Source of the DNA: Candidatus Thorarchaeota archaeon
GTDB lineage: Archaea > Asgardarchaeota > Thorarchaeia > Thorarchaeales > Thorarchaeaceae
Length of the DNA: 52,191 nucleotides
Assembly: GCA_019057475.1 (NCBI GenBank)
Contig: DXJO01000044.1
Coordinates: 1 to 52,191 of the forward strand
Direction: 5' to 3'
Below the pieces are notes generated by a model that searched no databases, was not told where the DNA came from, and saw only the letters and a list, made by a program, of their open reading frames with translations. The first letter of the stretch is position 1; every line of letters starts with the position of its first letter. The translations under genes and the position numbers were made by a program. Shown one piece after another: positions 1 through 52,191 of this stretch.

Positions 1-187
1 GTGGACGAGCTTGGCGATTGTTTCGGGGTTCCGCATGAGATTGGCATTGGACGTGTATTCGGACGGATTGTGAATGAGAAGGTTAAGATCATACATAGGC
101 ATGCCAACACGAGTGTACAGTATGCGCTCCTTCTCAGGTCCCAGTTCCGCGAAACGCAGATACATGGGGCATTAAACAAACGAGATA

Positions 188-775
188 ATGAGGAAACGCA
201 GGACTGCCCATCTGCTCATCGCATTACTAGTCACAACCACTCCAGGACTTCTGTTATTGGCTTATAGTCAGACACTCACATTCGTTGGAATCGGGGCCAC
301 TGATTTCTGGTGGAAAAGTGCCGGTTGTGGCCGAACCACCCTAAACGTGAGCTCGGTCAATTCTGTCGCAATTAAGACCATTGTCGCGGAGCGGCTCAGC
401 ATCTACTGCTTCAACACAAGTGGAAACATCGTGCCCATAGTGGTCACTTCCAATCTAGGTGGCACCATACTAAACCATTCAAGGATTTCAGGGACGGAAG
501 TGCCAAGAATCACATACCCACTTGAGAGTCCAACGGGCTGAGCGGAATCCTAGGAATTCAATGTGATAGTTCGTTGGGAAGGAGTCAATGCATCAATCCA
601 CTTCATGTATTGTACCTCTTATGTGGGGCACGCTGATGGTTCAGTGCCTTACACACTTCCATGATTTGAGGAGGCTCAATCTCTGGGATTCCTCGCTCTC
701 GGAAGCGGCCTGACTCTCTTCACGGTCTTTGTGACATTATACGTTAAGCGCGTTGGATTCCAGAATAGCACATAG
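188..775 (+). pseudogene. Membrane-anchored surface protein interrupted by three in-frame stops
   Basis: The 188..541 frame continues through TGA 539, TAG 551 and TGA 662 to a hydrophobic helix plus basic residues (LGFLALGSGLTLFTVFVTLYVKR), ending at TAG 773-775. It also has an N-terminal signal/TM segment. Confidence 0.7.
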
Positions 776-809
776 GGCGGCCCTGAATAGCTAGGAATTG
801 CAGAAGAAG

Positions 810-830
810 TGGTAGTGGGTGGTCGATTCG
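810..830 (-). repeat. tRNA-Met(i) 3'-end remnant (att-like copy 1)
   Basis: Reverse complement CGAATCGACCACCCACTACCA: part of the T-loop, the 3' T-stem strand, the acceptor 3' strand and CCA; 20/21 identical to the copy at 3117. Confidence 0.75.
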
Positions 831-899
831 TAGGGCTCCATCAAGTAGAGTCAGTTCAATTCACTGCGTAGTGCCCATTCTGGCCTCTTAGAGAAGAAA

Positions 900-962
900 T
901 GGTCGCGGGTGAATGATTCGAATAACCACATTCAGGGTCATGAGCCCTGCAGGATGCCGGTT
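900..962 (-). pseudogene. Degenerate, 5'-truncated tRNA-Met (CAT), att-like copy 2
   Basis: Reverse complement reads ...CAGGG CTCATGA CCCTG AATGT GGTTA TTCGAAT CATTC ACCCGCG A CCA. The anticodon arm (CAT, GGG/CCC pairs typical of initiator tRNA) is intact, the T-stem is broken and the 5' acceptor strand is absent. Confidence 0.75.
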
Positions 963-985
963 CGTCAGTCTAACGGACAGAGGAG

Positions 986-2917
986 TCAGCTACCTCTTCT
1001 GCGTCTTCGCCTGAGCTGATCCAGTGCCACAAAGATGACCACAAATGAAACAGCAGCGACAAGCCTTAAGTCTATGATATTAGGCCAATAGATGAAACCG
1101 GGGTCGGTATACACCAAGAAGCCAATGTCGCGCCTGCCGTTAGCACCTTCGATGCTACTTGCTATGTATATCAGATTATTCTCGCCAGCCGCAATGAGCC
1201 AACGAAACCAGTATTCCGATTCGCTACAGAACTCTGACATACTCCGACTCCAGAGTTGTCTACCCGTTTCATCGTATCTTGCCAGTCTGTACAACTGGGA
1301 ATCCATTGGCGAGTATAGGACCATGTACAATGAATCGTCTGGGGCCACGCAACAAGTCTCAATCAGTAGAGGATCGCTGAAATCCTCGGTGTACACTATC
1401 TCCATGCTCTGATTCCACGTAACAGAACCTTCTGCGCTTATCCGGATAAGGCTGGAAGCACTGACCATGGGATAATTGAAGGTCGAATAGGCGGCATATA
1501 CATCTCCTTCAGTAGTTAACTGCATTCTGTCGAATTTGCCGGTGACATTCCAAAGCAAATTGCCGTCCCTATCACACTTTGTGATTGCCTGTCCAGTCTG
1601 AACATACACATCTCCATCATGCGTGACTCCTAAGCTTGTCCCAGCACCTAAGTACTTCCAGAATGTTGCATTCCACAAATGCGCTCCATCTTGGTCAAGT
1701 TTCATGAGGACAGGTGTGTAACGATAGGGTTCCAGCGATTCCACCACGCTGGCTATCACGTAGATTTCCCCATCCGGTCCTACTGCAACATCACGCCCCA
1801 GGCTACCGTTCGGGAAGTCCCATCTATGAGTCCAGGCATGAGTTCCATTTGTCTTGTACTTCGCAAGAAGCGTGTTGTAAATTGGATAGGGGACTGGGTC
1901 ATAGGGTCCGAGCCAATCTGACGCCACAACATAGATGAAATCACCGTAGAGATCCAGACTGGGCCAGTATGAGCTCTCGTTGAAAGACGCCCACCAGACG
2001 ACTTCGCTGTTGGACCCCCATTTCACGAGGCAGGGCGTGTGGTTTTCAAAAGGATATCCGCCAAGCGACATAATTGCACCATAGACTGAGCCTTCTGAGT
2101 CGACATGTAGGTCAGACCACAACTCACTGCCCTCATGGTCCCAAAATCCTTGGGCAATTGAGCTAATCTCCTCCACCGGAGTGTGTTCTCCAACTAATGC
2201 CAGGGCACTTATTCTTTGAAGACTCATTGTCACAGAGCCGTTGCAGTATCGCCATGGCTCTGTGCCATTGTACAGCCTGTGAAATGACTCGCTTGGAGAG
2301 AGCCCGACCACGAGAGCGAGGGAATAGGCACCAAGTGGTGTTTCGGCGGTCTGTGTTTCCCACACTTCATCTATCCTGTTCTCTAATAGGTCCACACTCG
2401 CCGAATTCATACCATTCAATGTAGGGAGCGTGGTGTCCACGGAAACCCACCGTCCCATTGAAGTGATCATCCTGACAAATGGCTGGAAGTAGATCGAACC
2501 AGCTAGCTCAAATTCATAGTCGATGGATATTTTCACACGAAGCGGAGGGCAATCACGCTCCCATACGAACGGCTTTCTACAGACTATGAACTCGTTACAC
2601 TCTGGTGTTTCATTATATCTGTAATCTGTTGGTATTGGGTAGTCCAGTCGTGTACCCGCGGTGTGATTCCAAGTCATGCTCAAGTCGCCGTCAACACCGT
2701 CAGACTCGTAATCAAATGAGAACTCCCCAGAGTCACCTGCAATGATTACCTCTGGCATATCAGATAGCTCTGGGTCAGACAGGAGCTCCCACGAGGTGTA
2801 GTCTGAGGGTCTAGCGGGCTGAAGCGTGTTCTCAGTAGCAGAAACTGGGGCACTGACCAACAATCCAACAGATAGTATTAGGAGGAGGACATAGGACCCT
2901 TTCCTTCTAGCACTCAT
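986..2917 (-). CDS. Secreted, C-terminally anchored beta-propeller surface protein (SBBP/PQQ-like repeats)
   Basis: Signal peptide, repeated LxKxDxxGxxxW motifs (LVKWGSNSEVVW, LAKYKTNGTHAW, LMKLDQDGAHLW, LARYDETGRQLW), and a C-terminal TM helix followed by RRRRRR. Confidence 0.75.
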   Translation of the reverse strand: MSARRKGSYVLLLILSVGLLVSAPVSATENTLQPARPSDYTSWELLSDPELSDMPEVIIAGDSGEFSFDYESDGVDGDLSMTWNHTAGTRLDYPIPTDYRYNETPECNEFIVCRKPFVWERDCPPLRVKISIDYEFELAGSIYFQPFVRMITSMGRWVSVDTTLPTLNGMNSASVDLLENRIDEVWETQTAETPLGAYSLALVVGLSPSESFHRLYNGTEPWRYCNGSVTMSLQRISALALVGEHTPVEEISSIAQGFWDHEGSELWSDLHVDSEGSVYGAIMSLGGYPFENHTPCLVKWGSNSEVVWWASFNESSYWPSLDLYGDFIYVVASDWLGPYDPVPYPIYNTLLAKYKTNGTHAWTHRWDFPNGSLGRDVAVGPDGEIYVIASVVESLEPYRYTPVLMKLDQDGAHLWNATFWKYLGAGTSLGVTHDGDVYVQTGQAITKCDRDGNLLWNVTGKFDRMQLTTEGDVYAAYSTFNYPMVSASSLIRISAEGSVTWNQSMEIVYTEDFSDPLLIETCCVAPDDSLYMVLYSPMDSQLYRLARYDETGRQLWSRSMSEFCSESEYWFRWLIAAGENNLIYIASSIEGANGRRDIGFLVYTDPGFIYWPNIIDLRLVAAVSFVVIFVALDQLRRRRRRGS

Positions 2918-3116
2918 ACCTCATCGCACACCATAGACCCTGTTCACTGTGACCCACCCTCATCTGGCTGCAGATAAGAGAATTCGATTTCCGTCTGCAT
3001 GTGGCATTATTGCAGGATGAAGATATGAATCATACCTAAAGAAGACCTTGGACTCTCTCGTGGGGACCATTGATCACCAGAACGATTACCAACACTAGGA
3101 TTCGAATGCGAAGAAA

Positions 3117-3138
3117 TGGTAGCGGGTGGTCGATTCGA
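3117..3138 (-). repeat. tRNA-Met(i) 3'-end remnant (att-like copy 3), probable left boundary of the integrated element
   Basis: Reverse complement TCGAATCGACCACCCGCTACCA matches the archaeal initiator tRNA 3' end (CCCGCT-A-CCA). All three copies share the flank GAAGAA(A/G)TGGT. Confidence 0.8.
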
Positions 3139-3204
3139 GAGAAATCAAGGCTCTAGGCACCTCATCTTCATGTTTAAGCAAAAGACATAAGGAATCTTAT
3201 AGTT

Positions 3205-3304
3205 GGGCGGCGTTCTGTCGAACTGGAGTCAGGGTGCTCCTTGATTTGGAGTTGGAGCGCTCTCGGAAGAAAGGGAAGTGAGTGTTCAAACACTCGCGCC
3301 ACCC
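3205..3304 (+). ncRNA. Putative tRNA-like cloverleaf RNA (non-canonical)
   Basis: Outer stem GGGCGGC/GCCACCC enclosing four arms, with D-loop-like AACTGGA and T-loop-like TTCAAA. Folded by hand only. Confidence 0.3.
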
Positions 3305-3316
3305 CTTGCGAAACCC

Positions 3317-3619
3317 CTATTCTGATTCACAGAGATGGTGGTTACTCATACAGACAGTATGTAAAACTAACAGGCACTCTAGCAGTTTTACAACAACACT
3401 CGTGTAAAACTCTCCTGACGCTGTTAGGTTGAGTTTTATTGAGAAGTAAATCGGTTCTGGCCACTCTTCTTTACAGAAGAGGTCTGAAATCTCCCAGATG
3501 TAGTAGAATGAGCCATCGGATCGTCTAGTCACTATATATGGCCTCCCGAAACCCTCTATGGCAGTTGTTGATGGCCGTACTCCCTCAGAAAAGTTGAGGG
3601 ATAAGAGAGCGCAATCCAA
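3317..3619 (-). CDS. Hypothetical protein (possibly a fragment)
   Basis: ORF with protein-like composition, followed on the minus strand by a hairpin and TTCCCTTTCTT. Confidence 0.35.
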   Translation of the reverse strand: MDCALLSLNFSEGVRPSTTAIEGFGRPYIVTRRSDGSFYYIWEISDLFCKEEWPEPIYFSIKLNLTASGEFYTSVVVKLLECLLVLHTVCMSNHHLCESE

Positions 3620-3634
3620 AAGGACGGACCTACT

Positions 3635-3793
3635 ATGAAACTAGTTGAGGTATCTGACCTGTTCTCGCAGAGGCGACTTGCGTTCCAAGAGAGAATTAAG
3701 ATGTGGCGAGTCATGTTTCAAGAGCGAGTCAACGTGTGGCAAGTCAGGTTATTCCAACGACAACTCGGGAAAATCATCAGGAGGACTCGTTAA
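3635..3793 (+). CDS. Small hypothetical protein (52 aa) with internal FQERxxxW repeat
   Basis: Not in the ORF track: MKLVEVSDLFSQRRLAFQERIKMWRVMFQERVNVWQVRLFQRQLGKIIRRTR. Its stop overlaps the next ATG (TAATG). Confidence 0.45.
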   Translation: MKLVEVSDLFSQRRLAFQERIKMWRVMFQERVNVWQVRLFQRQLGKIIRRTR

Positions 3794-4346
3794 TGTCTCG
3801 TGAATCGAACTTAAGTCACCTGACTCTGCTTAAGTCACGACACGAATCATTGAAATTACGTGAAAACGTGTCCAAGGACAACCTATCAAGAATTTGCACG
3901 AGAACGACTCGAGTGCAACTCGTGTCACTCAAGAACCACAAGTCGGGTCAAACGAGTATAGTTCTCGTATTGGCCATCTTGCAGACGTGCTTTTGCCTGT
4001 GTTTGCTTCAAGTGGGGCACTGAACTCGCTAAACTCACAACAACATGACGCTTCCCTCCCATCTGAACACAGCATGACATCACAACCGCCGATGAGTCAA
4101 AATCCCCAAGGTTCACGACAAAGGCAGAGGCTCATCGGCACCATTTTTAGATCACTGTTCGGACAGCAACAAGGAATCGCAGAACGACAACCTGTCCAAG
4201 GAACAAAGCAGGATGTGTGAGAGCGGCTTGGGCAACGAGAGGTTGCTGAATTACCTATTGACCTGCAGGACGCTCAGGCAAAACGTGATGAACGATTTCG
4301 CAGGATGCAGCGCATGGGAGTCAACATAGGGGATGACCGATTATGA
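3793..4346 (+). pseudogene. Degraded hypothetical gene(s)
   Basis: ATG at 3793 with an apparent frame change. The 3894 frame continues past TGA 4218 with protein-like sequence (ERLGQREVAELPIDLQDAQAKRDERFRRM) to TGA 4344-4346, which overlaps the next ATG. Confidence 0.35.
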
Positions 4347-4591
4347 CTAAGAAACTCTCGGCGTACAATAAACACGTCCAGAAAGAAATGCTCAAGGGCA
4401 GGTCAATGTCCTAGGCAGCTGCGAGTTGGAACAAGGGAACCTCAAAGCCCCGAAAGAGATCCAAACGCAAGCCGACCACGCGAAGGAGAACGACCAGAAG
4501 GCAGACAGCCAAGCAAGGGCCGCGTCTGTTTCCTCTTTTGGATGGACTCAGAACACGAATTCAAAACAGGATCCGAATCATTAGGAGATGA
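4343..4591 (+). pseudogene. Small, very basic protein with an HMG/YABBY-like motif, interrupted by in-frame TAG
   Basis: MTKKLSAYNKHVQKEMLKGRSMS*AAASWNKGTSKPRKRSKRKPTTRRRTTRR...; TAG at 4412-4414; ATGA overlaps with both neighbouring ORFs. Confidence 0.55.
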
Positions 4592-4926
4592 TTAAGACAA
4601 TGACAGTCCAAGTAAAAGGACGGAACTGTCCAGGGTCTGACAGAGAAAGAGCAGAACGAGATCGAGCGCGGAACATAAGGACACGATATCACGATAGACA
4701 CAACGTGCCACCGGATCCCAGAGGACCACGGACTTTCACAAGGCACCTGACACGTCCGGTGTCATCCATGCCTTCGGTCATATCTAGTGGATCGCCAACA
4801 GGACCGACCAAAGGAATGCACCCATTGGCGAGGAGAAACCCTGCAAAATACAGCCGCAAAATGTCAATTTCTGATGTTGTCCCTCATTCTCCTTATCCCA
4901 GACAAGATATCATCTAAAGACATCAT

Positions 4927-5724
4927 CTAACCCCCCCGTTCATTGCTCTCTTGGGAGAATCCCTTTGATTTCACCCCTTTCTTGGGGGAAGCCTCGGGGG
5001 GTAGCCCCCTCTCTTGAGCCTTAGTCTTGGGACGCCCCTTTGTTCTTGGGTCAGATCTTGGGTTGGATATTGGGATATTTGGGTTCGACCTTGAGATGCT
5101 AGGGTCGGACTTGGGTTTAATCTTGGGTTCGACTTTCATCTTGGGACGGTCCTTAATACTTGGGTCAGGTCTTGGATTTGACCTTGGAAAACTTGGGTCG
5201 GATCTTGGGTTCGACCTTGGAATACTTGGGTTGGTCTTGGGACTCTTGGATTGGGTCTTGGGTCCGACCTTTTTCTTGGGACTCTCCTTAATATCCTTAA
5301 CTTTGGGTTCGAGCTTGGGTTGAACTTGAGATACTTGGGTTGGATCTTGGGTTGAACTTGGGATACTTGAGTCGGATCTTGGGTTCGACCTTAAGAGTGA
5401 TGGAAGTGGTCTATCAATCATTACATCGAGTCTTCGAAGTGTCCTTCGTGCCCTCGCTGTGATTCTATATCCTTTGACCCTTTTCCGGGGGTTCACAATA
5501 TCTGGCACTGGTTCTACAAGTTCCGCGTGGAAAAGATCCCCAAGTCCGCCGTCGAAACGCAGAGTGGATGGGGAAAACCCACAGATGGTGGCAATGTCTT
5601 CAAGGGTCATATAGGGTTCACCACTCATAGCCAATGCTGTGAAAGCACGACTGGAAACCCCTTTCTTCAATACTTTGCCAATATCAGCAAGTCGGATCAC
5701 TGAACGATCCTTAGATTCCGTCAT
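4927..5724 (-). CDS. Winged-HTH DNA-binding protein with repetitive P/S/K/R-rich C-terminus (candidate initiator or regulator)
   Basis: MTLEDIATICGFSPSTLR...LGDLFHAELVE...GYRITARAR is a wHTH pattern, followed by PRSNPRSDPS repeats. Divergent from the helicase operon. Confidence 0.65.
   Translation of the reverse strand: MTESKDRSVIRLADIGKVLKKGVSSRAFTALAMSGEPYMTLEDIATICGFSPSTLRFDGGLGDLFHAELVEPVPDIVNPRKRVKGYRITARARRTLRRLDVMIDRPLPSLLRSNPRSDSSIPSSTQDPTQVSQVQPKLEPKVKDIKESPKKKVGPKTQSKSPKTNPSIPRSNPRSDPSFPRSNPRPDPSIKDRPKMKVEPKIKPKSDPSISRSNPNIPISNPRSDPRTKGRPKTKAQERGLPPEASPKKGVKSKGFSQESNERGG
5025..5395. repeat. Imperfect direct repeats (ACTTGGGTCGGATCTTGGGTTCGACCTT) inside the wHTH gene
   Basis: Units at 5158, 5191 and 5365, with partial units at 5045, 5079 and 5224; dense CTTGGG hexamers. 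Confidence 0.8.
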
Positions 5725-5882
5725 AGATCTTCCCTACAAATAGGTAGATTCCTAAAGTTGATAAGATTCCGACGCTAACGGGGTTAAGACGCCTTCTTTC
5801 AGTGAAAGAAGATATGAAAACATATGAAAACATATATTGGGGCTTTGATTGGTCCGATATGTTGTGCCTTGGAAATAAGAAA

Positions 5883-6101
5883 ATGAAAGAAGTCAAAAGA
5901 CCCCCCAGCGTGCTTCTGAGCAGATTCATTGGACCAGAAGATGAGATACTACAATTCTTGAGGGAGATTGAGGAACGCTTTAACATTAAGTTGTATCCAG
6001 ACACACCAAGGATTGATAGACAATATCCTGATTGCGTCAGGATCTACGTTAAGATACCACTTGACAGGCCGCCCGTCAAGAAAGAGGTGTCTGAAGAATG
6101 A
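5883..6101 (+). CDS. Small hypothetical protein, first gene of the replication operon
   Basis: Probable ATG at 5883 (MKEVKRPP). Its stop overlaps the helicase start (ATGA), with an SD-like GAGGTG ahead of the helicase. Confidence 0.6.
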   Translation: MKEVKRPPSVLLSRFIGPEDEILQFLREIEERFNIKLYPDTPRIDRQYPDCVRIYVKIPLDRPPVKKEVSEE

Positions 6102-7630
6102 GTGAGGACATCTTTGTGTCTGATGAAGATGTTGTGAAATCCACCTCTAGCTCTTCCTTAACTAAACGGGGTAGTAGGATTAAGGATTCACCTACCTACA
6201 CCCTAGCCCACATAATTATGAAGAACCGAAGATTCTACACCGATGGTGGGGCTGAATTGTGGATATTCGATGAAACTAAGGGGTTGTGGACACCAAAAGC
6301 AAGGCCTTTCATTCGTAAACAAGCCGTGGCGATGTTGGCTGAAAAGTGGACCAAACACAAGGAGAATGAAATCATAGGGTTCATTCATAGCTCGCGTTTC
6401 GATCCCGATGTGGAACTAGGAAAGCTAAGACATAGGATTGTGTTGTTAAACGGAACCTACGACCTAGATGAGATGGTGTTCCACAATGAGTTCTTTCCTG
6501 AAGAATATCAGACCATACAAATACCAGTCGACTACGACCCCAAGGCCAAATGTCCAAAATTCAAGAAGTTCATGAAAGAGATAATTCCAGACGAATGGGA
6601 TAGATTGTGTATAATGGAATGGTTTGGATATCATCTGTACAAGTCATACAAGTTTGCGATCTTTCTCATTTGTCTGGGAGATGGAGCGAACGGAAAGTCC
6701 ACAATGTTGGCGGTATTGGAGAGGTTCATAGGGAAAGAGAATAGCAGCTCCTGTACGCTGAAACAAATCCTTCAGGACAAGTTCAAGACTGCTCAACTCT
6801 ACATGAAGCTAGGAAACGTTTGTGGGGATGTTTCAAAGACCGGCCTAGCAAAGACTGGCACCATCAAACAATTGACAGGCGGGGATAAATTGACCGCCGA
6901 ACACAAACATCTTCCAGAGTTCAGTTTCTACAACTTTGGTAAGTTGACATTCGCTGCCAATGAACTACCATACAGCTATGACAAGACTTCGGCCTTTCAT
7001 CGAAGGGTAAGGATAATTGAGTTTCTTCGAGTATTCCTAGCTGATGACCCCAACACTAGGGACCAAGATGAATTGATAGATGAGATGACTACCCCCAAAG
7101 AGTTGAGTGGGATCTTTAACGCCGCTCTTGAAGGATGGGAACGACTTAGATCGAAAAGACAATTGACCGGAACAAAGCCAATTGAGGACAATACACTCTA
7201 TTGGACATTGAAGAGTGATCCTGCTGCTTATTTTTGTATGCAATACCTAGTGCATGATACTAAATACCCCGATATCAAAAAGGCGTGGCTCTATGATGTC
7301 TATATCAAATGGAGTCACACCATAGACAAGACCCCTATTAGTAGCAGTTGGCTCTCACGCAAGTTGAAGATAATGGTGCCATTCGCAGAGGACGCGTCCA
7401 GTTCAGGAGGAGCTAGGTATTGGAAAGGATTTCGAGTGGATGAAGAGAAGATGAGGGCAGATCTAAGGGAGTTAGAGGAATCAGGCACCATAACGATAGA
7501 AACGACATATTTTGATCTATTATTCTCATTTATCGAAGGAAAAAAAGAAAATAATATATCAGAAAATGGCGTTCTTGGCGTTTCTAAGAAATTGGATAAA
7601 GTCTTTGATGATGAGGGGGTTGAGTCATGA
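6098..7630 (+). CDS. Superfamily 3 (D5/P4-type) DNA helicase without an N-terminal primase domain
   Basis: D5_N-like IVLLNGTYDL...YQTIQIPVDYDPKAKCPKF, Walker A GDGANGKST, IKQLTGGD, motif C FAANELP, arginine finger AFHRRVRIIEF, and a C-terminal wHTH-like region. Confidence 0.9.
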   Translation: MSEDIFVSDEDVVKSTSSSSLTKRGSRIKDSPTYTLAHIIMKNRRFYTDGGAELWIFDETKGLWTPKARPFIRKQAVAMLAEKWTKHKENEIIGFIHSSRFDPDVELGKLRHRIVLLNGTYDLDEMVFHNEFFPEEYQTIQIPVDYDPKAKCPKFKKFMKEIIPDEWDRLCIMEWFGYHLYKSYKFAIFLICLGDGANGKSTMLAVLERFIGKENSSSCTLKQILQDKFKTAQLYMKLGNVCGDVSKTGLAKTGTIKQLTGGDKLTAEHKHLPEFSFYNFGKLTFAANELPYSYDKTSAFHRRVRIIEFLRVFLADDPNTRDQDELIDEMTTPKELSGIFNAALEGWERLRSKRQLTGTKPIEDNTLYWTLKSDPAAYFCMQYLVHDTKYPDIKKAWLYDVYIKWSHTIDKTPISSSWLSRKLKIMVPFAEDASSSGGARYWKGFRVDEEKMRADLRELEESGTITIETTYFDLLFSFIEGKKENNISENGVLGVSKKLDKVFDDEGVES

Positions 7631-7851
7631 GCATCAGCCATTATCGAGGATTCTCAACTGAAATCCTGCTCAGGTGGAAAAGGGATCTAGAATATGAGGC
7701 ATCGAACTGGAATCGCAGAATCAAGGAACAACATACAAGAAAATTCGATCCCATATTTCAAACTGTGACTGAGTACAAGAACAGAATCCGTGATTGCCGA
7801 AGGTCCATCAAACAGATTGACAAGGTTCTTGCCGAGAGGGGGATGGTGTGA
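7627..7851 (+). CDS. Small basic helical hypothetical protein
   Basis: Translationally coupled between the helicase and the Topo VI-A-like gene. Confidence 0.6.
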   Translation: MSISHYRGFSTEILLRWKRDLEYEASNWNRRIKEQHTRKFDPIFQTVTEYKNRIRDCRRSIKQIDKVLAERGMV

Positions 7852-9675
7852 ATGGGTAAGCGAACCAAATTCAATGATGTCACGAAGAGGCTACTGGCTG
7901 AGCGTTTGGCGCATGTCAAGAAAGGATTCTTGCCCCCGTTCTCCGATATGAGGCACTTCTTCTATGAGTGTAGAAATGTGTTGCTCCGAGAGAACCCCGA
8001 TATGTTGGGGCCTGATGGCGGTGGTAAGGAACCATATAGCAATTGGTTGGGCATGGTAGCTAGATGGTGTGACAAATACACCGAGGACTTTGGCATTTCT
8101 GAAGGGCTTTGGTGGCGTGTCAGAGAGAGATTGAACCTTTTTGCTAAGGCTAGGGCAACCTGTGAAGGGGTTGAAGAGAAGTTTCTAGTGGACAAGAAGA
8201 CCAGACACAAAATAGCTAAGGGTTGTAGTTTCATTCTAGTCTGTGAGAAAGAAACCGTGACTAACGAATTAATGGCGAAGTTGCAGAATGAAGATTATTT
8301 ACTCAATGTTGTAGCGACTGGTGGAAAGACTACATCTGATGTCCAAGAGGCTGTATTGTCTATAGCTGAAGACCTAGGTGAGGCTCAAAATTTCTATGTT
8401 CTGGTTTTGCATGACTATGACCTAGATGGTGTGGGGATATATTACAAACTGAAGGAGCGATACAAAAATGCCATTGATGTTGGGGTCGGCCCCTCTTTTA
8501 TCAAGTTCTTGAAGAAGAGAAAAAGCATAGATCTTAGATTGGTCGAGGAACAGAAGCTGAATATGATTAATAGAGATTGGGTCAAGGAACATATGTTGTC
8601 GCACGATGAATACTCATTGTCTGATTTTGAGTATCTTTATGGTGAACCATACCAAGTTATTGTTAAAGGAAAGGAGAAGACTTACCACAAAGGCCGAAGA
8701 ATCGAGATCGATGCCATTCACGTACAATATGGCATAAAGCCGTTCATTGATTACATTCTGAAGCAAATCAAAAAGCGTTGCACGGTCTGGGATCTGACGA
8801 GGATTGGAGTGAACAAAGACGGTTATGTTTTTCAACTTCACAATCCTGATTGCAGATTCGAGGAGAGAATGGATGGACATGAAGATCCCGACTACATCAC
8901 ACCCATAGAGAAGATAGAAGAATGTGAGCTGCCGTTTAACTACGCCTATGCAGTGAGGAGTGTATGGAGGTATTTGGATCGGATATTAAAGCCCCCCTTT
9001 GATAGTGCTAAAGAGAAGCTTCAAGACCTAGTTGATTCAGTGAGTTCGGTGGTTCAAGACGATGTCATACATGAGAATTATGAAGAGTTTCAATCTGTGT
9101 TGGACGAGTATAAGGAGCTGGAGAATCAATCAGAATCCATCATAAAGCAGGCAACAGATCTTGAAGGAGAAACCAAGGGCGATCTTGTGCAATTGAAGGA
9201 AGAGATTGAGAAGGATATCTCAGCCCTGAAGGATGTGGTGGATACAGACATTTCAACCCTGCGGAATGACTTCGAGAACGATTTCGACATGGATTGGATT
9301 GAATCTCATCGTGAAGAACACCAAGACATTATTGACCAGATCGAAAACTATGAAGGAGATGTCCGAAAAGGGAAAAAGGATTTGATAGGTCGAGTTGAGA
9401 AGATACAAGAGAAGATGGAAAACGGGTCAAAAAACAATCCCCGATATGATGAGTTCCATACCAAGTTAGAAGAACTAGAGCAGAAACACTCAGAAGAACA
9501 AAAACAGGTCGATGCTAAGGTTGATGAGGGGATAGAACAAATGGACTCCAAGTGGGAGGACTTCGACTCCAAAGAAGAACTGATTGAAGACTTTCAGGGG
9601 CTAGATGAGAAACGCATTCTGGAGTTGATAGTTGAGGTGCTACAAGATCGATTGAAGGAGTTGGTTGAAGAATGA
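7852..9675 (+). CDS. Spo11/topoisomerase VI subunit A-like protein fused to an acidic coiled coil
   Basis: Colinear family motifs: MRHFFY (catalytic Tyr position), RERLNLFAK, FILVCEKE (Toprim Glu), VVATGG, LHDYDLDGVGI (DxD), DVGVGPS and RIEIDAI. The C-terminal ~250 aa is E/D/K-rich and heptad-like. Confidence 0.8.
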   Translation: MGKRTKFNDVTKRLLAERLAHVKKGFLPPFSDMRHFFYECRNVLLRENPDMLGPDGGGKEPYSNWLGMVARWCDKYTEDFGISEGLWWRVRERLNLFAKARATCEGVEEKFLVDKKTRHKIAKGCSFILVCEKETVTNELMAKLQNEDYLLNVVATGGKTTSDVQEAVLSIAEDLGEAQNFYVLVLHDYDLDGVGIYYKLKERYKNAIDVGVGPSFIKFLKKRKSIDLRLVEEQKLNMINRDWVKEHMLSHDEYSLSDFEYLYGEPYQVIVKGKEKTYHKGRRIEIDAIHVQYGIKPFIDYILKQIKKRCTVWDLTRIGVNKDGYVFQLHNPDCRFEERMDGHEDPDYITPIEKIEECELPFNYAYAVRSVWRYLDRILKPPFDSAKEKLQDLVDSVSSVVQDDVIHENYEEFQSVLDEYKELENQSESIIKQATDLEGETKGDLVQLKEEIEKDISALKDVVDTDISTLRNDFENDFDMDWIESHREEHQDIIDQIENYEGDVRKGKKDLIGRVEKIQEKMENGSKNNPRYDEFHTKLEELEQKHSEEQKQVDAKVDEGIEQMDSKWEDFDSKEELIEDFQGLDEKRILELIVEVLQDRLKELVEE

Positions 9676-9854
9676 GTTACTACAGCAGCCGAAAGCTGAC
9701 TGAAGAAGAGAAGGCCGAACAGAGCAAAAGGTTTGACGCCATCATAGATTCCTTCATCGATGAGACAACATCTTCTGAAGAGGTCAAACCGAAGATCCCT
9801 GTCAAGAAGCCATCACTGAAGAAACAAAAGAGTCTGGATGATATCTTCTCATGA
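9672..9854 (+). CDS. 60-aa microprotein with C-terminal PIP box
   Basis: Ends KQKSLDDIFS (Q-x-x-L-x-x-I-F); ATGA overlap with the upstream gene; abuts the PCNA-like gene. Confidence 0.7.
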   Translation: MSYYSSRKLTEEEKAEQSKRFDAIIDSFIDETTSSEEVKPKIPVKKPSLKKQKSLDDIFS

Positions 9855-10607
9855 CTAAAAACTGCCGAGACTGCTGAGCATGTAGGTCAACATGTAGTCC
9901 TTTGAACGCTGTGATAGTATCATTGCATCCTTTCTTAGTGTCAACCAGACTTCGGTTTTGGGTCCGAATTGGTTTATGATTTTGTCGAAGAGATATTTTT
10001 CAAAAAGCATCTCTGTGTCACCCAGCATCTCACGTAGCACCTTAGTCCTGCTGGGAGTGATAACCTTTCTGAACTTTCCTACATCCTCGGCGAATACAGA
10101 CAGTTGTTTACCATCGCAGGTAAATAACAGACGGTCCACTTTCGGCAAGCCAATCAGGATGTCTGCTTTGACCAATATCTGAACCACGGGGTCTAGATCC
10201 TTCGGCAACAATCCCATAGTCATGTGAGCTACGAAGGGGAAGGGGATCTCACAGAGTTCAGCCTCAACAAACGGCTCTTCGTAGTCTTGCCATTTGCCCT
10301 GCAAATAGATCTTGTCCTTCTTGGTTCTTATCTCGACCTTCTCTTCTTTTTTGAAGCTATCCTTCATGATGTCAAGTAATGACTTTGAGAACGGGACCTG
10401 TTCCCCCTCCTTAGCCTCAAACTCCAAAAAGTATTCGGACGAGAAGACGGCATTGACAGCAAGAGCCTCAAGGGTAATGTCTTTGAAGACTACTCCTTTG
10501 GCACTGAACACGCCAACGTGAGCGTCTAGCAGCGCAGGTTTCCCGTGGCACACTAACACGTTCACCAGCAAGCGCTGAAGTCGCTCTGGTTCAACAATTG
10601 CTTTCAT
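9855..10607 (-). CDS. Divergent PCNA-like DNA sliding clamp
   Basis: 250 aa with a two-domain clamp pattern: MKAIV..L..LL, VFSAKGVVFK, FSSEYFLEFE, FEKYLFDKII...VWLTL...MIL...LTYMLS. Confidence 0.7.
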   Translation of the reverse strand: MKAIVEPERLQRLLVNVLVCHGKPALLDAHVGVFSAKGVVFKDITLEALAVNAVFSSEYFLEFEAKEGEQVPFSKSLLDIMKDSFKKEEKVEIRTKKDKIYLQGKWQDYEEPFVEAELCEIPFPFVAHMTMGLLPKDLDPVVQILVKADILIGLPKVDRLLFTCDGKQLSVFAEDVGKFRKVITPSRTKVLREMLGDTEMLFEKYLFDKIINQFGPKTEVWLTLRKDAMILSQRSKDYMLTYMLSSLGSF

Positions 10608-11392
10608 GATTTGTCCTTCTTTGTTTCTTTAGCTTCGATATCTCTAACGACTATGTGAGATTTGTTCAATATTGGGCTCTGAATTGGTCTGATGGTGACT
10701 TTCACTCCTCGATACCAGTCCTCGGGAATGGTCGTTGTTATTGTCCATTCGCCATTCTCATTCTTCACAGGATCGAGAACCTTTGACTCACTCAATCTGG
10801 GAGGACTGAAAGATTTGACGGGACTCCCGCCGAATTCCCACTCCCTCAATTCAAGAAAGGCTCTCTCGACAGAGATATCCCCCCTCCTCGCCCTCAGCCT
10901 CAGATCTTCGGAGCCATTCTCTTCAATACGTTTCACTCTTCGCAGGGTTGTGTGACTGATTCCCACTCTCTTAGCAGCTTTCACATCGGCCCGACCCTTG
11001 ACCTTCGTAAAGTCCTTTACGGAGGTCTTGTCCATCAGATCGGTTCTGATTCCCTTTCTCTTCTTGGCGATCTTGCTCTCAACTTCCAGAAACTTCAGAG
11101 CTACTAGCCCCTTGGAATAGGTATTCAGCTGCCGTCGCAGAACATTGTCCTTGATGGCATACTCAATCATCTTCGACCTGTCTTTGAACTTCTTGACAAC
11201 ATAGGGCGGCGCAATTCCCAGCTCAAGTGCTATCTTGTACCTCTGATGACCGCAGACGATTGTCCCATCCTTAGCCACAATCAAGGGATCGCGGATGCCG
11301 TTCTTCTTGATGTCCCTCCTCAGTTCCTCATAGGTCCATTCCTCTAGACCCTCGAACAGAGCAGCTATCTTCTTGTCAATCCTAAGCTTCAT
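10604..11392 (-). CDS. ParB/Srx N-terminal domain protein with HTH
   Basis: LRRDIKKNGIRDPLIV...IVCGHQRY (ParB boxes), DNVLRRQL, and HTH AAKRVGISHTTLRRVK. Confidence 0.85.
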   Translation of the reverse strand: MKLRIDKKIAALFEGLEEWTYEELRRDIKKNGIRDPLIVAKDGTIVCGHQRYKIALELGIAPPYVVKKFKDRSKMIEYAIKDNVLRRQLNTYSKGLVALKFLEVESKIAKKRKGIRTDLMDKTSVKDFTKVKGRADVKAAKRVGISHTTLRRVKRIEENGSEDLRLRARRGDISVERAFLELREWEFGGSPVKSFSPPRLSESKVLDPVKNENGEWTITTTIPEDWYRGVKVTIRPIQSPILNKSHIVVRDIEAKETKKDKS

Positions 11393-11495
11393 TCGGCATT
11401 ACTCATAGTATCGTTATTTCGGAGTAATATTAGATTGTTGATACAGGGGTTCACGGCCCAGTGAATCCGCTTAGCGCTAAATTATATGGCTCTAA

Positions 11496-11584
11496 GTATA
11501 GATAGTAACGTACTTACTAAAGTAACTAAGTGTAGGGTTATATTGCCCTTAGGTATAGATGTTGTAACGTACTTACTAAAGTAA
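11496..11584. promoter_or_regulatory. Two identical 21-bp direct repeats GTAACGTACTTACTAAAGTAA (operator/parS-like)
   Basis: Copies at 11505-11525 and 11564-11584, each preceded by GTATAGAT and containing the palindrome TTACT-AA-AGTAA. They lie between the divergent ParB-like and RHH genes. Confidence 0.75.
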
Positions 11585-11608
11585 GGCAAAAAAGGAAAGA
11601 AGAAAGTA

Positions 11609-11746
11609 GTGAACTTGAAACGATTAAATATTGTGTTCGAAGACGATGATTTTGATATCCTCCGACGGGCCAAGGGCGAAGATACTTGGGCAGAGGCCCT
11701 AGTCAAGTGGGCCAAAATTGTACTGAAGGAAGCGAAGTCCAAATGA
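11609..11746 (+). CDS. Ribbon-helix-helix (CopG/antitoxin-like) small regulator, 45 aa
   Basis: Not in the ORF track: MNLKRLNIVFEDDDFDILRRAKGEDTWAEALVKWAKIVLKEAKSK. Beta-strand plus two-helix pattern; ATGA overlap with the next ORF. Confidence 0.7.
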   Translation: MNLKRLNIVFEDDDFDILRRAKGEDTWAEALVKWAKIVLKEAKSK

Positions 11747-11961
11747 TTATGGTCGATGTAAGTGAGATTCAATACCATGAGAGTATCATCAGAATACACC
11801 TCACTGAGGAACAAGCTATCATGTTGGTAGCAGCGATCGAATTGAACATGAAGAAGGTTAAGGGAGATTGCAAAGGTATCGAACTGATGACGATTCTCAA
11901 ACTTGTTGAAAATAAGATCCGCGTGGGTCTATGGAAAGAGGGGGATGAGTCCAGTGATTGA
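11743..11961 (+). CDS. Small hypothetical protein (72 aa)
   Basis: ATG at 11743 is coupled to the RHH stop codon. Confidence 0.55.
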   Translation: MIMVDVSEIQYHESIIRIHLTEEQAIMLVAAIELNMKKVKGDCKGIELMTILKLVENKIRVGLWKEGDESSD

Positions 11962-12144
11962 AGATGAAGCTGATGGCCTCCTAGATCTTCGACGAACATC
12001 TTGGACCCTACGAAGTGGAATGACAATGAGAAGAAGAGGGGTTGGTGATGGTCCCCCCCTTTACGACTATACATTTTTCCGAATTCTTCATTTGTCCCAC
12101 ATATTCGCGGGCCCGAGTTCGTTCCCTGCAATAGGTGAACAGAA

Positions 12145-13158
12145 ATGAACAGAAAGAAACTGAGGATGGCTTTACTATTCGGGATCCTTTTGTTGGCGGT
12201 TTTTGTTATGCCGGTAGAAGCAACGACTTTTGAGTTGGCCGAGGATGGCCACTGGCATTTTGAGTTTAATGTAAATGCATATGGATATCAGTATGTTTAT
12301 GGCACTAAAGTGGAGGGTCATGGTGCATATGGAACCTTCACTGTGCATTATGACGATATCACATTCTTCATTGTTGACCAAGAGAACTTTGACAAATACA
12401 AAAACGGCCAAAGCTACAGTAGATATTGTGTGCTCTTAGATGTTGTTGATGGCGACTACAAGTTCCGTTTTCCTTATGCTGATACTTGGTATAGTGTATT
12501 CTGTAATAAGGATAGCATCTGGCCAAAAGATATTACTTTTGACTTGTATCATGACTCAACTCCACCCGATGTCACGTTGAATCTCGATACTGGCGCAACC
12601 TATAGCGGCATCAAAGAGATTAGGGCGACTGCTAGTGATGTCAGTTTTTCTGTGTGGAAGCTTAGTCTGCAATACTATCTCAACGGCTGGCGAGCAGTAA
12701 AGACAGAATACAATACTGAAAGCATCAGCTACAATTGGGACACAAAGGATTGGAGCAACGGCGACTTAAGATGGAGGGTAGTGGCTGAGGATACTGTCAA
12801 CAATGAGGCAATCAAAGAAGTTATGGTGACTGTCTATAATTATGTGGCACCGACTACAACAGAAGTAACAACTACAGATGGAATTACGACTACAGACGGA
12901 CAGGCGACTACTAATGGGCCATCCACATATACTGACCCGACTGCGCTGTTGATGTTGCTTGGGATTGTGGGCACTGTTATCATTGGTATAGTAGCTGTGT
13001 CACGTCGGAGTAAGGAAATCTCTCCAGAAATGCCTAAACCAGATTTAACCTTAAAGGAGAAAGAGATTACAACTAAAGTTTTGATTATATGTCCCTTCTG
13101 CGGGGCAAAGACAGAACAGGGGCTCACCAAGTGCCAAAACTGCGGTGCTGACCTCTAA
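12145..13158 (+). CDS. Type I membrane protein: GOLD/p24-like domain, Ig-like domain, Thr-rich stalk, TM, cytoplasmic zinc ribbon
   Basis: Signal peptide; DITFFIVD...YKFRFP...WYSVFCNKDSIWPKDITFDL; DSTPPDV...YNWDT...NG...VVAED; TM helix; CPFCG...CQNCG. Confidence 0.7.
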   Translation: MNRKKLRMALLFGILLLAVFVMPVEATTFELAEDGHWHFEFNVNAYGYQYVYGTKVEGHGAYGTFTVHYDDITFFIVDQENFDKYKNGQSYSRYCVLLDVVDGDYKFRFPYADTWYSVFCNKDSIWPKDITFDLYHDSTPPDVTLNLDTGATYSGIKEIRATASDVSFSVWKLSLQYYLNGWRAVKTEYNTESISYNWDTKDWSNGDLRWRVVAEDTVNNEAIKEVMVTVYNYVAPTTTEVTTTDGITTTDGQATTNGPSTYTDPTALLMLLGIVGTVIIGIVAVSRRSKEISPEMPKPDLTLKEKEITTKVLIICPFCGAKTEQGLTKCQNCGADL

Positions 13159-13189
13159 CACGATCCTAAAGAAATAGGAGAGAATAGAA

Positions 13190-14752
13190 ATGGAACAAAA
13201 ACATCTAAACATCTTTTTGGTGGTACTCTTGGTGGGTATCATAGGAGTCAGTAGCGTTGCTGTTGTTCAGCAGATGAGCTACCAGAGCCTAGATTCCGAA
13301 TACCAAGATCTACTCACAGACTATGAAACACTGTCCTCTGACTGGAACCAAACTTCAGATGACTTGAATGACCTACAATCAGAGTTCGAGACGATGCAAA
13401 CATCTTATCTTACGTTGATAGATGATTATGCTAGTCTTAGTGAGATACATCTGATTGTGCTGTCGAACAACACGAATCTTCAGCAGTCTCTTGATGACCT
13501 TCAGGTGCTGTATGACCAATTGCTTGAAGACTTTGCTTTGTTGAATGCGTCTTTTGTGGAGCTCGAACAGAACCATGCCGACCTTCAAGCAGACTATGCT
13601 CAGCTTCAGTCGGATTACGATGAGCTTCAGGTGAACTATAATCAGCTGTTGCTTGACTACAACGACCTCATGGCACAGTATCAGGTTCTTCAGGACTCGT
13701 ACAATGCTCTGGTGTTGGCTTATGATACTCTGGAGCTACAGTATGATGCCTTAGTACTTGACTACGATGCACTCTTGAGTGACTACAACGCGCTTGCCAA
13801 TGACTTTTCAGCATTACAGAACGACTACGATGCGCTTGAGCTAGCTTATAACACACTCTCAACTTGGATACGGCAGCAGATTCTACCTGTTCAACACATG
13901 GTATTCGCTGAGGCAGTTCGACAATATTACCTTCAGGACTACCTTGACCAGTCTTCAGACACGAAGGGTTGGTATAGACAATACACAAGGTTCTGTCGCG
14001 ACTTGGTGCTTCATGCTTCAGGTCAATGGGACCCATTTCAGACCGTTTCAGAGGCGTTTAGTGATGCCCTGCTTTATGGTTCAGACACGATGAGTCTGAC
14101 ATATTGGGCCATGTATAGCATGGCCATGTACGATGGATCTTCTTGGCAGACGTTCCCATATCGTTGGGGATGGAGCTTTAGTCCTGAGAACTGGGGCATT
14201 GATATCGTCGTTCAAGACTGTATTGACAACATCGACTATGAATATGACACCGACATCACCTATGGACAGTCGGGTGCCACATGGGACTATCCAAAACATC
14301 CTGTCGAAACGGCCTTCAGGACAATGGGGGATTGTGAGGACCAAGCAATATTGACAGCAGCATATCTTGAGAGAACTAGTTTCTACAATGCTACTGACAA
14401 CTACAGGTTTGAAACAGCAATGGCAATATTCCACGACCCTGCCCATCCTACGTTGGGGTCTTTCTATCATGCAACCCTTTTGGTCCATATTGAGGACACT
14501 GCCGACTTCTACAGTAGGTATCCATTAGGTGTTTTATGGAACCTAGGAGGAGGCATCGACCCTTACAGTGGATTTACTTGGTGCTGGTTAGACCCGACAT
14601 GGAATGTTCCCTTTGGGGCTGTTCCGTCTTGGTTGACAGCCTACAGGATTCATGGTGGGCTTGGTTATGACGTGATGTCAATAGCCATCAATGACTACAA
14701 CGGGGGCATTGCTCAGACAGGGAATGGACCCCTTGGGGCATATGTGCCCTAG
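13190..14752 (+). CDS. Membrane-anchored coiled-coil stalk with transglutaminase-like (Cys-His-Asp) domain
   Basis: N-terminal TM, ~190 aa of LxxxY heptads, then YPKHPVET...GDCEDQAIL, YHA and WLDPT. Confidence 0.8.
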   Translation: MEQKHLNIFLVVLLVGIIGVSSVAVVQQMSYQSLDSEYQDLLTDYETLSSDWNQTSDDLNDLQSEFETMQTSYLTLIDDYASLSEIHLIVLSNNTNLQQSLDDLQVLYDQLLEDFALLNASFVELEQNHADLQADYAQLQSDYDELQVNYNQLLLDYNDLMAQYQVLQDSYNALVLAYDTLELQYDALVLDYDALLSDYNALANDFSALQNDYDALELAYNTLSTWIRQQILPVQHMVFAEAVRQYYLQDYLDQSSDTKGWYRQYTRFCRDLVLHASGQWDPFQTVSEAFSDALLYGSDTMSLTYWAMYSMAMYDGSSWQTFPYRWGWSFSPENWGIDIVVQDCIDNIDYEYDTDITYGQSGATWDYPKHPVETAFRTMGDCEDQAILTAAYLERTSFYNATDNYRFETAMAIFHDPAHPTLGSFYHATLLVHIEDTADFYSRYPLGVLWNLGGGIDPYSGFTWCWLDPTWNVPFGAVPSWLTAYRIHGGLGYDVMSIAINDYNGGIAQTGNGPLGAYVP

Positions 14753-14761
14753 GGATCCTAC

Positions 14762-14789
14762 GACATGGGAGCCATCCGGCTCCTGTGTC
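14762..14789 (+). terminator. 12-bp hairpin after the transglutaminase-like gene
   Basis: GACATGGGAGCC-ATCC-GGCTCCTGTGTC; no clear U-tract. Confidence 0.4.
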
Positions 14790-14800
14790 AACTATAAGAG

Positions 14801-15223
14801 GTGAATATCATGTCAATGATAGTACCCAAAAGCGCTGTATGTCCTTACTGTGGAAATACCCTACATGAAATCCGAATACCGTTTGGTCTGACAGAGCAGA
14901 AGTGTGGATATACTAAATGTCAAGAAAAGTGGCATGAAGGGGAATTTAGAGTTCTATGCTTCACAGTCGTGAGTCGTGACAAAAGGGGGTTGGGGAGAAA
15001 CAGGGGGGTCATGTGGAACATAAGATACAAGACAAATGGGGATGAAGGGGCCATTGGATTCCACACATACAGAAGAGGCATTCTATTGAAACGCAAGGAC
15101 ATATTGCTTCTCTCATTCAAGAAGCGGTCCAAGGGATTCTTCTGGAAGAAATGGACAGGCGAATGGGATAAAAGACCAAGCAAATTGTTCAACATCAAAA
15201 TAAATACCGTGTGGAATGTCTAG
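14801..15223 (+). CDS. Basic zinc-ribbon-containing hypothetical protein
   Basis: CPYCG...CGYTKC; SD-like GAGGTGA upstream of the ATG near 14810. Confidence 0.6.
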   Translation: MNIMSMIVPKSAVCPYCGNTLHEIRIPFGLTEQKCGYTKCQEKWHEGEFRVLCFTVVSRDKRGLGRNRGVMWNIRYKTNGDEGAIGFHTYRRGILLKRKDILLLSFKKRSKGFFWKKWTGEWDKRPSKLFNIKINTVWNV

Positions 15224-15232
15224 TGCTGTTAG

Positions 15233-15505
15233 GTGAATGAAATGGCTGAAATTGGAACGCCTACGAAATCCACACCACCGGATATGAACAAGAGAGAACG
15301 CAGGTCCACAGCCTGCGCCCTATGTGTCTGGATCGTCATACTTGCCTACTGTTGGGTATTTTCCACAACGGAAGTTCCATTAGAGAACATGAGTATCGGC
15401 GAATTGACCACTCGATTGATAATGTTGCTCATGTCGTTGTTTGTAATTTTCTTAGCAATCTACAAGATAGGGAGGGCGCTATTGAAACTCTACAAGCACA
15501 GGTGA
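15233..15505 (+). CDS. Small two-TM membrane protein
   Basis: Two hydrophobic helices and a basic C-terminus. Confidence 0.6.
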   Translation: MNEMAEIGTPTKSTPPDMNKRERRSTACALCVWIVILAYCWVFSTTEVPLENMSIGELTTRLIMLLMSLFVIFLAIYKIGRALLKLYKHR

Positions 15506-15573
15506 TTGAGAATGATAGAAGAGAGAAAATCTCGTGCAAAATCTCTGGTCAATGTTGATCAAATTGTCTTCAA

Positions 15574-16587
15574 TTAGGTCATCCTTTCTTTTCTTGTTTT
15601 CGTTGCCTTTTTCTTGGCCTTCTTTGGCTTTTTCTTGAATTTGGAAATCTCTTGCGAAACAGATTCTACATATTGCTTACGATCAAAAATCAGGTTGCCC
15701 TCGACAGCTGGACGTCTAAAGTTTAGGTCTGCAAGAGCACCGACCTTTACTTTCTCCGGGATTATTGAAGTGACTTTCCTTTCAGGTTTGATTCCACCAA
15801 TAACAAAAGGATGGTCCACATTCACATAGTCAGTAAAGAATTCACCTGATACAAGTCTGCGTACCAATTCATAGACATCAGATGGAGAAGCGCCGCTTGC
15901 GAGTTCAGTTTTCCTATAACGACGCTTAAGACCTTCGATATTGCGCTCTCCTCTCTTTATAGCCATCAGGAGTTTTTGTTGAATTTGAAGGCCCTTTTTC
16001 ACTTCATCAGGTATTGCAGAACCAAAGAAGCGTTCAACTCCAATTCTAACGTTTACATTGACACTGTCAATGTTAAGTTCACTCCAAGCACGCTCTAAAA
16101 TACTGACATCCTTTAGTGCTGAATGAATCCAATATATGTCGCTTCCTTCCTTCCGCTTTGGATTGATTGCAGCTTTTACCGCGACTAGTCTGTTCAGGAA
16201 ATCCTGACCAACGTGACCTTGGACAGTAACCATGAACCTCTCACTTTTTGGAAATTCTCCTAAATTACAAACCCATTTCATACCTTCTTGATCGAAGTCT
16301 ACTTTTACTAACCCTCCAGTATCAAGATCGATAACGTCGTATATCTTGAATCCATACATCACGGGCACTTCGACCTTTCCATGTGTTTTCCTGAGGATTC
16401 CTGAAGAAACTTCAAGCAGGTATTTCATTTCACTACTTAGAGTCAAGTAATTGATTCTAAAACTCTTGATTTCAGGTTTATAGGGTTTGAAATGCTTTGT
16501 AATGGCTTCAATTTTTTCTGCAATCGTTATTCCTGTTTTCATACCTGTCAATGCTTTGGTTAGTTGGTCCAATGGATTTCCACTCAA
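15574..16587 (-). CDS. Hypothetical protein with Lys-rich tail
   Basis: 337-aa ORF coupled to the upstream gene; no family recognised. Confidence 0.7.
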   Translation of the reverse strand: MSGNPLDQLTKALTGMKTGITIAEKIEAITKHFKPYKPEIKSFRINYLTLSSEMKYLLEVSSGILRKTHGKVEVPVMYGFKIYDVIDLDTGGLVKVDFDQEGMKWVCNLGEFPKSERFMVTVQGHVGQDFLNRLVAVKAAINPKRKEGSDIYWIHSALKDVSILERAWSELNIDSVNVNVRIGVERFFGSAIPDEVKKGLQIQQKLLMAIKRGERNIEGLKRRYRKTELASGASPSDVYELVRRLVSGEFFTDYVNVDHPFVIGGIKPERKVTSIIPEKVKVGALADLNFRRPAVEGNLIFDRKQYVESVSQEISKFKKKPKKAKKKATKTRKERMT

Positions 16588-17624
16588 TCACAATACCCCT
16601 CCTCAGTTGGTACTATCCTGTCCTTTATCCATTTGATATTAATCGGAATTTTGATTGCTTCTCTTTTGTTTTGACGCTCATCAATAACTCTCACCGCGAA
16701 TTCAATTGGCTCGTAATCATTTTGCAATGAATCTTGATATCGAAAACGCAACCCAACATTTTCAGTTGCTTGTGTGATATGCATCTCAGGACTTCCTTGT
16801 TTCAGCTGAACATCATCTGTAGGAAATCTGTCGAAATAGAATAGCAGTGAATCAATCAGGATATTCTCCATTTGTCTTGAGAGGAGTTCTTTCAACATAT
16901 CTGTATTTTCAGGGTTGCCTATCCATTCTCTGAAATCATCAAGATCGTGCTCATCTAAGTCTAAAGGTAACTCACCCTTATTTAGTCTATCAGCGTAAGT
17001 CTGGACCTCACGTTCCAACCACTTAGGGTCAATCCTGATTGGTCGCTCATTCAGTTCTTCATCCGGCGTTTCTTTGAAGATTGATAACAGCCGACCTATA
17101 AGCTCTCTATAGAGGGATTCGGGATTAGTTTCGAAACCACCTCCGATGTTGAAATCAATTGAGATATTCACCTTCCCAAACCCATAGAGCTTCATAGTTA
17201 TCTGAACTAACCTACTCAGATTTGTGTCATCAGATAGGGTTACGAATTCGGGACACTCTAGAAGTTCTAATTTAGGTCTATAGAAGTGGGCTCTCATTTT
17301 TTGTTCTATCGTCGGTTCCCCTTCCTTGAAAAATGACACCGTGAAGTCATTGATAAGATGTAGATTGGAAAACAAGCTTTTGGTGGCAATTGTGAAACCA
17401 AAGAACCCTTGACTTTTAAGCTTGGTAATTCTTACACCATTTTCTTCTTCAGTATGAGACTCTACATTGTAAAACTGCTTGATTTCAAGGTCTGTTGGTA
17501 GATTAACGACAATGTGGTCATAGATATGCTTGGAGTCCCAAATTAGATGAACAGGTACTTCTTCAAGGGGAAGGGCCCATGGAGCAACATAGCATGAGAG
17601 ATCCATCTCGATAATCCTCCACAT
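16584..17624 (-). CDS. Hypothetical acidic protein
   Basis: 346-aa ORF with AT-rich codons; no family recognised. Confidence 0.7.
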   Translation of the reverse strand: MWRIIEMDLSCYVAPWALPLEEVPVHLIWDSKHIYDHIVVNLPTDLEIKQFYNVESHTEEENGVRITKLKSQGFFGFTIATKSLFSNLHLINDFTVSFFKEGEPTIEQKMRAHFYRPKLELLECPEFVTLSDDTNLSRLVQITMKLYGFGKVNISIDFNIGGGFETNPESLYRELIGRLLSIFKETPDEELNERPIRIDPKWLEREVQTYADRLNKGELPLDLDEHDLDDFREWIGNPENTDMLKELLSRQMENILIDSLLFYFDRFPTDDVQLKQGSPEMHITQATENVGLRFRYQDSLQNDYEPIEFAVRVIDERQNKREAIKIPINIKWIKDRIVPTEEGYCD

Positions 17625-17725
17625 TCGTCAAACCACGATGAAAATGGTTACAATGTACGGTCCTTTTCAACCCTCTTAAACTTCTCGTAGAATGGATAAT
17701 GATGTCTTAGAGGAATTTATTAGGG

Positions 17726-17971
17726 ATGGAAGAGCACTCACTCTTGGTGAAAATTATGAGTGGTAAGGCCATGGGATTGATGATTCAGGTTATCATCCTG
17801 CTGATAATATTCCTTATGATAGGGTCTGTCTTGTCCTGGACAGTCTTGGACCCGAATCTGACTTGGGACCAGAGAATGGTTGGTGCGGGCATCGCAGTGG
17901 TAGCCATTGCCATCCTTCTTGGTGTAACTGTCAAGTGTGTCTTCAAGGGCGGACGAATGACAATCGGCTAG
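17726..17971 (+). CDS. Small two-TM membrane protein
   Basis: Two long hydrophobic segments. Confidence 0.6.
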   Translation: MEEHSLLVKIMSGKAMGLMIQVIILLIIFLMIGSVLSWTVLDPNLTWDQRMVGAGIAVVAIAILLGVTVKCVFKGGRMTIG

Positions 17972-17984
17972 GAGGTACGGTTTC

Positions 17985-18212
17985 ATGGCTCAAGTGTTGC
18001 AAATCATTGGTATAGTAATTGCAAAGACAATCAAGTACTGGGGAATGCCATTACTTGGTGCACTACTAATGCTCGGATTCGGCTGGGTTTCTTATGGTAC
18101 ATTAGTTTGGCTAGAAGCCTTGGTAGTATTCCTTTTGGTCTTCATGGTCAACTATGCATTGTTGTGGCGACGGAAAATTCCTGCAGGAAAGTACAGCCAC
18201 GTAGTGAATTAA
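17985..18212 (+). CDS. Small membrane protein
   Basis: SD GGAGGT upstream; two hydrophobic helices followed by WRRK. Confidence 0.6.
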   Translation: MAQVLQIIGIVIAKTIKYWGMPLLGALLMLGFGWVSYGTLVWLEALVVFLLVFMVNYALLWRRKIPAGKYSHVVN

Positions 18213-18316
18213 GCACTTCACTCATCCATAATCCTTCTACTCACTGAACGCATCTCGAATTGCATCAATGATTACAAGTAGTTGTTCCTCGGGATCTAGG
18301 CCCTCTCAATCTTTTT

Positions 18317-19444
18317 CTACTCAGCCAACGCCCGAGTAAGCGCTGTCATAATCATATCAGCATCCCATTCAGCTTTGATAGCCTTGCCACCGCCTACACC
18401 ACGAGTCAGGTCTTTCATCTTTTTGGCAGTGATGTGTCTCGACAACTCTCGTTTGAGAGCATCTATCATGGACTCTTGACGGTCCACTTCCAGATAGCGC
18501 AGAGCACTGCGGTACTTCTCCTTGAGTAATGATATGGCGTCCTCGTCAATGTCGGCCAATCCACTGTATCGAGCAGGCATTTTGTCTAGTCCCGCCTTGT
18601 GTCCCATCAGGTATTCAGCCTCGGCTTCATCGAGTGCTCGGCCAATGTTCTTTCTGAAGTACTTGCGCAGGCCATACACTCGAAATCGCTTGAATGATTC
18701 GCCAGTGGGGTGCTTACCAGTGATGTTATCGACCAGACGGTTGAAGTAGCATCTCAAAGTGTTCGTCAACAAAGGCATCCCCGTTATGCTGACCACGTAG
18801 GACTTGGCTTTGAATCTCTCGCCTTTGGACCGTCTAAGATCTAAAAGCTGTTTCAGATACTTAGTGCCTTCGGGGGACAAGAAGGTGACGTACCAATCTC
18901 CTGTCTTTCGTTGCTTGAGCTTGATTGATAGGATATCATCATTCTGCGACAAAGACCTGCTGATGTTCTCGTATCTAAGGTTACAAACATCGACTGGCCT
19001 CATTCCGCTGTAAGCTATCAATGAGAATGCGACCTTGTATTTGAGCTTGGCCTGTCCGAGAATCATCTTCAGTACATCCTTGTTTGGAATGTAGTCGAAG
19101 TAGACTCTACTCTTTGGGATGTCCCGCGGCTTGATTCGGATATGCTTTCTGTTGTCACCGAACCACCTGCAAAGGGCATTCCAAGCCTGCTTGAGGGTGT
19201 TACCGGATAGGGGATCGAAGTCCCTGCCTAATTTCTTCGACATAACGAAGTGATATTCACTCTGCAAGTACAGCAGAAAGTCTTCCATTCTGTCTTCTGT
19301 CTTCTCTAGGTCCCATTTCAATGTGGCATTGGGGCTGGCTTCGCAATATTCACAGAACCTTTCAACCCAATCGACATAGATACCTTTGGTCTTAGGGTTC
19401 CGGATTCGTTTCTTCCATCTTATCCATTTGTCTTTTGACGACAT
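18317..19444 (-). CDS. Tyrosine recombinase/integrase
   Basis: YSGMRPVD (R), QRKTG (K), YGLRKYF (H/YxxR), YLMGH and ARY (catalytic Tyr); full length and not split. Confidence 0.92.
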   Translation of the reverse strand: MSSKDKWIRWKKRIRNPKTKGIYVDWVERFCEYCEASPNATLKWDLEKTEDRMEDFLLYLQSEYHFVMSKKLGRDFDPLSGNTLKQAWNALCRWFGDNRKHIRIKPRDIPKSRVYFDYIPNKDVLKMILGQAKLKYKVAFSLIAYSGMRPVDVCNLRYENISRSLSQNDDILSIKLKQRKTGDWYVTFLSPEGTKYLKQLLDLRRSKGERFKAKSYVVSITGMPLLTNTLRCYFNRLVDNITGKHPTGESFKRFRVYGLRKYFRKNIGRALDEAEAEYLMGHKAGLDKMPARYSGLADIDEDAISLLKEKYRSALRYLEVDRQESMIDALKRELSRHITAKKMKDLTRGVGGGKAIKAEWDADMIMTALTRALAE

Positions 19445-19663
19445 AGTGTTTCAATTAGTAACTAGACGCAAGGCCATATAGACTTACCTAATAGGGGGAT
19501 ATTTCCGGCTCCTTATTAAATGATAGCGTGACATTGACGTTGCCGAGCTTCATAGCGCCTGACTAATGTTGTTCAGCGCAGTAGATTCGTAGACATCTTA
19601 ATCCAAGTACAGTAGAAATTTTAAGGCATGTTCCCAATGTGGAGATGCTTGCGATGTGAGAGG

Positions 19664-20200
19664 ATGACTACAGCGGCTTATAGATTCAAGATTGTCATGC
19701 TGGGAGATGGTGCAGTAGGCAAGACAGCACTGACCACGCGCTTCACTCAGGACAGCTTCGAAGCCGATTACAAGCGGACAATCGGTGCGGATTTTGCAAT
19801 CAAACGAGTGAATCTTCCTGAGAGGAATGTGATTGTATCGCTTGCAGTTTGGGATCTCGCCGGGCAGCCGCGTTTCGAAGTCGTAAGACAGTCGTTCTAT
19901 CGTGGTGCTCGGGGCGGGCTATTGGTATTTGATGTGACAAGACGCAGAACCTTCCTTAACATAGAACGCTGGAAAGAAGAAGCGTTCAAGGCGCTGGGAA
20001 CTGAAATTCCACTGGTGATTGTAGCCAACAAGGTAGACCTTGTCGATGATCGTGTTGTGACCACCAAGGAGGGGAAGAAGTACGCCAAATCAAAAGGTCA
20101 CGTGTATGTTGAATCAAGCGCTCTCACAGGTGAAAATGTTGAGGAGTCATACTCCACACTCTGCAGAACAATGATGGACTCAACTAAGAAGTCCATGTGA
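19664..20200 (+). CDS. Rab-like small GTPase
   Basis: GDGAVGKT, TIGADF, WDLAGQPRF, SFYRGA, NKVD, ESSAL; no C-terminal Cys prenylation motif. Likely start at 19664. Confidence 0.95.
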   Translation: MTTAAYRFKIVMLGDGAVGKTALTTRFTQDSFEADYKRTIGADFAIKRVNLPERNVIVSLAVWDLAGQPRFEVVRQSFYRGARGGLLVFDVTRRRTFLNIERWKEEAFKALGTEIPLVIVANKVDLVDDRVVTTKEGKKYAKSKGHVYVESSALTGENVEESYSTLCRTMMDSTKKSM

Positions 20201-20209
20201 GCAGCATTC

Positions 20210-21340
20210 CTAGCGCATTCTACGAACTGCCGCCTTGAGTAGACCAAGAGCTTTTTTGCATTGCCATTGAGCATAGAAGACACGCTTATCGCGGAGTGTC
20301 CCCTCATCGTATTGAGCTCGAATCTCATTGAATTTGGCTATCATCTCATCTTTACGAGTAAGCTCGGGGTCAGCCTTGATTTCCTCAAGGAGTTCCTCAA
20401 ATGGGCGTAATACAACCGCGAGCTCCTTGATATCCCAGCGGATAATGGCTCCTGAACCGTCAGCAGTTATGAATGAGAGGTCGCCCGGAATGCACTCGAG
20501 TCCATCAATCTCACTCAAGGTCGTTGCTGTACCCTCAATCGAATTGCTCTCCAGAGACCAGACGTAGAGGTCTTTGTCGCCGGAACCCGATGCGAGCAGT
20601 TTGCTATCGCTACTGAAAGTGAGGCATCTCACTTCATCGGAATGGCCCTGAAGCATGCAATCATTCTTGAGGGGGTGGCTCTCAGCATCCCACAGGATTA
20701 TGCTGTGGTCCGAGGACCCTGATGCCAAGAACTGTCCATCTGGTGAGAATACGACATCTAGTACCGCTGCGCGATGATCTATGTGTTCAGCTGTCATCTT
20801 GCCGCTGCTGGGATCCCACTCATGGATTGTGGCATCGACGCCTCCAGAGACTATTCTGTCACCTTGGGGAGACCAATCAGATGATACAACGTAGAGAGAA
20901 TGGCCCTTGAGGTGATGAATCTTGAATTTATCATCAACATCCCATACAATGAGTGTTGTATCGCCGCTCCCGGACACAATCATATCACCGTCTGGAGAGA
21001 AGGACAGTGCAAGTACAGGATACGTATGACCCTCAAATCGAGCAATTACATCTCCGGTCTTTATGTCCCAAAGCTTCACAACGCGATCTACGCCGCCAGA
21101 AGCAACAATATCCCCTCGAGGACTGAATGCCAACGAGGTACATAGACACTCGTCCTGCATTCTCTGAACCTCATCTCCGTTCCGCACGTCGAGTAAACGT
21201 ATGGTCTTATCCTGAAGCGCAGTCGCAAGAAGACGACCAACCTTGTTCATGATTAGTCGTCGAGTTATCTCTGAACCGCGCTTAGCTGGGGGCTTGAGCA
21301 CATTCGGCTGTAGAAAGAGGGAAAGGTCCATGGACTCCAT
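20210..21340 (-). CDS. WD40-repeat beta-propeller protein with helical C-terminus
   Basis: About seven GH...FSPDG...SGSxDxT...WD repeats. Confidence 0.93.
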   Translation of the reverse strand: MESMDLSLFLQPNVLKPPAKRGSEITRRLIMNKVGRLLATALQDKTIRLLDVRNGDEVQRMQDECLCTSLAFSPRGDIVASGGVDRVVKLWDIKTGDVIARFEGHTYPVLALSFSPDGDMIVSGSGDTTLIVWDVDDKFKIHHLKGHSLYVVSSDWSPQGDRIVSGGVDATIHEWDPSSGKMTAEHIDHRAAVLDVVFSPDGQFLASGSSDHSIILWDAESHPLKNDCMLQGHSDEVRCLTFSSDSKLLASGSGDKDLYVWSLESNSIEGTATTLSEIDGLECIPGDLSFITADGSGAIIRWDIKELAVVLRPFEELLEEIKADPELTRKDEMIAKFNEIRAQYDEGTLRDKRVFYAQWQCKKALGLLKAAVRRMR

Positions 21341-21422
21341 CTATTTCACTCACAGAACTAGTTCTCGGGCGCTCCACTCTTTGCTAGTGCTAAAAAGGTT
21401 GTGCGAATGCATCGCGATTAGA

Positions 21423-22700
21423 ATGCGCTTCCTGCTAGTAAGGGTTAAATTCGAAGCTGATTCCAACACACTAACAGGGGGGCTCACCGTACCCGAAGAA
21501 AGGTCAAGATCTCTTGGCAGGTCGATAGGCGGCACAGACGCACTACGAAAGCTGAAGAGAGTCGTGAAGAAGATTATGGGGCCAGGTCAGGACAAGTTAG
21601 CCCTAGCTGTTTCTCGACTAGAATCAATACAGGCCTGCAGAAACATGTCCCTCACTGGGGATGATGACCAGAAGATCCTCGCAGTATGTCGTCTTGCTGA
21701 GTACGGCTCTGAAGCTTTTGAATCGCTCGAGCTTGTGCTTCATGACGATAGCGAGAAGGTTCGCGTTACAGCAGTTGGCATGATTGGATACCTGGACGAC
21801 CTACGAGGCATCCAAGCTCTTCAGCCAATGACTAACGACTCAAGTGGCAATGTCCAGTGGATGACTCAGTACTCAATCCAAAAGCTATGGGAATCGCCGG
21901 CTGAGCCCGAAGTTCGTACAATTGCTAGAGAGGTGAAGACAGCCGAGGTCAGGTTCGTGCTCGACGAGCCAATGCCATTGTACTATGCTGACAACGTGAT
22001 AGTTGACCACCAATATTCAATCGCGGCAAACAGCTTTTCCTTCATCCTAGGTGTGCACAACCAGTCAAGCGAACCCCTTCAAGATGTGACTGTGGCCATA
22101 CTGGCATTCCCCTCTGGGAGTCTCAAAGCTCCCAAGAAGCGAATCGTGAAGATTAGGGAAATTCCAATCGCAGATAGGATAACGCTTGAGTTCAACATGC
22201 CGATCTTTAGGGAGTCCATCGAAGGCGAAATTGTAACTGCTGTGCGGTTCACGGATACCAAGGGCGATAGAATCGCGGCAAAGGCAGGACACTGTTTTGT
22301 GCGGTCTTTCTTCGAGCACTTAGAACCCAAGAAGACCACATCAGAAGAATTTCTCAAAGCCAAGAGGGGGATGAAATACTGGAATAGAGAACACGTTGTC
22401 GAGGTAGAACCGCAGAAGTTACTGAATCTCCTGGAGAATGTCATGGAGAACAAGAATCTCTACGTATTCCGATCTGAAACCGCGGAACGCGAAGGAATGC
22501 TCATGGGCCTAATGGCAGGAATGGGACGAGGACAGTTCGGAGGAGCATTGATAGCCATTGCACTCACACTTGTGGGCTATAGGGATGATAACCTCTCAAA
22601 ACTGAGAATTGATATTTACGCAGAAGATGTGGAATTCCTTCACACTGCAGCAAGTCAGCTTTTCGAGAGTATTCAGAAGCGAATCCTCGGAACTGAGTAG
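21423..22700 (+). CDS. HEAT-repeat protein with adaptin/coatomer appendage-like C-terminal region
   Basis: HEAT units (LHDDSEKVRVTAVGMIG, MTNDSSGNVQW), then a beta-sandwich (FILGVHNQSSEPLQDVTV) and a platform-like region (FFEHLEPKKTTSEEF). Start codon uncertain. Confidence 0.6.
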   Translation: MRFLLVRVKFEADSNTLTGGLTVPEERSRSLGRSIGGTDALRKLKRVVKKIMGPGQDKLALAVSRLESIQACRNMSLTGDDDQKILAVCRLAEYGSEAFESLELVLHDDSEKVRVTAVGMIGYLDDLRGIQALQPMTNDSSGNVQWMTQYSIQKLWESPAEPEVRTIAREVKTAEVRFVLDEPMPLYYADNVIVDHQYSIAANSFSFILGVHNQSSEPLQDVTVAILAFPSGSLKAPKKRIVKIREIPIADRITLEFNMPIFRESIEGEIVTAVRFTDTKGDRIAAKAGHCFVRSFFEHLEPKKTTSEEFLKAKRGMKYWNREHVVEVEPQKLLNLLENVMENKNLYVFRSETAEREGMLMGLMAGMGRGQFGGALIAIALTLVGYRDDNLSKLRIDIYAEDVEFLHTAASQLFESIQKRILGTE

Positions 22701-22705
22701 TATCT

Positions 22706-23272
22706 CTATACCAGCCCGCCAGCCTCTAGAATTTTAATTGCTAGCTCTAGAAATGCTGCCTCCACATTTTCGCCGGTTTTTGCAGAGGTTTCCATGAATG
22801 ATGAAGTAGTGCCCTGTGCTGCAATGTAGTCTGACAACGCCTGCCCCTCCTCAGTTGTGACCATCATCGACTTCATCGCGGGATTATCAATGAACTGATC
22901 TCGGAGGTCAATCTTGTTGCCAATCAGCACAACCGGAATCTTCTTGCCTGTATTCTTCCAGCACTCCTCCAGCCAGTTCTTCATGTTGTCGAAGGACGAG
23001 CGCTCCACCGTGGAGTAGACAGCCAGTGCACCCTGGGAGCCTCTGTAGAATGTAGAACGTACACTCTTGAAGTGGTCTTGACCTGCAAGATCCCAGATCT
23101 GTATGCTAACATTGTGCCCACCAGCGAGTTCCATCCGCTTGACTGCAAAATCAGCTCCAATCGTAATCATATAGTTGGCTCTGAATCCTTCACCCATGTA
23201 GGTTAAGCGCAGGCTTGTCTTCCCGACAGAACCATCGCCCATGAGTACAACTTTGAAGAGTGCGGTGACCAT
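22706..23272 (-). CDS. Rab-like small GTPase
   Basis: GDGSVGKT, TIGADF, WDLAGQ, NKID, ETSAKTG. Confidence 0.95.
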   Translation of the reverse strand: MVTALFKVVLMGDGSVGKTSLRLTYMGEGFRANYMITIGADFAVKRMELAGGHNVSIQIWDLAGQDHFKSVRSTFYRGSQGALAVYSTVERSSFDNMKNWLEECWKNTGKKIPVVLIGNKIDLRDQFIDNPAMKSMMVTTEEGQALSDYIAAQGTTSSFMETSAKTGENVEAAFLELAIKILEAGGLV

Positions 23273-23530
23273 GGTTTAAGCTCCTCTCCTGGGGGTACAG
23301 TGTAGCGCTAGTGAATATTCCGGGCATTTTAATCTATGCCGAGTAGACGATACAGGCACTGGAACAGGGGTTTTTGGGGGTCTCTTACTTTCGGGAACCA
23401 GTCCGCCTCGGTGGTGTTCCCTCAGACGGACTGAAACCGTACGAAAAGACCACAACAAGACGCATCATTGTAGTGATGCCGGACTAGTCCTGAGACCGCA
23501 CGCCAACAATACCGGTGCGAGATGAAGCCA

Positions 23531-23806
23531 GTGGGAAGAACAGTACGGACATTCAGAAACGCTGTCGACATAGAAGAGGCTCGTTGGAAGCAGTTCAAAC
23601 GCACTCTTAGACCCTCACAGAAGAAGTACTTGGACCGCATCTTCGAGAGTGCAAGGAAGTCAGCAGACGCAGGCACAATGATAGTCACACCGCGCATCGC
23701 AGAGGTGGTCCTCTTCTCGGCAATCATGGAGCTGCTCAAGGAGCTTGATCGCTTGAGAGAGAAGGTCGCAGAGATTGAGCAGCAGATGAAGGAGACTACC
23801 CCCTAA
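23531..23806 (+). CDS. PolB2-associated small protein (PPB2-like)
   Basis: (M)GRTVRTFR...WKQFKRTLR...LDRIFESAR pattern, coupled to polB2 (TAATG). Likely GTG start at 23531. Confidence 0.75.
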   Translation: MGRTVRTFRNAVDIEEARWKQFKRTLRPSQKKYLDRIFESARKSADAGTMIVTPRIAEVVLFSAIMELLKELDRLREKVAEIEQQMKETTP

Positions 23807-26079
23807 TGAAGATGGAGGGGTGGCTTCTCGATGCCAGTGTGGACAAGGGGAATCGGGCACTCACACTCTGGATAAAGGTAGGAAAAAAGACACGAGGCTA
23901 CACATACCACAAGTTCCACCCCTCTGTATTCGTCCGAACTGACCTACTTGACGACCCGAAGTGGTCTGACATAGGTGCTCTGAAGACAGTACTGGAACAC
24001 CCTGACGTGACAGGGACAGCCATTGTTCGCAAATTTGTCAGCGTCTACGATGAGCAACCTAAACGGGTCTTACAGGTGTTCACGACACCAGATATGCACT
24101 GGAAGGTTGCGAGAGACCTCGAAACACTGCCCGGGGCAACTGTATTCCACTCAGACCTCAATCCGGTACAGCAGTTCTTCATCACTAACGAGATATTTCC
24201 ATTCGGGCGAGTGGAGTTTGAGTTGGAGGGCAGTACAGTCACCGAGATCAAATGCCTTGACAGACGAGAGGATGTCGAGTATGAAACTCCCGAACTGGAA
24301 GAGATGGGGATTGAGGTCTTCATTGATACCCAGAGCATCTTCCCAGCAATGGAGGACCCAATACATCACATCGATGTCTATCACCGAGGCGAATTGACAC
24401 TCATTCAGAACGATGACGAGCGGGAAACTCTCCTAGAACTTCAGAAGGTAGTTGACAGAATTGACCCGGACGTGATAGTCACCCGGGGGGGTGATGAGCA
24501 TCTGTTCGAGTACCTCACGACACGCGCTCATCTGAACAATGTGAAGCTCGCCTTCTCGCGCGATGGTACTATCCTCAACATCGTACGCAAGGAATCTCAA
24601 TCGTTCTGGCAATACAACCAGGTCGTCTACAGAGCAGGCAATCAAGTGATGCTCAATGGCAGAATCCACATCGACCGCAGAGAGAGTCAGTACTACTCGC
24701 CCTCGGGTATGGAGGGAGTGATTGAGGGCTGCAGGTTGGCGTTCGCTCAACCTCAGAGAGTTGCTCGAATGTCAATTGGTAGTGTCAATGCGGCCGTGCA
24801 GTACTATACTGCCCACAAAATGGGAATCCTAATACCACCCGTCAAACGCAACCCTGAGTTCCTCAAGTCTGTGAACGAGCTTGCATCCATAGATCGAGGG
24901 GGGCTGATTCTTCAACCAAGGCCCGGCGTCTACGAGAACGTAGCAGAATGTGATTTTTCATCGATGTACCCCACATTGATGGTCACTAGAAACATCAGTC
25001 CTGAAACAATCTGTACGCGGACACAGTGCCCCTACGATTACGAGTACTGTATCGAAGTTCCAGACCTACGATTTCGACTCTGCAGTCGTAGAAGAGGAAT
25101 TGTTGCAGAGGCATTGGAGATTGTGGTCAAGAAACGCGATGCGTTCAAGAAACTGATTGAGAAAGGCCATGACACACGGAAGTATGAACTGATGCAGAAC
25201 ACACTGAAAGGCGTGCTAGTCTCATGTTTCGGTTACCTTGGTTTCAAGAATGCTAAATTCGGCAGAGTTGAGGCACACACTGCTGTAACTGCTTTTGCGC
25301 GCGATGTCATGCTCAAGACACAAGAGATTGGCGAGGCCATGGGCTTCAAGATAATCCATGGTATTGTGGACTCGCTATGGATTCAATCGGATGAAGAGAT
25401 TGCATATGACAAGGTAGTGGAGTTCTGCAGACGTGTCACAGAAGCGGTCGATATCAAAATGTCCCCGAAAGGGGTCTACAGATGGATGGTCATTCCTTCA
25501 TCAAGAATTCATCCGTCTATAGCACCGTTGAACCGCTACTATGGCGTCTTCAAGAATGGAGGTATCAAGACTCGTGGAATAGAAACTAGACGCCGTGACA
25601 CCTGTCTCTTTGTAGGCGACTGCCAGAAAGTGATGATCAAGACACTTGCCCATGCCCTGAACAAGAAGGAGTTCTTAGAACAAATACCGGCAGCCTATGC
25701 TGTGTGTAGAGAGTATATCGAGAGGTTGTATCGTGGAAACGTCGACCTCAGAGACCTCGTCTTGCATGCCCGACTCACTAGAGAACCCGGTGAATATCGT
25801 ACCACATCAAGGGCATCGGTGGTGGCTCAACAGCTCATCAAATCAGGTAGAGAGCTGCATGCGGGACAGAAAGTGCATTACGTCTTGGTAGATGAGGATG
25901 CCAAAAGCCCCATTCGAAGAGTCAAGGCGTTGGAACTCTTTGATGAAACAACGAGATATGATCCTGAAGCGTATGCTCAGCTTTGCATCAGAGCATTTGA
26001 GAATCTAATACCTGCTCAGCATCTTCAAGAATCGCACCTCGAGGATGTAGACCAGCTCACACCATACCTATCTCAATAG
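23806..26079 (+). CDS. polB2: Family B DNA polymerase, PolB2 group
   Basis: DFSSMYP; KGVLVSCFGYLG; HGIVDS in place of YGDTDS; KTRGIE; degenerate exonuclease motifs. Confidence 0.9.
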   Translation: MKMEGWLLDASVDKGNRALTLWIKVGKKTRGYTYHKFHPSVFVRTDLLDDPKWSDIGALKTVLEHPDVTGTAIVRKFVSVYDEQPKRVLQVFTTPDMHWKVARDLETLPGATVFHSDLNPVQQFFITNEIFPFGRVEFELEGSTVTEIKCLDRREDVEYETPELEEMGIEVFIDTQSIFPAMEDPIHHIDVYHRGELTLIQNDDERETLLELQKVVDRIDPDVIVTRGGDEHLFEYLTTRAHLNNVKLAFSRDGTILNIVRKESQSFWQYNQVVYRAGNQVMLNGRIHIDRRESQYYSPSGMEGVIEGCRLAFAQPQRVARMSIGSVNAAVQYYTAHKMGILIPPVKRNPEFLKSVNELASIDRGGLILQPRPGVYENVAECDFSSMYPTLMVTRNISPETICTRTQCPYDYEYCIEVPDLRFRLCSRRRGIVAEALEIVVKKRDAFKKLIEKGHDTRKYELMQNTLKGVLVSCFGYLGFKNAKFGRVEAHTAVTAFARDVMLKTQEIGEAMGFKIIHGIVDSLWIQSDEEIAYDKVVEFCRRVTEAVDIKMSPKGVYRWMVIPSSRIHPSIAPLNRYYGVFKNGGIKTRGIETRRRDTCLFVGDCQKVMIKTLAHALNKKEFLEQIPAAYAVCREYIERLYRGNVDLRDLVLHARLTREPGEYRTTSRASVVAQQLIKSGRELHAGQKVHYVLVDEDAKSPIRRVKALELFDETTRYDPEAYAQLCIRAFENLIPAQHLQESHLEDVDQLTPYLSQ

Positions 26080-26094
26080 GGGCGCAAGCAAATC

Positions 26095-27414
26095 TCATTC
26101 ATTGACTGCTTGTGCCTGCATGGCGATTCTGGGCTTCAGTTCTCGAACAGGTATACCAGTGGCTTTTGAAACAGTCAGGACGTCATCTGCTTCGGGTTTG
26201 ATTGCGATTATGCTCCCATCAGCAGCACGGGAAACCTTGACACGGACCATAAACTCGCGCCCGTCAATATTCATCTTGCACACGATAGTTTCTCTTGACG
26301 CCTTGAGCCGTTCCCAAGTAGTATAGCGAACACCCAGTGTTCCAAGATGCTTCATCATGACCTCAGCGATTCCTTTGAGCCCGGCTTTTGCAGCAATGAC
26401 TTTTATAATGAAACAAGGGCGGTTCTTCTTTCCGAAAGCGGGGATCATGACAACATCATAAGCTAATCCCTCTGACAGAAGAATGTCGAAAAGGCTACCC
26501 ATTGTTTCACCATCAACGTCATCTACAGTTGTTTCAACAACAACAACTTCATCCGAGCTCCAGTTGTCGAGCACCTCAATTCGCTCCTGTTTCGCGGGCT
26601 TTCCCTTCTTTGGCTTCTCTTTGGCAGGCTTAGGCGGCTTCTTCTTTGTAGGACTAATATCGCCAATCATGATTCTCATCATATTTGGAATGTCACCCAG
26701 ATCGCGGGAACCGAATCCTACCCCTTGGCGCATAGGGAAAAATTCCCCTGGAGGATCCCCGAACTTATCGATGAGAGTAGCAAGTATTGCGGCGCCTGTT
26801 GGGGTAAGAACCTCGGTATTCGCAGGCCCATTCACATAGGGAATATCATTGGCAACCAAGATCTCTGCAACTGCCGGTACAGGAACCTCAAGCTTGCCAT
26901 GTTCAGTCTGTATTGTTCCGGTGCCAACAGCAACCTTAGTACAGAAGAATTTCGCTGTTCCAAATAGACCCGCTTTCTCCAACAAATAGGCAGTACCGGC
27001 GATATCCAAGATTGTGTCCACGGAACCAAGCTCGTGAAGGTGGAGGTCCTTGAGTGGTTGATCGTGTGCCCTGCTCTCCGCCTGAAATAGCTCATTCAAC
27101 ACCTTATCGCAGAAATCCCTTGCAAGCTTCGATAGCTCGCACTCTTCTGCGATTGCGTTTAGCACTTCACGAAGTGAGCTGGGGGTTAATCGGATTCCTC
27201 TATCAAGTGTGACTTCTAGGTATTTTCCAGTGCGACCTTCGCGTGTCTTGCTTTGAATCTTGACTCGAAGAGTTGGATCATAAATGAGTAAACTTGCCGC
27301 CATTGGTAACAGGGAATCGTCCTCACCAATCAGATCTATCAACGCAGAGAGAAACATATCACCAGAGGCACCAGCAGTTGCGACATCAATGAGAACATTT
27401 GACTTACTCATCAA
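26095..27414 (-). CDS. larC: Nickel-pincer cofactor nickel insertase LarC family
   Basis: GASGDMFL, HLHELGSVDTILDI, VPVPAV, LTPTGAAI, GFGSRD, ETTVDDVDGE, TLGVR. Confidence 0.9.
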   Translation of the reverse strand: MMSKSNVLIDVATAGASGDMFLSALIDLIGEDDSLLPMAASLLIYDPTLRVKIQSKTREGRTGKYLEVTLDRGIRLTPSSLREVLNAIAEECELSKLARDFCDKVLNELFQAESRAHDQPLKDLHLHELGSVDTILDIAGTAYLLEKAGLFGTAKFFCTKVAVGTGTIQTEHGKLEVPVPAVAEILVANDIPYVNGPANTEVLTPTGAAILATLIDKFGDPPGEFFPMRQGVGFGSRDLGDIPNMMRIMIGDISPTKKKPPKPAKEKPKKGKPAKQERIEVLDNWSSDEVVVVETTVDDVDGETMGSLFDILLSEGLAYDVVMIPAFGKKNRPCFIIKVIAAKAGLKGIAEVMMKHLGTLGVRYTTWERLKASRETIVCKMNIDGREFMVRVKVSRAADGSIIAIKPEADDVLTVSKATGIPVRELKPRIAMQAQAVNE

Positions 27415-27531
27415 TTATTACTCCATCTCAGGATTATCTCGCGAGTCATCGAGTCCAAGACGACTGAACACTAAATAACGTTACTCAAATGTATGATGTT
27501 TTCGGTTGCTGTGACACCTATTGAAGTGGTT

Positions 27532-28323
27532 TCAAACTTGTGTTTTCCCACTTCGCCATTGCTCGAAGATAGCCATGTACATGCACTCATCGGGACCAAT
27601 CCACATTTCACCAGAGTCAAAGGATGCATCCACAAACTCCACAGGAGCATCGCGAATCAGAGCTGCAGGAATGGACTCATCAGATTCCCCCATAACAGCA
27701 GTGCACGCGGATGAGAGATTATCCGCAACCGCTCGTCTCGTTATCCTCATCGTATTGCCAAACAAGTCATTCCGTCCGCGATCATCCGCCACGGGTTTGA
27801 AGCCAGCAACGCCAAGCGCCATGCCAATGTTGCCAAGACGTAAAGGCTGCGTGCGGCTATCTATTATCAGTACTCCCACGGTCTTTCCCAATCGCTTCTT
27901 GATTTCGCTTCGAATGCGCATTGCGCTCACCTTTGGATTAACAGGTAGTAGAGAGGCGTAGCCCGGAGGGACGTTAGATTTGTCAACTCCTGCGTTGGCC
28001 ATCAGAGTGTTGTTCTTGATGGTCAGGAGCACGTGGGAAATTCCGCCTAGTATCTCATCAGCCTCCTGGATGACTAGCTCTGCCACCGCGGGTAGTAGAT
28101 CATATCTGTCTGCAAGGCTTTGAGCCATCGGAGAAACTTCGACCTCTGATAGCTTCACCACCTGCCCCTCGGTTGTCCCCAAAGGGGTTTCAGCCATAGC
28201 TAAGATATCATTGTCCTGAATCTCCTCTCCAGTGTTCGAAATTGCCTCTATGAGAATATCCAGCATATCATCCTCTGCTGTGATGATTCGTGTCTTGATT
28301 GGTATAACTAGCAAGTCCGTCAT
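27532..28323 (-). CDS. cofE: Coenzyme F420-0:L-glutamate ligase family
   Basis: ANAGVDKSN, IIDSRTQPLRLG, DDRGRNDLFG, AVADNLSS, MGESDE. Confidence 0.88.
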   Translation of the reverse strand: MTDLLVIPIKTRIITAEDDMLDILIEAISNTGEEIQDNDILAMAETPLGTTEGQVVKLSEVEVSPMAQSLADRYDLLPAVAELVIQEADEILGGISHVLLTIKNNTLMANAGVDKSNVPPGYASLLPVNPKVSAMRIRSEIKKRLGKTVGVLIIDSRTQPLRLGNIGMALGVAGFKPVADDRGRNDLFGNTMRITRRAVADNLSSACTAVMGESDESIPAALIRDAPVEFVDASFDSGEMWIGPDECMYMAIFEQWRSGKTQV

Positions 28324-29747
28324 TACTCCCGGTGTGGTTTCTTAGCTCTCTGAAGTTTCATGCGGGCGCCCATTATGCACTTGTCCCCCTTTCTCCCGCC
28401 CATGGGATTGTGCCTTGTTCCCATCGAGTTCATGCATCTTGCTGCAACTGCAGCACCCATGGCAAGGCCATCTTCTACAAACATCAATTGATGCGAGTCT
28501 GTCCAGAAGGAGCCATCAATCTTCGTCAGATGTTCGGCAATGAGCCTGGGTTTGTTTCCAGTAGTTGCAGCTCGCCCTGTGATGCCCAAGGATGTATCGT
28601 CCAACACAATGCCCTCCGCCTCAGCAAGAGTCACAATGCGCTGAACTATGTCAGCTTGGATTATGTCGATTGCATTCATCAGAAGACCGATACCGCCTGA
28701 ACTTGCAATCTCACTTCCAAGATTCTCAAGCTTGCTCAGATCAGAACCATTGTCACCCGCGTCAACACCTATCAGAACTACTCCGGACTTGTCAGCAGCA
28801 TCAGCGCTAACTGGGACTGTGCCGAATCTCTTTGCTTCGCGTGGCACCCGTTTGACTATCACAATCTGACGTGCGCGCTCAATCCAGTTCTGATCGATTT
28901 CCTTATCTGATGCATTCCAGTTGTCTTGCAGATCTAAAACACACCCGGTGGAACCATCCACATGCCCTGTTCCTCGAACTAGGGCGTCAGGTATCGCTCC
29001 TGCAAGCCCAGCAAAGGAGCCGATTGTATTGGCATAGGGAATTCCATCATTGGTTACTCTGCCCGCAAGAGTTGTGCCAAAGTCCAATGTCATCACGGGA
29101 TTCCGGAAATCAACCTCAGTGCTCTTGGCAGCTCCCTTTAACCCAGCTGTAACAAGTTCCCCTTCCATCTCATTAGCGACGATTTCTGCGTTTGCCGGAG
29201 GCAGGGAGCTTGCGACAGCCCCGTCAAAGTACACTTTCTTTAGCCAAGTGAAGTCCCTAATGCCAGGAGGAAGATTCTCCGGTGATAGTGATGCAGTCAT
29301 CTTCCGCGGAGGAACGCCTGCGGCGAGACATCCGTCCGCTAACGCTTGGACCACGGCACCAACCTCAGCGGGCTCAGCAAAACTTGCAGTTACTCCTGTA
29401 GACCGCACTACAAAGTGAAGGTCTCGTTCGATGTCAACCCTGGCTCGAGAGAGCACCGTGGTGAGAACGTCAGCAATCATCTCTGAAACCGCTTCACGCG
29501 TGAGGTCTATTCCAACTAGCGTGGACCCAAAGACAGTCTCATCAGGTCGGGGGGGTCTCACTTCTCTTGTGAGCCGGACCTCTTTCTCAATCTCGTAAAT
29601 CTCTGCAGTCTTTAGGTTGGTCGATACAAGAATGCATTTCGTTGTGGTATTACCCAGCTCAACTGATGCTACCGTATAGAATGGGGCCATCCGAAGGGAC
29701 GACACCCCGATTCTTCGGGGTCGCACTATCAACGGTTTCTTTGTCAA
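28323..29747 (-). CDS. Methanogenesis marker protein 14 (ASKHA/actin-like ATPase fold)
   Basis: VASVELGNTTTKCIL, VRPP, FVVRSTGV, NEMEGELVTAG, LDFGTTLAGR, FVEDGLA, RCMNSMG. Likely TTG start near 29747. Confidence 0.88.
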   Translation of the reverse strand: MTKKPLIVRPRRIGVSSLRMAPFYTVASVELGNTTTKCILVSTNLKTAEIYEIEKEVRLTREVRPPRPDETVFGSTLVGIDLTREAVSEMIADVLTTVLSRARVDIERDLHFVVRSTGVTASFAEPAEVGAVVQALADGCLAAGVPPRKMTASLSPENLPPGIRDFTWLKKVYFDGAVASSLPPANAEIVANEMEGELVTAGLKGAAKSTEVDFRNPVMTLDFGTTLAGRVTNDGIPYANTIGSFAGLAGAIPDALVRGTGHVDGSTGCVLDLQDNWNASDKEIDQNWIERARQIVIVKRVPREAKRFGTVPVSADAADKSGVVLIGVDAGDNGSDLSKLENLGSEIASSGGIGLLMNAIDIIQADIVQRIVTLAEAEGIVLDDTSLGITGRAATTGNKPRLIAEHLTKIDGSFWTDSHQLMFVEDGLAMGAAVAARCMNSMGTRHNPMGGRKGDKCIMGARMKLQRAKKPHRE

Positions 29748-29763
29748 TCTCAACACCGCCAGT

Positions 29764-30699
29764 TCAAAGAAGTCGTTTGAATGGATGATCAGCAGATGGC
29801 TCCGTTCCAAACTCCAAGCTCGCTGCCTCAGCGGCAAAGATATCCGCCATGGCGACCGCTGGAAAAACCCGTTCTGCATTGCCTATTGGCCCGTAGAGTA
29901 TGAAGTCCGCTCCCATCATCTGCACGATGAGATTCGATGCCGCATCGCACACTCGGTATGCCTCTTTGTTGGCTTTCTTTCGATTTCGAAGCCAAGTCCA
30001 TGATGATGGAGCATTGTGAGCACCAGAACCGGTAGGTAGACCATAGACTGTCTTTGATACAAAAGTGAATGCGGCGGCAGAGCCGGCTCCTGCACCCATT
30101 GCAGTTGTTGCTGTGTCGATGAGAGGCTTGGTCACGCCTAGTTCTCGGCTCAGCGGCAGAAGCCCTTTCTTAAGCTCCAGAGCCCCTTCATCCAAGATCA
30201 GTCTACGTCCTGCGATTGATGGGTCCTGTGGATTGAATGCAAGGATTATGGCACACTCGTGTTGAATCTCAGCAAGTGCTTGTATCTCCTCATCAGATGC
30301 AGATACGTTAATTGAATTGTATACTGCTCTATCTAGTAGCCCAACTTCCTCAGCATAACGAAGTCCTGCAATTCGGACCATTGGTTCTGTGGAGTCAATT
30401 AGGAATGGAGAATCTGTCACGTCAACTATGAGATCAATATACTTCTGCATGGCGGCCTCCGATTCCGAGAAAATCTGCACCATTGAGGGATTCCCGGTGA
30501 TCCCGGCAAGCTCATCCTGTTTTCGAATCAACGCCTCGGCTGCTGCCCTGTCTATGATTCCACGTTTGGCATTCTCAACAATTTTGTGACCGCTGTAGAA
30601 TATCGTACCAATCAGAACAGTAGGGGTTTCTCCTGGAGTTCCGCCAATATTCACTCCACCTACATTGTGGATGACCTGTTCCTTCTCAAACATGAACAT
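29764..30699 (-). CDS. mtrH: Methyltransferase MtrH family (copy 1)
   Basis: FEKEQ...IGGTPGETPTVLIGTIFY, IDST, YNSIN, HNAPSSW, ILYGPI. Confidence 0.92.
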   Translation of the reverse strand: MFMFEKEQVIHNVGGVNIGGTPGETPTVLIGTIFYSGHKIVENAKRGIIDRAAAEALIRKQDELAGITGNPSMVQIFSESEAAMQKYIDLIVDVTDSPFLIDSTEPMVRIAGLRYAEEVGLLDRAVYNSINVSASDEEIQALAEIQHECAIILAFNPQDPSIAGRRLILDEGALELKKGLLPLSRELGVTKPLIDTATTAMGAGAGSAAAFTFVSKTVYGLPTGSGAHNAPSSWTWLRNRKKANKEAYRVCDAASNLIVQMMGADFILYGPIGNAERVFPAVAMADIFAAEAASLEFGTEPSADHPFKRLL

Positions 30700-30701
30700 C
30701 G

Positions 30702-31400
30702 TTACTGCATCTCCTTTCCAACTAGTATCGTTCCAGATTCAATTGACCGGACTTCCACACCCACACTCGATGGGCCTACGCATAGCACTGCATGTGAGTC
30801 TGATCTTGCAACAAGTGAGCTCCAGGGGTCATACGAAACACCAAATTCGGGAAGCAATGCAACTGACCCGCCAATGCTTGCTGAATGCGTCCCCCCGGAC
30901 CCCACTCTGAACTCCACCCATATAGCCTCCTCTGGATAAGGGCCGGGATTCCTGGCGTTGAGTTCCTCCACACGGCTCGCCATCTCTTGCGGGTTGGAAA
31001 CATTCATCATGTTGATGAACTCAACTTGGTTTCGAAATCGCTCCACACCCTCGAGCGGCACATTTTCTATGTATGGAATTGCTCCTGGAGAATCTACAAT
31101 CTTCCGAGAGTCTTCGTCCACTCCCTTTTCGTGGAGACAAGCTATTGAAGTGCCAGTTCTATGACCAGGTACCTCTGGTCCAGCTAGAATGAAGAAACGA
31201 ATGGATGGGTTAGATATCACATTTGCAATGATACGCTCGATGCCAATATTCTCAGTCTTACACGTGCCAATGATTGCGTAATCAGCAGAGACCTCGATTT
31301 TCTTTCCGAGAGTGCAGATTGCCACGCATGATTTTGGGTCACCGACTTCATAGTCACCGGGGACAGGAGGCCAAGCATGCTCGTTTCTGGACGTTTCCAA
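30702..31400 (-). CDS. mtrA: Corrinoid protein MtrA family, soluble (no TM anchor)
   Basis: WPPVPGDY, CKTENIGIE, ISNPSIRF, EVPGHRTG (cobalt-ligand His), GAIPYIEN. Confidence 0.92.
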   Translation of the reverse strand: METSRNEHAWPPVPGDYEVGDPKSCVAICTLGKKIEVSADYAIIGTCKTENIGIERIIANVISNPSIRFFILAGPEVPGHRTGTSIACLHEKGVDEDSRKIVDSPGAIPYIENVPLEGVERFRNQVEFINMMNVSNPQEMASRVEELNARNPGPYPEEAIWVEFRVGSGGTHSASIGGSVALLPEFGVSYDPWSSLVARSDSHAVLCVGPSSVGVEVRSIESGTILVGKEMQ

Positions 31401-31412
31401 GTGTTAGTCCCC

Positions 31413-32330
31413 CTACTCGAATGTGGGCGGTGCAAACAATTGCCTATCCAATCCAAGAGCCTGGTTCGCTTCCGCAACTGCTGATGCAATGGCATTGGAC
31501 ATCAGAGCGACGGATGTGAATACCTCCTTCGTTCGAGACATCGATCCGTACATGATGCAGTCGGTTGCGAATAGTTGAGCAGCCACTGTCGAGGATACTA
31601 CAGTGGCCGTGTGTGTCACCTCATCATCGAAACCAGGTTGTTTGATGAATTTCCAAGCTGATGGCGCGTTGTGAGGGGCTAGACATGTGGGAAGGCCCAG
31701 CTCCGACTTAATGGCCAGTATGGTTCGGTAATCTAGGCCGTAACCCGCGCCCACAGGCATTGTCGCAGGATCTATTACCATCTTCTCGATACCCATATTC
31801 TCTGCCTCAGAAATCATCTTCTTGATGGTTTCCATGCGGTCCGGAAGAGATGTTGCCCTTGGTGACCAACCCAAGACAACGGCCATGTTCAGATTGCTAT
31901 TCCGCAGGAGTTCGCTCTCTTCATCCTTCATTGAGAGATTGATAGAGTTGTAGATTGCTCGGTCTGCAAGGCCTGAATCACTGCAATACTCAATCGCTCG
32001 CCGTCTAGCCTTTGAGCCAGTTGACTCAAACATGAATGGGCCATCGTAATTCTCTGCAAGCCATGAGAGGTGCCGCTCCATGGCCACACTGGTTCTCCCA
32101 AAGGCTTGTATGACAAGTGGATGACCCGTCCTCTCAGCCATAGCGATTCCAGTGTCAATCCACTCCTTGGTCATCTTCTTGTCGAAGAGACCTTCTTTCG
32201 TACTCTCAACAAGAGGCTGGCCCTTGAAGAAGAGACCTCCAATCAGCACTGTGGGATTCTCTCCCGGATGGCCGCCTATCTTTACGCCTCCAAAATCAAA
32301 TGTCTGCTGCTCTTTCTTGAACACGAACAC
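31413..32330 (-). CDS. mtrH: Methyltransferase MtrH family (divergent copy 2)
   Basis: FKKEQ...IGGHPGENPTVLIG, FEST, YNSIN, HNAPSAW, IMYGS. Confidence 0.88.
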   Translation of the reverse strand: MFVFKKEQQTFDFGGVKIGGHPGENPTVLIGGLFFKGQPLVESTKEGLFDKKMTKEWIDTGIAMAERTGHPLVIQAFGRTSVAMERHLSWLAENYDGPFMFESTGSKARRRAIEYCSDSGLADRAIYNSINLSMKDEESELLRNSNLNMAVVLGWSPRATSLPDRMETIKKMISEAENMGIEKMVIDPATMPVGAGYGLDYRTILAIKSELGLPTCLAPHNAPSAWKFIKQPGFDDEVTHTATVVSSTVAAQLFATDCIMYGSMSRTKEVFTSVALMSNAIASAVAEANQALGLDRQLFAPPTFE

Positions 32331-32340
32331 CTAGCACACC

Positions 32341-33354
32341 TCACTTCGGTCGAGGATGCAAACCAGTTCCTTTGACAAGCTCTGGAATGCTCTCTTCCCA
32401 GCCTACGCCCATGATGTGGACGCCGTTTACCCCAGCAATTTTCTTCACTGCCTCAATTGTTTCCATTGCTATTCGGAGTCCTTCTCCTCGTACCTCACTT
32501 CTCTTCTCTGCGCCCTTCAGACTAGCTCCTGCCTTTTCGAGCCGCTCTATGAATTCCTCAGGTATCTTGATGCCAGGAATCTGTCGATTCATGAATGCTG
32601 CCATCTTGGGACCCTTCAGGGGGATGATTCCAGCGAGTACCTTTACATTGTAGCCACGGATACCTTTCATGAATTCTTCAAGTCTAGAAGTATCGTAAAT
32701 CGCTTGAGTCTGGAAGAACTGTGCACCCGCATCCAGTTTCTTCTCAACACGCCACACATGCATTTCCATTGGGTCGGCGTAGGGGTTGAATGTAGCGCCA
32801 AGGTAGTAGTCAGGAGTTCCCTCAAGCTTGTCCCCAGCGAGGTCGGTTCCGCCCATCAAATGACTTGCCAGACCCAGTGCCTGAATGGAGTCGAGATCAT
32901 AGACCATCTTAGTCTGGGGGTGAGAACCCAGTAGTGTGTGGTCTCCAGTCATGAAGAGGATATTCCTAATTCCCATGGCATACGCACCATAAAGCTCACT
33001 CTCAAACAGAATCCTGTTCCGGTCACGAGCTGACATCTGCATGATTGGCTCTGCTCCGGTTTCAAGCACGTAATGTGCACAAGTCATGCTGCTCATTGTG
33101 GGAATGCCGCGAACATTGTCTGTGATATTTATGGCATCGCAGTAATCCTTGACGAGGCGCGTGCGCTCAACCACAAGCTGGTGATTCGCTCCGTGAGGGG
33201 GACCTACCTCCCCTGTTACAACGAATTCCCCGCGTTCAAGCAGGCTCTTCAAACGAGTATCTACCAGGGTTCTATTCTCCTCTAGATTGACCAGAAGGAC
33301 AATCAACCAGCAGCACATAATCTCTTTGGTAGCCATGGCCGGTTTTTGAATCAA
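32341..33354 (-). CDS. metF: Methylenetetrahydrofolate reductase MetF
   Basis: TGEVGPP, NITDN, ARDRNR, MTGDH, YDLDS, KKLDAGAQFFQTQ, GVHIM. True start is probably ~90 nt further in. Confidence 0.92.
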   Translation of the reverse strand: MIQKPAMATKEIMCCWLIVLLVNLEENRTLVDTRLKSLLERGEFVVTGEVGPPHGANHQLVVERTRLVKDYCDAINITDNVRGIPTMSSMTCAHYVLETGAEPIMQMSARDRNRILFESELYGAYAMGIRNILFMTGDHTLLGSHPQTKMVYDLDSIQALGLASHLMGGTDLAGDKLEGTPDYYLGATFNPYADPMEMHVWRVEKKLDAGAQFFQTQAIYDTSRLEEFMKGIRGYNVKVLAGIIPLKGPKMAAFMNRQIPGIKIPEEFIERLEKAGASLKGAEKRSEVRGEGLRIAMETIEAVKKIAGVNGVHIMGVGWEESIPELVKGTGLHPRPK

Positions 33355-33378
33355 CTAGATGGGAATGCGTTCGAGCAC

Positions 33379-35451
33379 TCAACGCCGAAACTTGGGATAG
33401 AGGACCGAAACCACTAGAATCACAGCGGCAGACCCGGTTATGATTATGACTACCAGATTCTGAAGGATGAAAGCAGTAATATCGAAACCGCCATTACTCT
33501 CCACATTCACCCATACGGTATCACTGGCAGAATTACCAGCCCCATCGTATACGACCAACGTATAGTTGTAGACTCCTATCTCAAGACTATGGAGATAGAA
33601 GGTCAGGTCAGAACCGTCCCAGTCACCAGAGGATAGCAGAGTGGAGTTGCGATAGAGCTCGTAGCTGTCGGGTGAAGACGATTCTGCCTGCCAAGAAATG
33701 GGGTGACCATAATCCAGATACGTGAAAGTTATGTCAGCTGGGCTTGAGAGCAAGATAGCCATATTGAAGTAACTTGGATTGGAGCTCAATTCAAGGAAAT
33801 GGTCAGGAACGTATATCGAAATTACAAATAGGCCAGATGTGACCATAGGTTCAGCCATTGGGTCCGGATCCCACGAATTCCATCCTGAGGCACCAATCTC
33901 TGAAAAGACGTGTTCAGGCAGTATCGGCTTGAGGAATATGGAATTCATCTCCCAGTATGAGAGGGACCCAAACTCGATAACCACTGTGGTTGATGTAGTA
34001 CTGTAAGCTGTGAGAAGATCATCCAATCCTTCTCCGTAGGGGTTGCCTGATCCATCCTTATAGAAGTTGAAAGTGAACGCAACGTCCTCAGCTGTTATCG
34101 ATGTGTTGTCAGTCCACTTAGCATTGTCAACCAGCTCGAATGTAAACCGGGTTCTTCCAACGGGAACACCCGGATTGTCATCATTGGTTTCCGTGGTGAA
34201 AGATTCAGCAAGCCAAGGAATAAGTTCGCCAGCGGGACTACGTCGCATCAGGCTGTCGTACATGTTGCTGAGCACGAGCGCAGTGTGCTCTGACGAGGTC
34301 ACCATGAAGTTGAACGTGTCGATACTCTCAGGAATACCAATCTTAAACGTGCCGCCGAATGGACCACCTTGTGAGCTCATCAAACGCGTTTGATAATTCG
34401 TCCACCAGCAAGGAATGCTGTCAACGATGTCATCAACAAACCCCTCAAATTTATCGGTTCTGTAAGCTCCAAACTTGAAATTGTTGTAGCAGACTATGAT
34501 TGGACACTCATAGATCAGAATCTCCTGCATTTGATTCAGGGCGTCCATGACTTCATCATAGTAGGGAGAGTTCAGAAGGTTATCTCGATGTGTGTCAAAA
34601 GTGGCATTTGCGAAGTTCGCGTAGTTGATAAAATTCACATCTGCGTTATCCGACCAGAACTCGTAAGCCATCCATGTGACATCAAAGTCGCCGAAGTCCT
34701 TCCCAATAAACGCCACGTCGTAATCTTGGTGGTTATAGAGCTTGATCAGAATCTCATAACCCTCCATGGGATGGACCACCACATCGACATGAAGAGCTTG
34801 CATCGCTGATTCGAAGGCCGCCCCAATTTCAATCGAAATACTCGAGGAAGCTGCTACATCAATAGAAATGTTGAAGGGATCCCCGTTTGGGGCATGCCGA
34901 TAGGTTTCACCCCCGGGTATCGAGAAGCCTGCATTGTCAAGTAATTGGTTTGCATAGTCGATGTCAGACGCGTAGTAGTTGCAAGATAGATCTCCATCAA
35001 TGCAATACGGGTTGGCCAGTGGAATAGGGGAATCTTGAGGAGTGGCCATACCCTCAAAGAGGTCCGTACAAATTGCCTGCTTGTCATATGCAAAAGCGAT
35101 TGCTCTTCGCAGTGTAGTTATACTTAGCGGGTATTTGGCGGTGTTCAGAATCATGTGACCATACCCATTCCTGTCATACTTGGCGATTTCGATGTTGGCA
35201 GCTGTGTCAAGCGCATGCAACTGCGATGAATCATCCAGTTTTGCCTGAAGAATGTCAATATCATCATCTTGAATCGCTTGTACCAAGTTCGCTGTATTCG
35301 GGATTATGTCGTACCTTATTCTGTCCAAGTACGGACCTTGCTCTAGGGTTGTTTCTCCTTGAGCTATCATAGGAAAAGGCGCAACATCCGAAAGTAGCAG
35401 GAGAACAGTCAGCACCAACAGAAATGTACCCAAAGAATTCTTTGATTTCAT
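33379..35451 (-). CDS. Family 5 (Opp/Dpp) substrate-binding protein, apparently circularly permuted, with Ig-like domain and TM anchor
   Basis: LRRAIAFAYDK and ANQLLDNAGF come before GGTF...YDSL...PWLAES...WTD..ITAEDVAFTF; C-terminal YNYTLVVYDGAGN plus TM. Confidence 0.88.
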   Translation of the reverse strand: MKSKNSLGTFLLVLTVLLLLSDVAPFPMIAQGETTLEQGPYLDRIRYDIIPNTANLVQAIQDDDIDILQAKLDDSSQLHALDTAANIEIAKYDRNGYGHMILNTAKYPLSITTLRRAIAFAYDKQAICTDLFEGMATPQDSPIPLANPYCIDGDLSCNYYASDIDYANQLLDNAGFSIPGGETYRHAPNGDPFNISIDVAASSSISIEIGAAFESAMQALHVDVVVHPMEGYEILIKLYNHQDYDVAFIGKDFGDFDVTWMAYEFWSDNADVNFINYANFANATFDTHRDNLLNSPYYDEVMDALNQMQEILIYECPIIVCYNNFKFGAYRTDKFEGFVDDIVDSIPCWWTNYQTRLMSSQGGPFGGTFKIGIPESIDTFNFMVTSSEHTALVLSNMYDSLMRRSPAGELIPWLAESFTTETNDDNPGVPVGRTRFTFELVDNAKWTDNTSITAEDVAFTFNFYKDGSGNPYGEGLDDLLTAYSTTSTTVVIEFGSLSYWEMNSIFLKPILPEHVFSEIGASGWNSWDPDPMAEPMVTSGLFVISIYVPDHFLELSSNPSYFNMAILLSSPADITFTYLDYGHPISWQAESSSPDSYELYRNSTLLSSGDWDGSDLTFYLHSLEIGVYNYTLVVYDGAGNSASDTVWVNVESNGGFDITAFILQNLVVIIITGSAAVILVVSVLYPKFRR

Positions 35452-35550
35452 ATCCGAAACTCACCCTCTAGCTTGTGCTGACTGATGGATGAATCAACAT
35501 AATAGGATTGCGCCGGCCAGAGAGAGTATGAAGGTCAAAAGGGACACGCA

Positions 35551-36207
35551 TCAGATTTCTTCATGAACTATGCTTCGGGGCCCCCTCGCGAGGCTCCAAT
35601 CCTTCATCTCCCATATTTTCTTGATATTGTCCAGCTTGTCCAGCTTCTTCAACCGGTCGTAGATGAGCTGCCACGCACATTCTGTTTCGAGGTCTCTCTC
35701 ACACATTCCGTCCATGGACCCTCCACAAGGCCCATTTAGGAGACCCTTGGCACATCGTGAAACTGGACAGATTCCACCTGTGAGATGAAGAACACACTCA
35801 CCACACATCGAGCATCGTTCGTCGTGGTGATACCGTTCGGGCATCACACCTAGAAACTTCGAATCAACTGCGGGAAACGCCTCCTTCTCGGGAAGCAACT
35901 CGACAACAGCTTGCGTAGCAACTCCACACGCTTGGATAAGAAAGGCATCTGCTTCCTCGATCATCTCGATGTTCGCATCAATCTCTTGCTTCAGTGCATT
36001 TGCATCGCACATGCCGCCCTCTACGAAGATATATCCGAGCACTTTCTTTCCATGTCCGGTGAGAAAGTCATCCATATCCTCGAGCTGGAGTATTCCGCCG
36101 ACATCACACATCTGGGCACAACCGGAGTCGCCAAAAAGGACTACTTTCTCAAATGAGTCCAACATCTCGAGAATATCCTCCGACGATTTGAGATCCATGA
36201 CAATCAT
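35551..36207 (-). CDS. metV: MetV (MTHFR C-terminal/Fe-S subunit)
   Basis: CSMCGECVLHLTGGICPVSRCAKGLLNGPCGG...CE...CAW. Likely start MIV at 36207. Confidence 0.88.
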   Translation of the reverse strand: MIVMDLKSSEDILEMLDSFEKVVLFGDSGCAQMCDVGGILQLEDMDDFLTGHGKKVLGYIFVEGGMCDANALKQEIDANIEMIEEADAFLIQACGVATQAVVELLPEKEAFPAVDSKFLGVMPERYHHDERCSMCGECVLHLTGGICPVSRCAKGLLNGPCGGSMDGMCERDLETECAWQLIYDRLKKLDKLDNIKKIWEMKDWSLARGPRSIVHEEI

Positions 36208-36280
36208 GTGGCTCACCAAGTAACCTGAAACATTTGTGTTGGCACTGCTAAAAACTGTTTTCTCCCTGCAATTGCTAATC

Positions 36281-37564
36281 TTACTCAATACGATGCAGGC
36301 GTGCCTCAGGGAGCCGCTTTGAGAGCTTCTGGATTGCTACATCGTTTAGAATCGCTTGAACCACTACTCTGCTGCCGGCAAAATCCTGGCTCTCAACGTA
36401 GCCATTCTCATGCAACCAAGAGAGTACCGACATTGTTGAGTCATTGTTTTCGAATTCGATGGAGTAGCGATATATCTTGGGAAGAGATTCATCTATTGCT
36501 AGAAGCAAAGCATCAAGATTTGTTCCCTCCAAGCCCGAAACAGGAATAACTGTGCTATCTTCCTTTTCGAGTAGTTTGATCCTTGCAGCGATTTCATCGG
36601 GGCTCAGCAAGTCCACCTTATTCAATGCGATTATCCGGTGGATATCATTGACTTTGATATCATTGAATGTGTCCAAGCAGGCGTGCAACTTGCGCATCAT
36701 TTCTCGGGGGGTGTCAGACCCATCAACAACTAGAATAATCGTGCTAGCGTTAGAGAGCTCCAACAAGGTCGTATTGAATGCTCGAAGAAGAGGACGGGGC
36801 AAATCGCTGATGAAACCTACTGAGTCTGAAAGAACAACCTGCCGACCAGGGATGCTTAGTTCTCTCGCTTTGGTGGAAAGAGTAGTGAAGAGCTTATCAG
36901 CTATCTCAGCATTGGATCCAGTGAAAGCGTTGTGAAGTGTGCTCTTTCCAGCATTAGTATAGCCTGCTAGTGTCACTTCCAAGAAGCCTCTGTGGACTCT
37001 CCGCTTCCTCTTGAGACTTTGAGCCTCTGTAATCTTCCTCAACTTGGCCTCAATCGCTGCTACACGCCTTCTGATCTCCCTGATTCTCAGATTGAGAAGA
37101 TCTTCACCCGCACCAACCTGTTCAGCAACAGGGCGGTCCCCAGTATGCTCTTTCTGGAGTCTCATCCTGATTTGATGACGCTCAAAAGGAAGCTCATAGC
37201 TCAGTCGCGCCTGTTCGACCATTAATTTTGCCTGCTGAGTTCTCGCGTGCCTGTCGAAAATCTGCAAGATGACCTGTGTTCTGTCACGGACTTCAACACC
37301 CCAGACTTCCATAAGACGAAACACCTGACTGGATTTCAACTGGGGTGAAAACAATACGAAATCGGGTTCGTTGATTTTTATCCAGGTGCCAATCTCCTCT
37401 ACCTTCCCGGATTTGATCCCAAACTTGGCAGATGGAGGGCTGACTACGTCAAACGTACCCACAACGTCATGTCCAGAAGTGGTGGCCAATGCTTCAAACT
37501 CGCTCAGCAGATTGGGGTCAGTATATAGACGCCTTTGCACGAGGAGGGCAGTTCCTGAATCCAT
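36281..37564 (-). CDS. hflX: GTPase HflX
   Basis: DRTQVILQIF, GYTNAGKST, LFTTLST, SDSVGFI, NKVD. Confidence 0.93.
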   Translation of the reverse strand: MDSGTALLVQRRLYTDPNLLSEFEALATTSGHDVVGTFDVVSPPSAKFGIKSGKVEEIGTWIKINEPDFVLFSPQLKSSQVFRLMEVWGVEVRDRTQVILQIFDRHARTQQAKLMVEQARLSYELPFERHQIRMRLQKEHTGDRPVAEQVGAGEDLLNLRIREIRRRVAAIEAKLRKITEAQSLKRKRRVHRGFLEVTLAGYTNAGKSTLHNAFTGSNAEIADKLFTTLSTKARELSIPGRQVVLSDSVGFISDLPRPLLRAFNTTLLELSNASTIILVVDGSDTPREMMRKLHACLDTFNDIKVNDIHRIIALNKVDLLSPDEIAARIKLLEKEDSTVIPVSGLEGTNLDALLLAIDESLPKIYRYSIEFENNDSTMSVLSWLHENGYVESQDFAGSRVVVQAILNDVAIQKLSKRLPEARLHRIE

Positions 37565-37662
37565 TGCCTCTGCAAGAGAGGATAGGGTCTTAAACCGTAC
37601 GATTGAACTCCACAAAGCAAAAGATTCATTGAAGATGCGACGTGAATATCGAGGGAAGGCAC

Positions 37663-39699
37663 ATGAGTAGATTCGAAATTAAGGCGAAGGATGGTCTTTC
37701 TAGGCTAGGCGTCTTCACAACCACTCATGGAAAAGTCACTACGCCACTATTCATGCCTGTTGTACACCCCGCCAAGTCAGTTATTTCACCAAGCTCACTT
37801 GTTGAGGAATTCGGTTTCCAGATGGTCATCACAAACTCCTACATCATCAATTCGAAGGATAAATTCAAAGCGAAGGCGTTGGATGAAGGAGTTCATGGTC
37901 TGCTTGGTTTTGACGGCCCCATCATGACTGACTCAGGGACCTTCCAAATGTACATCCATGAACTCCCAGAAGAGGAGATAGACCCTCTTGAGATTGTGAC
38001 GTTCCAACGGGAAATTGGTTCAGACATTGGAACCATACTAGATGTCTTCTCTGACCCCAAGGTAGGTCGGTTAAAAGTCGAGCAGGATATGGAACTCTCT
38101 CTTGAGCGCGCGCAAATGTCAGTAGGCGAAAAGGGGGAAATGCTTCTTGCGGGTACTGTTCAAGGAGGAGTATACCAGGATCTTCGCGAGAAATCAGCGA
38201 GCGCGCTTGCATCAATGGACTTTGATGTGCACCCCATTGGCGGTGTCGTACCCCTGATGGAACGCTACAGATATGCCGACGTTGTTAGGGCCGTTCTCGC
38301 ATCCAAGAAGCACTTGCCAGTGGACAGACCCGTTCACCTCTTCGGATGCGGACATCCCGTTTTCTTCTCCATCGCAGCCCTCCTTGGCTGTGATTTCTTC
38401 GATTCAGCGTCCTATGCGAAGTTCGCGGAGGCAGGACGAATGCTCTTGCCTTCTGGTACAGTACATCTTGAACAGCTCAGGGAGCTTCCGTGTGAGTGTC
38501 CAGTCTGCAGCACGACTACAGTTGAGAATCTGAAAGGGCTCTCCAAGGACAAGCAAGATCTTGCTCTCATGAAACATAATCTCTACATCACGGCAGCCGA
38601 GATGCGTAGAGTGCGGAATGCGATATCTGAGGGAAAGCTGCTTGAGCTGGCGTCCGCACGGGCAAGAAGCCATCCATCGCTATATGAGGCTCTGCAAGTA
38701 CTGATGGACTCCTATGACCAGATTGAACAAATGGACCCAGTGGCAGATGGCACTTCGATATTCTACACAGGTCCTGAAACGGCTAGACATCCTGCCTTAA
38801 TCAGGTTCCACAAGAAGCTCATGGATCGCTATCCATATAGAAAAACAGAAACACTGGTTATGATACCGAGCCGTGGAAGCCGTCCTTTCTCAGACACAGA
38901 CCCGACAATCATAGACGAGGCTAGGAAGCGAAAACCAGAAGAGCTAATACTGCTGTTCGTAACGCCGATGGGAGCTATTCCATGGGAACTAGAGCATGTT
39001 CATCCAGCCCAGCAATGTCTCTTTCCAGACAGAATAGATGAATTCACAATGCAGAGTGCCCAGAAAAGGCTGCAACAATTCATTGACAGTGTATCATTCA
39101 AGAGCGGCGTGTGGTTGAGTCGAGATGCTCCGACTGACAAGTTGTTTGAGGGAATCAATGCATTGGCTTCAATAGACCGTGTAGCCGGTGCATCTGATGT
39201 TAAGAAAAGACTTCCAGAGCCAAGAAGCGAGATTAAAGACTGGACTGCTAGAAAAATGACAGCTCTTCTCTCTGTTCAATGGGGGATATCTGAGGTCTCG
39301 CGTATGAATCTAGATTCAATGGATTTCACGTTCTCAAGAGCCACTGGGAAGCTACGCCATGTTTCACGAAATGGTGAAATTCTATTCACAGTTGTTCCAT
39401 CCACAGGACTACTGACTCCTACTTACAAAGGCGGTCTTGAGATTCTAAGTGCTGGAGTCCATGAAGACTACATCGTTAAGATGGACGAAGACGCCGCGGA
39501 GTTCGTAGCAAAGGGTAAGTCAGCTTTGGCAAAATTTGTCGCGCATGCTAACTCAGAGCTCCGAGCAGGGGAAGAAGTGCTTGTAGTTGATACGGAGGGT
39601 GAGCTACTCGGTGTGGGGAGAGCTGTTCTCAGCGGGAGTGAGATGATGGCTTTCAACAGGGGTGTTGCTGTCGCCATCAGGCACTCGAAGAGGCCTTAG
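37663..39699 (+). CDS. tgtA: Archaeosine tRNA-guanine(15) transglycosylase with PUA domain
   Basis: TPLFMPV, MTDSGTFQ, IGGVVPLME, HLFGCGHP, FDSASY, CECPVC, and a C-terminal PUA domain. Confidence 0.95.
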   Translation: MSRFEIKAKDGLSRLGVFTTTHGKVTTPLFMPVVHPAKSVISPSSLVEEFGFQMVITNSYIINSKDKFKAKALDEGVHGLLGFDGPIMTDSGTFQMYIHELPEEEIDPLEIVTFQREIGSDIGTILDVFSDPKVGRLKVEQDMELSLERAQMSVGEKGEMLLAGTVQGGVYQDLREKSASALASMDFDVHPIGGVVPLMERYRYADVVRAVLASKKHLPVDRPVHLFGCGHPVFFSIAALLGCDFFDSASYAKFAEAGRMLLPSGTVHLEQLRELPCECPVCSTTTVENLKGLSKDKQDLALMKHNLYITAAEMRRVRNAISEGKLLELASARARSHPSLYEALQVLMDSYDQIEQMDPVADGTSIFYTGPETARHPALIRFHKKLMDRYPYRKTETLVMIPSRGSRPFSDTDPTIIDEARKRKPEELILLFVTPMGAIPWELEHVHPAQQCLFPDRIDEFTMQSAQKRLQQFIDSVSFKSGVWLSRDAPTDKLFEGINALASIDRVAGASDVKKRLPEPRSEIKDWTARKMTALLSVQWGISEVSRMNLDSMDFTFSRATGKLRHVSRNGEILFTVVPSTGLLTPTYKGGLEILSAGVHEDYIVKMDEDAAEFVAKGKSALAKFVAHANSELRAGEEVLVVDTEGELLGVGRAVLSGSEMMAFNRGVAVAIRHSKRP

Positions 39700-40837
39700 T
39701 TGGCATCTCGGCGCTTGCCATCGGATGTCCTGGAACCTTCCTTAGGTCTTGAACCCCACCTAGCGGTAAGACCATCACCTCTGAACGTGAAGCGTACAGT
39801 TTGATATCATCACCAGATTTTAGACCAATGTCCGCATCCAGACGTGCCTGCGCTTCGGTACCTCCGACATCAAAGAACACTTCAAGCGCAGTGCCCACGT
39901 AGGTGGTCTTTGTGACAGTCCCAGCCAACTCGTTGTCCTTAGAGTCTGCGCTCTTAAGCATCAGGTTCTCGGGGCGGATGGCACATTTCACGTCCTCACC
40001 AGCTTCGAATGGATAATTGTCGATGGTGCTGAAGCCAGAGAGAAACTGACCATCAGGAAGTCGAACTACGATGAATTCACCGATCTTTTCCACCTTGCCC
40101 TGCACGAATGTGCACCTGCCAATGAAGTCGGCAACGAATATCGTTTGGGGGTCAGCATAGATCTTGCGAGGCGTGTCGAACTGCTGTACATATCCGATAT
40201 CCATCACAGCCACTCTGTCTGAGATGCTCAATGCCTCAACCTGGTCGTGTGTGACGTAGATTGTTGTAATCGACATCTCCTTCTGGATTCGAATTATCTC
40301 TTCACGCATTTCAACCCGTAGCTTCGCGTCGAGGTTGGACAGTGGTTCATCTAGCAGGAGAACATCTGGCTCAATGACAAGAGCTCTTGCCAGAGCCACC
40401 CTCTGCTGCTGCCCACCAGAGAGTTGGTGAATGTGTCTTCCACCAAGACCTCCAAGTCGCACTAGTTCAAGGGCTGCGTCCACACGTGTGGCTATCGCGG
40501 GCTTTGTGTATTTCCTCCCCTGAACCCGCTTAATCTTCAATCCGTAAGCCACGTTGTCGAACACAGTCAAATGAGGCCAGAGGGCGTAATTCTGGAAGCA
40601 CATTCCTGTGTTCCTCTTGTGCGGAGGCTCAAACGTGACTTCCCTATCATCAAAAAAGATTCTGCCAGAATCAGGAACATAGAACCCAGCGATCAGACGC
40701 AAGAGTGTGGTCTTTCCACAGCCTGACGGCCCAAGCAGTGTTGTGAGCTCACCCTCCTTAATGGTCATGTTCACCATATCTGTGGCAACAATTTCGCCAA
40801 AGGTCTTGCGCAAATTCTCTAGTCTTATCTCGACCAT
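39677..40837 (-). CDS. ABC transporter ATP-binding protein (Fe3+/polyamine type, TOBE domain)
   Basis: [28 protein letters not shown]. Confidence 0.93.
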
Positions 40838-40846
40838 TGTATCACC

Positions 40847-42895
40847 TCATATGCCTGTCATCGCCGATGACCTAGCACCCAGTATCTTGTTTGTTATTGT
40901 GATGACCGTCATTTGCATAGCCATCATCAGTACACCTAATGTGGCGGCGTTATACGCTCCACCGTAGTCTCCTGTTGCCAGCAAAATTTCCCTGCACCAA
41001 AATGTCATTGGGGCTTGCTGCCGTCCTACACTGCCTAAAATCAGACTCGTACTCACCTCACTCACCGAGTAGACGAACGAGAGCAATGACCCAGCAAGGA
41101 CACTCACGCCAATCAAAGGCATTGTGATTTTCATGAATGTCTGGTTCTTGCTCGCGCCCAGGTTCATGGAGGCCTCTTCCAAGACTACTGGTGTAGACTG
41201 CAGCCCGGCATAGGCTGCTCTCACTGTGAACGGAAACTTTCGCACCGCATAGGACATTGTTATCAAGAACCATGGTCCTTCCGGCGGGAAGATAGCCGTG
41301 TTGTAGTACATTAGGAAGTATCCTGTCGCTATGACGATACCCGGAAGAGCGATTGGCGATGTGACCAGTAGGTCAAGCATCGTCTTTCCAGGAATGTCCC
41401 TTCGAGCAATTATGTAAGCTGCACTCGTACCAAGCGTTACTATGATGGCGGTTGCTATGAGTCCGTAGATCAGAGTGTACTGAATGGACCGACTGACATC
41501 CGGATATGCCCATAGTATACCGTAATTGTCCAAAGTCCAGACATCAGGTAGTATCGCATTCGTAGACCATGACTCTGTAAATGACAGGATTATGACGCTG
41601 ATCTGAGGAATGAGAGCAAGGAAGAGCAGTGGTACCAATAGGATGTAAAGAGCTAGTGATGTCCTAGGCCTAAGCCTCCGCACCCTCGGATTCCACTGGC
41701 CGCCTTTTGTACCACCTTCGTACGACCTAAGGGACGCATACTTACGAATGGCTAGGAAACCAGTCAGAGCGAATACCAACAGAATCAACCCGATTGCAGG
41801 GCCAGCCGGGTCAATCTGACCGGACTGCGTAGCGATGCTGGCAAAGACTTGGTACGCGAGTGTCTTCTGAGCTTGCTGATGCTCGAAGTAGACTATTGGT
41901 GTGCCCAAATCCTCAATGCTCAGGATGAATGTCAGAATGGCTCCCGCCTGGATACCAGGCATCGCAAGGGGCAAGGTCACTGAACGAAAGAGCTTGGAGC
42001 CTGTAGCGCCAAGATTCTCTGCTTGTTCTTCAAGGGAGGGGTCTATGCTCATGAATGAAGAGTAGGCATTCAGGTATACGAGCGAGAAGAATGAGAGTGA
42101 CTGTATGAAGATGATAGCTGCGAGACCGTGAAGCTCTATTCTGTATGGTATCACATGAAGCGTCGTGTACAGCAGATTATTGATGAATCCTGCTCGGCCC
42201 ATGAAGTACTTGATTCCGATAGCACCCACGAATGGCGTGGCCAACATCGGAAAAATCAGCACTGTCCGGATAATGCGTTTCCCAGGGAAATCGTACCTTG
42301 CCACTATGAAGGCAAAGAACACCCCTATCACTACTGAAAATACTGTAACAAAGATTGCCACATAGATTGAGTTGATGACAGCCCCGAAGTCCCATCCCTG
42401 AATAACCACCAAGTCCCCGCCGGTGAGGATAGTTTCCAGCCTCACGTATGAAATCCACGTTTCTGTTGCTTCGTCATACTGCCAAGGCCAGAAGTTGGAG
42501 TCCTCAAACAGAACCACAAAATGGTATGGGAAGTTCTCAAGTGAAACGAGAATCACTAGCATCAGTGGAAGGATAAGGAACGCCGTGAATGTGAATAGCA
42601 CCGCTAGCAACTGAACCGTTGAGAGAGCATCCATCTCTTGTCGGAGCTTGCGGTACGCTGCGAATATCTTGACCTGGGGGTCGGAGAAGAAGTCCACGAA
42701 CCCACGAAATCCACCAATAATCCAGTTGACAAGGCCGGTGATTTTTCCTACGATCCATAGCACAATGGCTGCTGGAAGGCCCAGGAGAGCGCGAGTCAGG
42801 TTGTCTCGAACAGTGTCGGTGATCAACTCTGGCTCAGCACTCACTGGTTCGTCCATCGAATGCGTCTGTTCTTCATCTAGTGACAGAGGGTTCAT
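40847..42895 (-). CDS. ABC transporter permease (FbpB-like, two fused domains)
   Basis: Two EAA loops (LEEQAENLGA, LEEASMNLGA) and many TM helices. Confidence 0.9.
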   Translation of the reverse strand: MNPLSLDEEQTHSMDEPVSAEPELITDTVRDNLTRALLGLPAAIVLWIVGKITGLVNWIIGGFRGFVDFFSDPQVKIFAAYRKLRQEMDALSTVQLLAVLFTFTAFLILPLMLVILVSLENFPYHFVVLFEDSNFWPWQYDEATETWISYVRLETILTGGDLVVIQGWDFGAVINSIYVAIFVTVFSVVIGVFFAFIVARYDFPGKRIIRTVLIFPMLATPFVGAIGIKYFMGRAGFINNLLYTTLHVIPYRIELHGLAAIIFIQSLSFFSLVYLNAYSSFMSIDPSLEEQAENLGATGSKLFRSVTLPLAMPGIQAGAILTFILSIEDLGTPIVYFEHQQAQKTLAYQVFASIATQSGQIDPAGPAIGLILLVFALTGFLAIRKYASLRSYEGGTKGGQWNPRVRRLRPRTSLALYILLVPLLFLALIPQISVIILSFTESWSTNAILPDVWTLDNYGILWAYPDVSRSIQYTLIYGLIATAIIVTLGTSAAYIIARRDIPGKTMLDLLVTSPIALPGIVIATGYFLMYYNTAIFPPEGPWFLITMSYAVRKFPFTVRAAYAGLQSTPVVLEEASMNLGASKNQTFMKITMPLIGVSVLAGSLLSFVYSVSEVSTSLILGSVGRQQAPMTFWCREILLATGDYGGAYNAATLGVLMMAMQMTVITITNKILGARSSAMTGI

Positions 42896-42902
42896 CCCCC
42901 CT

Positions 42903-44369
42903 TTATGGTGCTGGTACTGACGCCATGACTGAGAGGTACTGTGCCTTTGCGGCCGCTGTCCAGGCTGTCTTAATCGCGCTCAAGAAGCTCGCGCTACTGT
43001 ACATATCGCCATTTATCTCGGTTGCGTATGCGAGTGTGAACTTCTCCATCACATGTGTATTTGGATCCTCGACTGTCACTGTAGCGCCCATCAGTGTCGC
43101 TAAATCGTTTAGCTCTGTCAGTGTTATGGGATTATTGTCTCTGGTGTATGCCTTCAGAATCGCATCCCAGCAATCCACTAGTTCTGAGTGAGCATCCGTA
43201 AAAACGGCCTCGAAGTAGTGGATGAAGGAAATCTTGCTCCCTAGGGAGATTGTGTCGTTAAAGTAGATGCCCACGTTCGCAATAGTCTGGTTGTAGTTGG
43301 CATACAGCTCCGGAGCTGCTATGCCTAGAGGTTCATCGAAGGCCTCCTTCATGACCGGCATTCTATTGATACTCGTAGATAACCACAGCGACTGACCATA
43401 AGAACTGAGCACAAAGTCAAGGAAACCTTCGGCTAAGTCCTTGTGGGAACTAGTCGATGAAATCGCAATTGGGTCACCGTTGACTATCGATTCACCCTCA
43501 GGCAATATGTACTCACAGTCGGGGTTTCGGTACTGTGTTCCGTAGCCATAGAAGTCGATTGACATGGAAATGCCAACTTGACCCGTTTCAGCCGCGTTCT
43601 GGGTTTCAACTGAGCCACCAAAGATACTTGCGCTTCCTGCCATTCGTGCCATGGTCACCCAGCCTGTATCCCAACCCATGCCCTGAGTTATGATCTCGTA
43701 GATGCGCGTGTTCGATGTGGTGTCTGGCGCATTACCCATCGCGATTGTCGGGGTAGATTTCAACAGGCTGCCATAGATAGGATCAGCCAGATCGGTCCAT
43801 GACATTGGCGTTGGAAGGCCGTAATTGTCCAAGAACTCATGATTCACCGTGAAGCCAAATGAAGATATGGCTGCTGCAATCCAGACAAGGTCGCCTGCGG
43901 AATTGTTACGCTTCATCACGGCTCCGGCTATTGTCGAGTTTATGCGGCTGGCAACCTCGACCATTAGAGGACTGTCAAGCACCTCCAGATAGTCTTCTAC
44001 CATCAGCTGGTCAAAGAGTGTAGGGCCACCGCCCCAGCAAACATCAACCTGTCCCAAGACGATCAAATCGTCCCAGTAATCCTCTGTAGGTGTCTTCCAG
44101 AGGATATCATTGATACCATTAGCTATGGCGAAATCAGACGCCAAGAATGCAGGTTCAAACACATTATGAATCATAACGTCGTGTCGTGTCAGTATTGTCA
44201 AGACGCCTTCCGCCGGCGTCGTGGTAGTTGTTGTTGTAGTGGTTGTTGTTGTCGTGGGGGTAAGCCCGCCCAACATAACAAACGCAATAGCACTGACACC
44301 AACGATTGCAATGACTACAACTGCACAGACAATTGTCTTCATGTTACGTGCGGTTTCAAACTCGCTCAT
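42903..44369 (-). CDS. ABC substrate-binding protein (AfuA/FbpA-like)
   Basis: N-terminal TM plus poly-Thr linker; DVCWGGG, SWTDLADP, NGDPIAI. Confidence 0.87.
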   Translation of the reverse strand: MSEFETARNMKTIVCAVVVIAIVGVSAIAFVMLGGLTPTTTTTTTTTTTTTPAEGVLTILTRHDVMIHNVFEPAFLASDFAIANGINDILWKTPTEDYWDDLIVLGQVDVCWGGGPTLFDQLMVEDYLEVLDSPLMVEVASRINSTIAGAVMKRNNSAGDLVWIAAAISSFGFTVNHEFLDNYGLPTPMSWTDLADPIYGSLLKSTPTIAMGNAPDTTSNTRIYEIITQGMGWDTGWVTMARMAGSASIFGGSVETQNAAETGQVGISMSIDFYGYGTQYRNPDCEYILPEGESIVNGDPIAISSTSSHKDLAEGFLDFVLSSYGQSLWLSTSINRMPVMKEAFDEPLGIAAPELYANYNQTIANVGIYFNDTISLGSKISFIHYFEAVFTDAHSELVDCWDAILKAYTRDNNPITLTELNDLATLMGATVTVEDPNTHVMEKFTLAYATEINGDMYSSASFLSAIKTAWTAAAKAQYLSVMASVPAP

Positions 44370-44670
44370 TTCTCGCTCCTCTATTGACTTCTGAACCCAT
44401 CAGGCACTCTCTCTCTGGGTGGGTTCCACAAATAGGGTCAGGGACATCAGGGATAATTAAGGTTTGTTGCAAGCAAGAATCATTCGTTTTTCTAGGGGGT
44501 TATATTGCGGCATCCAGTCTAACAGACTGCTGGGCAGCAAAGCAACCCAAGAAATAGCGTTGAACTGGCGCTGGAACCGATTATCGTAGTTGAAAAGGTT
44601 TTTAATCGGGTGGGTGTGTCGCCGACCATCCTCTTACGCTTGGAGAACAATACTGGAGGAAATTAATAAA

Positions 44671-46548
44671 ATGAGAACTGGAAATATTGTAAAGAGAGGT
44701 GCAACCATCGCCATCATATTGGCGTTGTGTGTCGCATTTCTCCCAGGTCCAGCTCCTGTCCAAGCGGCAGTGGGATCCGGCGACGGATGGACTATTGTCT
44801 TTGACTACACCCATGGCCAGCACAGTGGAAGTGTGGAGTACATGGATGAATGGTTAGAGGGCAATCTATCCGCGCTAGGATTCACTACTGTCGTCTGGGC
44901 ACTAGGTGGCCTTAATGATTCAATACTAGCTGGTGCAGACGCGCTTGTCATAGGTGGGACCTATGGAAACAACGGATTCACAGCCGCTGAAGTCACAGCT
45001 GTTGGCAGCTGGTTCAACGCAGGAAGCAAGTTCCTGTGGGTCGGAGGCGACTCTGACTACGATGGAACCGCGGTCACCAACAACATGACTCTAATCCTTG
45101 AGGAAGTGGGCTCTCATGTCTATCATGAGCCAACATCAGTTGAGGACCCAATCAGCTGCTGCGCTTCTGGCTATCGAGTTGTGGCCAATACAACCAGCGA
45201 TGATGCATTCGTTGCAGGTATCGTTGAGGGTGTCGATGCAGTACTAATGCACGGACCAACCTTGCTCTACGGCAGTGACAGTGACACTCCTGGTGAGGAT
45301 GTGGACCCAGTTGCATTGGAAACCGCAAGCATTGATGATGTGTATCCACTTCTATACTATGGTGGCAATGCCACTATTACAGATGGTGATATCACATATC
45401 CTTACGCACATACTGATGGTGACGTAGGTTCTTTTGTCGCAACAACTATGGAGATTAATGCTGGTGACGCTGATACCGGTGTCATTGTTGTGTCTGGTGC
45501 TTCGCCCTATGGTGACTACAGACCGATGTACAGTGAAAGCTACTACAATGTTACCCTGACTGGCTACTATCTTGTCAACCAAGCAATATACTTTGGTACT
45601 CTGAAAGCAACAACCGTAGCACACACTGGTAACATAGTCTTTGACTACTCCCATGGCCAACACAGCAGCAGCGTCGAATACATGGATGTCAGACTTCAGA
45701 CAATCCTGACCATGATGGGTTACACCGTCACTTGGGCATCTAGCGGCCTTACCACCGCGGTTCTGGCAGATGCTGATGCTCTCATTATTGGTGGAATCTA
45801 TGGAGACAACGGATTTACAGCAGCCGAAATCACAGCTGTTGGCGACTGGTTCAGCGCAGGAAATAGGTTCCTGTGGGTCGGAGGCGACTCTGACTACGAT
45901 GGAGCTAACGTCGGCAACAACATGACCCTGATCCTTGAGGAAGTCGGTTCTCATGTCTATCATGAGCCAACAGCAATCGAGGACCCAATCAGCTGCTGCG
46001 CTTCTGGCTATCGAGTTGTGGCCAATACAACCAGTGACAATGCATTCGTTGCAGGTTTCGTTGAGGGTGTCGATGCAGTACTAATGCACGGACCAACCAT
46101 GCTCTATGGAAGCAATAACGCCACTCCTGGTGAGAATGTGAACCCAGTTGCATTGGAAACCGTTTCCATTCCGAACGTGTACCCCCTGCTCTACTACGGT
46201 GGGAATGCGACCATTACAGACGGTGACATCACATATCCCTACGCCCACACTGATGGTGATGTAGGTAGCTTCGTTGCTACAACCCTAGAGGTTTTGGCAG
46301 GAGAGGCTGGGACCGGTGTCATTATTGTATCCGGTGCTTCGCCATATGGTGACTACAGACCGATGATAACCCATTCGTATTACGATATTCCATTGAACGG
46401 TGAGAATCTCGTCGTTCAAGGAATCGTTACCGGACTCGATTGGGCTGTGAACGGACTCCCATCTGACATGACAATGATCTACATTGCCGCCGCTATAGGT
46501 GTGGTTGTCATCGTAATCGTTGTTATAGTGGTTATGAAGAAGCGATAG
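44671..46548 (+). CDS. Anchored surface protein with two tandem GATase-like (DUF4350/GIFT-like) domains
   Basis: Signal peptide, two ~280-aa repeats beginning IVFDY(T/S)HGQH, and a C-terminal TM followed by KKR. Confidence 0.75.
   Translation: MRTGNIVKRGATIAIILALCVAFLPGPAPVQAAVGSGDGWTIVFDYTHGQHSGSVEYMDEWLEGNLSALGFTTVVWALGGLNDSILAGADALVIGGTYGNNGFTAAEVTAVGSWFNAGSKFLWVGGDSDYDGTAVTNNMTLILEEVGSHVYHEPTSVEDPISCCASGYRVVANTTSDDAFVAGIVEGVDAVLMHGPTLLYGSDSDTPGEDVDPVALETASIDDVYPLLYYGGNATITDGDITYPYAHTDGDVGSFVATTMEINAGDADTGVIVVSGASPYGDYRPMYSESYYNVTLTGYYLVNQAIYFGTLKATTVAHTGNIVFDYSHGQHSSSVEYMDVRLQTILTMMGYTVTWASSGLTTAVLADADALIIGGIYGDNGFTAAEITAVGDWFSAGNRFLWVGGDSDYDGANVGNNMTLILEEVGSHVYHEPTAIEDPISCCASGYRVVANTTSDNAFVAGFVEGVDAVLMHGPTMLYGSNNATPGENVNPVALETVSIPNVYPLLYYGGNATITDGDITYPYAHTDGDVGSFVATTLEVLAGEAGTGVIIVSGASPYGDYRPMITHSYYDIPLNGENLVVQGIVTGLDWAVNGLPSDMTMIYIAAAIGVVVIVIVVIVVMKKR
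44794..46370 (+). repeat. Intragenic tandem duplication, period ~837-840 nt
   Basis: For example GAGGACCCAATCAGCTGCTGCGCTTCTGGCTATCGAGTTGTGGCCAATACAACCAG is identical at ~45142 and ~45979. Confidence 0.9.
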
Positions 46549-46558
46549 AACATTCTGA

Positions 46559-46606
46559 GAAGTAGCGTGGGCAACGCCCATTCTACTTCCTCCCTTTCTT
46601 TTTTCC
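46559..46606 (+). terminator. Hairpin plus pyrimidine tract
   Basis: GAAGTAG-CG-TGGGC-AAC-GCCCA-TT-CTACTTC followed by CTCCCTTTCTTTTTT, just after the stop codon. Confidence 0.65.
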
Positions 46607-46653
46607 AGCCCCCAATCTGCCACACTACTTAATACGCACATCCATATCGGGTC

Positions 46654-48552
46654 ATGCGAGCAACCATGAAAAAGTCATCAGCTGTTGTGGCGATTCTTCT
46701 TGTAACTATCGTCCCCCTTGCCATTATTCTACCAATGGCAGCTCCGGCGGAAGCCTGGGGACTTCAAACTCATATGTTCATGGTTTCGGAGGCCATGAGT
46801 CAAATTAGCAACGCAAGCTGGTATGAGGCCTACGGGTACTATGCACCAGAGGTGCTGGCAGGATGTACAACACCCGACCAGGTGTTTCAAGACTGGGACA
46901 ACCATCTATACTATCCCGAAACGGGAGAACACAATGCCCCAACAGCCGCAGCCCGTTGGTTCAACTTTACAAGGGATAACTTCACCGCCGGCAATTGGGA
47001 GGCTGGCTTCTTCGCTGCTGGCGTGATGACGCATTACTTCAGTGACCCTTGCATACCTGTTCATACTGACGACTACTGGCCTGGCCATGTCGGATACGAG
47101 AGCGATATCAATGCCCATCTAGCGGATCTTTTCCTAGACACACCCGACGAGGTAATAATATCCAATGTTTCTCAGTTTGTCATCGACTGCGCGACATACT
47201 CACACGAGTACTACGATACTGTCTATGCTGCGTATGCTGATGAGGAATCTGAAGCGCTTGACACAAATGCAGAGATCAAGACGCTAACCGAAGATTGTCT
47301 ATCGTTAGCTATCAACGGTTGTCTTTCGCTGTTCTATACGCTTTCGCAATACTGCGACGCCCCAGAGATCACGATTACGTACGATTATGTTGCTCTGTTT
47401 GACTACGCACATTCAAATGACTACATAGACTATAGCGGTGCAGACTTGCTGACATCTGTCAACATGACGTTGGCCAGAAACCATTTCGAGATGAAAAAGC
47501 AGGTTTCTGCGTTTGATGCCAGTGCATTGGCCGATGTGGATCTGCTGGTGATAACGTGTGCCCTAGATGCCTATGGTACTGCTGAGCTTGCGGCCATATC
47601 TGATTGGGCTTCTGTGGGGGATAAGACAATCCTACTCACTGGGAGAGGAGATTTCTCAGAGTTTCAGGACACCGCCAGACCTAATCAGGTCCTCGAGGCA
47701 ATCGGGTCGCACATCCGTATCAACGATGACAATGTCTACATGCAAGGGACGTATAACCTATGGTACAACGACCTGACCGTGATACCTCCAGCGAATGAAA
47801 CAATGGATCTCACTCTAGCCGTTACAACAATCACAATGTACTCACCATCCAGTCTGTACTTTACGGATGATGATCCGATACTACCAGTCATCTATGCAGA
47901 CACAACTGCGTATCAGACTGATCAAGTATCTCCTGAGCCCAACGTAGTTTATGATGATACGCAGGATGGCAAGAATGGGCAGCAGATTCCACTCATGGCG
48001 GTGGAGGAAATTGGTGATCTGAGAGTGATAGTTGCAGGGACTACATTTTTCAGCGACTACGACTACGGCAAGTCGGCTCAGTTTAACAACATCCTGCTAA
48101 TGGAGAACTTCCTTGACTGGGCAGCTGGTAACAGATTGACTCGCAACATACCGGATGTAGACGAGGTAGGGCCTAGAATCGCCGACGTGATTTGGGACCC
48201 CGCCTCACCGGAATCGGGCGAATTAGTCAATATCGCTTGCACTGTCACCGACCCTGGAGGCGTTCTAAATGTGTCCTTGGTCTATAACAGTGTGTCAATC
48301 AATATGACACATATTGGTGGGGATGTATACGAGGCCCAGATTCCAGATATCACGGATGGTTCTCTTGACATCGGTGTGCTCGCATATGACAACGATGAGA
48401 ACTCTGCAATCAGGGAATCATTCACAATCGCTTGGGAGGAACCCGCAACTACACCACCCCCCGCACCTCTCGATCCAATGATAGTAGCGATAGCCGGTGT
48501 GGCCGCAGTTATCGTTATCCTGCTAGTGGTGATTGTTCTGAAGAAAAGGTAG
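46654..48552 (+). CDS. Zinc-dependent phospholipase C/P1-nuclease domain + GATase-like domain + Ig-like domain + TM anchor
   Basis: AEA|WGLQTH mature N-terminus, TPD, NHLY, HYFSDPCIPVH, HVGYE; LFDYAHSN; C-terminal TM followed by KKR. Confidence 0.82.
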   Translation: MRATMKKSSAVVAILLVTIVPLAIILPMAAPAEAWGLQTHMFMVSEAMSQISNASWYEAYGYYAPEVLAGCTTPDQVFQDWDNHLYYPETGEHNAPTAAARWFNFTRDNFTAGNWEAGFFAAGVMTHYFSDPCIPVHTDDYWPGHVGYESDINAHLADLFLDTPDEVIISNVSQFVIDCATYSHEYYDTVYAAYADEESEALDTNAEIKTLTEDCLSLAINGCLSLFYTLSQYCDAPEITITYDYVALFDYAHSNDYIDYSGADLLTSVNMTLARNHFEMKKQVSAFDASALADVDLLVITCALDAYGTAELAAISDWASVGDKTILLTGRGDFSEFQDTARPNQVLEAIGSHIRINDDNVYMQGTYNLWYNDLTVIPPANETMDLTLAVTTITMYSPSSLYFTDDDPILPVIYADTTAYQTDQVSPEPNVVYDDTQDGKNGQQIPLMAVEEIGDLRVIVAGTTFFSDYDYGKSAQFNNILLMENFLDWAAGNRLTRNIPDVDEVGPRIADVIWDPASPESGELVNIACTVTDPGGVLNVSLVYNSVSINMTHIGGDVYEAQIPDITDGSLDIGVLAYDNDENSAIRESFTIAWEEPATTPPPAPLDPMIVAIAGVAAVIVILLVVIVLKKR

Positions 48553-49015
48553 GCTCTATTTGAGGTCAGACCACAGTTCTGGCCTCCCCCCCTCAAGGGA
48601 CCCAAGGAAGAGCGCCGTATCTGCCGATATTTTGAGAAGGGGCCGCAGCAGATGCCAAGAACTTGTACAATCCCAGACATTTTGTAGGTGGTTATAACGC
48701 GTGCTCAGGATTGAGTGGTGTGGATGTTCAATGCTGATTGCTAGAGCATGCATGCGATTTGGTCGCCGCCAGTTGAACGGAGACAGAAAACGCTTGTGGA
48801 GAGGACGTGAGACTTGTTGCAGATTCAGCCGGATCTGCAGAGCAGACCTCAATGAATCAGGAACCGAACGCCATTAGGAGGAAAGTCCTAATTGGGTATG
48901 TTTTGGGCAACGGTATGTTATGCCAGTTGAGTTTCAGGGAAAGAGGTGCTGGAAGCGGCTAGTCATTGAAGATGACCTTCAAGAATAGATTCCAACCCCA
49001 GAAGAGATACTAGAA

Positions 49016-49345
49016 ATGATTGAAAGAGCCAAACAGAAGGCAAAGGTGGAACCCAGAGCCAGCAAGAAGCCTGTCATAGTGTCCATGACTATGGCTGATG
49101 ACATTCTGCGGACTCTTGAAATCGCTCTCACAGAAGAGGATGACGACAGTGAAATAGCCGAAGCGAGGGTTCGGACCCACGTCAAAAGGATGCGCCGCGC
49201 CCTCAGCTCCTCGGAGAGCGAGCTCATAGACTATATCAGACTGAATGTTCCGAGTTTTCGGAAACCTATGAAGCAGTTTCTGAGCACAAAGGGACCTGAA
49301 CCTGTAATGCTCAGCCTGAGAATCATCGAATCGACTGCTCAATAG
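49016..49345 (+). CDS. Hypothetical protein
   Basis: Helical charged ORF; the frame extends upstream through a TAG to ATG 48920. Confidence 0.55.
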   Translation: MIERAKQKAKVEPRASKKPVIVSMTMADDILRTLEIALTEEDDDSEIAEARVRTHVKRMRRALSSSESELIDYIRLNVPSFRKPMKQFLSTKGPEPVMLSLRIIESTAQ

Positions 49346-49375
49346 TTTCTCTTAACCAGAATGATGGAGTGGCTA

Positions 49376-50290
49376 TCAGACGTAGAGCGTGCCCTTCATG
49401 ACTGTGACTCCAATTCCGCTGACCTTCACCTGCTCAATACCCTCAGTATCACCCTTCACTTCAACAAACACCGTTCCCGGACGTTCCATGTAATGACCCT
49501 GTTCGATGACGATGCTTGTCACTGGATATGTAGGAGCCATTAGACCGTGACGTATCATGTAGCTTCCTAGGCATCCTGCAGGAGCACCAGAAACCGGATC
49601 TTCTGGGACGCCAAGAGCAGGGATGAAGACACGCGCCTGTGCATCAGACGTCGGTTCACGCACATCCCTTGTGAAGACACAGAGTCCCACAAAGTTACCT
49701 TTCTCACACAATTCCACTAGTGACTGCCAGTCCGGAGAGATTCTGTCAAGGGACTTCTGTGAGGATAATGGAATCATTAGATAGGGAGTTCCTGTGCTGA
49801 CCGTCTCAACTGGATTCGGTGACATGATATCAGCCAGGGAGAGACCCAGAGCATTGGCGTAATTCTTGGGATCGTAGCTCGCGAGAAACTCCGGCTGCGT
49901 ATGCGTAATCTGAACTTCGTGGACGCCGGTGGCTACGTTCTTGACAATCTCTACCGGTAGCAGCCCGGAGTTCGTTTCCAGATTGAATAGGGTCACTTCG
50001 TTGACTATCTCAACAAGACCCTCCTCGACCAAGACGTGGAAAGCAGCAATGGTGGGGTGCCCAGAGAACTCAATCTCACCTTTGGGTGTCATATACCTTA
50101 ATCGATAGTCACCAACACGAGACTTGGAAACAAACACGGTTTCTCGGACATTCATCTCTCTTGCGATCTTGGTCATCGTTTCTGCACTTATTCGGTCGGC
50201 TCCAAGCACGACTGCTGCAGGGTTTCCTTCGTATCGAACATCTGTGAAGACGTCGACCTGTACAACTTGAAGTTCACGGTGTCGGTTCAT
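49376..50290 (-). CDS. PhzF-family isomerase/epimerase
   Basis: QVDVFT...GNPAAV, ETVFV, EIEFSGHPT, VSTG, EDPVSG, IEQG. Confidence 0.9.
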   Translation of the reverse strand: MNRHRELQVVQVDVFTDVRYEGNPAAVVLGADRISAETMTKIAREMNVRETVFVSKSRVGDYRLRYMTPKGEIEFSGHPTIAAFHVLVEEGLVEIVNEVTLFNLETNSGLLPVEIVKNVATGVHEVQITHTQPEFLASYDPKNYANALGLSLADIMSPNPVETVSTGTPYLMIPLSSQKSLDRISPDWQSLVELCEKGNFVGLCVFTRDVREPTSDAQARVFIPALGVPEDPVSGAPAGCLGSYMIRHGLMAPTYPVTSIVIEQGHYMERPGTVFVEVKGDTEGIEQVKVSGIGVTVMKGTLYV

Positions 50291-50631
50291 GTTCTCACGG
50301 CCTGAAGCTATAGTGCTCCCGTATTAATTAACAATCGCATGTGGTAATCACTGAGGAAAGAAGAATGAGAAGGTGGCGGTCATCTAGGTAATCGTGGTAG
50401 GAGGGGGGAGTTTCGTAATTGAGGGCATGTAACGAAAAACTAGCCCAAATGACCGCCTTTGCTTTATCAGTCATAGCAGGATATAACCCTCGAATCCTAC
50501 CATGTCCAGAACATTGTGCAACCTGCCGTCTTATTAAACCTTCCATGCGTTGAACTTCAATTCCTACGTGTATTTGCGTTTAATCCGAGTTTAACAGCAG
50601 GCTCATCTTCGACGCATTTCATGTCGGGAGC

Positions 50632-50667
50632 AAAGAGAAAGGGAGAAGCCCCCCGTAAGGGAGGCTC
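50632..50667 (-). terminator. Hairpin plus pyrimidine tract after tes
   Basis: Minus strand GAGCCTCCC-TTAC-GGGGGGCTT then CTCCCTTTCTCTTT. Confidence 0.65.
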
Positions 50668-50693
50668 ATAGTGATTACTGCAGGGATCTCGGA

Positions 50694-52191
50694 TTACGCA
50701 CCGGTATACGGTTTGGAGAGGCTGTCTTCCTCGACCTGTGTGGGCCTGTGACCAGCTCGCCACTCCTTGACTGGCACCGAGAACTTCTTTTCCACTCGAG
50801 ACCTGTGAATCGTATTCATTGTGCAGAATGGGATTATCCTGCCGTCCGGCACAGCGTAGTTAATGTCACAATGTTGCACACGCTCTAGGTCCAAATTGTA
50901 TGGATCCTGGAAGTGCATCATTCCAATCATGATTATCCGCTTCATGAATTGTGAGAGGGCATCGTAATTGCCGGTCTTCAGGAATGCGTTCACAAGCCCC
51001 TTGAGCATGCTCTTATCCTTGACGTGGCGAAGACCCACCGCAATTTTTGCCTTGGCCCGTTTGCTAGCGCCTTTCTTCTTATCCGCATAGATATTCGAGA
51101 TATCCACGAACAGATCGATAAACTTGTCAATATCAATCACGTCAGTAATTGGTCTGTAGCTCCCGTCATCATCGATGTAGATGAAAGTGGACATTCCACA
51201 AGCGAAGTGTGTACCGAGTTCAAGGTGGGGGCTACCCTTTATGAAACCCAGTCCGCGACCAAGAGGCATCATCGAAGGCACAGTAAACCATTCTGAGGCG
51301 GGGATCCGACCTCCGGTCTGTTCCTCGATTAACTTGATGACATCGGGGATAGTGATTCGCATCTCTTTGCGCGCATCGTGATCAATCCGCCCAGTGATAC
51401 TTACAGGTTGGAAGTTGACGCAGCGAATTACATCTCGGTTCTCCACGGCGAACTCAATGATTCCTCCAACTTGGTCTTCGTTCACGCCGCGAACCACTGT
51501 CGGGACTAGGATGAGAGAATGCATACCAATCTCACGAGCGTTCTGTATGGCCTGCTTCTTCACAGGCAGGATGTTGCTGCCTCTGGCTGCAATGTATGGC
51601 TCCGGTGTAACGCCGTCAAATTGCATATAGATCGTTGAAAGGCCTGCGTCACGAAGCTCTTGCAGGTACGCCTTGCTCTTGCCAATTCTGATGGCATTAC
51701 TGGCAATCTGAACATTCACGAAACCTAGCTGCTTTGCCCATTTGATGTATTGCGGCAGGTGCTTGCTAACGGTTGGCTCTCCGCCCGCAAACTGGAGAGC
51801 GGGCGTAGTAACTGGCAGATTCCTCCGAAGGTTTCTCATCATCTCAAGGACTTCCTCCGGCGAGGGTTCATACACAGTACCTCCTTCCGCAGCCACTGCG
51901 AAACAGATTGGGCACCGCAAGTTGCAGCGATTAGTAACATCTAGCAAAGCGAGAGCTGTATGGGTCTTGTGTTCTGGACACTGACCACAGTCCTCAGGAC
52001 AGCCCTTCACGGTCTTGGTCCTAGGATTATCGAGGCCCACTGTCTTATACCACCGTTTCTGAGCCTTTCTCCACATGTCTGCGTCGCCCCAGTAGACATC
52101 AATGAACTCACCGTGCTTCTCGCAGGTCTTCTTGTACATGACCTTGCCGTCCTCTTCATAGAGGGTAGCATCTATCACATTTACTTCATCA
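50694..52191 (-). CDS. tes: Radical SAM tetraether lipid synthase (Tes/GDGT-MAS family), 5' end outside the window
   Basis: KTCEKHG, CPEDCGQCPEH, CNLRCPIC, GGEPT, NFQPVS, MHFQDPYN, CDINY...IIPFC; the frame is open to the window edge. Confidence 0.85.
   Translation of the reverse strand, partial: DEVNVIDATLYEEDGKVMYKKTCEKHGEFIDVYWGDADMWRKAQKRWYKTVGLDNPRTKTVKGCPEDCGQCPEHKTHTALALLDVTNRCNLRCPICFAVAAEGGTVYEPSPEEVLEMMRNLRRNLPVTTPALQFAGGEPTVSKHLPQYIKWAKQLGFVNVQIASNAIRIGKSKAYLQELRDAGLSTIYMQFDGVTPEPYIAARGSNILPVKKQAIQNAREIGMHSLILVPTVVRGVNEDQVGGIIEFAVENRDVIRCVNFQPVSITGRIDHDARKEMRITIPDVIKLIEEQTGGRIPASEWFTVPSMMPLGRGLGFIKGSPHLELGTHFACGMSTFIYIDDDGSYRPITDVIDIDKFIDLFVDISNIYADKKKGASKRAKAKIAVGLRHVKDKSMLKGLVNAFLKTGNYDALSQFMKRIIMIGMMHFQDPYNLDLERVQHCDINYAVPDGRIIPFCTMNTIHRSRVEKKFSVPVKEWRAGHRPTQVEEDSLSKPYTGA

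Follow-up and report, generated by a model that had tools for sequence, protein, structure and literature searches.

The window, the whole 52,191-nucleotide stretch of Candidatus Thorarchaeota DNA analysed here, encodes a primase-less SF3 helicase, a Topo VI-A/Spo11-like protein, a short ORF with a PIP-like C-terminus, a PCNA-fold clamp, and an orphan ParB-like protein (Table 1), and these identities agree with the original prediction. The predicted layout of two convergent operons bounded by wHTH and RHH regulators also holds, as all ORFs are present and open in that arrangement and the rightward operon converges on the parB-clamp pair. Within the rightward operon, the stop and start codons of the small ORF, the helicase gene, the 74-aa ORF, the Topo VI-A-like gene, and the 60-aa ORF overlap or abut. 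The 60-aa ORF in turn abuts the clamp gene, and the parB and clamp genes overlap by ATGA and are translationally coupled.

Table 1. Features of the element in the window (positions are those of the window)
Feature	Position	Strand	Basis or remark
Candidate origin	4887-5390	+	67-bp conserved stretch, then 20 CTTGGG repeats mostly within the wHTH gene
wHTH protein, probable initiator (putative role)	4927-5724	-	Atlas HTH/MarR-like lead (0.92), the sole family lead
Small ORF (start probably at 5883); may act as loader or accessory factor	5802-6101	+	Coupled to helicase
Primase-less D5/P4-type SF3 helicase, 510 aa	6098-7630	+	D5_N (residues 50-163), DUF5906, weak Pox_D5
74-aa helical ORF	7627-7851	+	Weak PHROG regulator match (0.002)
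Stand-alone Topo VI-A/Spo11-like (mini-A-like) protein, 607 aa	7852-9675	+	AlphaFold model, fold match, residues
60-aa ORF with PIP-like C-terminus QKSLDDIF	9672-9854	+	Motif
PCNA-fold sliding clamp, virus-associated family	9855-10607	-	Model, family profile
Orphan ParB-like protein	10604-11392	-	ParB_N with GxxR motif (residues 48-51), then HTH
Two exact 21-bp direct repeats (11505, 11564)	11505-11584		In the parB-RHH intergenic region (genes divergent)
RHH-like regulator, 45 aa	11609-11746	+	Recognised by eye from sequence
Cargo: membrane/secreted proteins and ORFs of no assigned function	12145-18212		Paralogues of several occur on other low-GC contigs
Tyrosine integrase	18317-19444	-	Pfam 4e-7, PHROG 5e-15; catalytic motifs intact
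Right att repeat, 13 bp, TATTAAATGATAG	19514-19526	+	Second copy at C40:9258-9270 (minus strand)

The replicon had been placed at 4927-11746. Its genes are real, but the unit is larger, since it includes the integrase and the 13-bp att repeat and its left arm lies on a separate contig, C40. The integrase, the att repeat, and the CTTGGG repeats had been missed. The assembled element measures at least 28.8 kb in two arms (contigs C24 and C40), and the middle section from C40 to C24 is absent from the assembly. The integrase gene starts 70 bp from the att repeat, on the element side, and the repeat on C40 is the only further copy in the genome. In two genomes of the same genus (G391 and G392), the flanks are joined across a single copy of the repeat. 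The locus thus has what is expected of a tyrosine-integrase integrative element, namely an integrase by a direct repeat, the repeat at both ends, and an empty site in relatives, and the prediction that the region is part of such an element is supported. Remnants of a tRNA-Met 3' end (803-3137) were considered as the att site and ruled out, because the repeat beside the integrase is a different one with a proven empty site. Searches of the region found neither a tRNA nor an Rfam family. The circular form or elevated coverage that had been proposed as a check did not appear: there was no excised circle among the contigs of four runs, a material in which rare forms are dropped, and the depth in the contigs of the source run was about 39x, equal over element and flank. 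The small shares of the stretch seen in cold-seep runs are fragments of relatives.

The predicted lack of polymerase, primase, and ParA is borne out for the assembled 28.8 kb and applies to that part alone, the middle being unassembled. There is no Prim-Pol in the assembly, PriS is confined to host contig C18 in an assembly-wide search, and ParA gave no AAA_31 match on C24 or C40. Relaxase and mating-pair genes were not recognised in the assembled arms that flank the unassembled middle portion, nor were capsid, portal, or terminase genes, for which ORFs of the window were tested and the C40 arm was inspected visually. IMG/VR holds no relatives of the mini-A-like protein, the clamp, or the helicase; GenBank phages and PLSDB hold none of the mini-A core; and a simple scan of the host assembly found no CRISPR array. 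A sign of decay lies nearby, a nonsense codon in an HMG-like gene for a basic protein.

The candidate origin stands out by its 20 copies of CTTGGG in about 430 bp, compared with 0.15 expected per 500 bp, with a spacing of 9-12 nt being common. The C-terminal half of the wHTH protein is of low complexity and corresponds to the translated repeat array. A CTTGGG cluster on contig C31 was rejected as a second origin, as it is a protein repeat. The small ORF gave no match in a Pfam search. The helicase has Walker A, Walker B, motif C, and the arginine finger, as required of a D5/P4-type SF3 helicase, and the domain search found no primase domain in it; about half of its nearest relatives likewise lack one.

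Sequence searches made directly against Pfam, PHROG, and PDB missed the Toprim protein and the clamp, and folds and profiles were needed to recognise both. The AlphaFold model of the former (pLDDT 81.6) has a catalytic core to about residue 330, followed by a helical tail of about 270 aa. Its best Foldseek match is Topo VI-A (1d3y, E 4e-7), above Spo11 and JetD, and the top matches (1d3y, 9o0g, and 2zbk) show the 5Y-CAP and Toprim fold of Topo VI-A. The RxxF/YY tyrosine, the glutamate, and the DxDxxG metal site are present (R34, F37, Y38, E132, D188, D190, and G193), and Y38, E132, D188, D190, and G193 are invariant in the subfamily alignment. No GHKL match to a Top6B partner was found among the neighbouring ORFs, and no SMC, kleisin, or KITE ORFs of a Wadjet (JetABCD) system lie beside the Toprim gene. 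Topo Mini-A has been described as a 5Y-CAP and Toprim protein with RxxF/YY, E, and DxDxxG motifs and without a B subunit, found in mobile DNA (Takahashi et al., PMC7671362). The window protein shares this fold and these motifs but differs in its length of 607 aa with a helical tail, compared with about 300 aa for Topo Mini-A, and in its T2BI box; most of its relatives have 490-560 aa and a helical tail. Because the T2BI box reads RIEIDAI across the subfamily and not xWELDAL, the signature of Topo Mini-A (PMC7671362), we do not file it as a strict Topo Mini-A, and we predict from its sequence that it works like one outside strict membership. The neighbours of its relatives are Cdc6, DUF3987-like, PriS/PriL-like, or PriCT proteins, often with an integrase; some relatives lie near restriction-modification genes, and a mini-A remnant is present in a defence island on contig C51.

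The clamp model (pLDDT 95.6) has the full-length, two-domain PCNA fold, with a TM-score of about 0.78 to archaeal PCNAs over the whole chain, and the family profile matches PCNA at 1e-9. The protein is distinct from the host PCNA. It is 74% identical in amino acids and 78% in nucleotides to the clamp of a phage-like contig, L001, with which it groups in the clamp tree (support 99). This similarity is restricted to the gene, and the clamp is, by sequence comparison, a recent import. Elsewhere, the clamp family is typically found next to genes for an AAA/Sak4 ATPase and an AEP primase-like protein rather than next to parB. Of the 2459 long ORFs of the genome, only 5 end in a PIP-like motif of the kind seen in the adjoining 60-aa ORF, and no homologue of this ORF was found in the fetched loci. 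ParB was identified by PHROG (1.6e-17), Pfam ParB_N falling just under the cut-off (1.4e-5). It has the ParB CTPase domain and the HTH of a ParABS system without an adjacent ParA, and it has no match in 85 other genomes of the family. The 21-bp repeats, which also occur on contig C12, 5' of an RHH homologue, could be an operator or a parS-like site, an RHH operator being equally possible; the RHH-like ORF itself has no Pfam match.

The gene neighbourhoods of relatives divide the set. A sister element in Thorarchaeia, L059, keeps, in the same order, the wHTH gene, the repeats (8 CTTGGG copies, with 84% identity over the 67 bp), the small ORF immediately 5' of the helicase gene (E 4e-16), a primase-less SF3 helicase, a homologue of the cargo ORF at 17985-18212, and the integrase, and it has no mini-A, ParB, or clamp. 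The wHTH homologue is at the equivalent position. The five components were found together once more, in a Bathyarchaeia element (L007/L019) in which an integrase, a mini-A of the same subfamily, a primase-less SF3 helicase, and a ParB-PCNA fusion lie side by side; among 15 other mini-A loci, an SF3 helicase or a clamp is present in this one alone. The fusion consists of ParB-HTH (PHROG 2e-12) and a clamp domain (35.9 bits, with shuffled sequences reaching 5.1 at most; hhalign 96%, E 4e-9). It is known from this one element, sampled at a single peat site in a MAG and in metagenomes, and 400 Bathyarchaeia genomes gave no further case. The gene order of L007 differs from that of the window, no orthology between the two ParBs can be detected (4 bits), the fused clamp lies far off in the clamp tree, and the helicase and mini-A of the window have closer relatives than those of L007 (33% and 36%, respectively). 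The fusion of ParB and clamp in an unrelated archaeal element suggests that the two proteins cooperate, and because its ParB is non-orthologous and its clamp very distant, the sequences suggest that the pair was recruited more than once.

The SF3 helicase of the Sulfolobus plasmid pSSVi reportedly interacts with the host primase (Guo and Huang 2010). pSSVi is not known to carry a mini-A, ParB, or clamp. It is a different element in a different host and is likened to the window by description; the window helicase shares the absence of a primase domain with such host-primase-dependent helicases. The pSSVi interaction is cited by Valentin-Alvarado et al. 2024 (PMC11529989), where the SF3 helicase of Yucahu-i of Atabeyarchaeia, an element with a tyrosine integrase and HTH proteins, is proposed to act likewise. 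Its att repeat is 11 bp, compared with 13 bp in the window, both short and AT-rich; no mini-A, ParB, or clamp is described for Yucahu-i, and a circular form was observed there but not here (PMC11529989). A 20.8-kb circular plasmid of Atabeyarchaeia, also an Asgard host, has gene types in common with the window element: RHH/CopG, a helicase, a mini-topoisomerase VI, a tyrosine integrase, a ParB-like protein, and membrane proteins. As far as the available description goes, however, it has a primase-helicase and no PCNA, whereas the window has a primase-less helicase and a clamp coupled to ParB (PMC11529989). Topo mini-A and PCNA also occur together in 10H_0, 7H_42, and 8H_18, with an SF3 helicase added in the 7H_42-like elements (Medvedeva et al., 10.1101/2021.07.29.453957). 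In the latter, helicase and primase form one fusion protein, and 10H_0 has Cdc6 as the initiator, unlike the window; coupling of ParB to the clamp is not reported for any of the three (10.1101/2021.07.29.453957). Overlapping sets of mini-A, PCNA, ParB, and SF3 genes are therefore already published for Asgard elements. What is new is the combination in the Bathyarchaeia element; the domain architecture of its ParB-PCNA fusion was not found in the literature searched.

We consider the chances somewhat better than even that the region serves replication and maintenance in an integrative, plasmid-like Thorarchaeia element with a core and an accessory layer. In the core, the integrase would insert and excise the element at the 13-bp AT-rich site, the wHTH protein would bind the CTTGGG repeats inside its own gene and open the origin, and together with the product of the small upstream ORF it would load the SF3 helicase, after which the circle would be copied by the host primase and polymerase. 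In the accessory layer, the mini-A-like enzyme would need no ATPase subunit to cut and rejoin DNA and would most probably relax or unlink the small circle. The orphan ParB would load at a site on the element and work with the PCNA-fold clamp acquired from an archaeal virus; this clamp would be the element's own docking ring for host replication proteins bearing PIP motifs, aiding copying and inheritance without ParA, and the PIP peptide may tune or compete for a clamp. Counting against this model are the lack of a circle or raised depth, the nearby decay, the single case of fusion, clamp neighbours other than ParB, and the unassembled middle.

The original prediction treated the five genes as one indivisible replicon defining a new family, in which mini-A would make the initiating break (rolling-circle or break-primed), the SF3 helicase would extend it, and the clamp and ParB would be required. 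All five parts do recur in the only mini-A locus with an SF3 helicase or a clamp, mini-A and the helicase share a coupled operon in the window, and mini-A has been proposed as a nicking initiator for skuldviruses (10.1101/2021.07.29.453957). We nevertheless regard this as quite unlikely, and the claim of indivisibility is not supported: the sister element keeps the core without three of the five, mini-A partners with many replicators and occurs with SF3 and a clamp in 1 of 15 other loci, the clamp is imported, and the Bathyarchaeia element differs in gene order, ParB, and the kinship of its helicase and mini-A. That mini-A, ParB, and clamp are instead independent cargo of an ageing composite island, with no role in replication, is unlikely. 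It would fit the recent, gene-sized import of the clamp, a parB-clamp operon opposing that of the helicase, the RHH region and cargo common to other contigs, the C51 remnant, and the flat coverage. It does not fit the intact frames and catalytic motifs, the translational coupling, the PIP-like peptide adjoining the clamp gene, and the ParB-clamp fusion in a comparable element.

A defective provirus, its structural genes lost or within the unassembled gap, seems very improbable: archaeal viruses often carry mini-A and PCNA, the clamp derives from a phage-type operon, and the HMG-like basic gene has decayed, but the parts inspected show no recognisable capsid, portal, or terminase gene, and IMG/VR and GenBank phages hold no relatives. 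Even less credible is a conflict module, in which a JetD-like nuclease, aided by ParB and by either the clamp or the PIP peptide, would cut rival elements or hijack the host replisome instead of serving replication of the element itself. JetD/MksG structures are among the fold matches, there is a weak DUF2399 match, and relatives lie near restriction-modification genes; against this, the fold scores clearly favour Topo VI-A over JetD, the motif with the catalytic tyrosine is conserved, and neither an SMC nor a kleisin gene lies next to the Toprim gene.

The two-layer element extends the set of defined mobile elements in Thorarchaeia, and its clamp gene is a documented case of recent transfer linking an integrative element with a phage-like genome. 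We know of no mini-A protein or clamp of an archaeal mobile element whose function has been tested. The set described here is compact and intact, its origin, initiator, and att site are predicted, and L059 offers a natural "minus" control; the roles of mini-A, the orphan ParB, and the private clamp are therefore testable in vitro. A wider proposal, which we offer as possible though doubtful, is that archaeal elements lacking primase and polymerase have repeatedly recruited ParB and a virus-type PCNA. In this scheme, ParB would deliver the clamp to a specific site of the element, possibly bypassing the host's own loader, so that the host replisome is captured or ridden upon, and the long-tailed mini-A would handle circle topology. 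If true, this would be a ParA-free, clamp-based way of replicating and inheriting episomes in the archaeal relatives of eukaryotes.

The window (contig C24) belongs to a 3.3-Mb assembly, G000, which appears to come from a marine sediment metagenome. At 90% identity, host proteins encoded nearby fall into clusters with proteins labelled Candidatus Thorarchaeota. Positions 1-19513 have a G+C content of 45%, against 49% past 19513, and identity to three genomes of the same genus starts at 19514-19516. In two of these genomes the upstream DNA corresponds to contig C40 of the host genome, matched down to position 9258. Because both junctions share a 13-mer with exactly two copies in the whole assembly, and the flanks are joined in the relatives, the element runs from C40:9257-1 through a gap in the assembly to window 1-19513 and has a length of at least 28.8 kb. 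The original prediction had suggested a search for circular forms or elevated coverage. In the source run, read depth was flat over the element and its flank and no joint closing a circle was found among the contigs, a level at which a rare circle could escape; the element is therefore integrated in essentially all cells. The integration site is just upstream of the first Rab-like GTPase gene of a conserved host cluster, and the contigs of several same-genus genomes stop close to this site.

Features of the element, its host genome and the comparison loci
Feature	Location	Strand	Remark
wHTH gene	4927-5724
SF3 helicase	6098-7630
Mini-A	7852-9675	+
60-aa ORF	9672-9854
Clamp	9855-10607
ParB-like	10604-11392
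RHH	11609-11746
Tyrosine integrase, intact	18317-19444		domain/profile matches and motifs
HMG-like basic gene	4343-4591	+	broken by TAG
337- and 346-aa ORFs	15574-17624	-	coupled, AT-rich, near integrase
tRNA-Met 3'-end-like repeats	803-830, 890-922, 3110-3137		flank beta-propeller surface-protein gene
Host cluster	19628-23272		two Rab-like GTPases, WD40 gene, HEAT-repeat gene
RHH/91-aa ORF region	C12:557-1380		paralogous
Third SF3 helicase of genome	C17:18284-19453		has stop codon
Second primase-less SF3 helicase, mini-A remnant, integrase	C51:78698-80752, 93719-93988, 107968-108459		defence-rich island
ParB-HTH-HTH-PCNA fusion, 473 aa	L007:7617-9038	+	ParB/HTH first half, clamp profile second
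Small ORFs upstream of wHTH	L059:218-5822	one strand
Conserved phage-like block	L001:8060-11766, L077:3230-6962, L078:8050-11769		300-aa ORF, Sak4/AAA_24 ATPase, PCNA-like clamp, AEP-like primase

All ORFs originally listed for the replication region are present and open, with stops and starts that overlap or abut. The helicase was correctly described as primase-less: it has D5_N and DUF5906 domains with intact motifs, and about 30 residues precede the region common to its relatives. Searches of the host assembly, which lacks the middle of the element, found neither a Prim-Pol nor a primase belonging to the element, and no ParA close by; for the assembled part this agrees with the predicted lack of primase and ParA. 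Mini-A, a stand-alone Topo VI-A/Spo11-like protein of 607 aa (P0019), matched no known family in sequence searches. A structure model built on 37 relatives best matches Topo VI-A, followed by Spo11 and JetD, and predicts long helices past residue ~335; the subfamily as a whole retains the catalytic tyrosine motif, the Toprim glutamate and DxDxxG. The 250-aa clamp, predicted to adopt a full PCNA fold, is distinct from the host PCNA encoded on C18. Its family comprises at least 130 clusters and has a profile that matches PCNA at 1e-9. The ParB-like protein contains ParB_N and HTH, and the 60-aa ORF has a C-terminal PIP-like motif, found at the end of only 0.2% of long host ORFs, one of which we take to be FEN1-like.

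L059, a sister element from a different genus within the family, shows the window's order of wHTH gene, small ORF, primase-less SF3 helicase, ORF 17985 homologue and integrase, and has one gene in common with the C40 arm; mini-A, ParB and clamp are absent from it. CTTGGG occurs 20 times within ~430 bp of the wHTH gene (0.15 copies expected per 500 bp) and eight times in L059; next to the array, a 67-bp segment has 84% DNA identity between the two even though its reading frame is interrupted. The array has the anatomy of a candidate iteron origin inside its initiator gene, the arrangement of lambda O. The primase-less state of such helicases is not rare: among the 30 nearest, 16 extend by fewer than 75 residues at the N-terminus, a count in which contig ends may have cut some. 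The TAG in the HMG-like gene is most simply a nonsense mutation, since the intact L059 homologue has Glu there. None of the tested small ORFs upstream of the L059 wHTH gene matched PHROG; the run may encode virion proteins of a virus not yet described.

Strong mini-A subfamily matches occur in one of 400 Asgard genomes (the host itself, with a remnant on C51 that is 79% identical to P0019) and in three of 401 Bathyarchaeia genomes, so the subfamily is rare. Among 15 other loci, each of about 5 kb or more, the neighbours vary (Cdc6 with a DUF3987-like protein, a PriL-like protein, a PriCT protein, ParB at L027), and four have Pfam-confirmed integrases nearby; one further locus, without DNA, has a weak PriS match. 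Mini-A thus travels on small integrative elements irrespective of the replicator they carry, and for this reason a helper role in DNA topology fits better than that of a dedicated initiator.

The predicted gene combination recurs, but in only one of the 15 loci; this locus alone has either a clamp or an SF3 helicase, and it carries both. This element (L007/L019), recovered in a Bathyarchaeia MAG from peat and again as a contig of a metagenome, encodes an integrase, mini-A, a small HTH-like ORF, a primase-less SF3 helicase and a 473-aa protein whose first half is ParB-like with HTHs and whose residues 226-464 align with almost the full clamp profile. No such ParB-PCNA fusion was found in the papers searched. 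The simplest reading is that the same tool kit was assembled independently in the two elements, because orthology of the ParB proteins is not detectable, the gene orders differ, and in a quick tree the L007 clamp forms a long separate branch whereas the window clamp pairs with that of the phage-like contig. Such apparent independent assembly points, from one case, to a functional ParB-clamp link.

The window clamp is 74% identical to that of the phage-like contig L001, and their DNA match (78%) is confined to the gene. In three contigs the gene directly downstream of the family's clamp is weakly AEP-like and primase-related, and in two the clamp comes after a Sak4/AAA_24 ATPase. The clamp was probably acquired recently from a virus and set behind parB, the direction being suggested by context. 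A stand-alone Topo VI-A-like protein of a different kind is encoded on L001 too.

Stand-alone mini-A on mobile DNA (PMC7671362) and Asgard elements with mini-A, PCNA and primase-SF3 (10.1101/2021.07.29.453957) have been described. PMC11529989 presents two further cases: a plasmid of Atabeyarchaeia that carries RHH, primase-helicase, mini-topo VI, integrase and ParB, and Yucahu-i, which has an integrase and SF3. Published elements thus cover nearly all components of this one. Aloposons differ in having giant genes and a ParA-like ATPase. The 607-aa protein would act like Mini-A but misses two listed features, length and WELDAL.

The segment bounded by tRNA-Met repeats resembles a cassette of its own that sits inside the island and can be excised, because contigs of other runs omit 777-3109 or link 3198 back to 501, and C20 links the equivalents of 166 and 3201. 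On C12 the RHH/91-aa ORF region is accompanied by the repeated operator-like sequence seen in the window, and this paralogue suggests a family of related elements in the host genome. The 337- and 346-aa ORFs have no PHROG match and are possible defence cargo.

The reading of these genes as one replication module is supported in part: the gene set is real and recurs in L007/L019, but L059 has the core without mini-A, ParB and clamp. That the genes form a mosaic of passengers is unlikely, and an obligatory, break-initiated replicon is somewhat less probable again. We give little credence to a defective provirus, and a shade less to a conflict module. The firm evidence is the parts list, the borders and the comparative patterns, beyond which the steps of the mechanism are proposed. 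Taken as a whole, a mechanism that joins all of these parts is the most likely explanation, at slightly better than even chance. The element would be excised by its integrase, the wHTH protein would start replication at the iterons, and the SF3 helicase would unwind DNA primed and copied by host primase and polymerase. Mini-A would relax or unlink the circle, and the PIP peptide would modulate a clamp. ParB would position the private clamp on element DNA, where it may attract replication proteins of the host or travel with them, and this action would replace ParA-driven partition.

Follow-up and report, generated by a model that had tools for sequence, protein, structure and literature searches.

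Archaeal viruses and plasmids exist that encode a sliding clamp without a clamp loader or a polymerase. Among Asgard archaea, capsid-less elements of the 10H_0 and 7H_42-like types carry PCNA and mini-A, joined in 7H_42-like elements by an SF3 helicase; they are 44–85 kb in size and encode primase-helicase fusions or Orc1, and the portion of their account on which we draw, and by whose description we compared them with our locus, describes no PIP microprotein (bioRxiv 10.1101/2021.07.29.453957). A 20.8-kb Atabeyarchaeia plasmid encodes a primase-helicase, a mini-topo VI, a tyrosine integrase, ParB and an RHH protein, with no PCNA reported, whereas the element described here has a clamp; the Opia, Nidhogg and Skoll viruses have PCNA-like genes, and the Opia PCNA falls within an Asgard clade, whereas our clamp lies far from the host PCNA (PMC11529989). 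Thermococcus kodakarensis has a second, non-essential clamp, PCNA2 (TK0582), which is proposed to have been laterally acquired and stimulates PolB (PMC3984812); PCNA2 is recognisable as PCNA, whereas our clamp shares ~15% identity with it and has no LAP motif.

Small clamp ligands provide a second point of comparison. TIP, the Thermococcales inhibitor of PCNA (PDB 5da7), resembles the 60-aa protein described here in its small size, non-canonical PIP and amphipathic helix, but its PIP is followed by a 17-residue helix that breaks the ring, whereas the helix of the 60-aa protein precedes a terminal motif (PMC6204406). We found no homology between the two, and the 60-aa protein does not fall among TIP-like PCNA inhibitors. 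In T4, gp33, gp55 and gp43 are tethered to the clamp gp45 by their C-termini, where a variable linker bears a short epitope of acidic and hydrophobic residues (PMC2988020), much as we propose below; T4 is, however, a bacteriophage with its own loader and polymerase, and the likeness seen is one of layout. Publications already cover Asgard elements that combine PCNA, mini-A and an SF3 helicase, as well as a small PIP-bearing PCNA inhibitor; a limited open-literature search found no account of a motif-bearing ATPase of this clamp family, a ParB–clamp fusion, or a free PIP microprotein encoded next to a clamp of this kind.

The locus lies on contig C24 of a 3.34-Mb genome (G000; 96% complete), the whole 52,191-nt stretch analysed being referred to here as the window. 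The presence of tRNA-Sec, numerous small-GTPase paralogues and the one-family class point to a Thorarchaeia-type Asgard archaeon as the host. The genes for the clamp and the 60-aa protein sit in an integrated mobile element together with an integrase, a D5 helicase, a TopoVIA-like gene and ParB (Table 1), in keeping with an earlier claim that the clamp is element-encoded. Read depth is 38–42x throughout, flat across the element and its flanks, and equals chromosomal depth. No att sites, no direct repeat between the flanks and no tRNA were found at the element, nor any excised form among the contigs. We found no polymerase, primase or clamp loader in the element, whose D5-like helicase leaves too little space at its N-terminus for a primase domain, and the host has one ordinary PCNA, on contig C18 (19470-20222). 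The TopoVIA-like protein (607 aa; 38 homologues), which the preliminary description had called Spo11-like, has the TopoVIA/Spo11 fold by Foldseek, and as a stand-alone TopoVIA fold on a mobile element it resembles Topo mini-A; no TopoVI B subunit was detected among the window genes scanned. A scan for promoters and terminators gave chance-level results, with a bacterial consensus applied to an archaeal host. The locus offers a small testable set, comprising the host PCNA, an element clamp ~19% identical to it, a candidate ligand of 60 aa and a motif on the Sak4-like ATPase that may be cognate to the clamp. This set bears on the docking code that such clamps may have of their own and on the way in which an element without a primase draws on the Asgard replisome.

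Table 1. Features of the element and of related loci. Positions are those of the window unless a locus is named.
Feature	Position	Strand	Evidence
Small ORF (95–99 aa), first of helicase operon, without family	5802..6101	+	ORF list, Pfam
D5-like SF3 helicase	6098..7630	+	Pfam D5_N (aa 50–163) and DUF5906
74-aa ORF, helicase operon	7627..7851	+	Weak match to transcription-regulator family
Stand-alone TopoVIA/Spo11-fold (mini-A-like) protein, acidic coiled-coil C-half	7852..9675	+	Foldseek E 6.8e-8 to TopoVI A 1d3y
60-aa protein, C-terminal PIP-like tail QKSLDDIFS	9672..9854	+	ATG start, ORF list and gene callers
Clamp-binding-like motif: last 12 codons and stop	9816..9854	+	11/12 aa identical to L033
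Divergent PCNA-fold sliding clamp, 250 aa, mobile-element family	9855..10607	-	Model, Foldseek, family profile
ParB-like protein with HTH	10604..11392	-	Pfam ParB_N 1.4e-5, PHROG 1.6e-17
Tyrosine integrase, probable right part of element	18317..19444	-	Pfam Phage_integrase 4e-7
Sak4-like AAA_24 ATPases upstream of clamp	L001:8954-9997, L034:2125-3582, L066:8955-10004, L069:3917-5278, L083:2916-3962, L084:1389-2447		

The sequence contains both ORFs with abutting stops, as originally reported: the TGA of the 60-aa gene (9852–9854) is followed at a gap of 0 by the TAG of the clamp gene (9855–9857, minus strand). The 60-aa gene is the last of the helicase–TopoVIA-like operon, its start overlapping the stop of the TopoVIA-like gene in an ATGA with a purine-rich RBS, like the operon's other junctions, and the same protein is called by the NCBI, JGI and Logan gene callers. 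The source assembly contig, which is not independent of the window, crosses the junction with no variants. Both genes are real, and the pair is built from known kinds of parts. The 60-aa protein consists of an amphipathic helix at residues ~19–29, where the helical hydrophobic moment is strong, a Pro/Lys-rich linker and a terminal motif that follows the helix by ~25 residues. The preliminary description gave the end of the protein as QKSLDDIF; the motif is present, but the true end is QKSLDDIFS, with a final Ser that had been omitted. A search of 400 Asgard genomes with the 60-aa protein returned low-complexity matches only, an Atlas search gave no usable match, and the tail as a DNA pattern had 0 matches in viral contigs.

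Measured against the canonical PIP box (Q-x-x-h-x-x-aromatic-aromatic), the tail has the Q, the L and the F at position 8 but carries Ile at position 7, placing it outside the canonical class. It does have the features of non-canonical archaeal cPIPs, namely a terminal S/T-L-D/E-D/E-h-F, basic residues ahead of it and a flexible linker, and it is in register with the Pyrococcus abyssi PolD cPIP KKRVISLEEFFS, which lacks the Q and has been crystallised on PCNA (PMC7101311). In the tail as in this DP2 motif, a flexible linker leads to basic residues and a C-terminal S-L-D/E-D/E-hydrophobic-F-S, with a dispensable Q (PMC7101311); unlike the PolD cPIP, the tail is carried by a free 60-aa element protein rather than an enzyme, and has Ile at the first aromatic position. 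Within the host, it resembles the C-terminal PIPs of FEN1 (QSTLSDFF), a probable NreA (QRTLEEFY) and a DUF72-like protein (QTSLDEF), and the PolB C-terminus is a Q-less FTTLDQFF. When the 18,304 six-frame small ORFs of the genome were scored against five host C-terminal PIP tails, the tail ranked sixth; a loose PIP pattern matched 11 of these ORFs, and a strict pattern, defined after the motif was seen, matched the 60-aa ORF alone. Likeness to host PIP tails and to the PolD cPIP thus upholds the earlier assignment of a PIP-like tail. The host PolB (G000 C26:33049-35859) is PIP-like at both ends, with QSTLDDYF near its start and the Q-less tail at its end, and a putative DP2 on G000 C54 has no obvious cPIP.

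That the 250-aa protein is a PCNA-like clamp, as also proposed at the outset, is confirmed by its structure and its family. Its monomer model (pLDDT 95.8) has a two-domain fold over ~250 aa that matches archaeal PCNA in Foldseek at TM 0.77–0.79 and E 5e-14 (Atlas TM 0.82), with PCNA2 of T. kodakarensis (3lx2) as the top match, and the profile of its family (130 relatives) matches T. kodakarensis PCNA1 over its full length (E 5e-13, positions 21–246). Single-sequence searches miss this kinship, and the clamp sequence by itself has no match to Pfam PCNA. It is identical to the host PCNA at 48/250 positions (~19%), falls into a clade separate from host PCNAs with support of 100/100, and carries LSS in place of the LAP seen in the host PCNA and in the 16 relative PCNAs inspected, which sets it apart from cellular archaeal PCNA orthologues. 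Because LSS replaces LAP, the element clamp would probably be a poorer fit for a Q-bearing PIP. Its nearest relative, at L001, is 74% identical; a profile comparison of the TopoVIA-like proteins of the window and L001 was not significant. Unique changes in the window clamp and its sister number 17 vs 5 with the nearest outgroup and 12–15 vs 8–12 with others, and these site counts do not uphold, at that size, a ten-fold difference in branch length. The family occurs in one other of 400 Asgard genomes, where a whole 16-kb contig of 36% GC (L069; G117:C79) carries SSB, a Sak4-like ATPase, the clamp and a primase and is binned in an Asgard genome of another family; this contig is a fragment of a large replicon, the sole such case among the 400 genomes. 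Word-based searches of IMG/VR, JGI metagenome contigs and phage records found no such clamp. Weak clamp-profile matches in 25 Thorarchaeia-like genomes were rejected as relatives, being host PCNAs. Two Thorarchaeia-like genomes, G055 and G053, have tandem duplicated host-type PCNA genes (L028, L022).

At L001 the clamp follows an SSB-like gene and a Sak4-like AAA_24 ATPase and precedes an AEP primase, an order repeated with small inserts in L034, L066, L069, L083 and L084 and partly in L030; no clamp loader was seen in L001, L034, L066, L069, L083 or L084. Because its nearest relatives recur in this order, the window clamp was, to judge from gene order, most likely captured from a large SSB–Sak4–clamp–primase replicon. 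The recurring partner of the clamp is ParB, adjacent twice and fused once. The clamp and ParB genes share four bases in the window and are translationally coupled, and at L031 a ParB 43% identical to that of the window follows the clamp. A Bathyarchaeia element encodes a 473-aa fusion of a ParB-like part, HTH domains and a clamp-like part of this family (L047:7617-9038, the same in L053:3322-4743), recognised by profile only (E 1.9e-10); the fusion lies between a TopoVIA-like homologue and a D5 helicase, beside an integrase. The repeated ParB–clamp link, fusion included, may be a more general lead.

Despite its integrase, TopoVIA-like gene, ParB–clamp fusion and D5 helicase, the L047 element has no homologue of the 60-aa peptide, which is likewise absent from ~17 distinct TopoVIA-like family loci whose downstream sequence could be read. 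The peptide is therefore not a core part of the module, and we rejected it as a fixed partner of the TopoVIA-like gene. With ParB as the partner of the clamp and the peptide missing from these ~17 loci, the abutting stops mark the place where two convergent operons meet. The clamp occurs without the peptide at L001, L030, L031, L032, L034, L066, L069, L083 and L084, several of them short contigs, and in fused form at L047. The pair thus shows little of the co-occurrence across elements that the preliminary description had named as a check: the clamp is widespread without the peptide, and the junction is shared with L033 alone.

L033 is an independent 650 bp contig, 86% identical to the window in DNA, on which the opposite-strand tail ends KPKSLDDIFS, with Q replaced by P. 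The C-half of its clamp is 82% identical to that of the window and the N-half is absent, and its peptide ORF is interrupted by an in-frame stop, which lies 30 codons upstream and only 4 nt short of the end of the contig. This copy may be decayed or misassembled, given the in-frame stop at the contig edge and the missing clamp half. Identity with the window is 11/12 over the last 12 residues and 6/17 over the linker (Fisher p 0.003), and the two linkers differ by one in-frame codon. L033 shows that the arrangement predates this genome but is weak evidence of selection; because the sole known homologue looks decayed, conservation of the tail may reflect shared descent, not selection. We rejected the change of Q to P as proof against binding to host PCNA, with which it is compatible because the PolD cPIP (PMC7101311) and the host PolB tail are also Q-less.

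Our best reading, which we favour tentatively, takes the 60-aa protein as a tether with two ends that joins element proteins to a clamp, the host clamp being the likelier one. From the observed ORFs, folds, neighbourhoods and motif similarity we infer its expression, its binding, the identity of the clamp and the partner of its helix. The protein would be produced together with the helicase operon of the element. At its C-terminus the motif, flanked by basic residues, would form a short helix seated in a clamp's hydrophobic pocket, and the amphipathic helix near the N-terminus would bind an element protein, at a guess the D5 helicase, the TopoVIA-like protein or a neighbour. Because no polymerase, primase or loader was found in the element, the likeliest useful target would be host PCNA and the enzymes on it, and cross-binding of the tail to the element's own clamp is plausible. 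The clamp would have been acquired separately, with ParB, from a large SSB–Sak4–clamp–primase replicon, and would lie tail to tail with the peptide because the two operons converge there. Likeness to host PIPs, a motif kept better than the linker in L033 and translation coupled with the helicase operon argue for this tether, whereas the Ile at position 7, the single, decayed-looking homologue and the absence from ~17 TopoVIA-like loci argue against it. Of the two arms of the original proposal, the adaptor fits the anatomy best, and a toxin/antidote or host-clamp-blocking role is unsupported. A complex prediction for the clamp and the 60-aa protein scored 0.08 against a mark of 0.32 and was used neither for nor against binding.

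The Sak4-like ATPases offer another view of the tail. In 6/6 loci with a readable gene start upstream of this clamp family, two of which were gathered after the motif idea was set down, the ATPase begins with a hydrophobic-D/E-D/E-hydrophobic-F motif (MDDVF, LDDIF, LDEIF, LEGLF, FDDLF and LEELF) that the tail of the 60-aa protein resembles. No host ORF (0/2,743) starts with a motif of this type, and it is absent from a distant ATPase in a locus without this clamp. The tail might accordingly be imagined as a ligand cognate to the clamp family that the element itself encodes, replacing a lost Sak4-like ATPase arm and acting as a tether or a decoy regulator, which we regard as possible, if unlikely. 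Besides the ATPase motif, such a role would suit the two peptide sightings, both beside this clamp lineage (2/2) and nowhere else, but the sightings share ancestry, as their DNA identity indicates, and the ATPase loci are related, not independent. Moreover, the ATPase motif is N-terminal and usually continues x-E-F, and its partner could be SSB, primase or the ATPase itself. Apart from the N-terminal acidic-hydrophobic motif, which is conserved, the ATPases are marked by a long acidic arm, and many of them carry another acidic motif of FF type.

A different account would make the pair a relic, with a leftover or weakly selected tail and a captured clamp that is drifting. The broken L033 copy, the surplus of unique changes in the window clamp over its sister, the lack of peptide relatives in 400 Asgard genomes and a clamp pN/pS of 0.45 vs L033 against 0.26 vs L001 would all fit such decay. 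Both pN/pS values are nevertheless below 1, every ORF of both operons is intact with coupled junctions, and the motif is seldom expected by chance and more conserved than the linker, so that we consider a relic distinctly unlikely. Similarly little probability attaches, in our estimation, to the idea that archaeal mobile elements have a private clamp-motif system made up of this clamp family and its partners, in which the LDDIF-type motif of the ATPase would be the clamp's own docking code, the 60-aa protein would, as a stand-alone adaptor, read both codes and so bridge or switch host and element clamps, and the clamp would be re-used with ParB, adjacent or fused, as a sliding DNA platform.

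It is quite improbable that the tail recruits host primase, instead of or besides a clamp, and so supplies the primase missing from the D5 helicase. The similar PolD cPIP does prefer primase over PCNA (Kd 4 vs 49 uM; PMC7101311), the helicase lacks room for a primase domain and the donor replicons carry a primase beside the clamp, yet this is an argument by analogy only, and the Q at position 1 suits a PIP better. Finally, the two genes could form a toxin/antidote or hijack pair, with a TIP-like block of host PCNA by the peptide and its rescue or replacement by the element clamp. The peptide recalls TIP in size and in PIP-plus-helix composition (PMC6204406) and the element clamp is distant from host PCNA, but such a pair is very improbable: the genes lie in separate convergent operons rather than in the co-transcribed, co-occurring two-gene module of a toxin-antitoxin system, and the TIP helix follows its PIP whereas the motif here is terminal. 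An element that is integrated at chromosomal depth and has neither polymerase nor loader needs host PCNA. The clamp is found in the company of ParB or of SSB, Sak4 and primase, L033 is the only other locus read in which the peptide stands beside it, and there both genes look broken together.

Several further observations concern the surroundings of the element and the rest of the genome. Divergent from the helicase operon, a 265-aa protein (4927-5724, minus strand) has an HTH-like N-terminus and about ten imperfect SNPRSDP-type repeats. A 28-bp repeat occurs in the window at 803-830, 893-920 and 3110-3137 and on C18 at ~68296, 69406 and 71139; its reverse complement resembles a tRNA 3' end, with no tRNA reported by ARAGORN or Rfam, and loose contig ends lie at 922 and 3112. 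These repeats may be integration scars or a small repeat family. Another element-like contig with a second D5 helicase carries a 270-aa ORF (G000 C17:3157-3969) that is unmatched by the clamp-family and host-PCNA profiles, and no PIP-like small ORF was seen near it. A second element region of the genome has a D5 helicase and a broken TopoVIA-like homologue with an internal TAG (C51:78698-80752 and 93264-94048). Two small genes of the window (11609-11961 and 15233-15505) have homologues that are near neighbours on G000 C12:640-2471, which suggests the remnant of a related element.

Follow-up and report, generated by a model that had tools for sequence, protein, structure and literature searches.

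A Thorarchaeia (Asgard) archaeon encodes, within the window analysed here (the whole stretch of 52,191 nucleotides), an MtrA protein without a membrane anchor between two different MtrH paralogues, H1 and H2, in one operon with MetF, methanogenesis marker 14 and a CofE-like ligase. The gene order is conserved throughout the class, and the tail of MtrA carries a hairpin that is traced by profile comparison to MtrB. A soluble, tethered architecture is likely on this evidence. More tentatively, the two MtrH proteins and MtrA may form a relay that passes methyl groups from a methanopterin-type to a folate-type carrier. The initial annotation of this DNA proposed a module of MtrA and MtrH that is soluble, pumps no ions and, in association with folate genes, contains two MtrH proteins of different specialisation. 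This is supported; the folate-to-methanopterin direction proposed with it is not.

Part of this gene set is already known. Thorarchaeia have been reported to encode a "canonical MtrAH" with m26 (DUF2114, marker 14), and the available text of that study describes MtrA and MtrH as vertically inherited without the membrane subunits and links m26 with Mtr through both its distribution and its synteny (Adam et al. 2022, PMC9635834). The same portion of the paper gives the function as "a methyltransferase", mentions no second MtrH paralogue, MtrB hairpin, link to metVF or a cofE-like gene, or mechanism, and states as open questions what marker 14 does and how MtrAH serves organisms other than methanogens. 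In a literature search, no paper was found on H2, the fused hairpin or the merger with folate genes.

Gene order and conservation of the locus

The genes are arranged in the order metV-(ABC binding protein)-metF-mtrH2-mtrA-mtrH1-marker14-cofE-like (Table 1), and the limits first given to the cluster hold, with the metV ATG at 36207 and the end of the cofE-like gene at 27532. From metF to the cofE-like gene, the intergenic gaps are 10, 12, 2 and 16 nt, followed by a 1-nt overlap, and these genes therefore form a single operon. The start of metF is probably a CTG at 33267 behind AGGAG. A scan with bacterial promoter and terminator models, which are unsuited to archaea, gave results at chance level.

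Table 1. Features of the Thorarchaeia mtrA/mtrH locus (positions in the window)
Feature	Position	Strand	Evidence
metV, Fe-S/Zn partner of MetF	35551..36207	-	PF12225, E 5.5e-35
Family-5 ABC substrate-binding protein, 690 aa	33379..35451	-	PF00496
metF, MetVF-type methylene-tetrahydropterin reductase	32341..33267	-	PF02219
mtrH2 (FEST copy), Thorarchaeia-specific MtrH paralogue	31413..32330	-	PF02007
mtrA	30702..31400	-	PF04208; PDB 8Q3V_A, E 8.6e-50
MtrB N-terminal hairpin in MtrA, ~residues 179-201, motif VxLLPEyGvxxDP	30798..30866	-	
Second conserved half of the MtrA tail, HPS..IEV..GTIL.GKE	30705..30794	-	conserved in all tails
mtrH1 (IDST copy), canonical MtrH	29764..30699	-	PF02007; TIGR01114, 396 bits; 9QTP, E 5.9e-79
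Methanogenesis marker 14 (DUF2114, m26)	28323..29747	-	TIGR03285, 612 bits
CofE-like gamma-glutamyl ligase, folate-cluster type	27532..28323	-	identity to folate-cluster CofE-like genes

The mtrH2-mtrA-mtrH1 order is kept in all 56 loci from 16 Thorarchaeia genera and is not due to chance. Marker 14 lies downstream of mtrH1 in 53/53 loci, and metF lies immediately upstream of mtrH2 in 52 of the 54 loci with flanking sequence. The reading frames are intact, the proteins are 52-76% identical between genera, and MtrA is present in 78 of 87 genomes. The initial assignment of metV and metF upstream of the mtr genes stands at the domain level, but the two are not contiguous, since the ABC gene separates them. 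This binding protein is one of 17 paralogues in the genome. Of 56 relatives, only 3 have such a gene at this position, and it is probably a passenger. metV is present in one copy in the genome and is found at the operon locus in 23 of the 56 relatives.

MtrA, its tail and the two MtrH pockets

MtrA, of which the genome holds a single copy, consists of a cytosolic cobamide domain (approximately residues 7-165), a linker and a beta-rich tail that replaces the membrane anchor. His80 of the GHxTG motif is 100% conserved and aligns with the His of 8Q3V_A, which is said to be the cobamide ligand. The first description of this MtrA as anchor-less holds in that no transmembrane helix is present, with a hydropathy maximum in the last 70 residues of 0.88 versus 1.9-2.9 in 25 of 26 canonical MtrA proteins; the protein is not simply truncated, however, as it carries the MtrB-derived hairpin. 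The best PDB match of the tail profile is MtrB (8Q3V_B, residues 7-26, E 0.17), and an MtrB-only HMM ranks the MtrA reading frame first of 8908 (E 0.002; next 0.9), making the two reciprocal best hits. In addition, hhalign gives a probability of 95% for the tail against MtrB, and the hairpin scores above 10 bits in 40 of 48 MtrA tails versus 0 of 960 shuffles. The match is visible only by profile methods, and a Pfam scan of the isolated tail returned nothing. That the second half of the tail might be another MtrB repeat is not supported, as it matches neither MtrB nor the first half significantly.

In the Mtr complex, MtrB residues 1-23 dock the MtrH dimer (PMC12774963). A predicted complex of H1 and H2 with the MtrA tail scored 0.15 (mark 0.32), which counts neither for nor against binding, and a model of MtrA folded without an alignment was unusable (pLDDT 32). 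Among the membrane subunits, the search across genomes covered MtrE, which was not found in any of 41 (this one and 40 relatives). Therefore, with no MtrE, anchor or stalk, sodium pumping is absent. The reported lack of mtrBCDEFG is thus borne out for MtrE, but an MtrB-like segment persists as the tail of MtrA, the only such segment in the genome.

The two divergent MtrH proteins around MtrA were correctly recognised from their IDST (H1) and FEST (H2) motifs, both at residues 101-104. Against TIGR01114 (cut-off 271 bits), H1 scores above the threshold and H2 below it (396 versus 239 bits). The canonical MtrH pocket contains T32/Q75/D103/N129/D196/H229/N230 and a basic patch (residue list from PMC12774963). 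All pterin residues and the basic patch of Methanosarcina mazei MtrH are kept in H1 (T32 Y35 H38 Q75 D102 N128 D195 H228 N229; R238/K241/K242). H2 (G32 F35 Q38 Q75 R79 E102 N128 D187 H220 N221 W226) departs from this pocket by T32G, D102E and the loss of K242/K243, the patch proposed for the methanopterin tail. The pterin-ring residues N128, D187 and N221 are retained in H2, as is a Lys or Arg at the position of MtgA Arg236, which binds the folate gamma-carboxylate. Pocket conservation is 0.986 in H2 and 0.942 in H1, with an average of 0.757 over H2, and W57, H70, R79, H87, E102, W155, R202 and C216 are near-invariant and specific to H2. Genus g16 has no Mtd, Ftr or ACS; most of the H1 basic patch is gone there, while H2 is unchanged.

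Outside its own clade, the best full-length relatives of H2 are 35-37% identical, and its stem is long (1.37 changes per site). A mixture tree places H2 in the archaeal MtrH/MtxH clade (100/99), and an LG+G4 tree leaves it unplaced. In AU tests on 34 rows, both a grouping of H1 with H2 (p 0.23) and one of H2 with the MT2 side (p 0.45) escape rejection.

Multiple known systems share parts of this module. The MtrABCDEFGH complex of methanogens and ANME (PDB 9QTS, 8Q3V) has the same MtrA cobamide domain with its His, a canonical MtrH pocket, the MtrB N-terminal docking hairpin and marker 14 behind mtrH, whereas the Thorarchaeia unit lacks MtrE, the anchor and the stalk, has no known CoM half-reaction and has two different MtrH proteins and a hairpin fused to MtrA. 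In mtxXAH of Methanosarcinales, an anchor-less MtrA paralogue is also followed by an MtrH paralogue, but there is a single MtrH, MtxX in place of marker 14 and no MetVF, and the system coexists with a full Mtr. The MtxA tail shows only a weak likeness to the MtrB hairpin (hhalign probability 8%), Thorarchaeia MtrA falls outside the MtxA model NF010654 (161 versus 279 bits; ANME MtxA 280), and MtxX was not found in this genome.

MtgA of Desulfitobacterium and CmuB of Methylorubrum CM4, folate-using MT2 enzymes of the MtrH family, have the same barrel and the same Asn/Asp/Asn triad as H2. They differ in S32/D75/D102 (G32/Q75/E102 in H2), in their MetH-type corrinoid proteins, where H2 has an MtrA-type carrier, and in being homodimers. 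From the MtgA/CmuB set of S32, D75, D102, N129, D194, N227 and R236, H2 lacks the first three, and it scores 164 versus 550 bits against NF047990; the MtgA-like signature belongs instead to another protein of the genome, H3. In Atabeyarchaeia and Freyarchaeia, also Asgard archaea with MtrA/MtrH but no membrane complex, a divergent MtrA-like clade is fused to MtrH (PMC11291895), whereas the Thorarchaeia MtrA is canonical and separate.

Folate genes, methanopterin losses and marker 14

The genome encodes a single MetF, that of the operon. It forms part of a separate Thorarchaeia clade and is 41-48% identical to MetF of Methanosarcinia/Methanocellales folate clusters versus 30-37% to the ANME-1 type, which disfavours an ANME-1-type identity. 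The CofE-like protein is 43% identical to that of the folP-metV-metF clusters of Methanosarcina/Methanocellales, compared with 35-36% for the other two CofE proteins of the genome, which are the better matches to true CofE (254 and 267 bits, with 188 for the operon protein). By these comparisons, a folate-cluster affinity is shown for the cofE-like gene and suggested more weakly for metF. metF also lies directly upstream of cmuB in Methylorubrum CM4, as it does of mtrH2 here, and CmuB is folate-specific. The folate branch of the genome comprises Fhs, FolD, a FolP-type synthase and MetVF; FolC and PabB gave no match, and the CofE-like ligase is a candidate substitute for the missing FolC.

On the methanopterin side, most of the chemistry has been lost. 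No RFAP synthase (mptG, methanopterin synthesis) was found in this genome, and only one of 40 family genomes was positive. Within the assembled contigs, mtd and ftr-fwdC have been deleted, cdhA-E and fwdA/D gave no match, and Mch and Mer are the only enzymes of the branch that remain. The initial annotation had asked whether both carrier pathways are present and had counted the lack of one against its shuttle; the folate branch was found, methanopterin synthesis and most of its branch were not, and a folate-to-methanopterin shuttle is thus not shown for this genome. A radical SAM gene with an "HMPTM" domain was rejected as a sign of methanopterin, as it encodes the tetraether lipid synthase Tes. 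Possible methyl sources in the genome are H3 with RACo and a corrinoid protein, MttB, an MtmB-like protein and two URO-D-family proteins.

The structure model of marker 14 (pLDDT 80) has the ASKHA ATPase fold, with RACo (3ZYY) at rank 11 among its matches, and sugar kinases and TsaD score equally well. RACo/RamA and EutA share this fold and the neighbourhood of a B12 protein, but marker 14 has no ferredoxin domain and no significant sequence match to them (hhalign against EutA/RACo, probability 0.3-11%), nor does any solved structure match it by sequence. EutA is the nearest protein by features (0.82-0.83), which is a lead only. Marker 14 also lies behind mtrH in Methanocella and at one more canonical mtr locus. 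It is a candidate for the cobamide reactivase of MtrA.

A possible methyl relay and its alternatives

The preferred though tentative reading is a two-step, soluble relay derived from the cytosolic part of Mtr. In it, H1 and H2 would form an asymmetric dimer to which MtrA is tethered by the fused hairpin, so that its cobamide domain could swing between the two pockets. H1 would retain the ancestral half-reaction, its methyl carrier being of the methanopterin type, and H2, in place of the lost MtrCDE half, would transfer the methyl group to a folate-type pterin, glutamylated by the CofE-like ligase, which MetVF would then pass into the FolD/Fhs branch. Marker 14 would spend ATP restoring the cobamide of MtrA. 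The relay would work without ion pumping and preferentially from methanopterin to folate; tabulated energetics favour this transfer, the opposite step being uphill by roughly 20-35 kJ/mol. In this archaeon, the methanopterin-side carrier would have to come from scavenging or from some other route of synthesis, with methylated substrates supplying its methyl groups through H3.

The unit of four soluble proteins lends itself to expression and assay in the absence of membranes, and could reveal how MtrA docks on MtrH, whether marker 14 maintains the MtrA cobalt in an active state and whether methyl groups can pass between the two C1 carriers of a cell. It also bears on how methanopterin gave way to folate in Asgard archaea, the closest relatives of eukaryotes. 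A wider scenario, in which, upon loss of the membrane half, a duplicated MtrH took on the second half-reaction and MtrA absorbed the MtrB hairpin, with marker 14 as the ATP-dependent MtrA reactivase of all Mtr-bearing archaea, is rather doubtful. If true, no dedicated methyltransferase between carriers of the methanopterin and folate types would have come before it.

Several observations count against the two-pterin relay. Most methanopterin chemistry is gone here, and four relatives without Mer, Mtd and CdhD/E (G022, G030, G053 and G077; 92-97% complete) have kept the whole operon. H2 has Gly for Ser32, and it may be impaired by having Glu in place of Asp102, a residue that MtgA cannot exchange for Ala without losing all activity; its Q75 and His-Asn pair are those of archaeal MtrH and not the D75 of MtgA/CmuB. 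Furthermore, use of methanopterin is suspected for one of the MetF types in archaea (PMC9012536), and the Thorarchaeia MetF stands in its own clade.

A second reading, unlikely though not far-fetched, has one folate-type pool and one catalytic barrel. H1 would be active, H2 would be a ligand-binding, non-catalytic protein derived from the membrane-distal MtrH, which is probably idle in Mtr, and methyl-MtrA would serve an enzyme encoded elsewhere. The missing methanopterin synthesis gene, the patchy methanopterin enzymes beside a persistent operon, the substitutions of H2 at catalytic and ring-binding sites and its long stem agree with this, as does the view that MtrA meets only the proximal MtrH in Mtr (PMC12774963). 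However, a protein that served only as a scaffold would not usually have a near-invariant pocket with the catalytic Asn221 in it, the methanopterin-type basic patch of H1 is intact in this genome, and no partner is visible, since MetE, a MetH homocysteine domain, AcsE and ACS were not found. MtrA as the methyl donor to a MesA/MetE methionine synthase is out, the genome having no PF01717.

It is less probable still that the methyl donor or acceptor of H2 is not a pterin but a thiol, an amino acid or a methylated amine, with H2 in a self-contained MT1-carrier-MT2 unit that feeds or drains methyl-folate beside MetVF. The H2-specific residues could shape a new site, the layout resembles that of substrate:pterin methyltransferase systems and, needing no second pterin, this explanation fits genomes without Mer, Mtd and ACS. 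On the other hand, the triad that reads the pterin ring is present in H2, no MtrH-family member is known to act on anything but a pterin, and no substrate transporter or regulator is linked to the operon, the ABC binding protein being sporadic.

The direction first proposed appears improbable. Methyl-H4F from MetVF would here pass its methyl group up to H4MPT by way of the relay, as a supply for acetyl-CoA synthase or Mer. Mer is missing from 11 of 19 ACS-positive complete genomes, where the operon is thus the only link between methylene reductase and ACS seen in the searches, and AcsE is lacking here. The near-exclusive occurrence of MetV and CdhD/E (both in 1, either alone in 18 and 18, neither in 3, among relatives that are not independent) hints at lineage-dependent use. 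The step is uphill, though, with no driver in the operon unless marker 14 couples ATP to turnover, and ACS, Mtd, Ftr and FwdA/C/D are all missing from the genome analysed here. A decaying remnant without current function, suggested by the loss of nearby methanopterin genes in the lineage, is effectively refuted by the intact frames, the identity across genera, the wide retention of MtrA and the invariance of His80 and the pockets.

The operon and its conservation in Thorarchaeia

The genes metV, metF, mtrA, two mtrH paralogues (mtrH1 and mtrH2) and marker 14 lie on one strand in a genome (G000) of 3.34 Mb that is 96% complete, and the gaps from metF to the cofE-like gene are at most 16 nt. The window spans contig C24 from end to end. 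The arrangement was recovered as described in the initial annotation, except that a probable passenger gene splits metV from metF. The operon is genuine and common to the whole class Thorarchaeia. MtrA was detected in 78 of the 87 genomes of the class, and all 56 of the loci fetched, which represent 16 genera, have the order mtrH2-mtrA-mtrH1. Directly upstream of mtrH2, metF is found in 52 of the 54 loci with flanking sequence, marker 14 is downstream of mtrH1 in 53/53, and metV is present at the locus in 23 of the 56. The proposal of a pump-free module is upheld; MtrE was detected in none of the 41 complete genomes searched.

Adam et al. 2022 (PMC9635834) described Thorarchaeia as having canonical MtrAH without the remaining subunits, and tied m26 (DUF2114), which is marker 14, to MtrAH. 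In a limited literature search, no paper was found that deals with MtrH2, with the MtrB-like hairpin on MtrA or with the joining of folate and mtr genes discussed below. Related soluble sets are mtxXAH and the Asgard MtrAH fusions.

Features of the operon-strand run and of the mobile element
Feature	Position	Strand	Remark
hflX		minus	start of run, before metV
metV	35551-36207	minus	
ABC binding-protein gene, family-5	33379-35451	minus	between metV and metF
metF	32341-33267	minus	
mtrH2	31413-32330	minus	
mtrA	30702-31400	minus	
mtrH1	29764-30699	minus	
marker 14	28323-29747	minus	
cofE-like gene	27532-28323	minus	
larC		minus	end of run, after cofE-like gene
tyrosine integrase	18317-19444		mobile element
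D5-like helicase	6098-7630		mobile element
ParB-like gene	10604-11392		mobile element

The family-5 binding protein, with 17 paralogues in the genome, occupies varied positions in or near the operon in several genera. The integrated mobile element (4927-19444) has a lower GC content and encodes several proteins without a Pfam match. Next to it (19628-23272), WD40-like and HEAT-repeat genes stand between two small Rab-like GTPase ORFs, as judged by motifs, the HEAT match being weak. Two copies of the tetraether lipid synthase Tes score above the cut-off (window 50694-52178 and G000:C29:126756-128393).

An MtrB-like tail on MtrA

The cobamide domain of MtrA aligns with solved MtrA structures and His80 is invariant. 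MtrA was rightly called anchor-less: the membrane helix is lost and a conserved tail of 55 residues stands in its place. Homology of this tail to the N-terminal hairpin of MtrB is shown by sequence profiles in forward, reverse and shuffle tests. Among 177,635 PDB sequences, the best match to a profile of 48 tails was residues 7-26 of Methanothermobacter marburgensis MtrB, at a weak E value of 0.17. The reverse search gave a clearer result: run against the 8908 ORFs of the genome, an HMM from methanogen MtrB N-termini only has MtrA as its top hit, at E 0.002 compared with 0.9 for the runner-up, and profile alignment gives 95% probability. Scores exceed 10 bits for 40 of the 48 tails and for 0 of 960 shuffles. 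In the M. mazei structure, the MtrH dimer docks on a sheet made by MtrB residues 1-23 (PMC12774963), and we infer that the MtrA tail docks on MtrH in the Thorarchaeia operon. A soluble architecture, in which MtrH1 and MtrH2 would form a dimer with MtrA tethered, is considered probable.

To the eye, the short beta-rich C-terminus of MtxA from Methanosarcinales/ANME-2 (L144-L148) is similar to the MtrB hairpin, with a profile probability of only 8%. Outside the operon, four Thorarchaeia genomes (G072, G062, G031 and G063) encode a further MtrA of non-canonical type, with a ferredoxin-like domain fused to its N-terminus (L074-L077).

Folate-type flank and carrier pathways

The cofE-like gene of the operon is the best match in the genome to the CofE-like proteins of Methanosarcina/Methanocellales folP-metV-metF clusters (43% against 35-36%), and two other CofE paralogues outscore it as true CofE. 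FolC was not found in the genome, which makes this product a candidate folate glutamyl ligase. The operon's MetF shares 41-48% identity with the folate-cluster enzymes compared with 30-37% with ANME-1 MetF, a type suspected to use methanopterin (PMC9012536), and groups in a clade of its own. The mtrH-marker 14 neighbourhood is also seen in canonical mtr loci. Based on these affinities and this adjacency, the operon looks like a folate cluster merged with an Mtr remnant.

The initial proposal requires both carrier pathways in the genome. The folate branch is there (Fhs, FolD, FolP-type synthase and MetVF), and Fhs is present in 81 of the 87 genomes, but of the methanopterin branch only Mch and Mer were detected. 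Mtd, Ftr, FwdA/C/D and CdhA-E had no match in the genome, and RFAP synthase exceeds the cut-off in one of 40 family genomes, which is not this one. The absence of ftr-fwdC and mtd represents true losses, since the gaps fall inside mid-contig stretches otherwise collinear with relatives. The gene mch is kept where the adjoining ftr and fwdC are deleted (G000:C18:117375-119026), which suggests that Mch has a role in something other than the methanopterin branch. Searches of the genome found neither MetE nor AcsE, nor a homocysteine domain of MetH.

Across the class, Mer (20/41), Mtd (28/41) and CdhD/E (49/87, a few of them weak) are unevenly distributed, and four genomes without Mer, Mtd and CdhD/E still keep the operon. 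MetV and CdhD/E hardly ever co-occur: among 40 complete genomes, which as relatives are not independent, both are present in 1, metV alone in 18, Cdh alone in 18 and neither in 3. MetF is more diverged in genomes that lost metV.

In G000, folP and an mptE-like gene, the latter assigned from sequence alone, are placed back to back with gcvT/gcvH-like genes (G000:C54:154665-157935), as are fhs-folD and a formiminotransferase-like gene with a RuBisCO-like ORF recognized by motif only (G000:C42:221802-227425).

Proposed roles of the MtrH paralogues and direction of transfer

In the proposed relay, MtrH1 would take the methyl group from a putative methanopterin-type carrier, MtrH2 would act in place of MtrCDE so that folate is methylated, and marker 14 would restore the MtrA cobamide. 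This full chemistry is the favoured reading, put forward tentatively, as a possibility. All the pterin residues given for M. mazei MtrH occur in MtrH1, as does the basic patch that has been suggested to serve the methanopterin tail. In genus g16, without Mtd, Ftr and ACS, this patch is mostly replaced by a shortened, acidic segment (L062-L064), a small sign that MtrH1 may be linked to that tail. The folate gamma-carboxylate is bound by Arg236 in MtgA (PMC7154762); MtrH2 has K/R at this position and lacks the K242/K243 patch, which fits a folate-type tail.

The predicted fold of marker 14 is an ASKHA ATPase; the corrinoid activator RACo is among the fold hits, but so are sugar kinases and TsaD. 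EutA is closest by language-model features, a lead only, and sequence profiles did not confirm kinship with EutA or RACo.

MtrH2 retains N128, D187, H220 and N221, and has G32, F35, Q38 and E102 where MtrH1 has T, Y, H or D, and D, respectively. In MtgA, D102A and N227A each abolished activity (PMC7154762), and the Asp-to-Glu change at 102 leaves catalysis by MtrH2 in doubt. Near-invariant W57, R79, H87, W155 and R202 were gained in MtrH2, and it lacks close relatives outside the class, the next full-length sequences being 35-37% identical. A mixture-model tree places it on a long stem within the archaeal MtrH/MtxH/MtrH1 clade (100/99), apart from CmuB; in AU tests on a smaller set, neither duplication from MtrH1 nor a position among MT2 enzymes was rejected.

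A single-pterin unit with a non-catalytic MtrH2 is rather unlikely, and use of a non-pterin substrate by MtrH2 is less likely still. The folate-to-methanopterin direction, as first proposed, is very unlikely. By tabulated energies, methyl-H4MPT lies ~20-35 kJ/mol above methyl-H4F, so that without energy coupling the relay would be expected to proceed in the direction of folate. The CoM step yields -30 kJ/mol (PMC3685469). Decay of the system to a functionless remnant is hardly credible. MtrH2 is not decaying, as its ten pocket positions are conserved at 98.6% against 75.7% overall.

For the relay from methanopterin-type carrier to folate, MttB, an MtmB-like protein and the third MtrH paralogue of this genome could deliver methyl groups taken from methylated substrates. 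This paralogue, outside the operon on contig C40, has an MtgA-like S32/D75/D102 signature and neighbours RACo and a corrinoid protein. A corrinoid protein also adjoins the MtmB-like methyltransferase (G000:C51:59201-61230), whose frame of 459 aa has no internal stop and thus no pyrrolysine codon.
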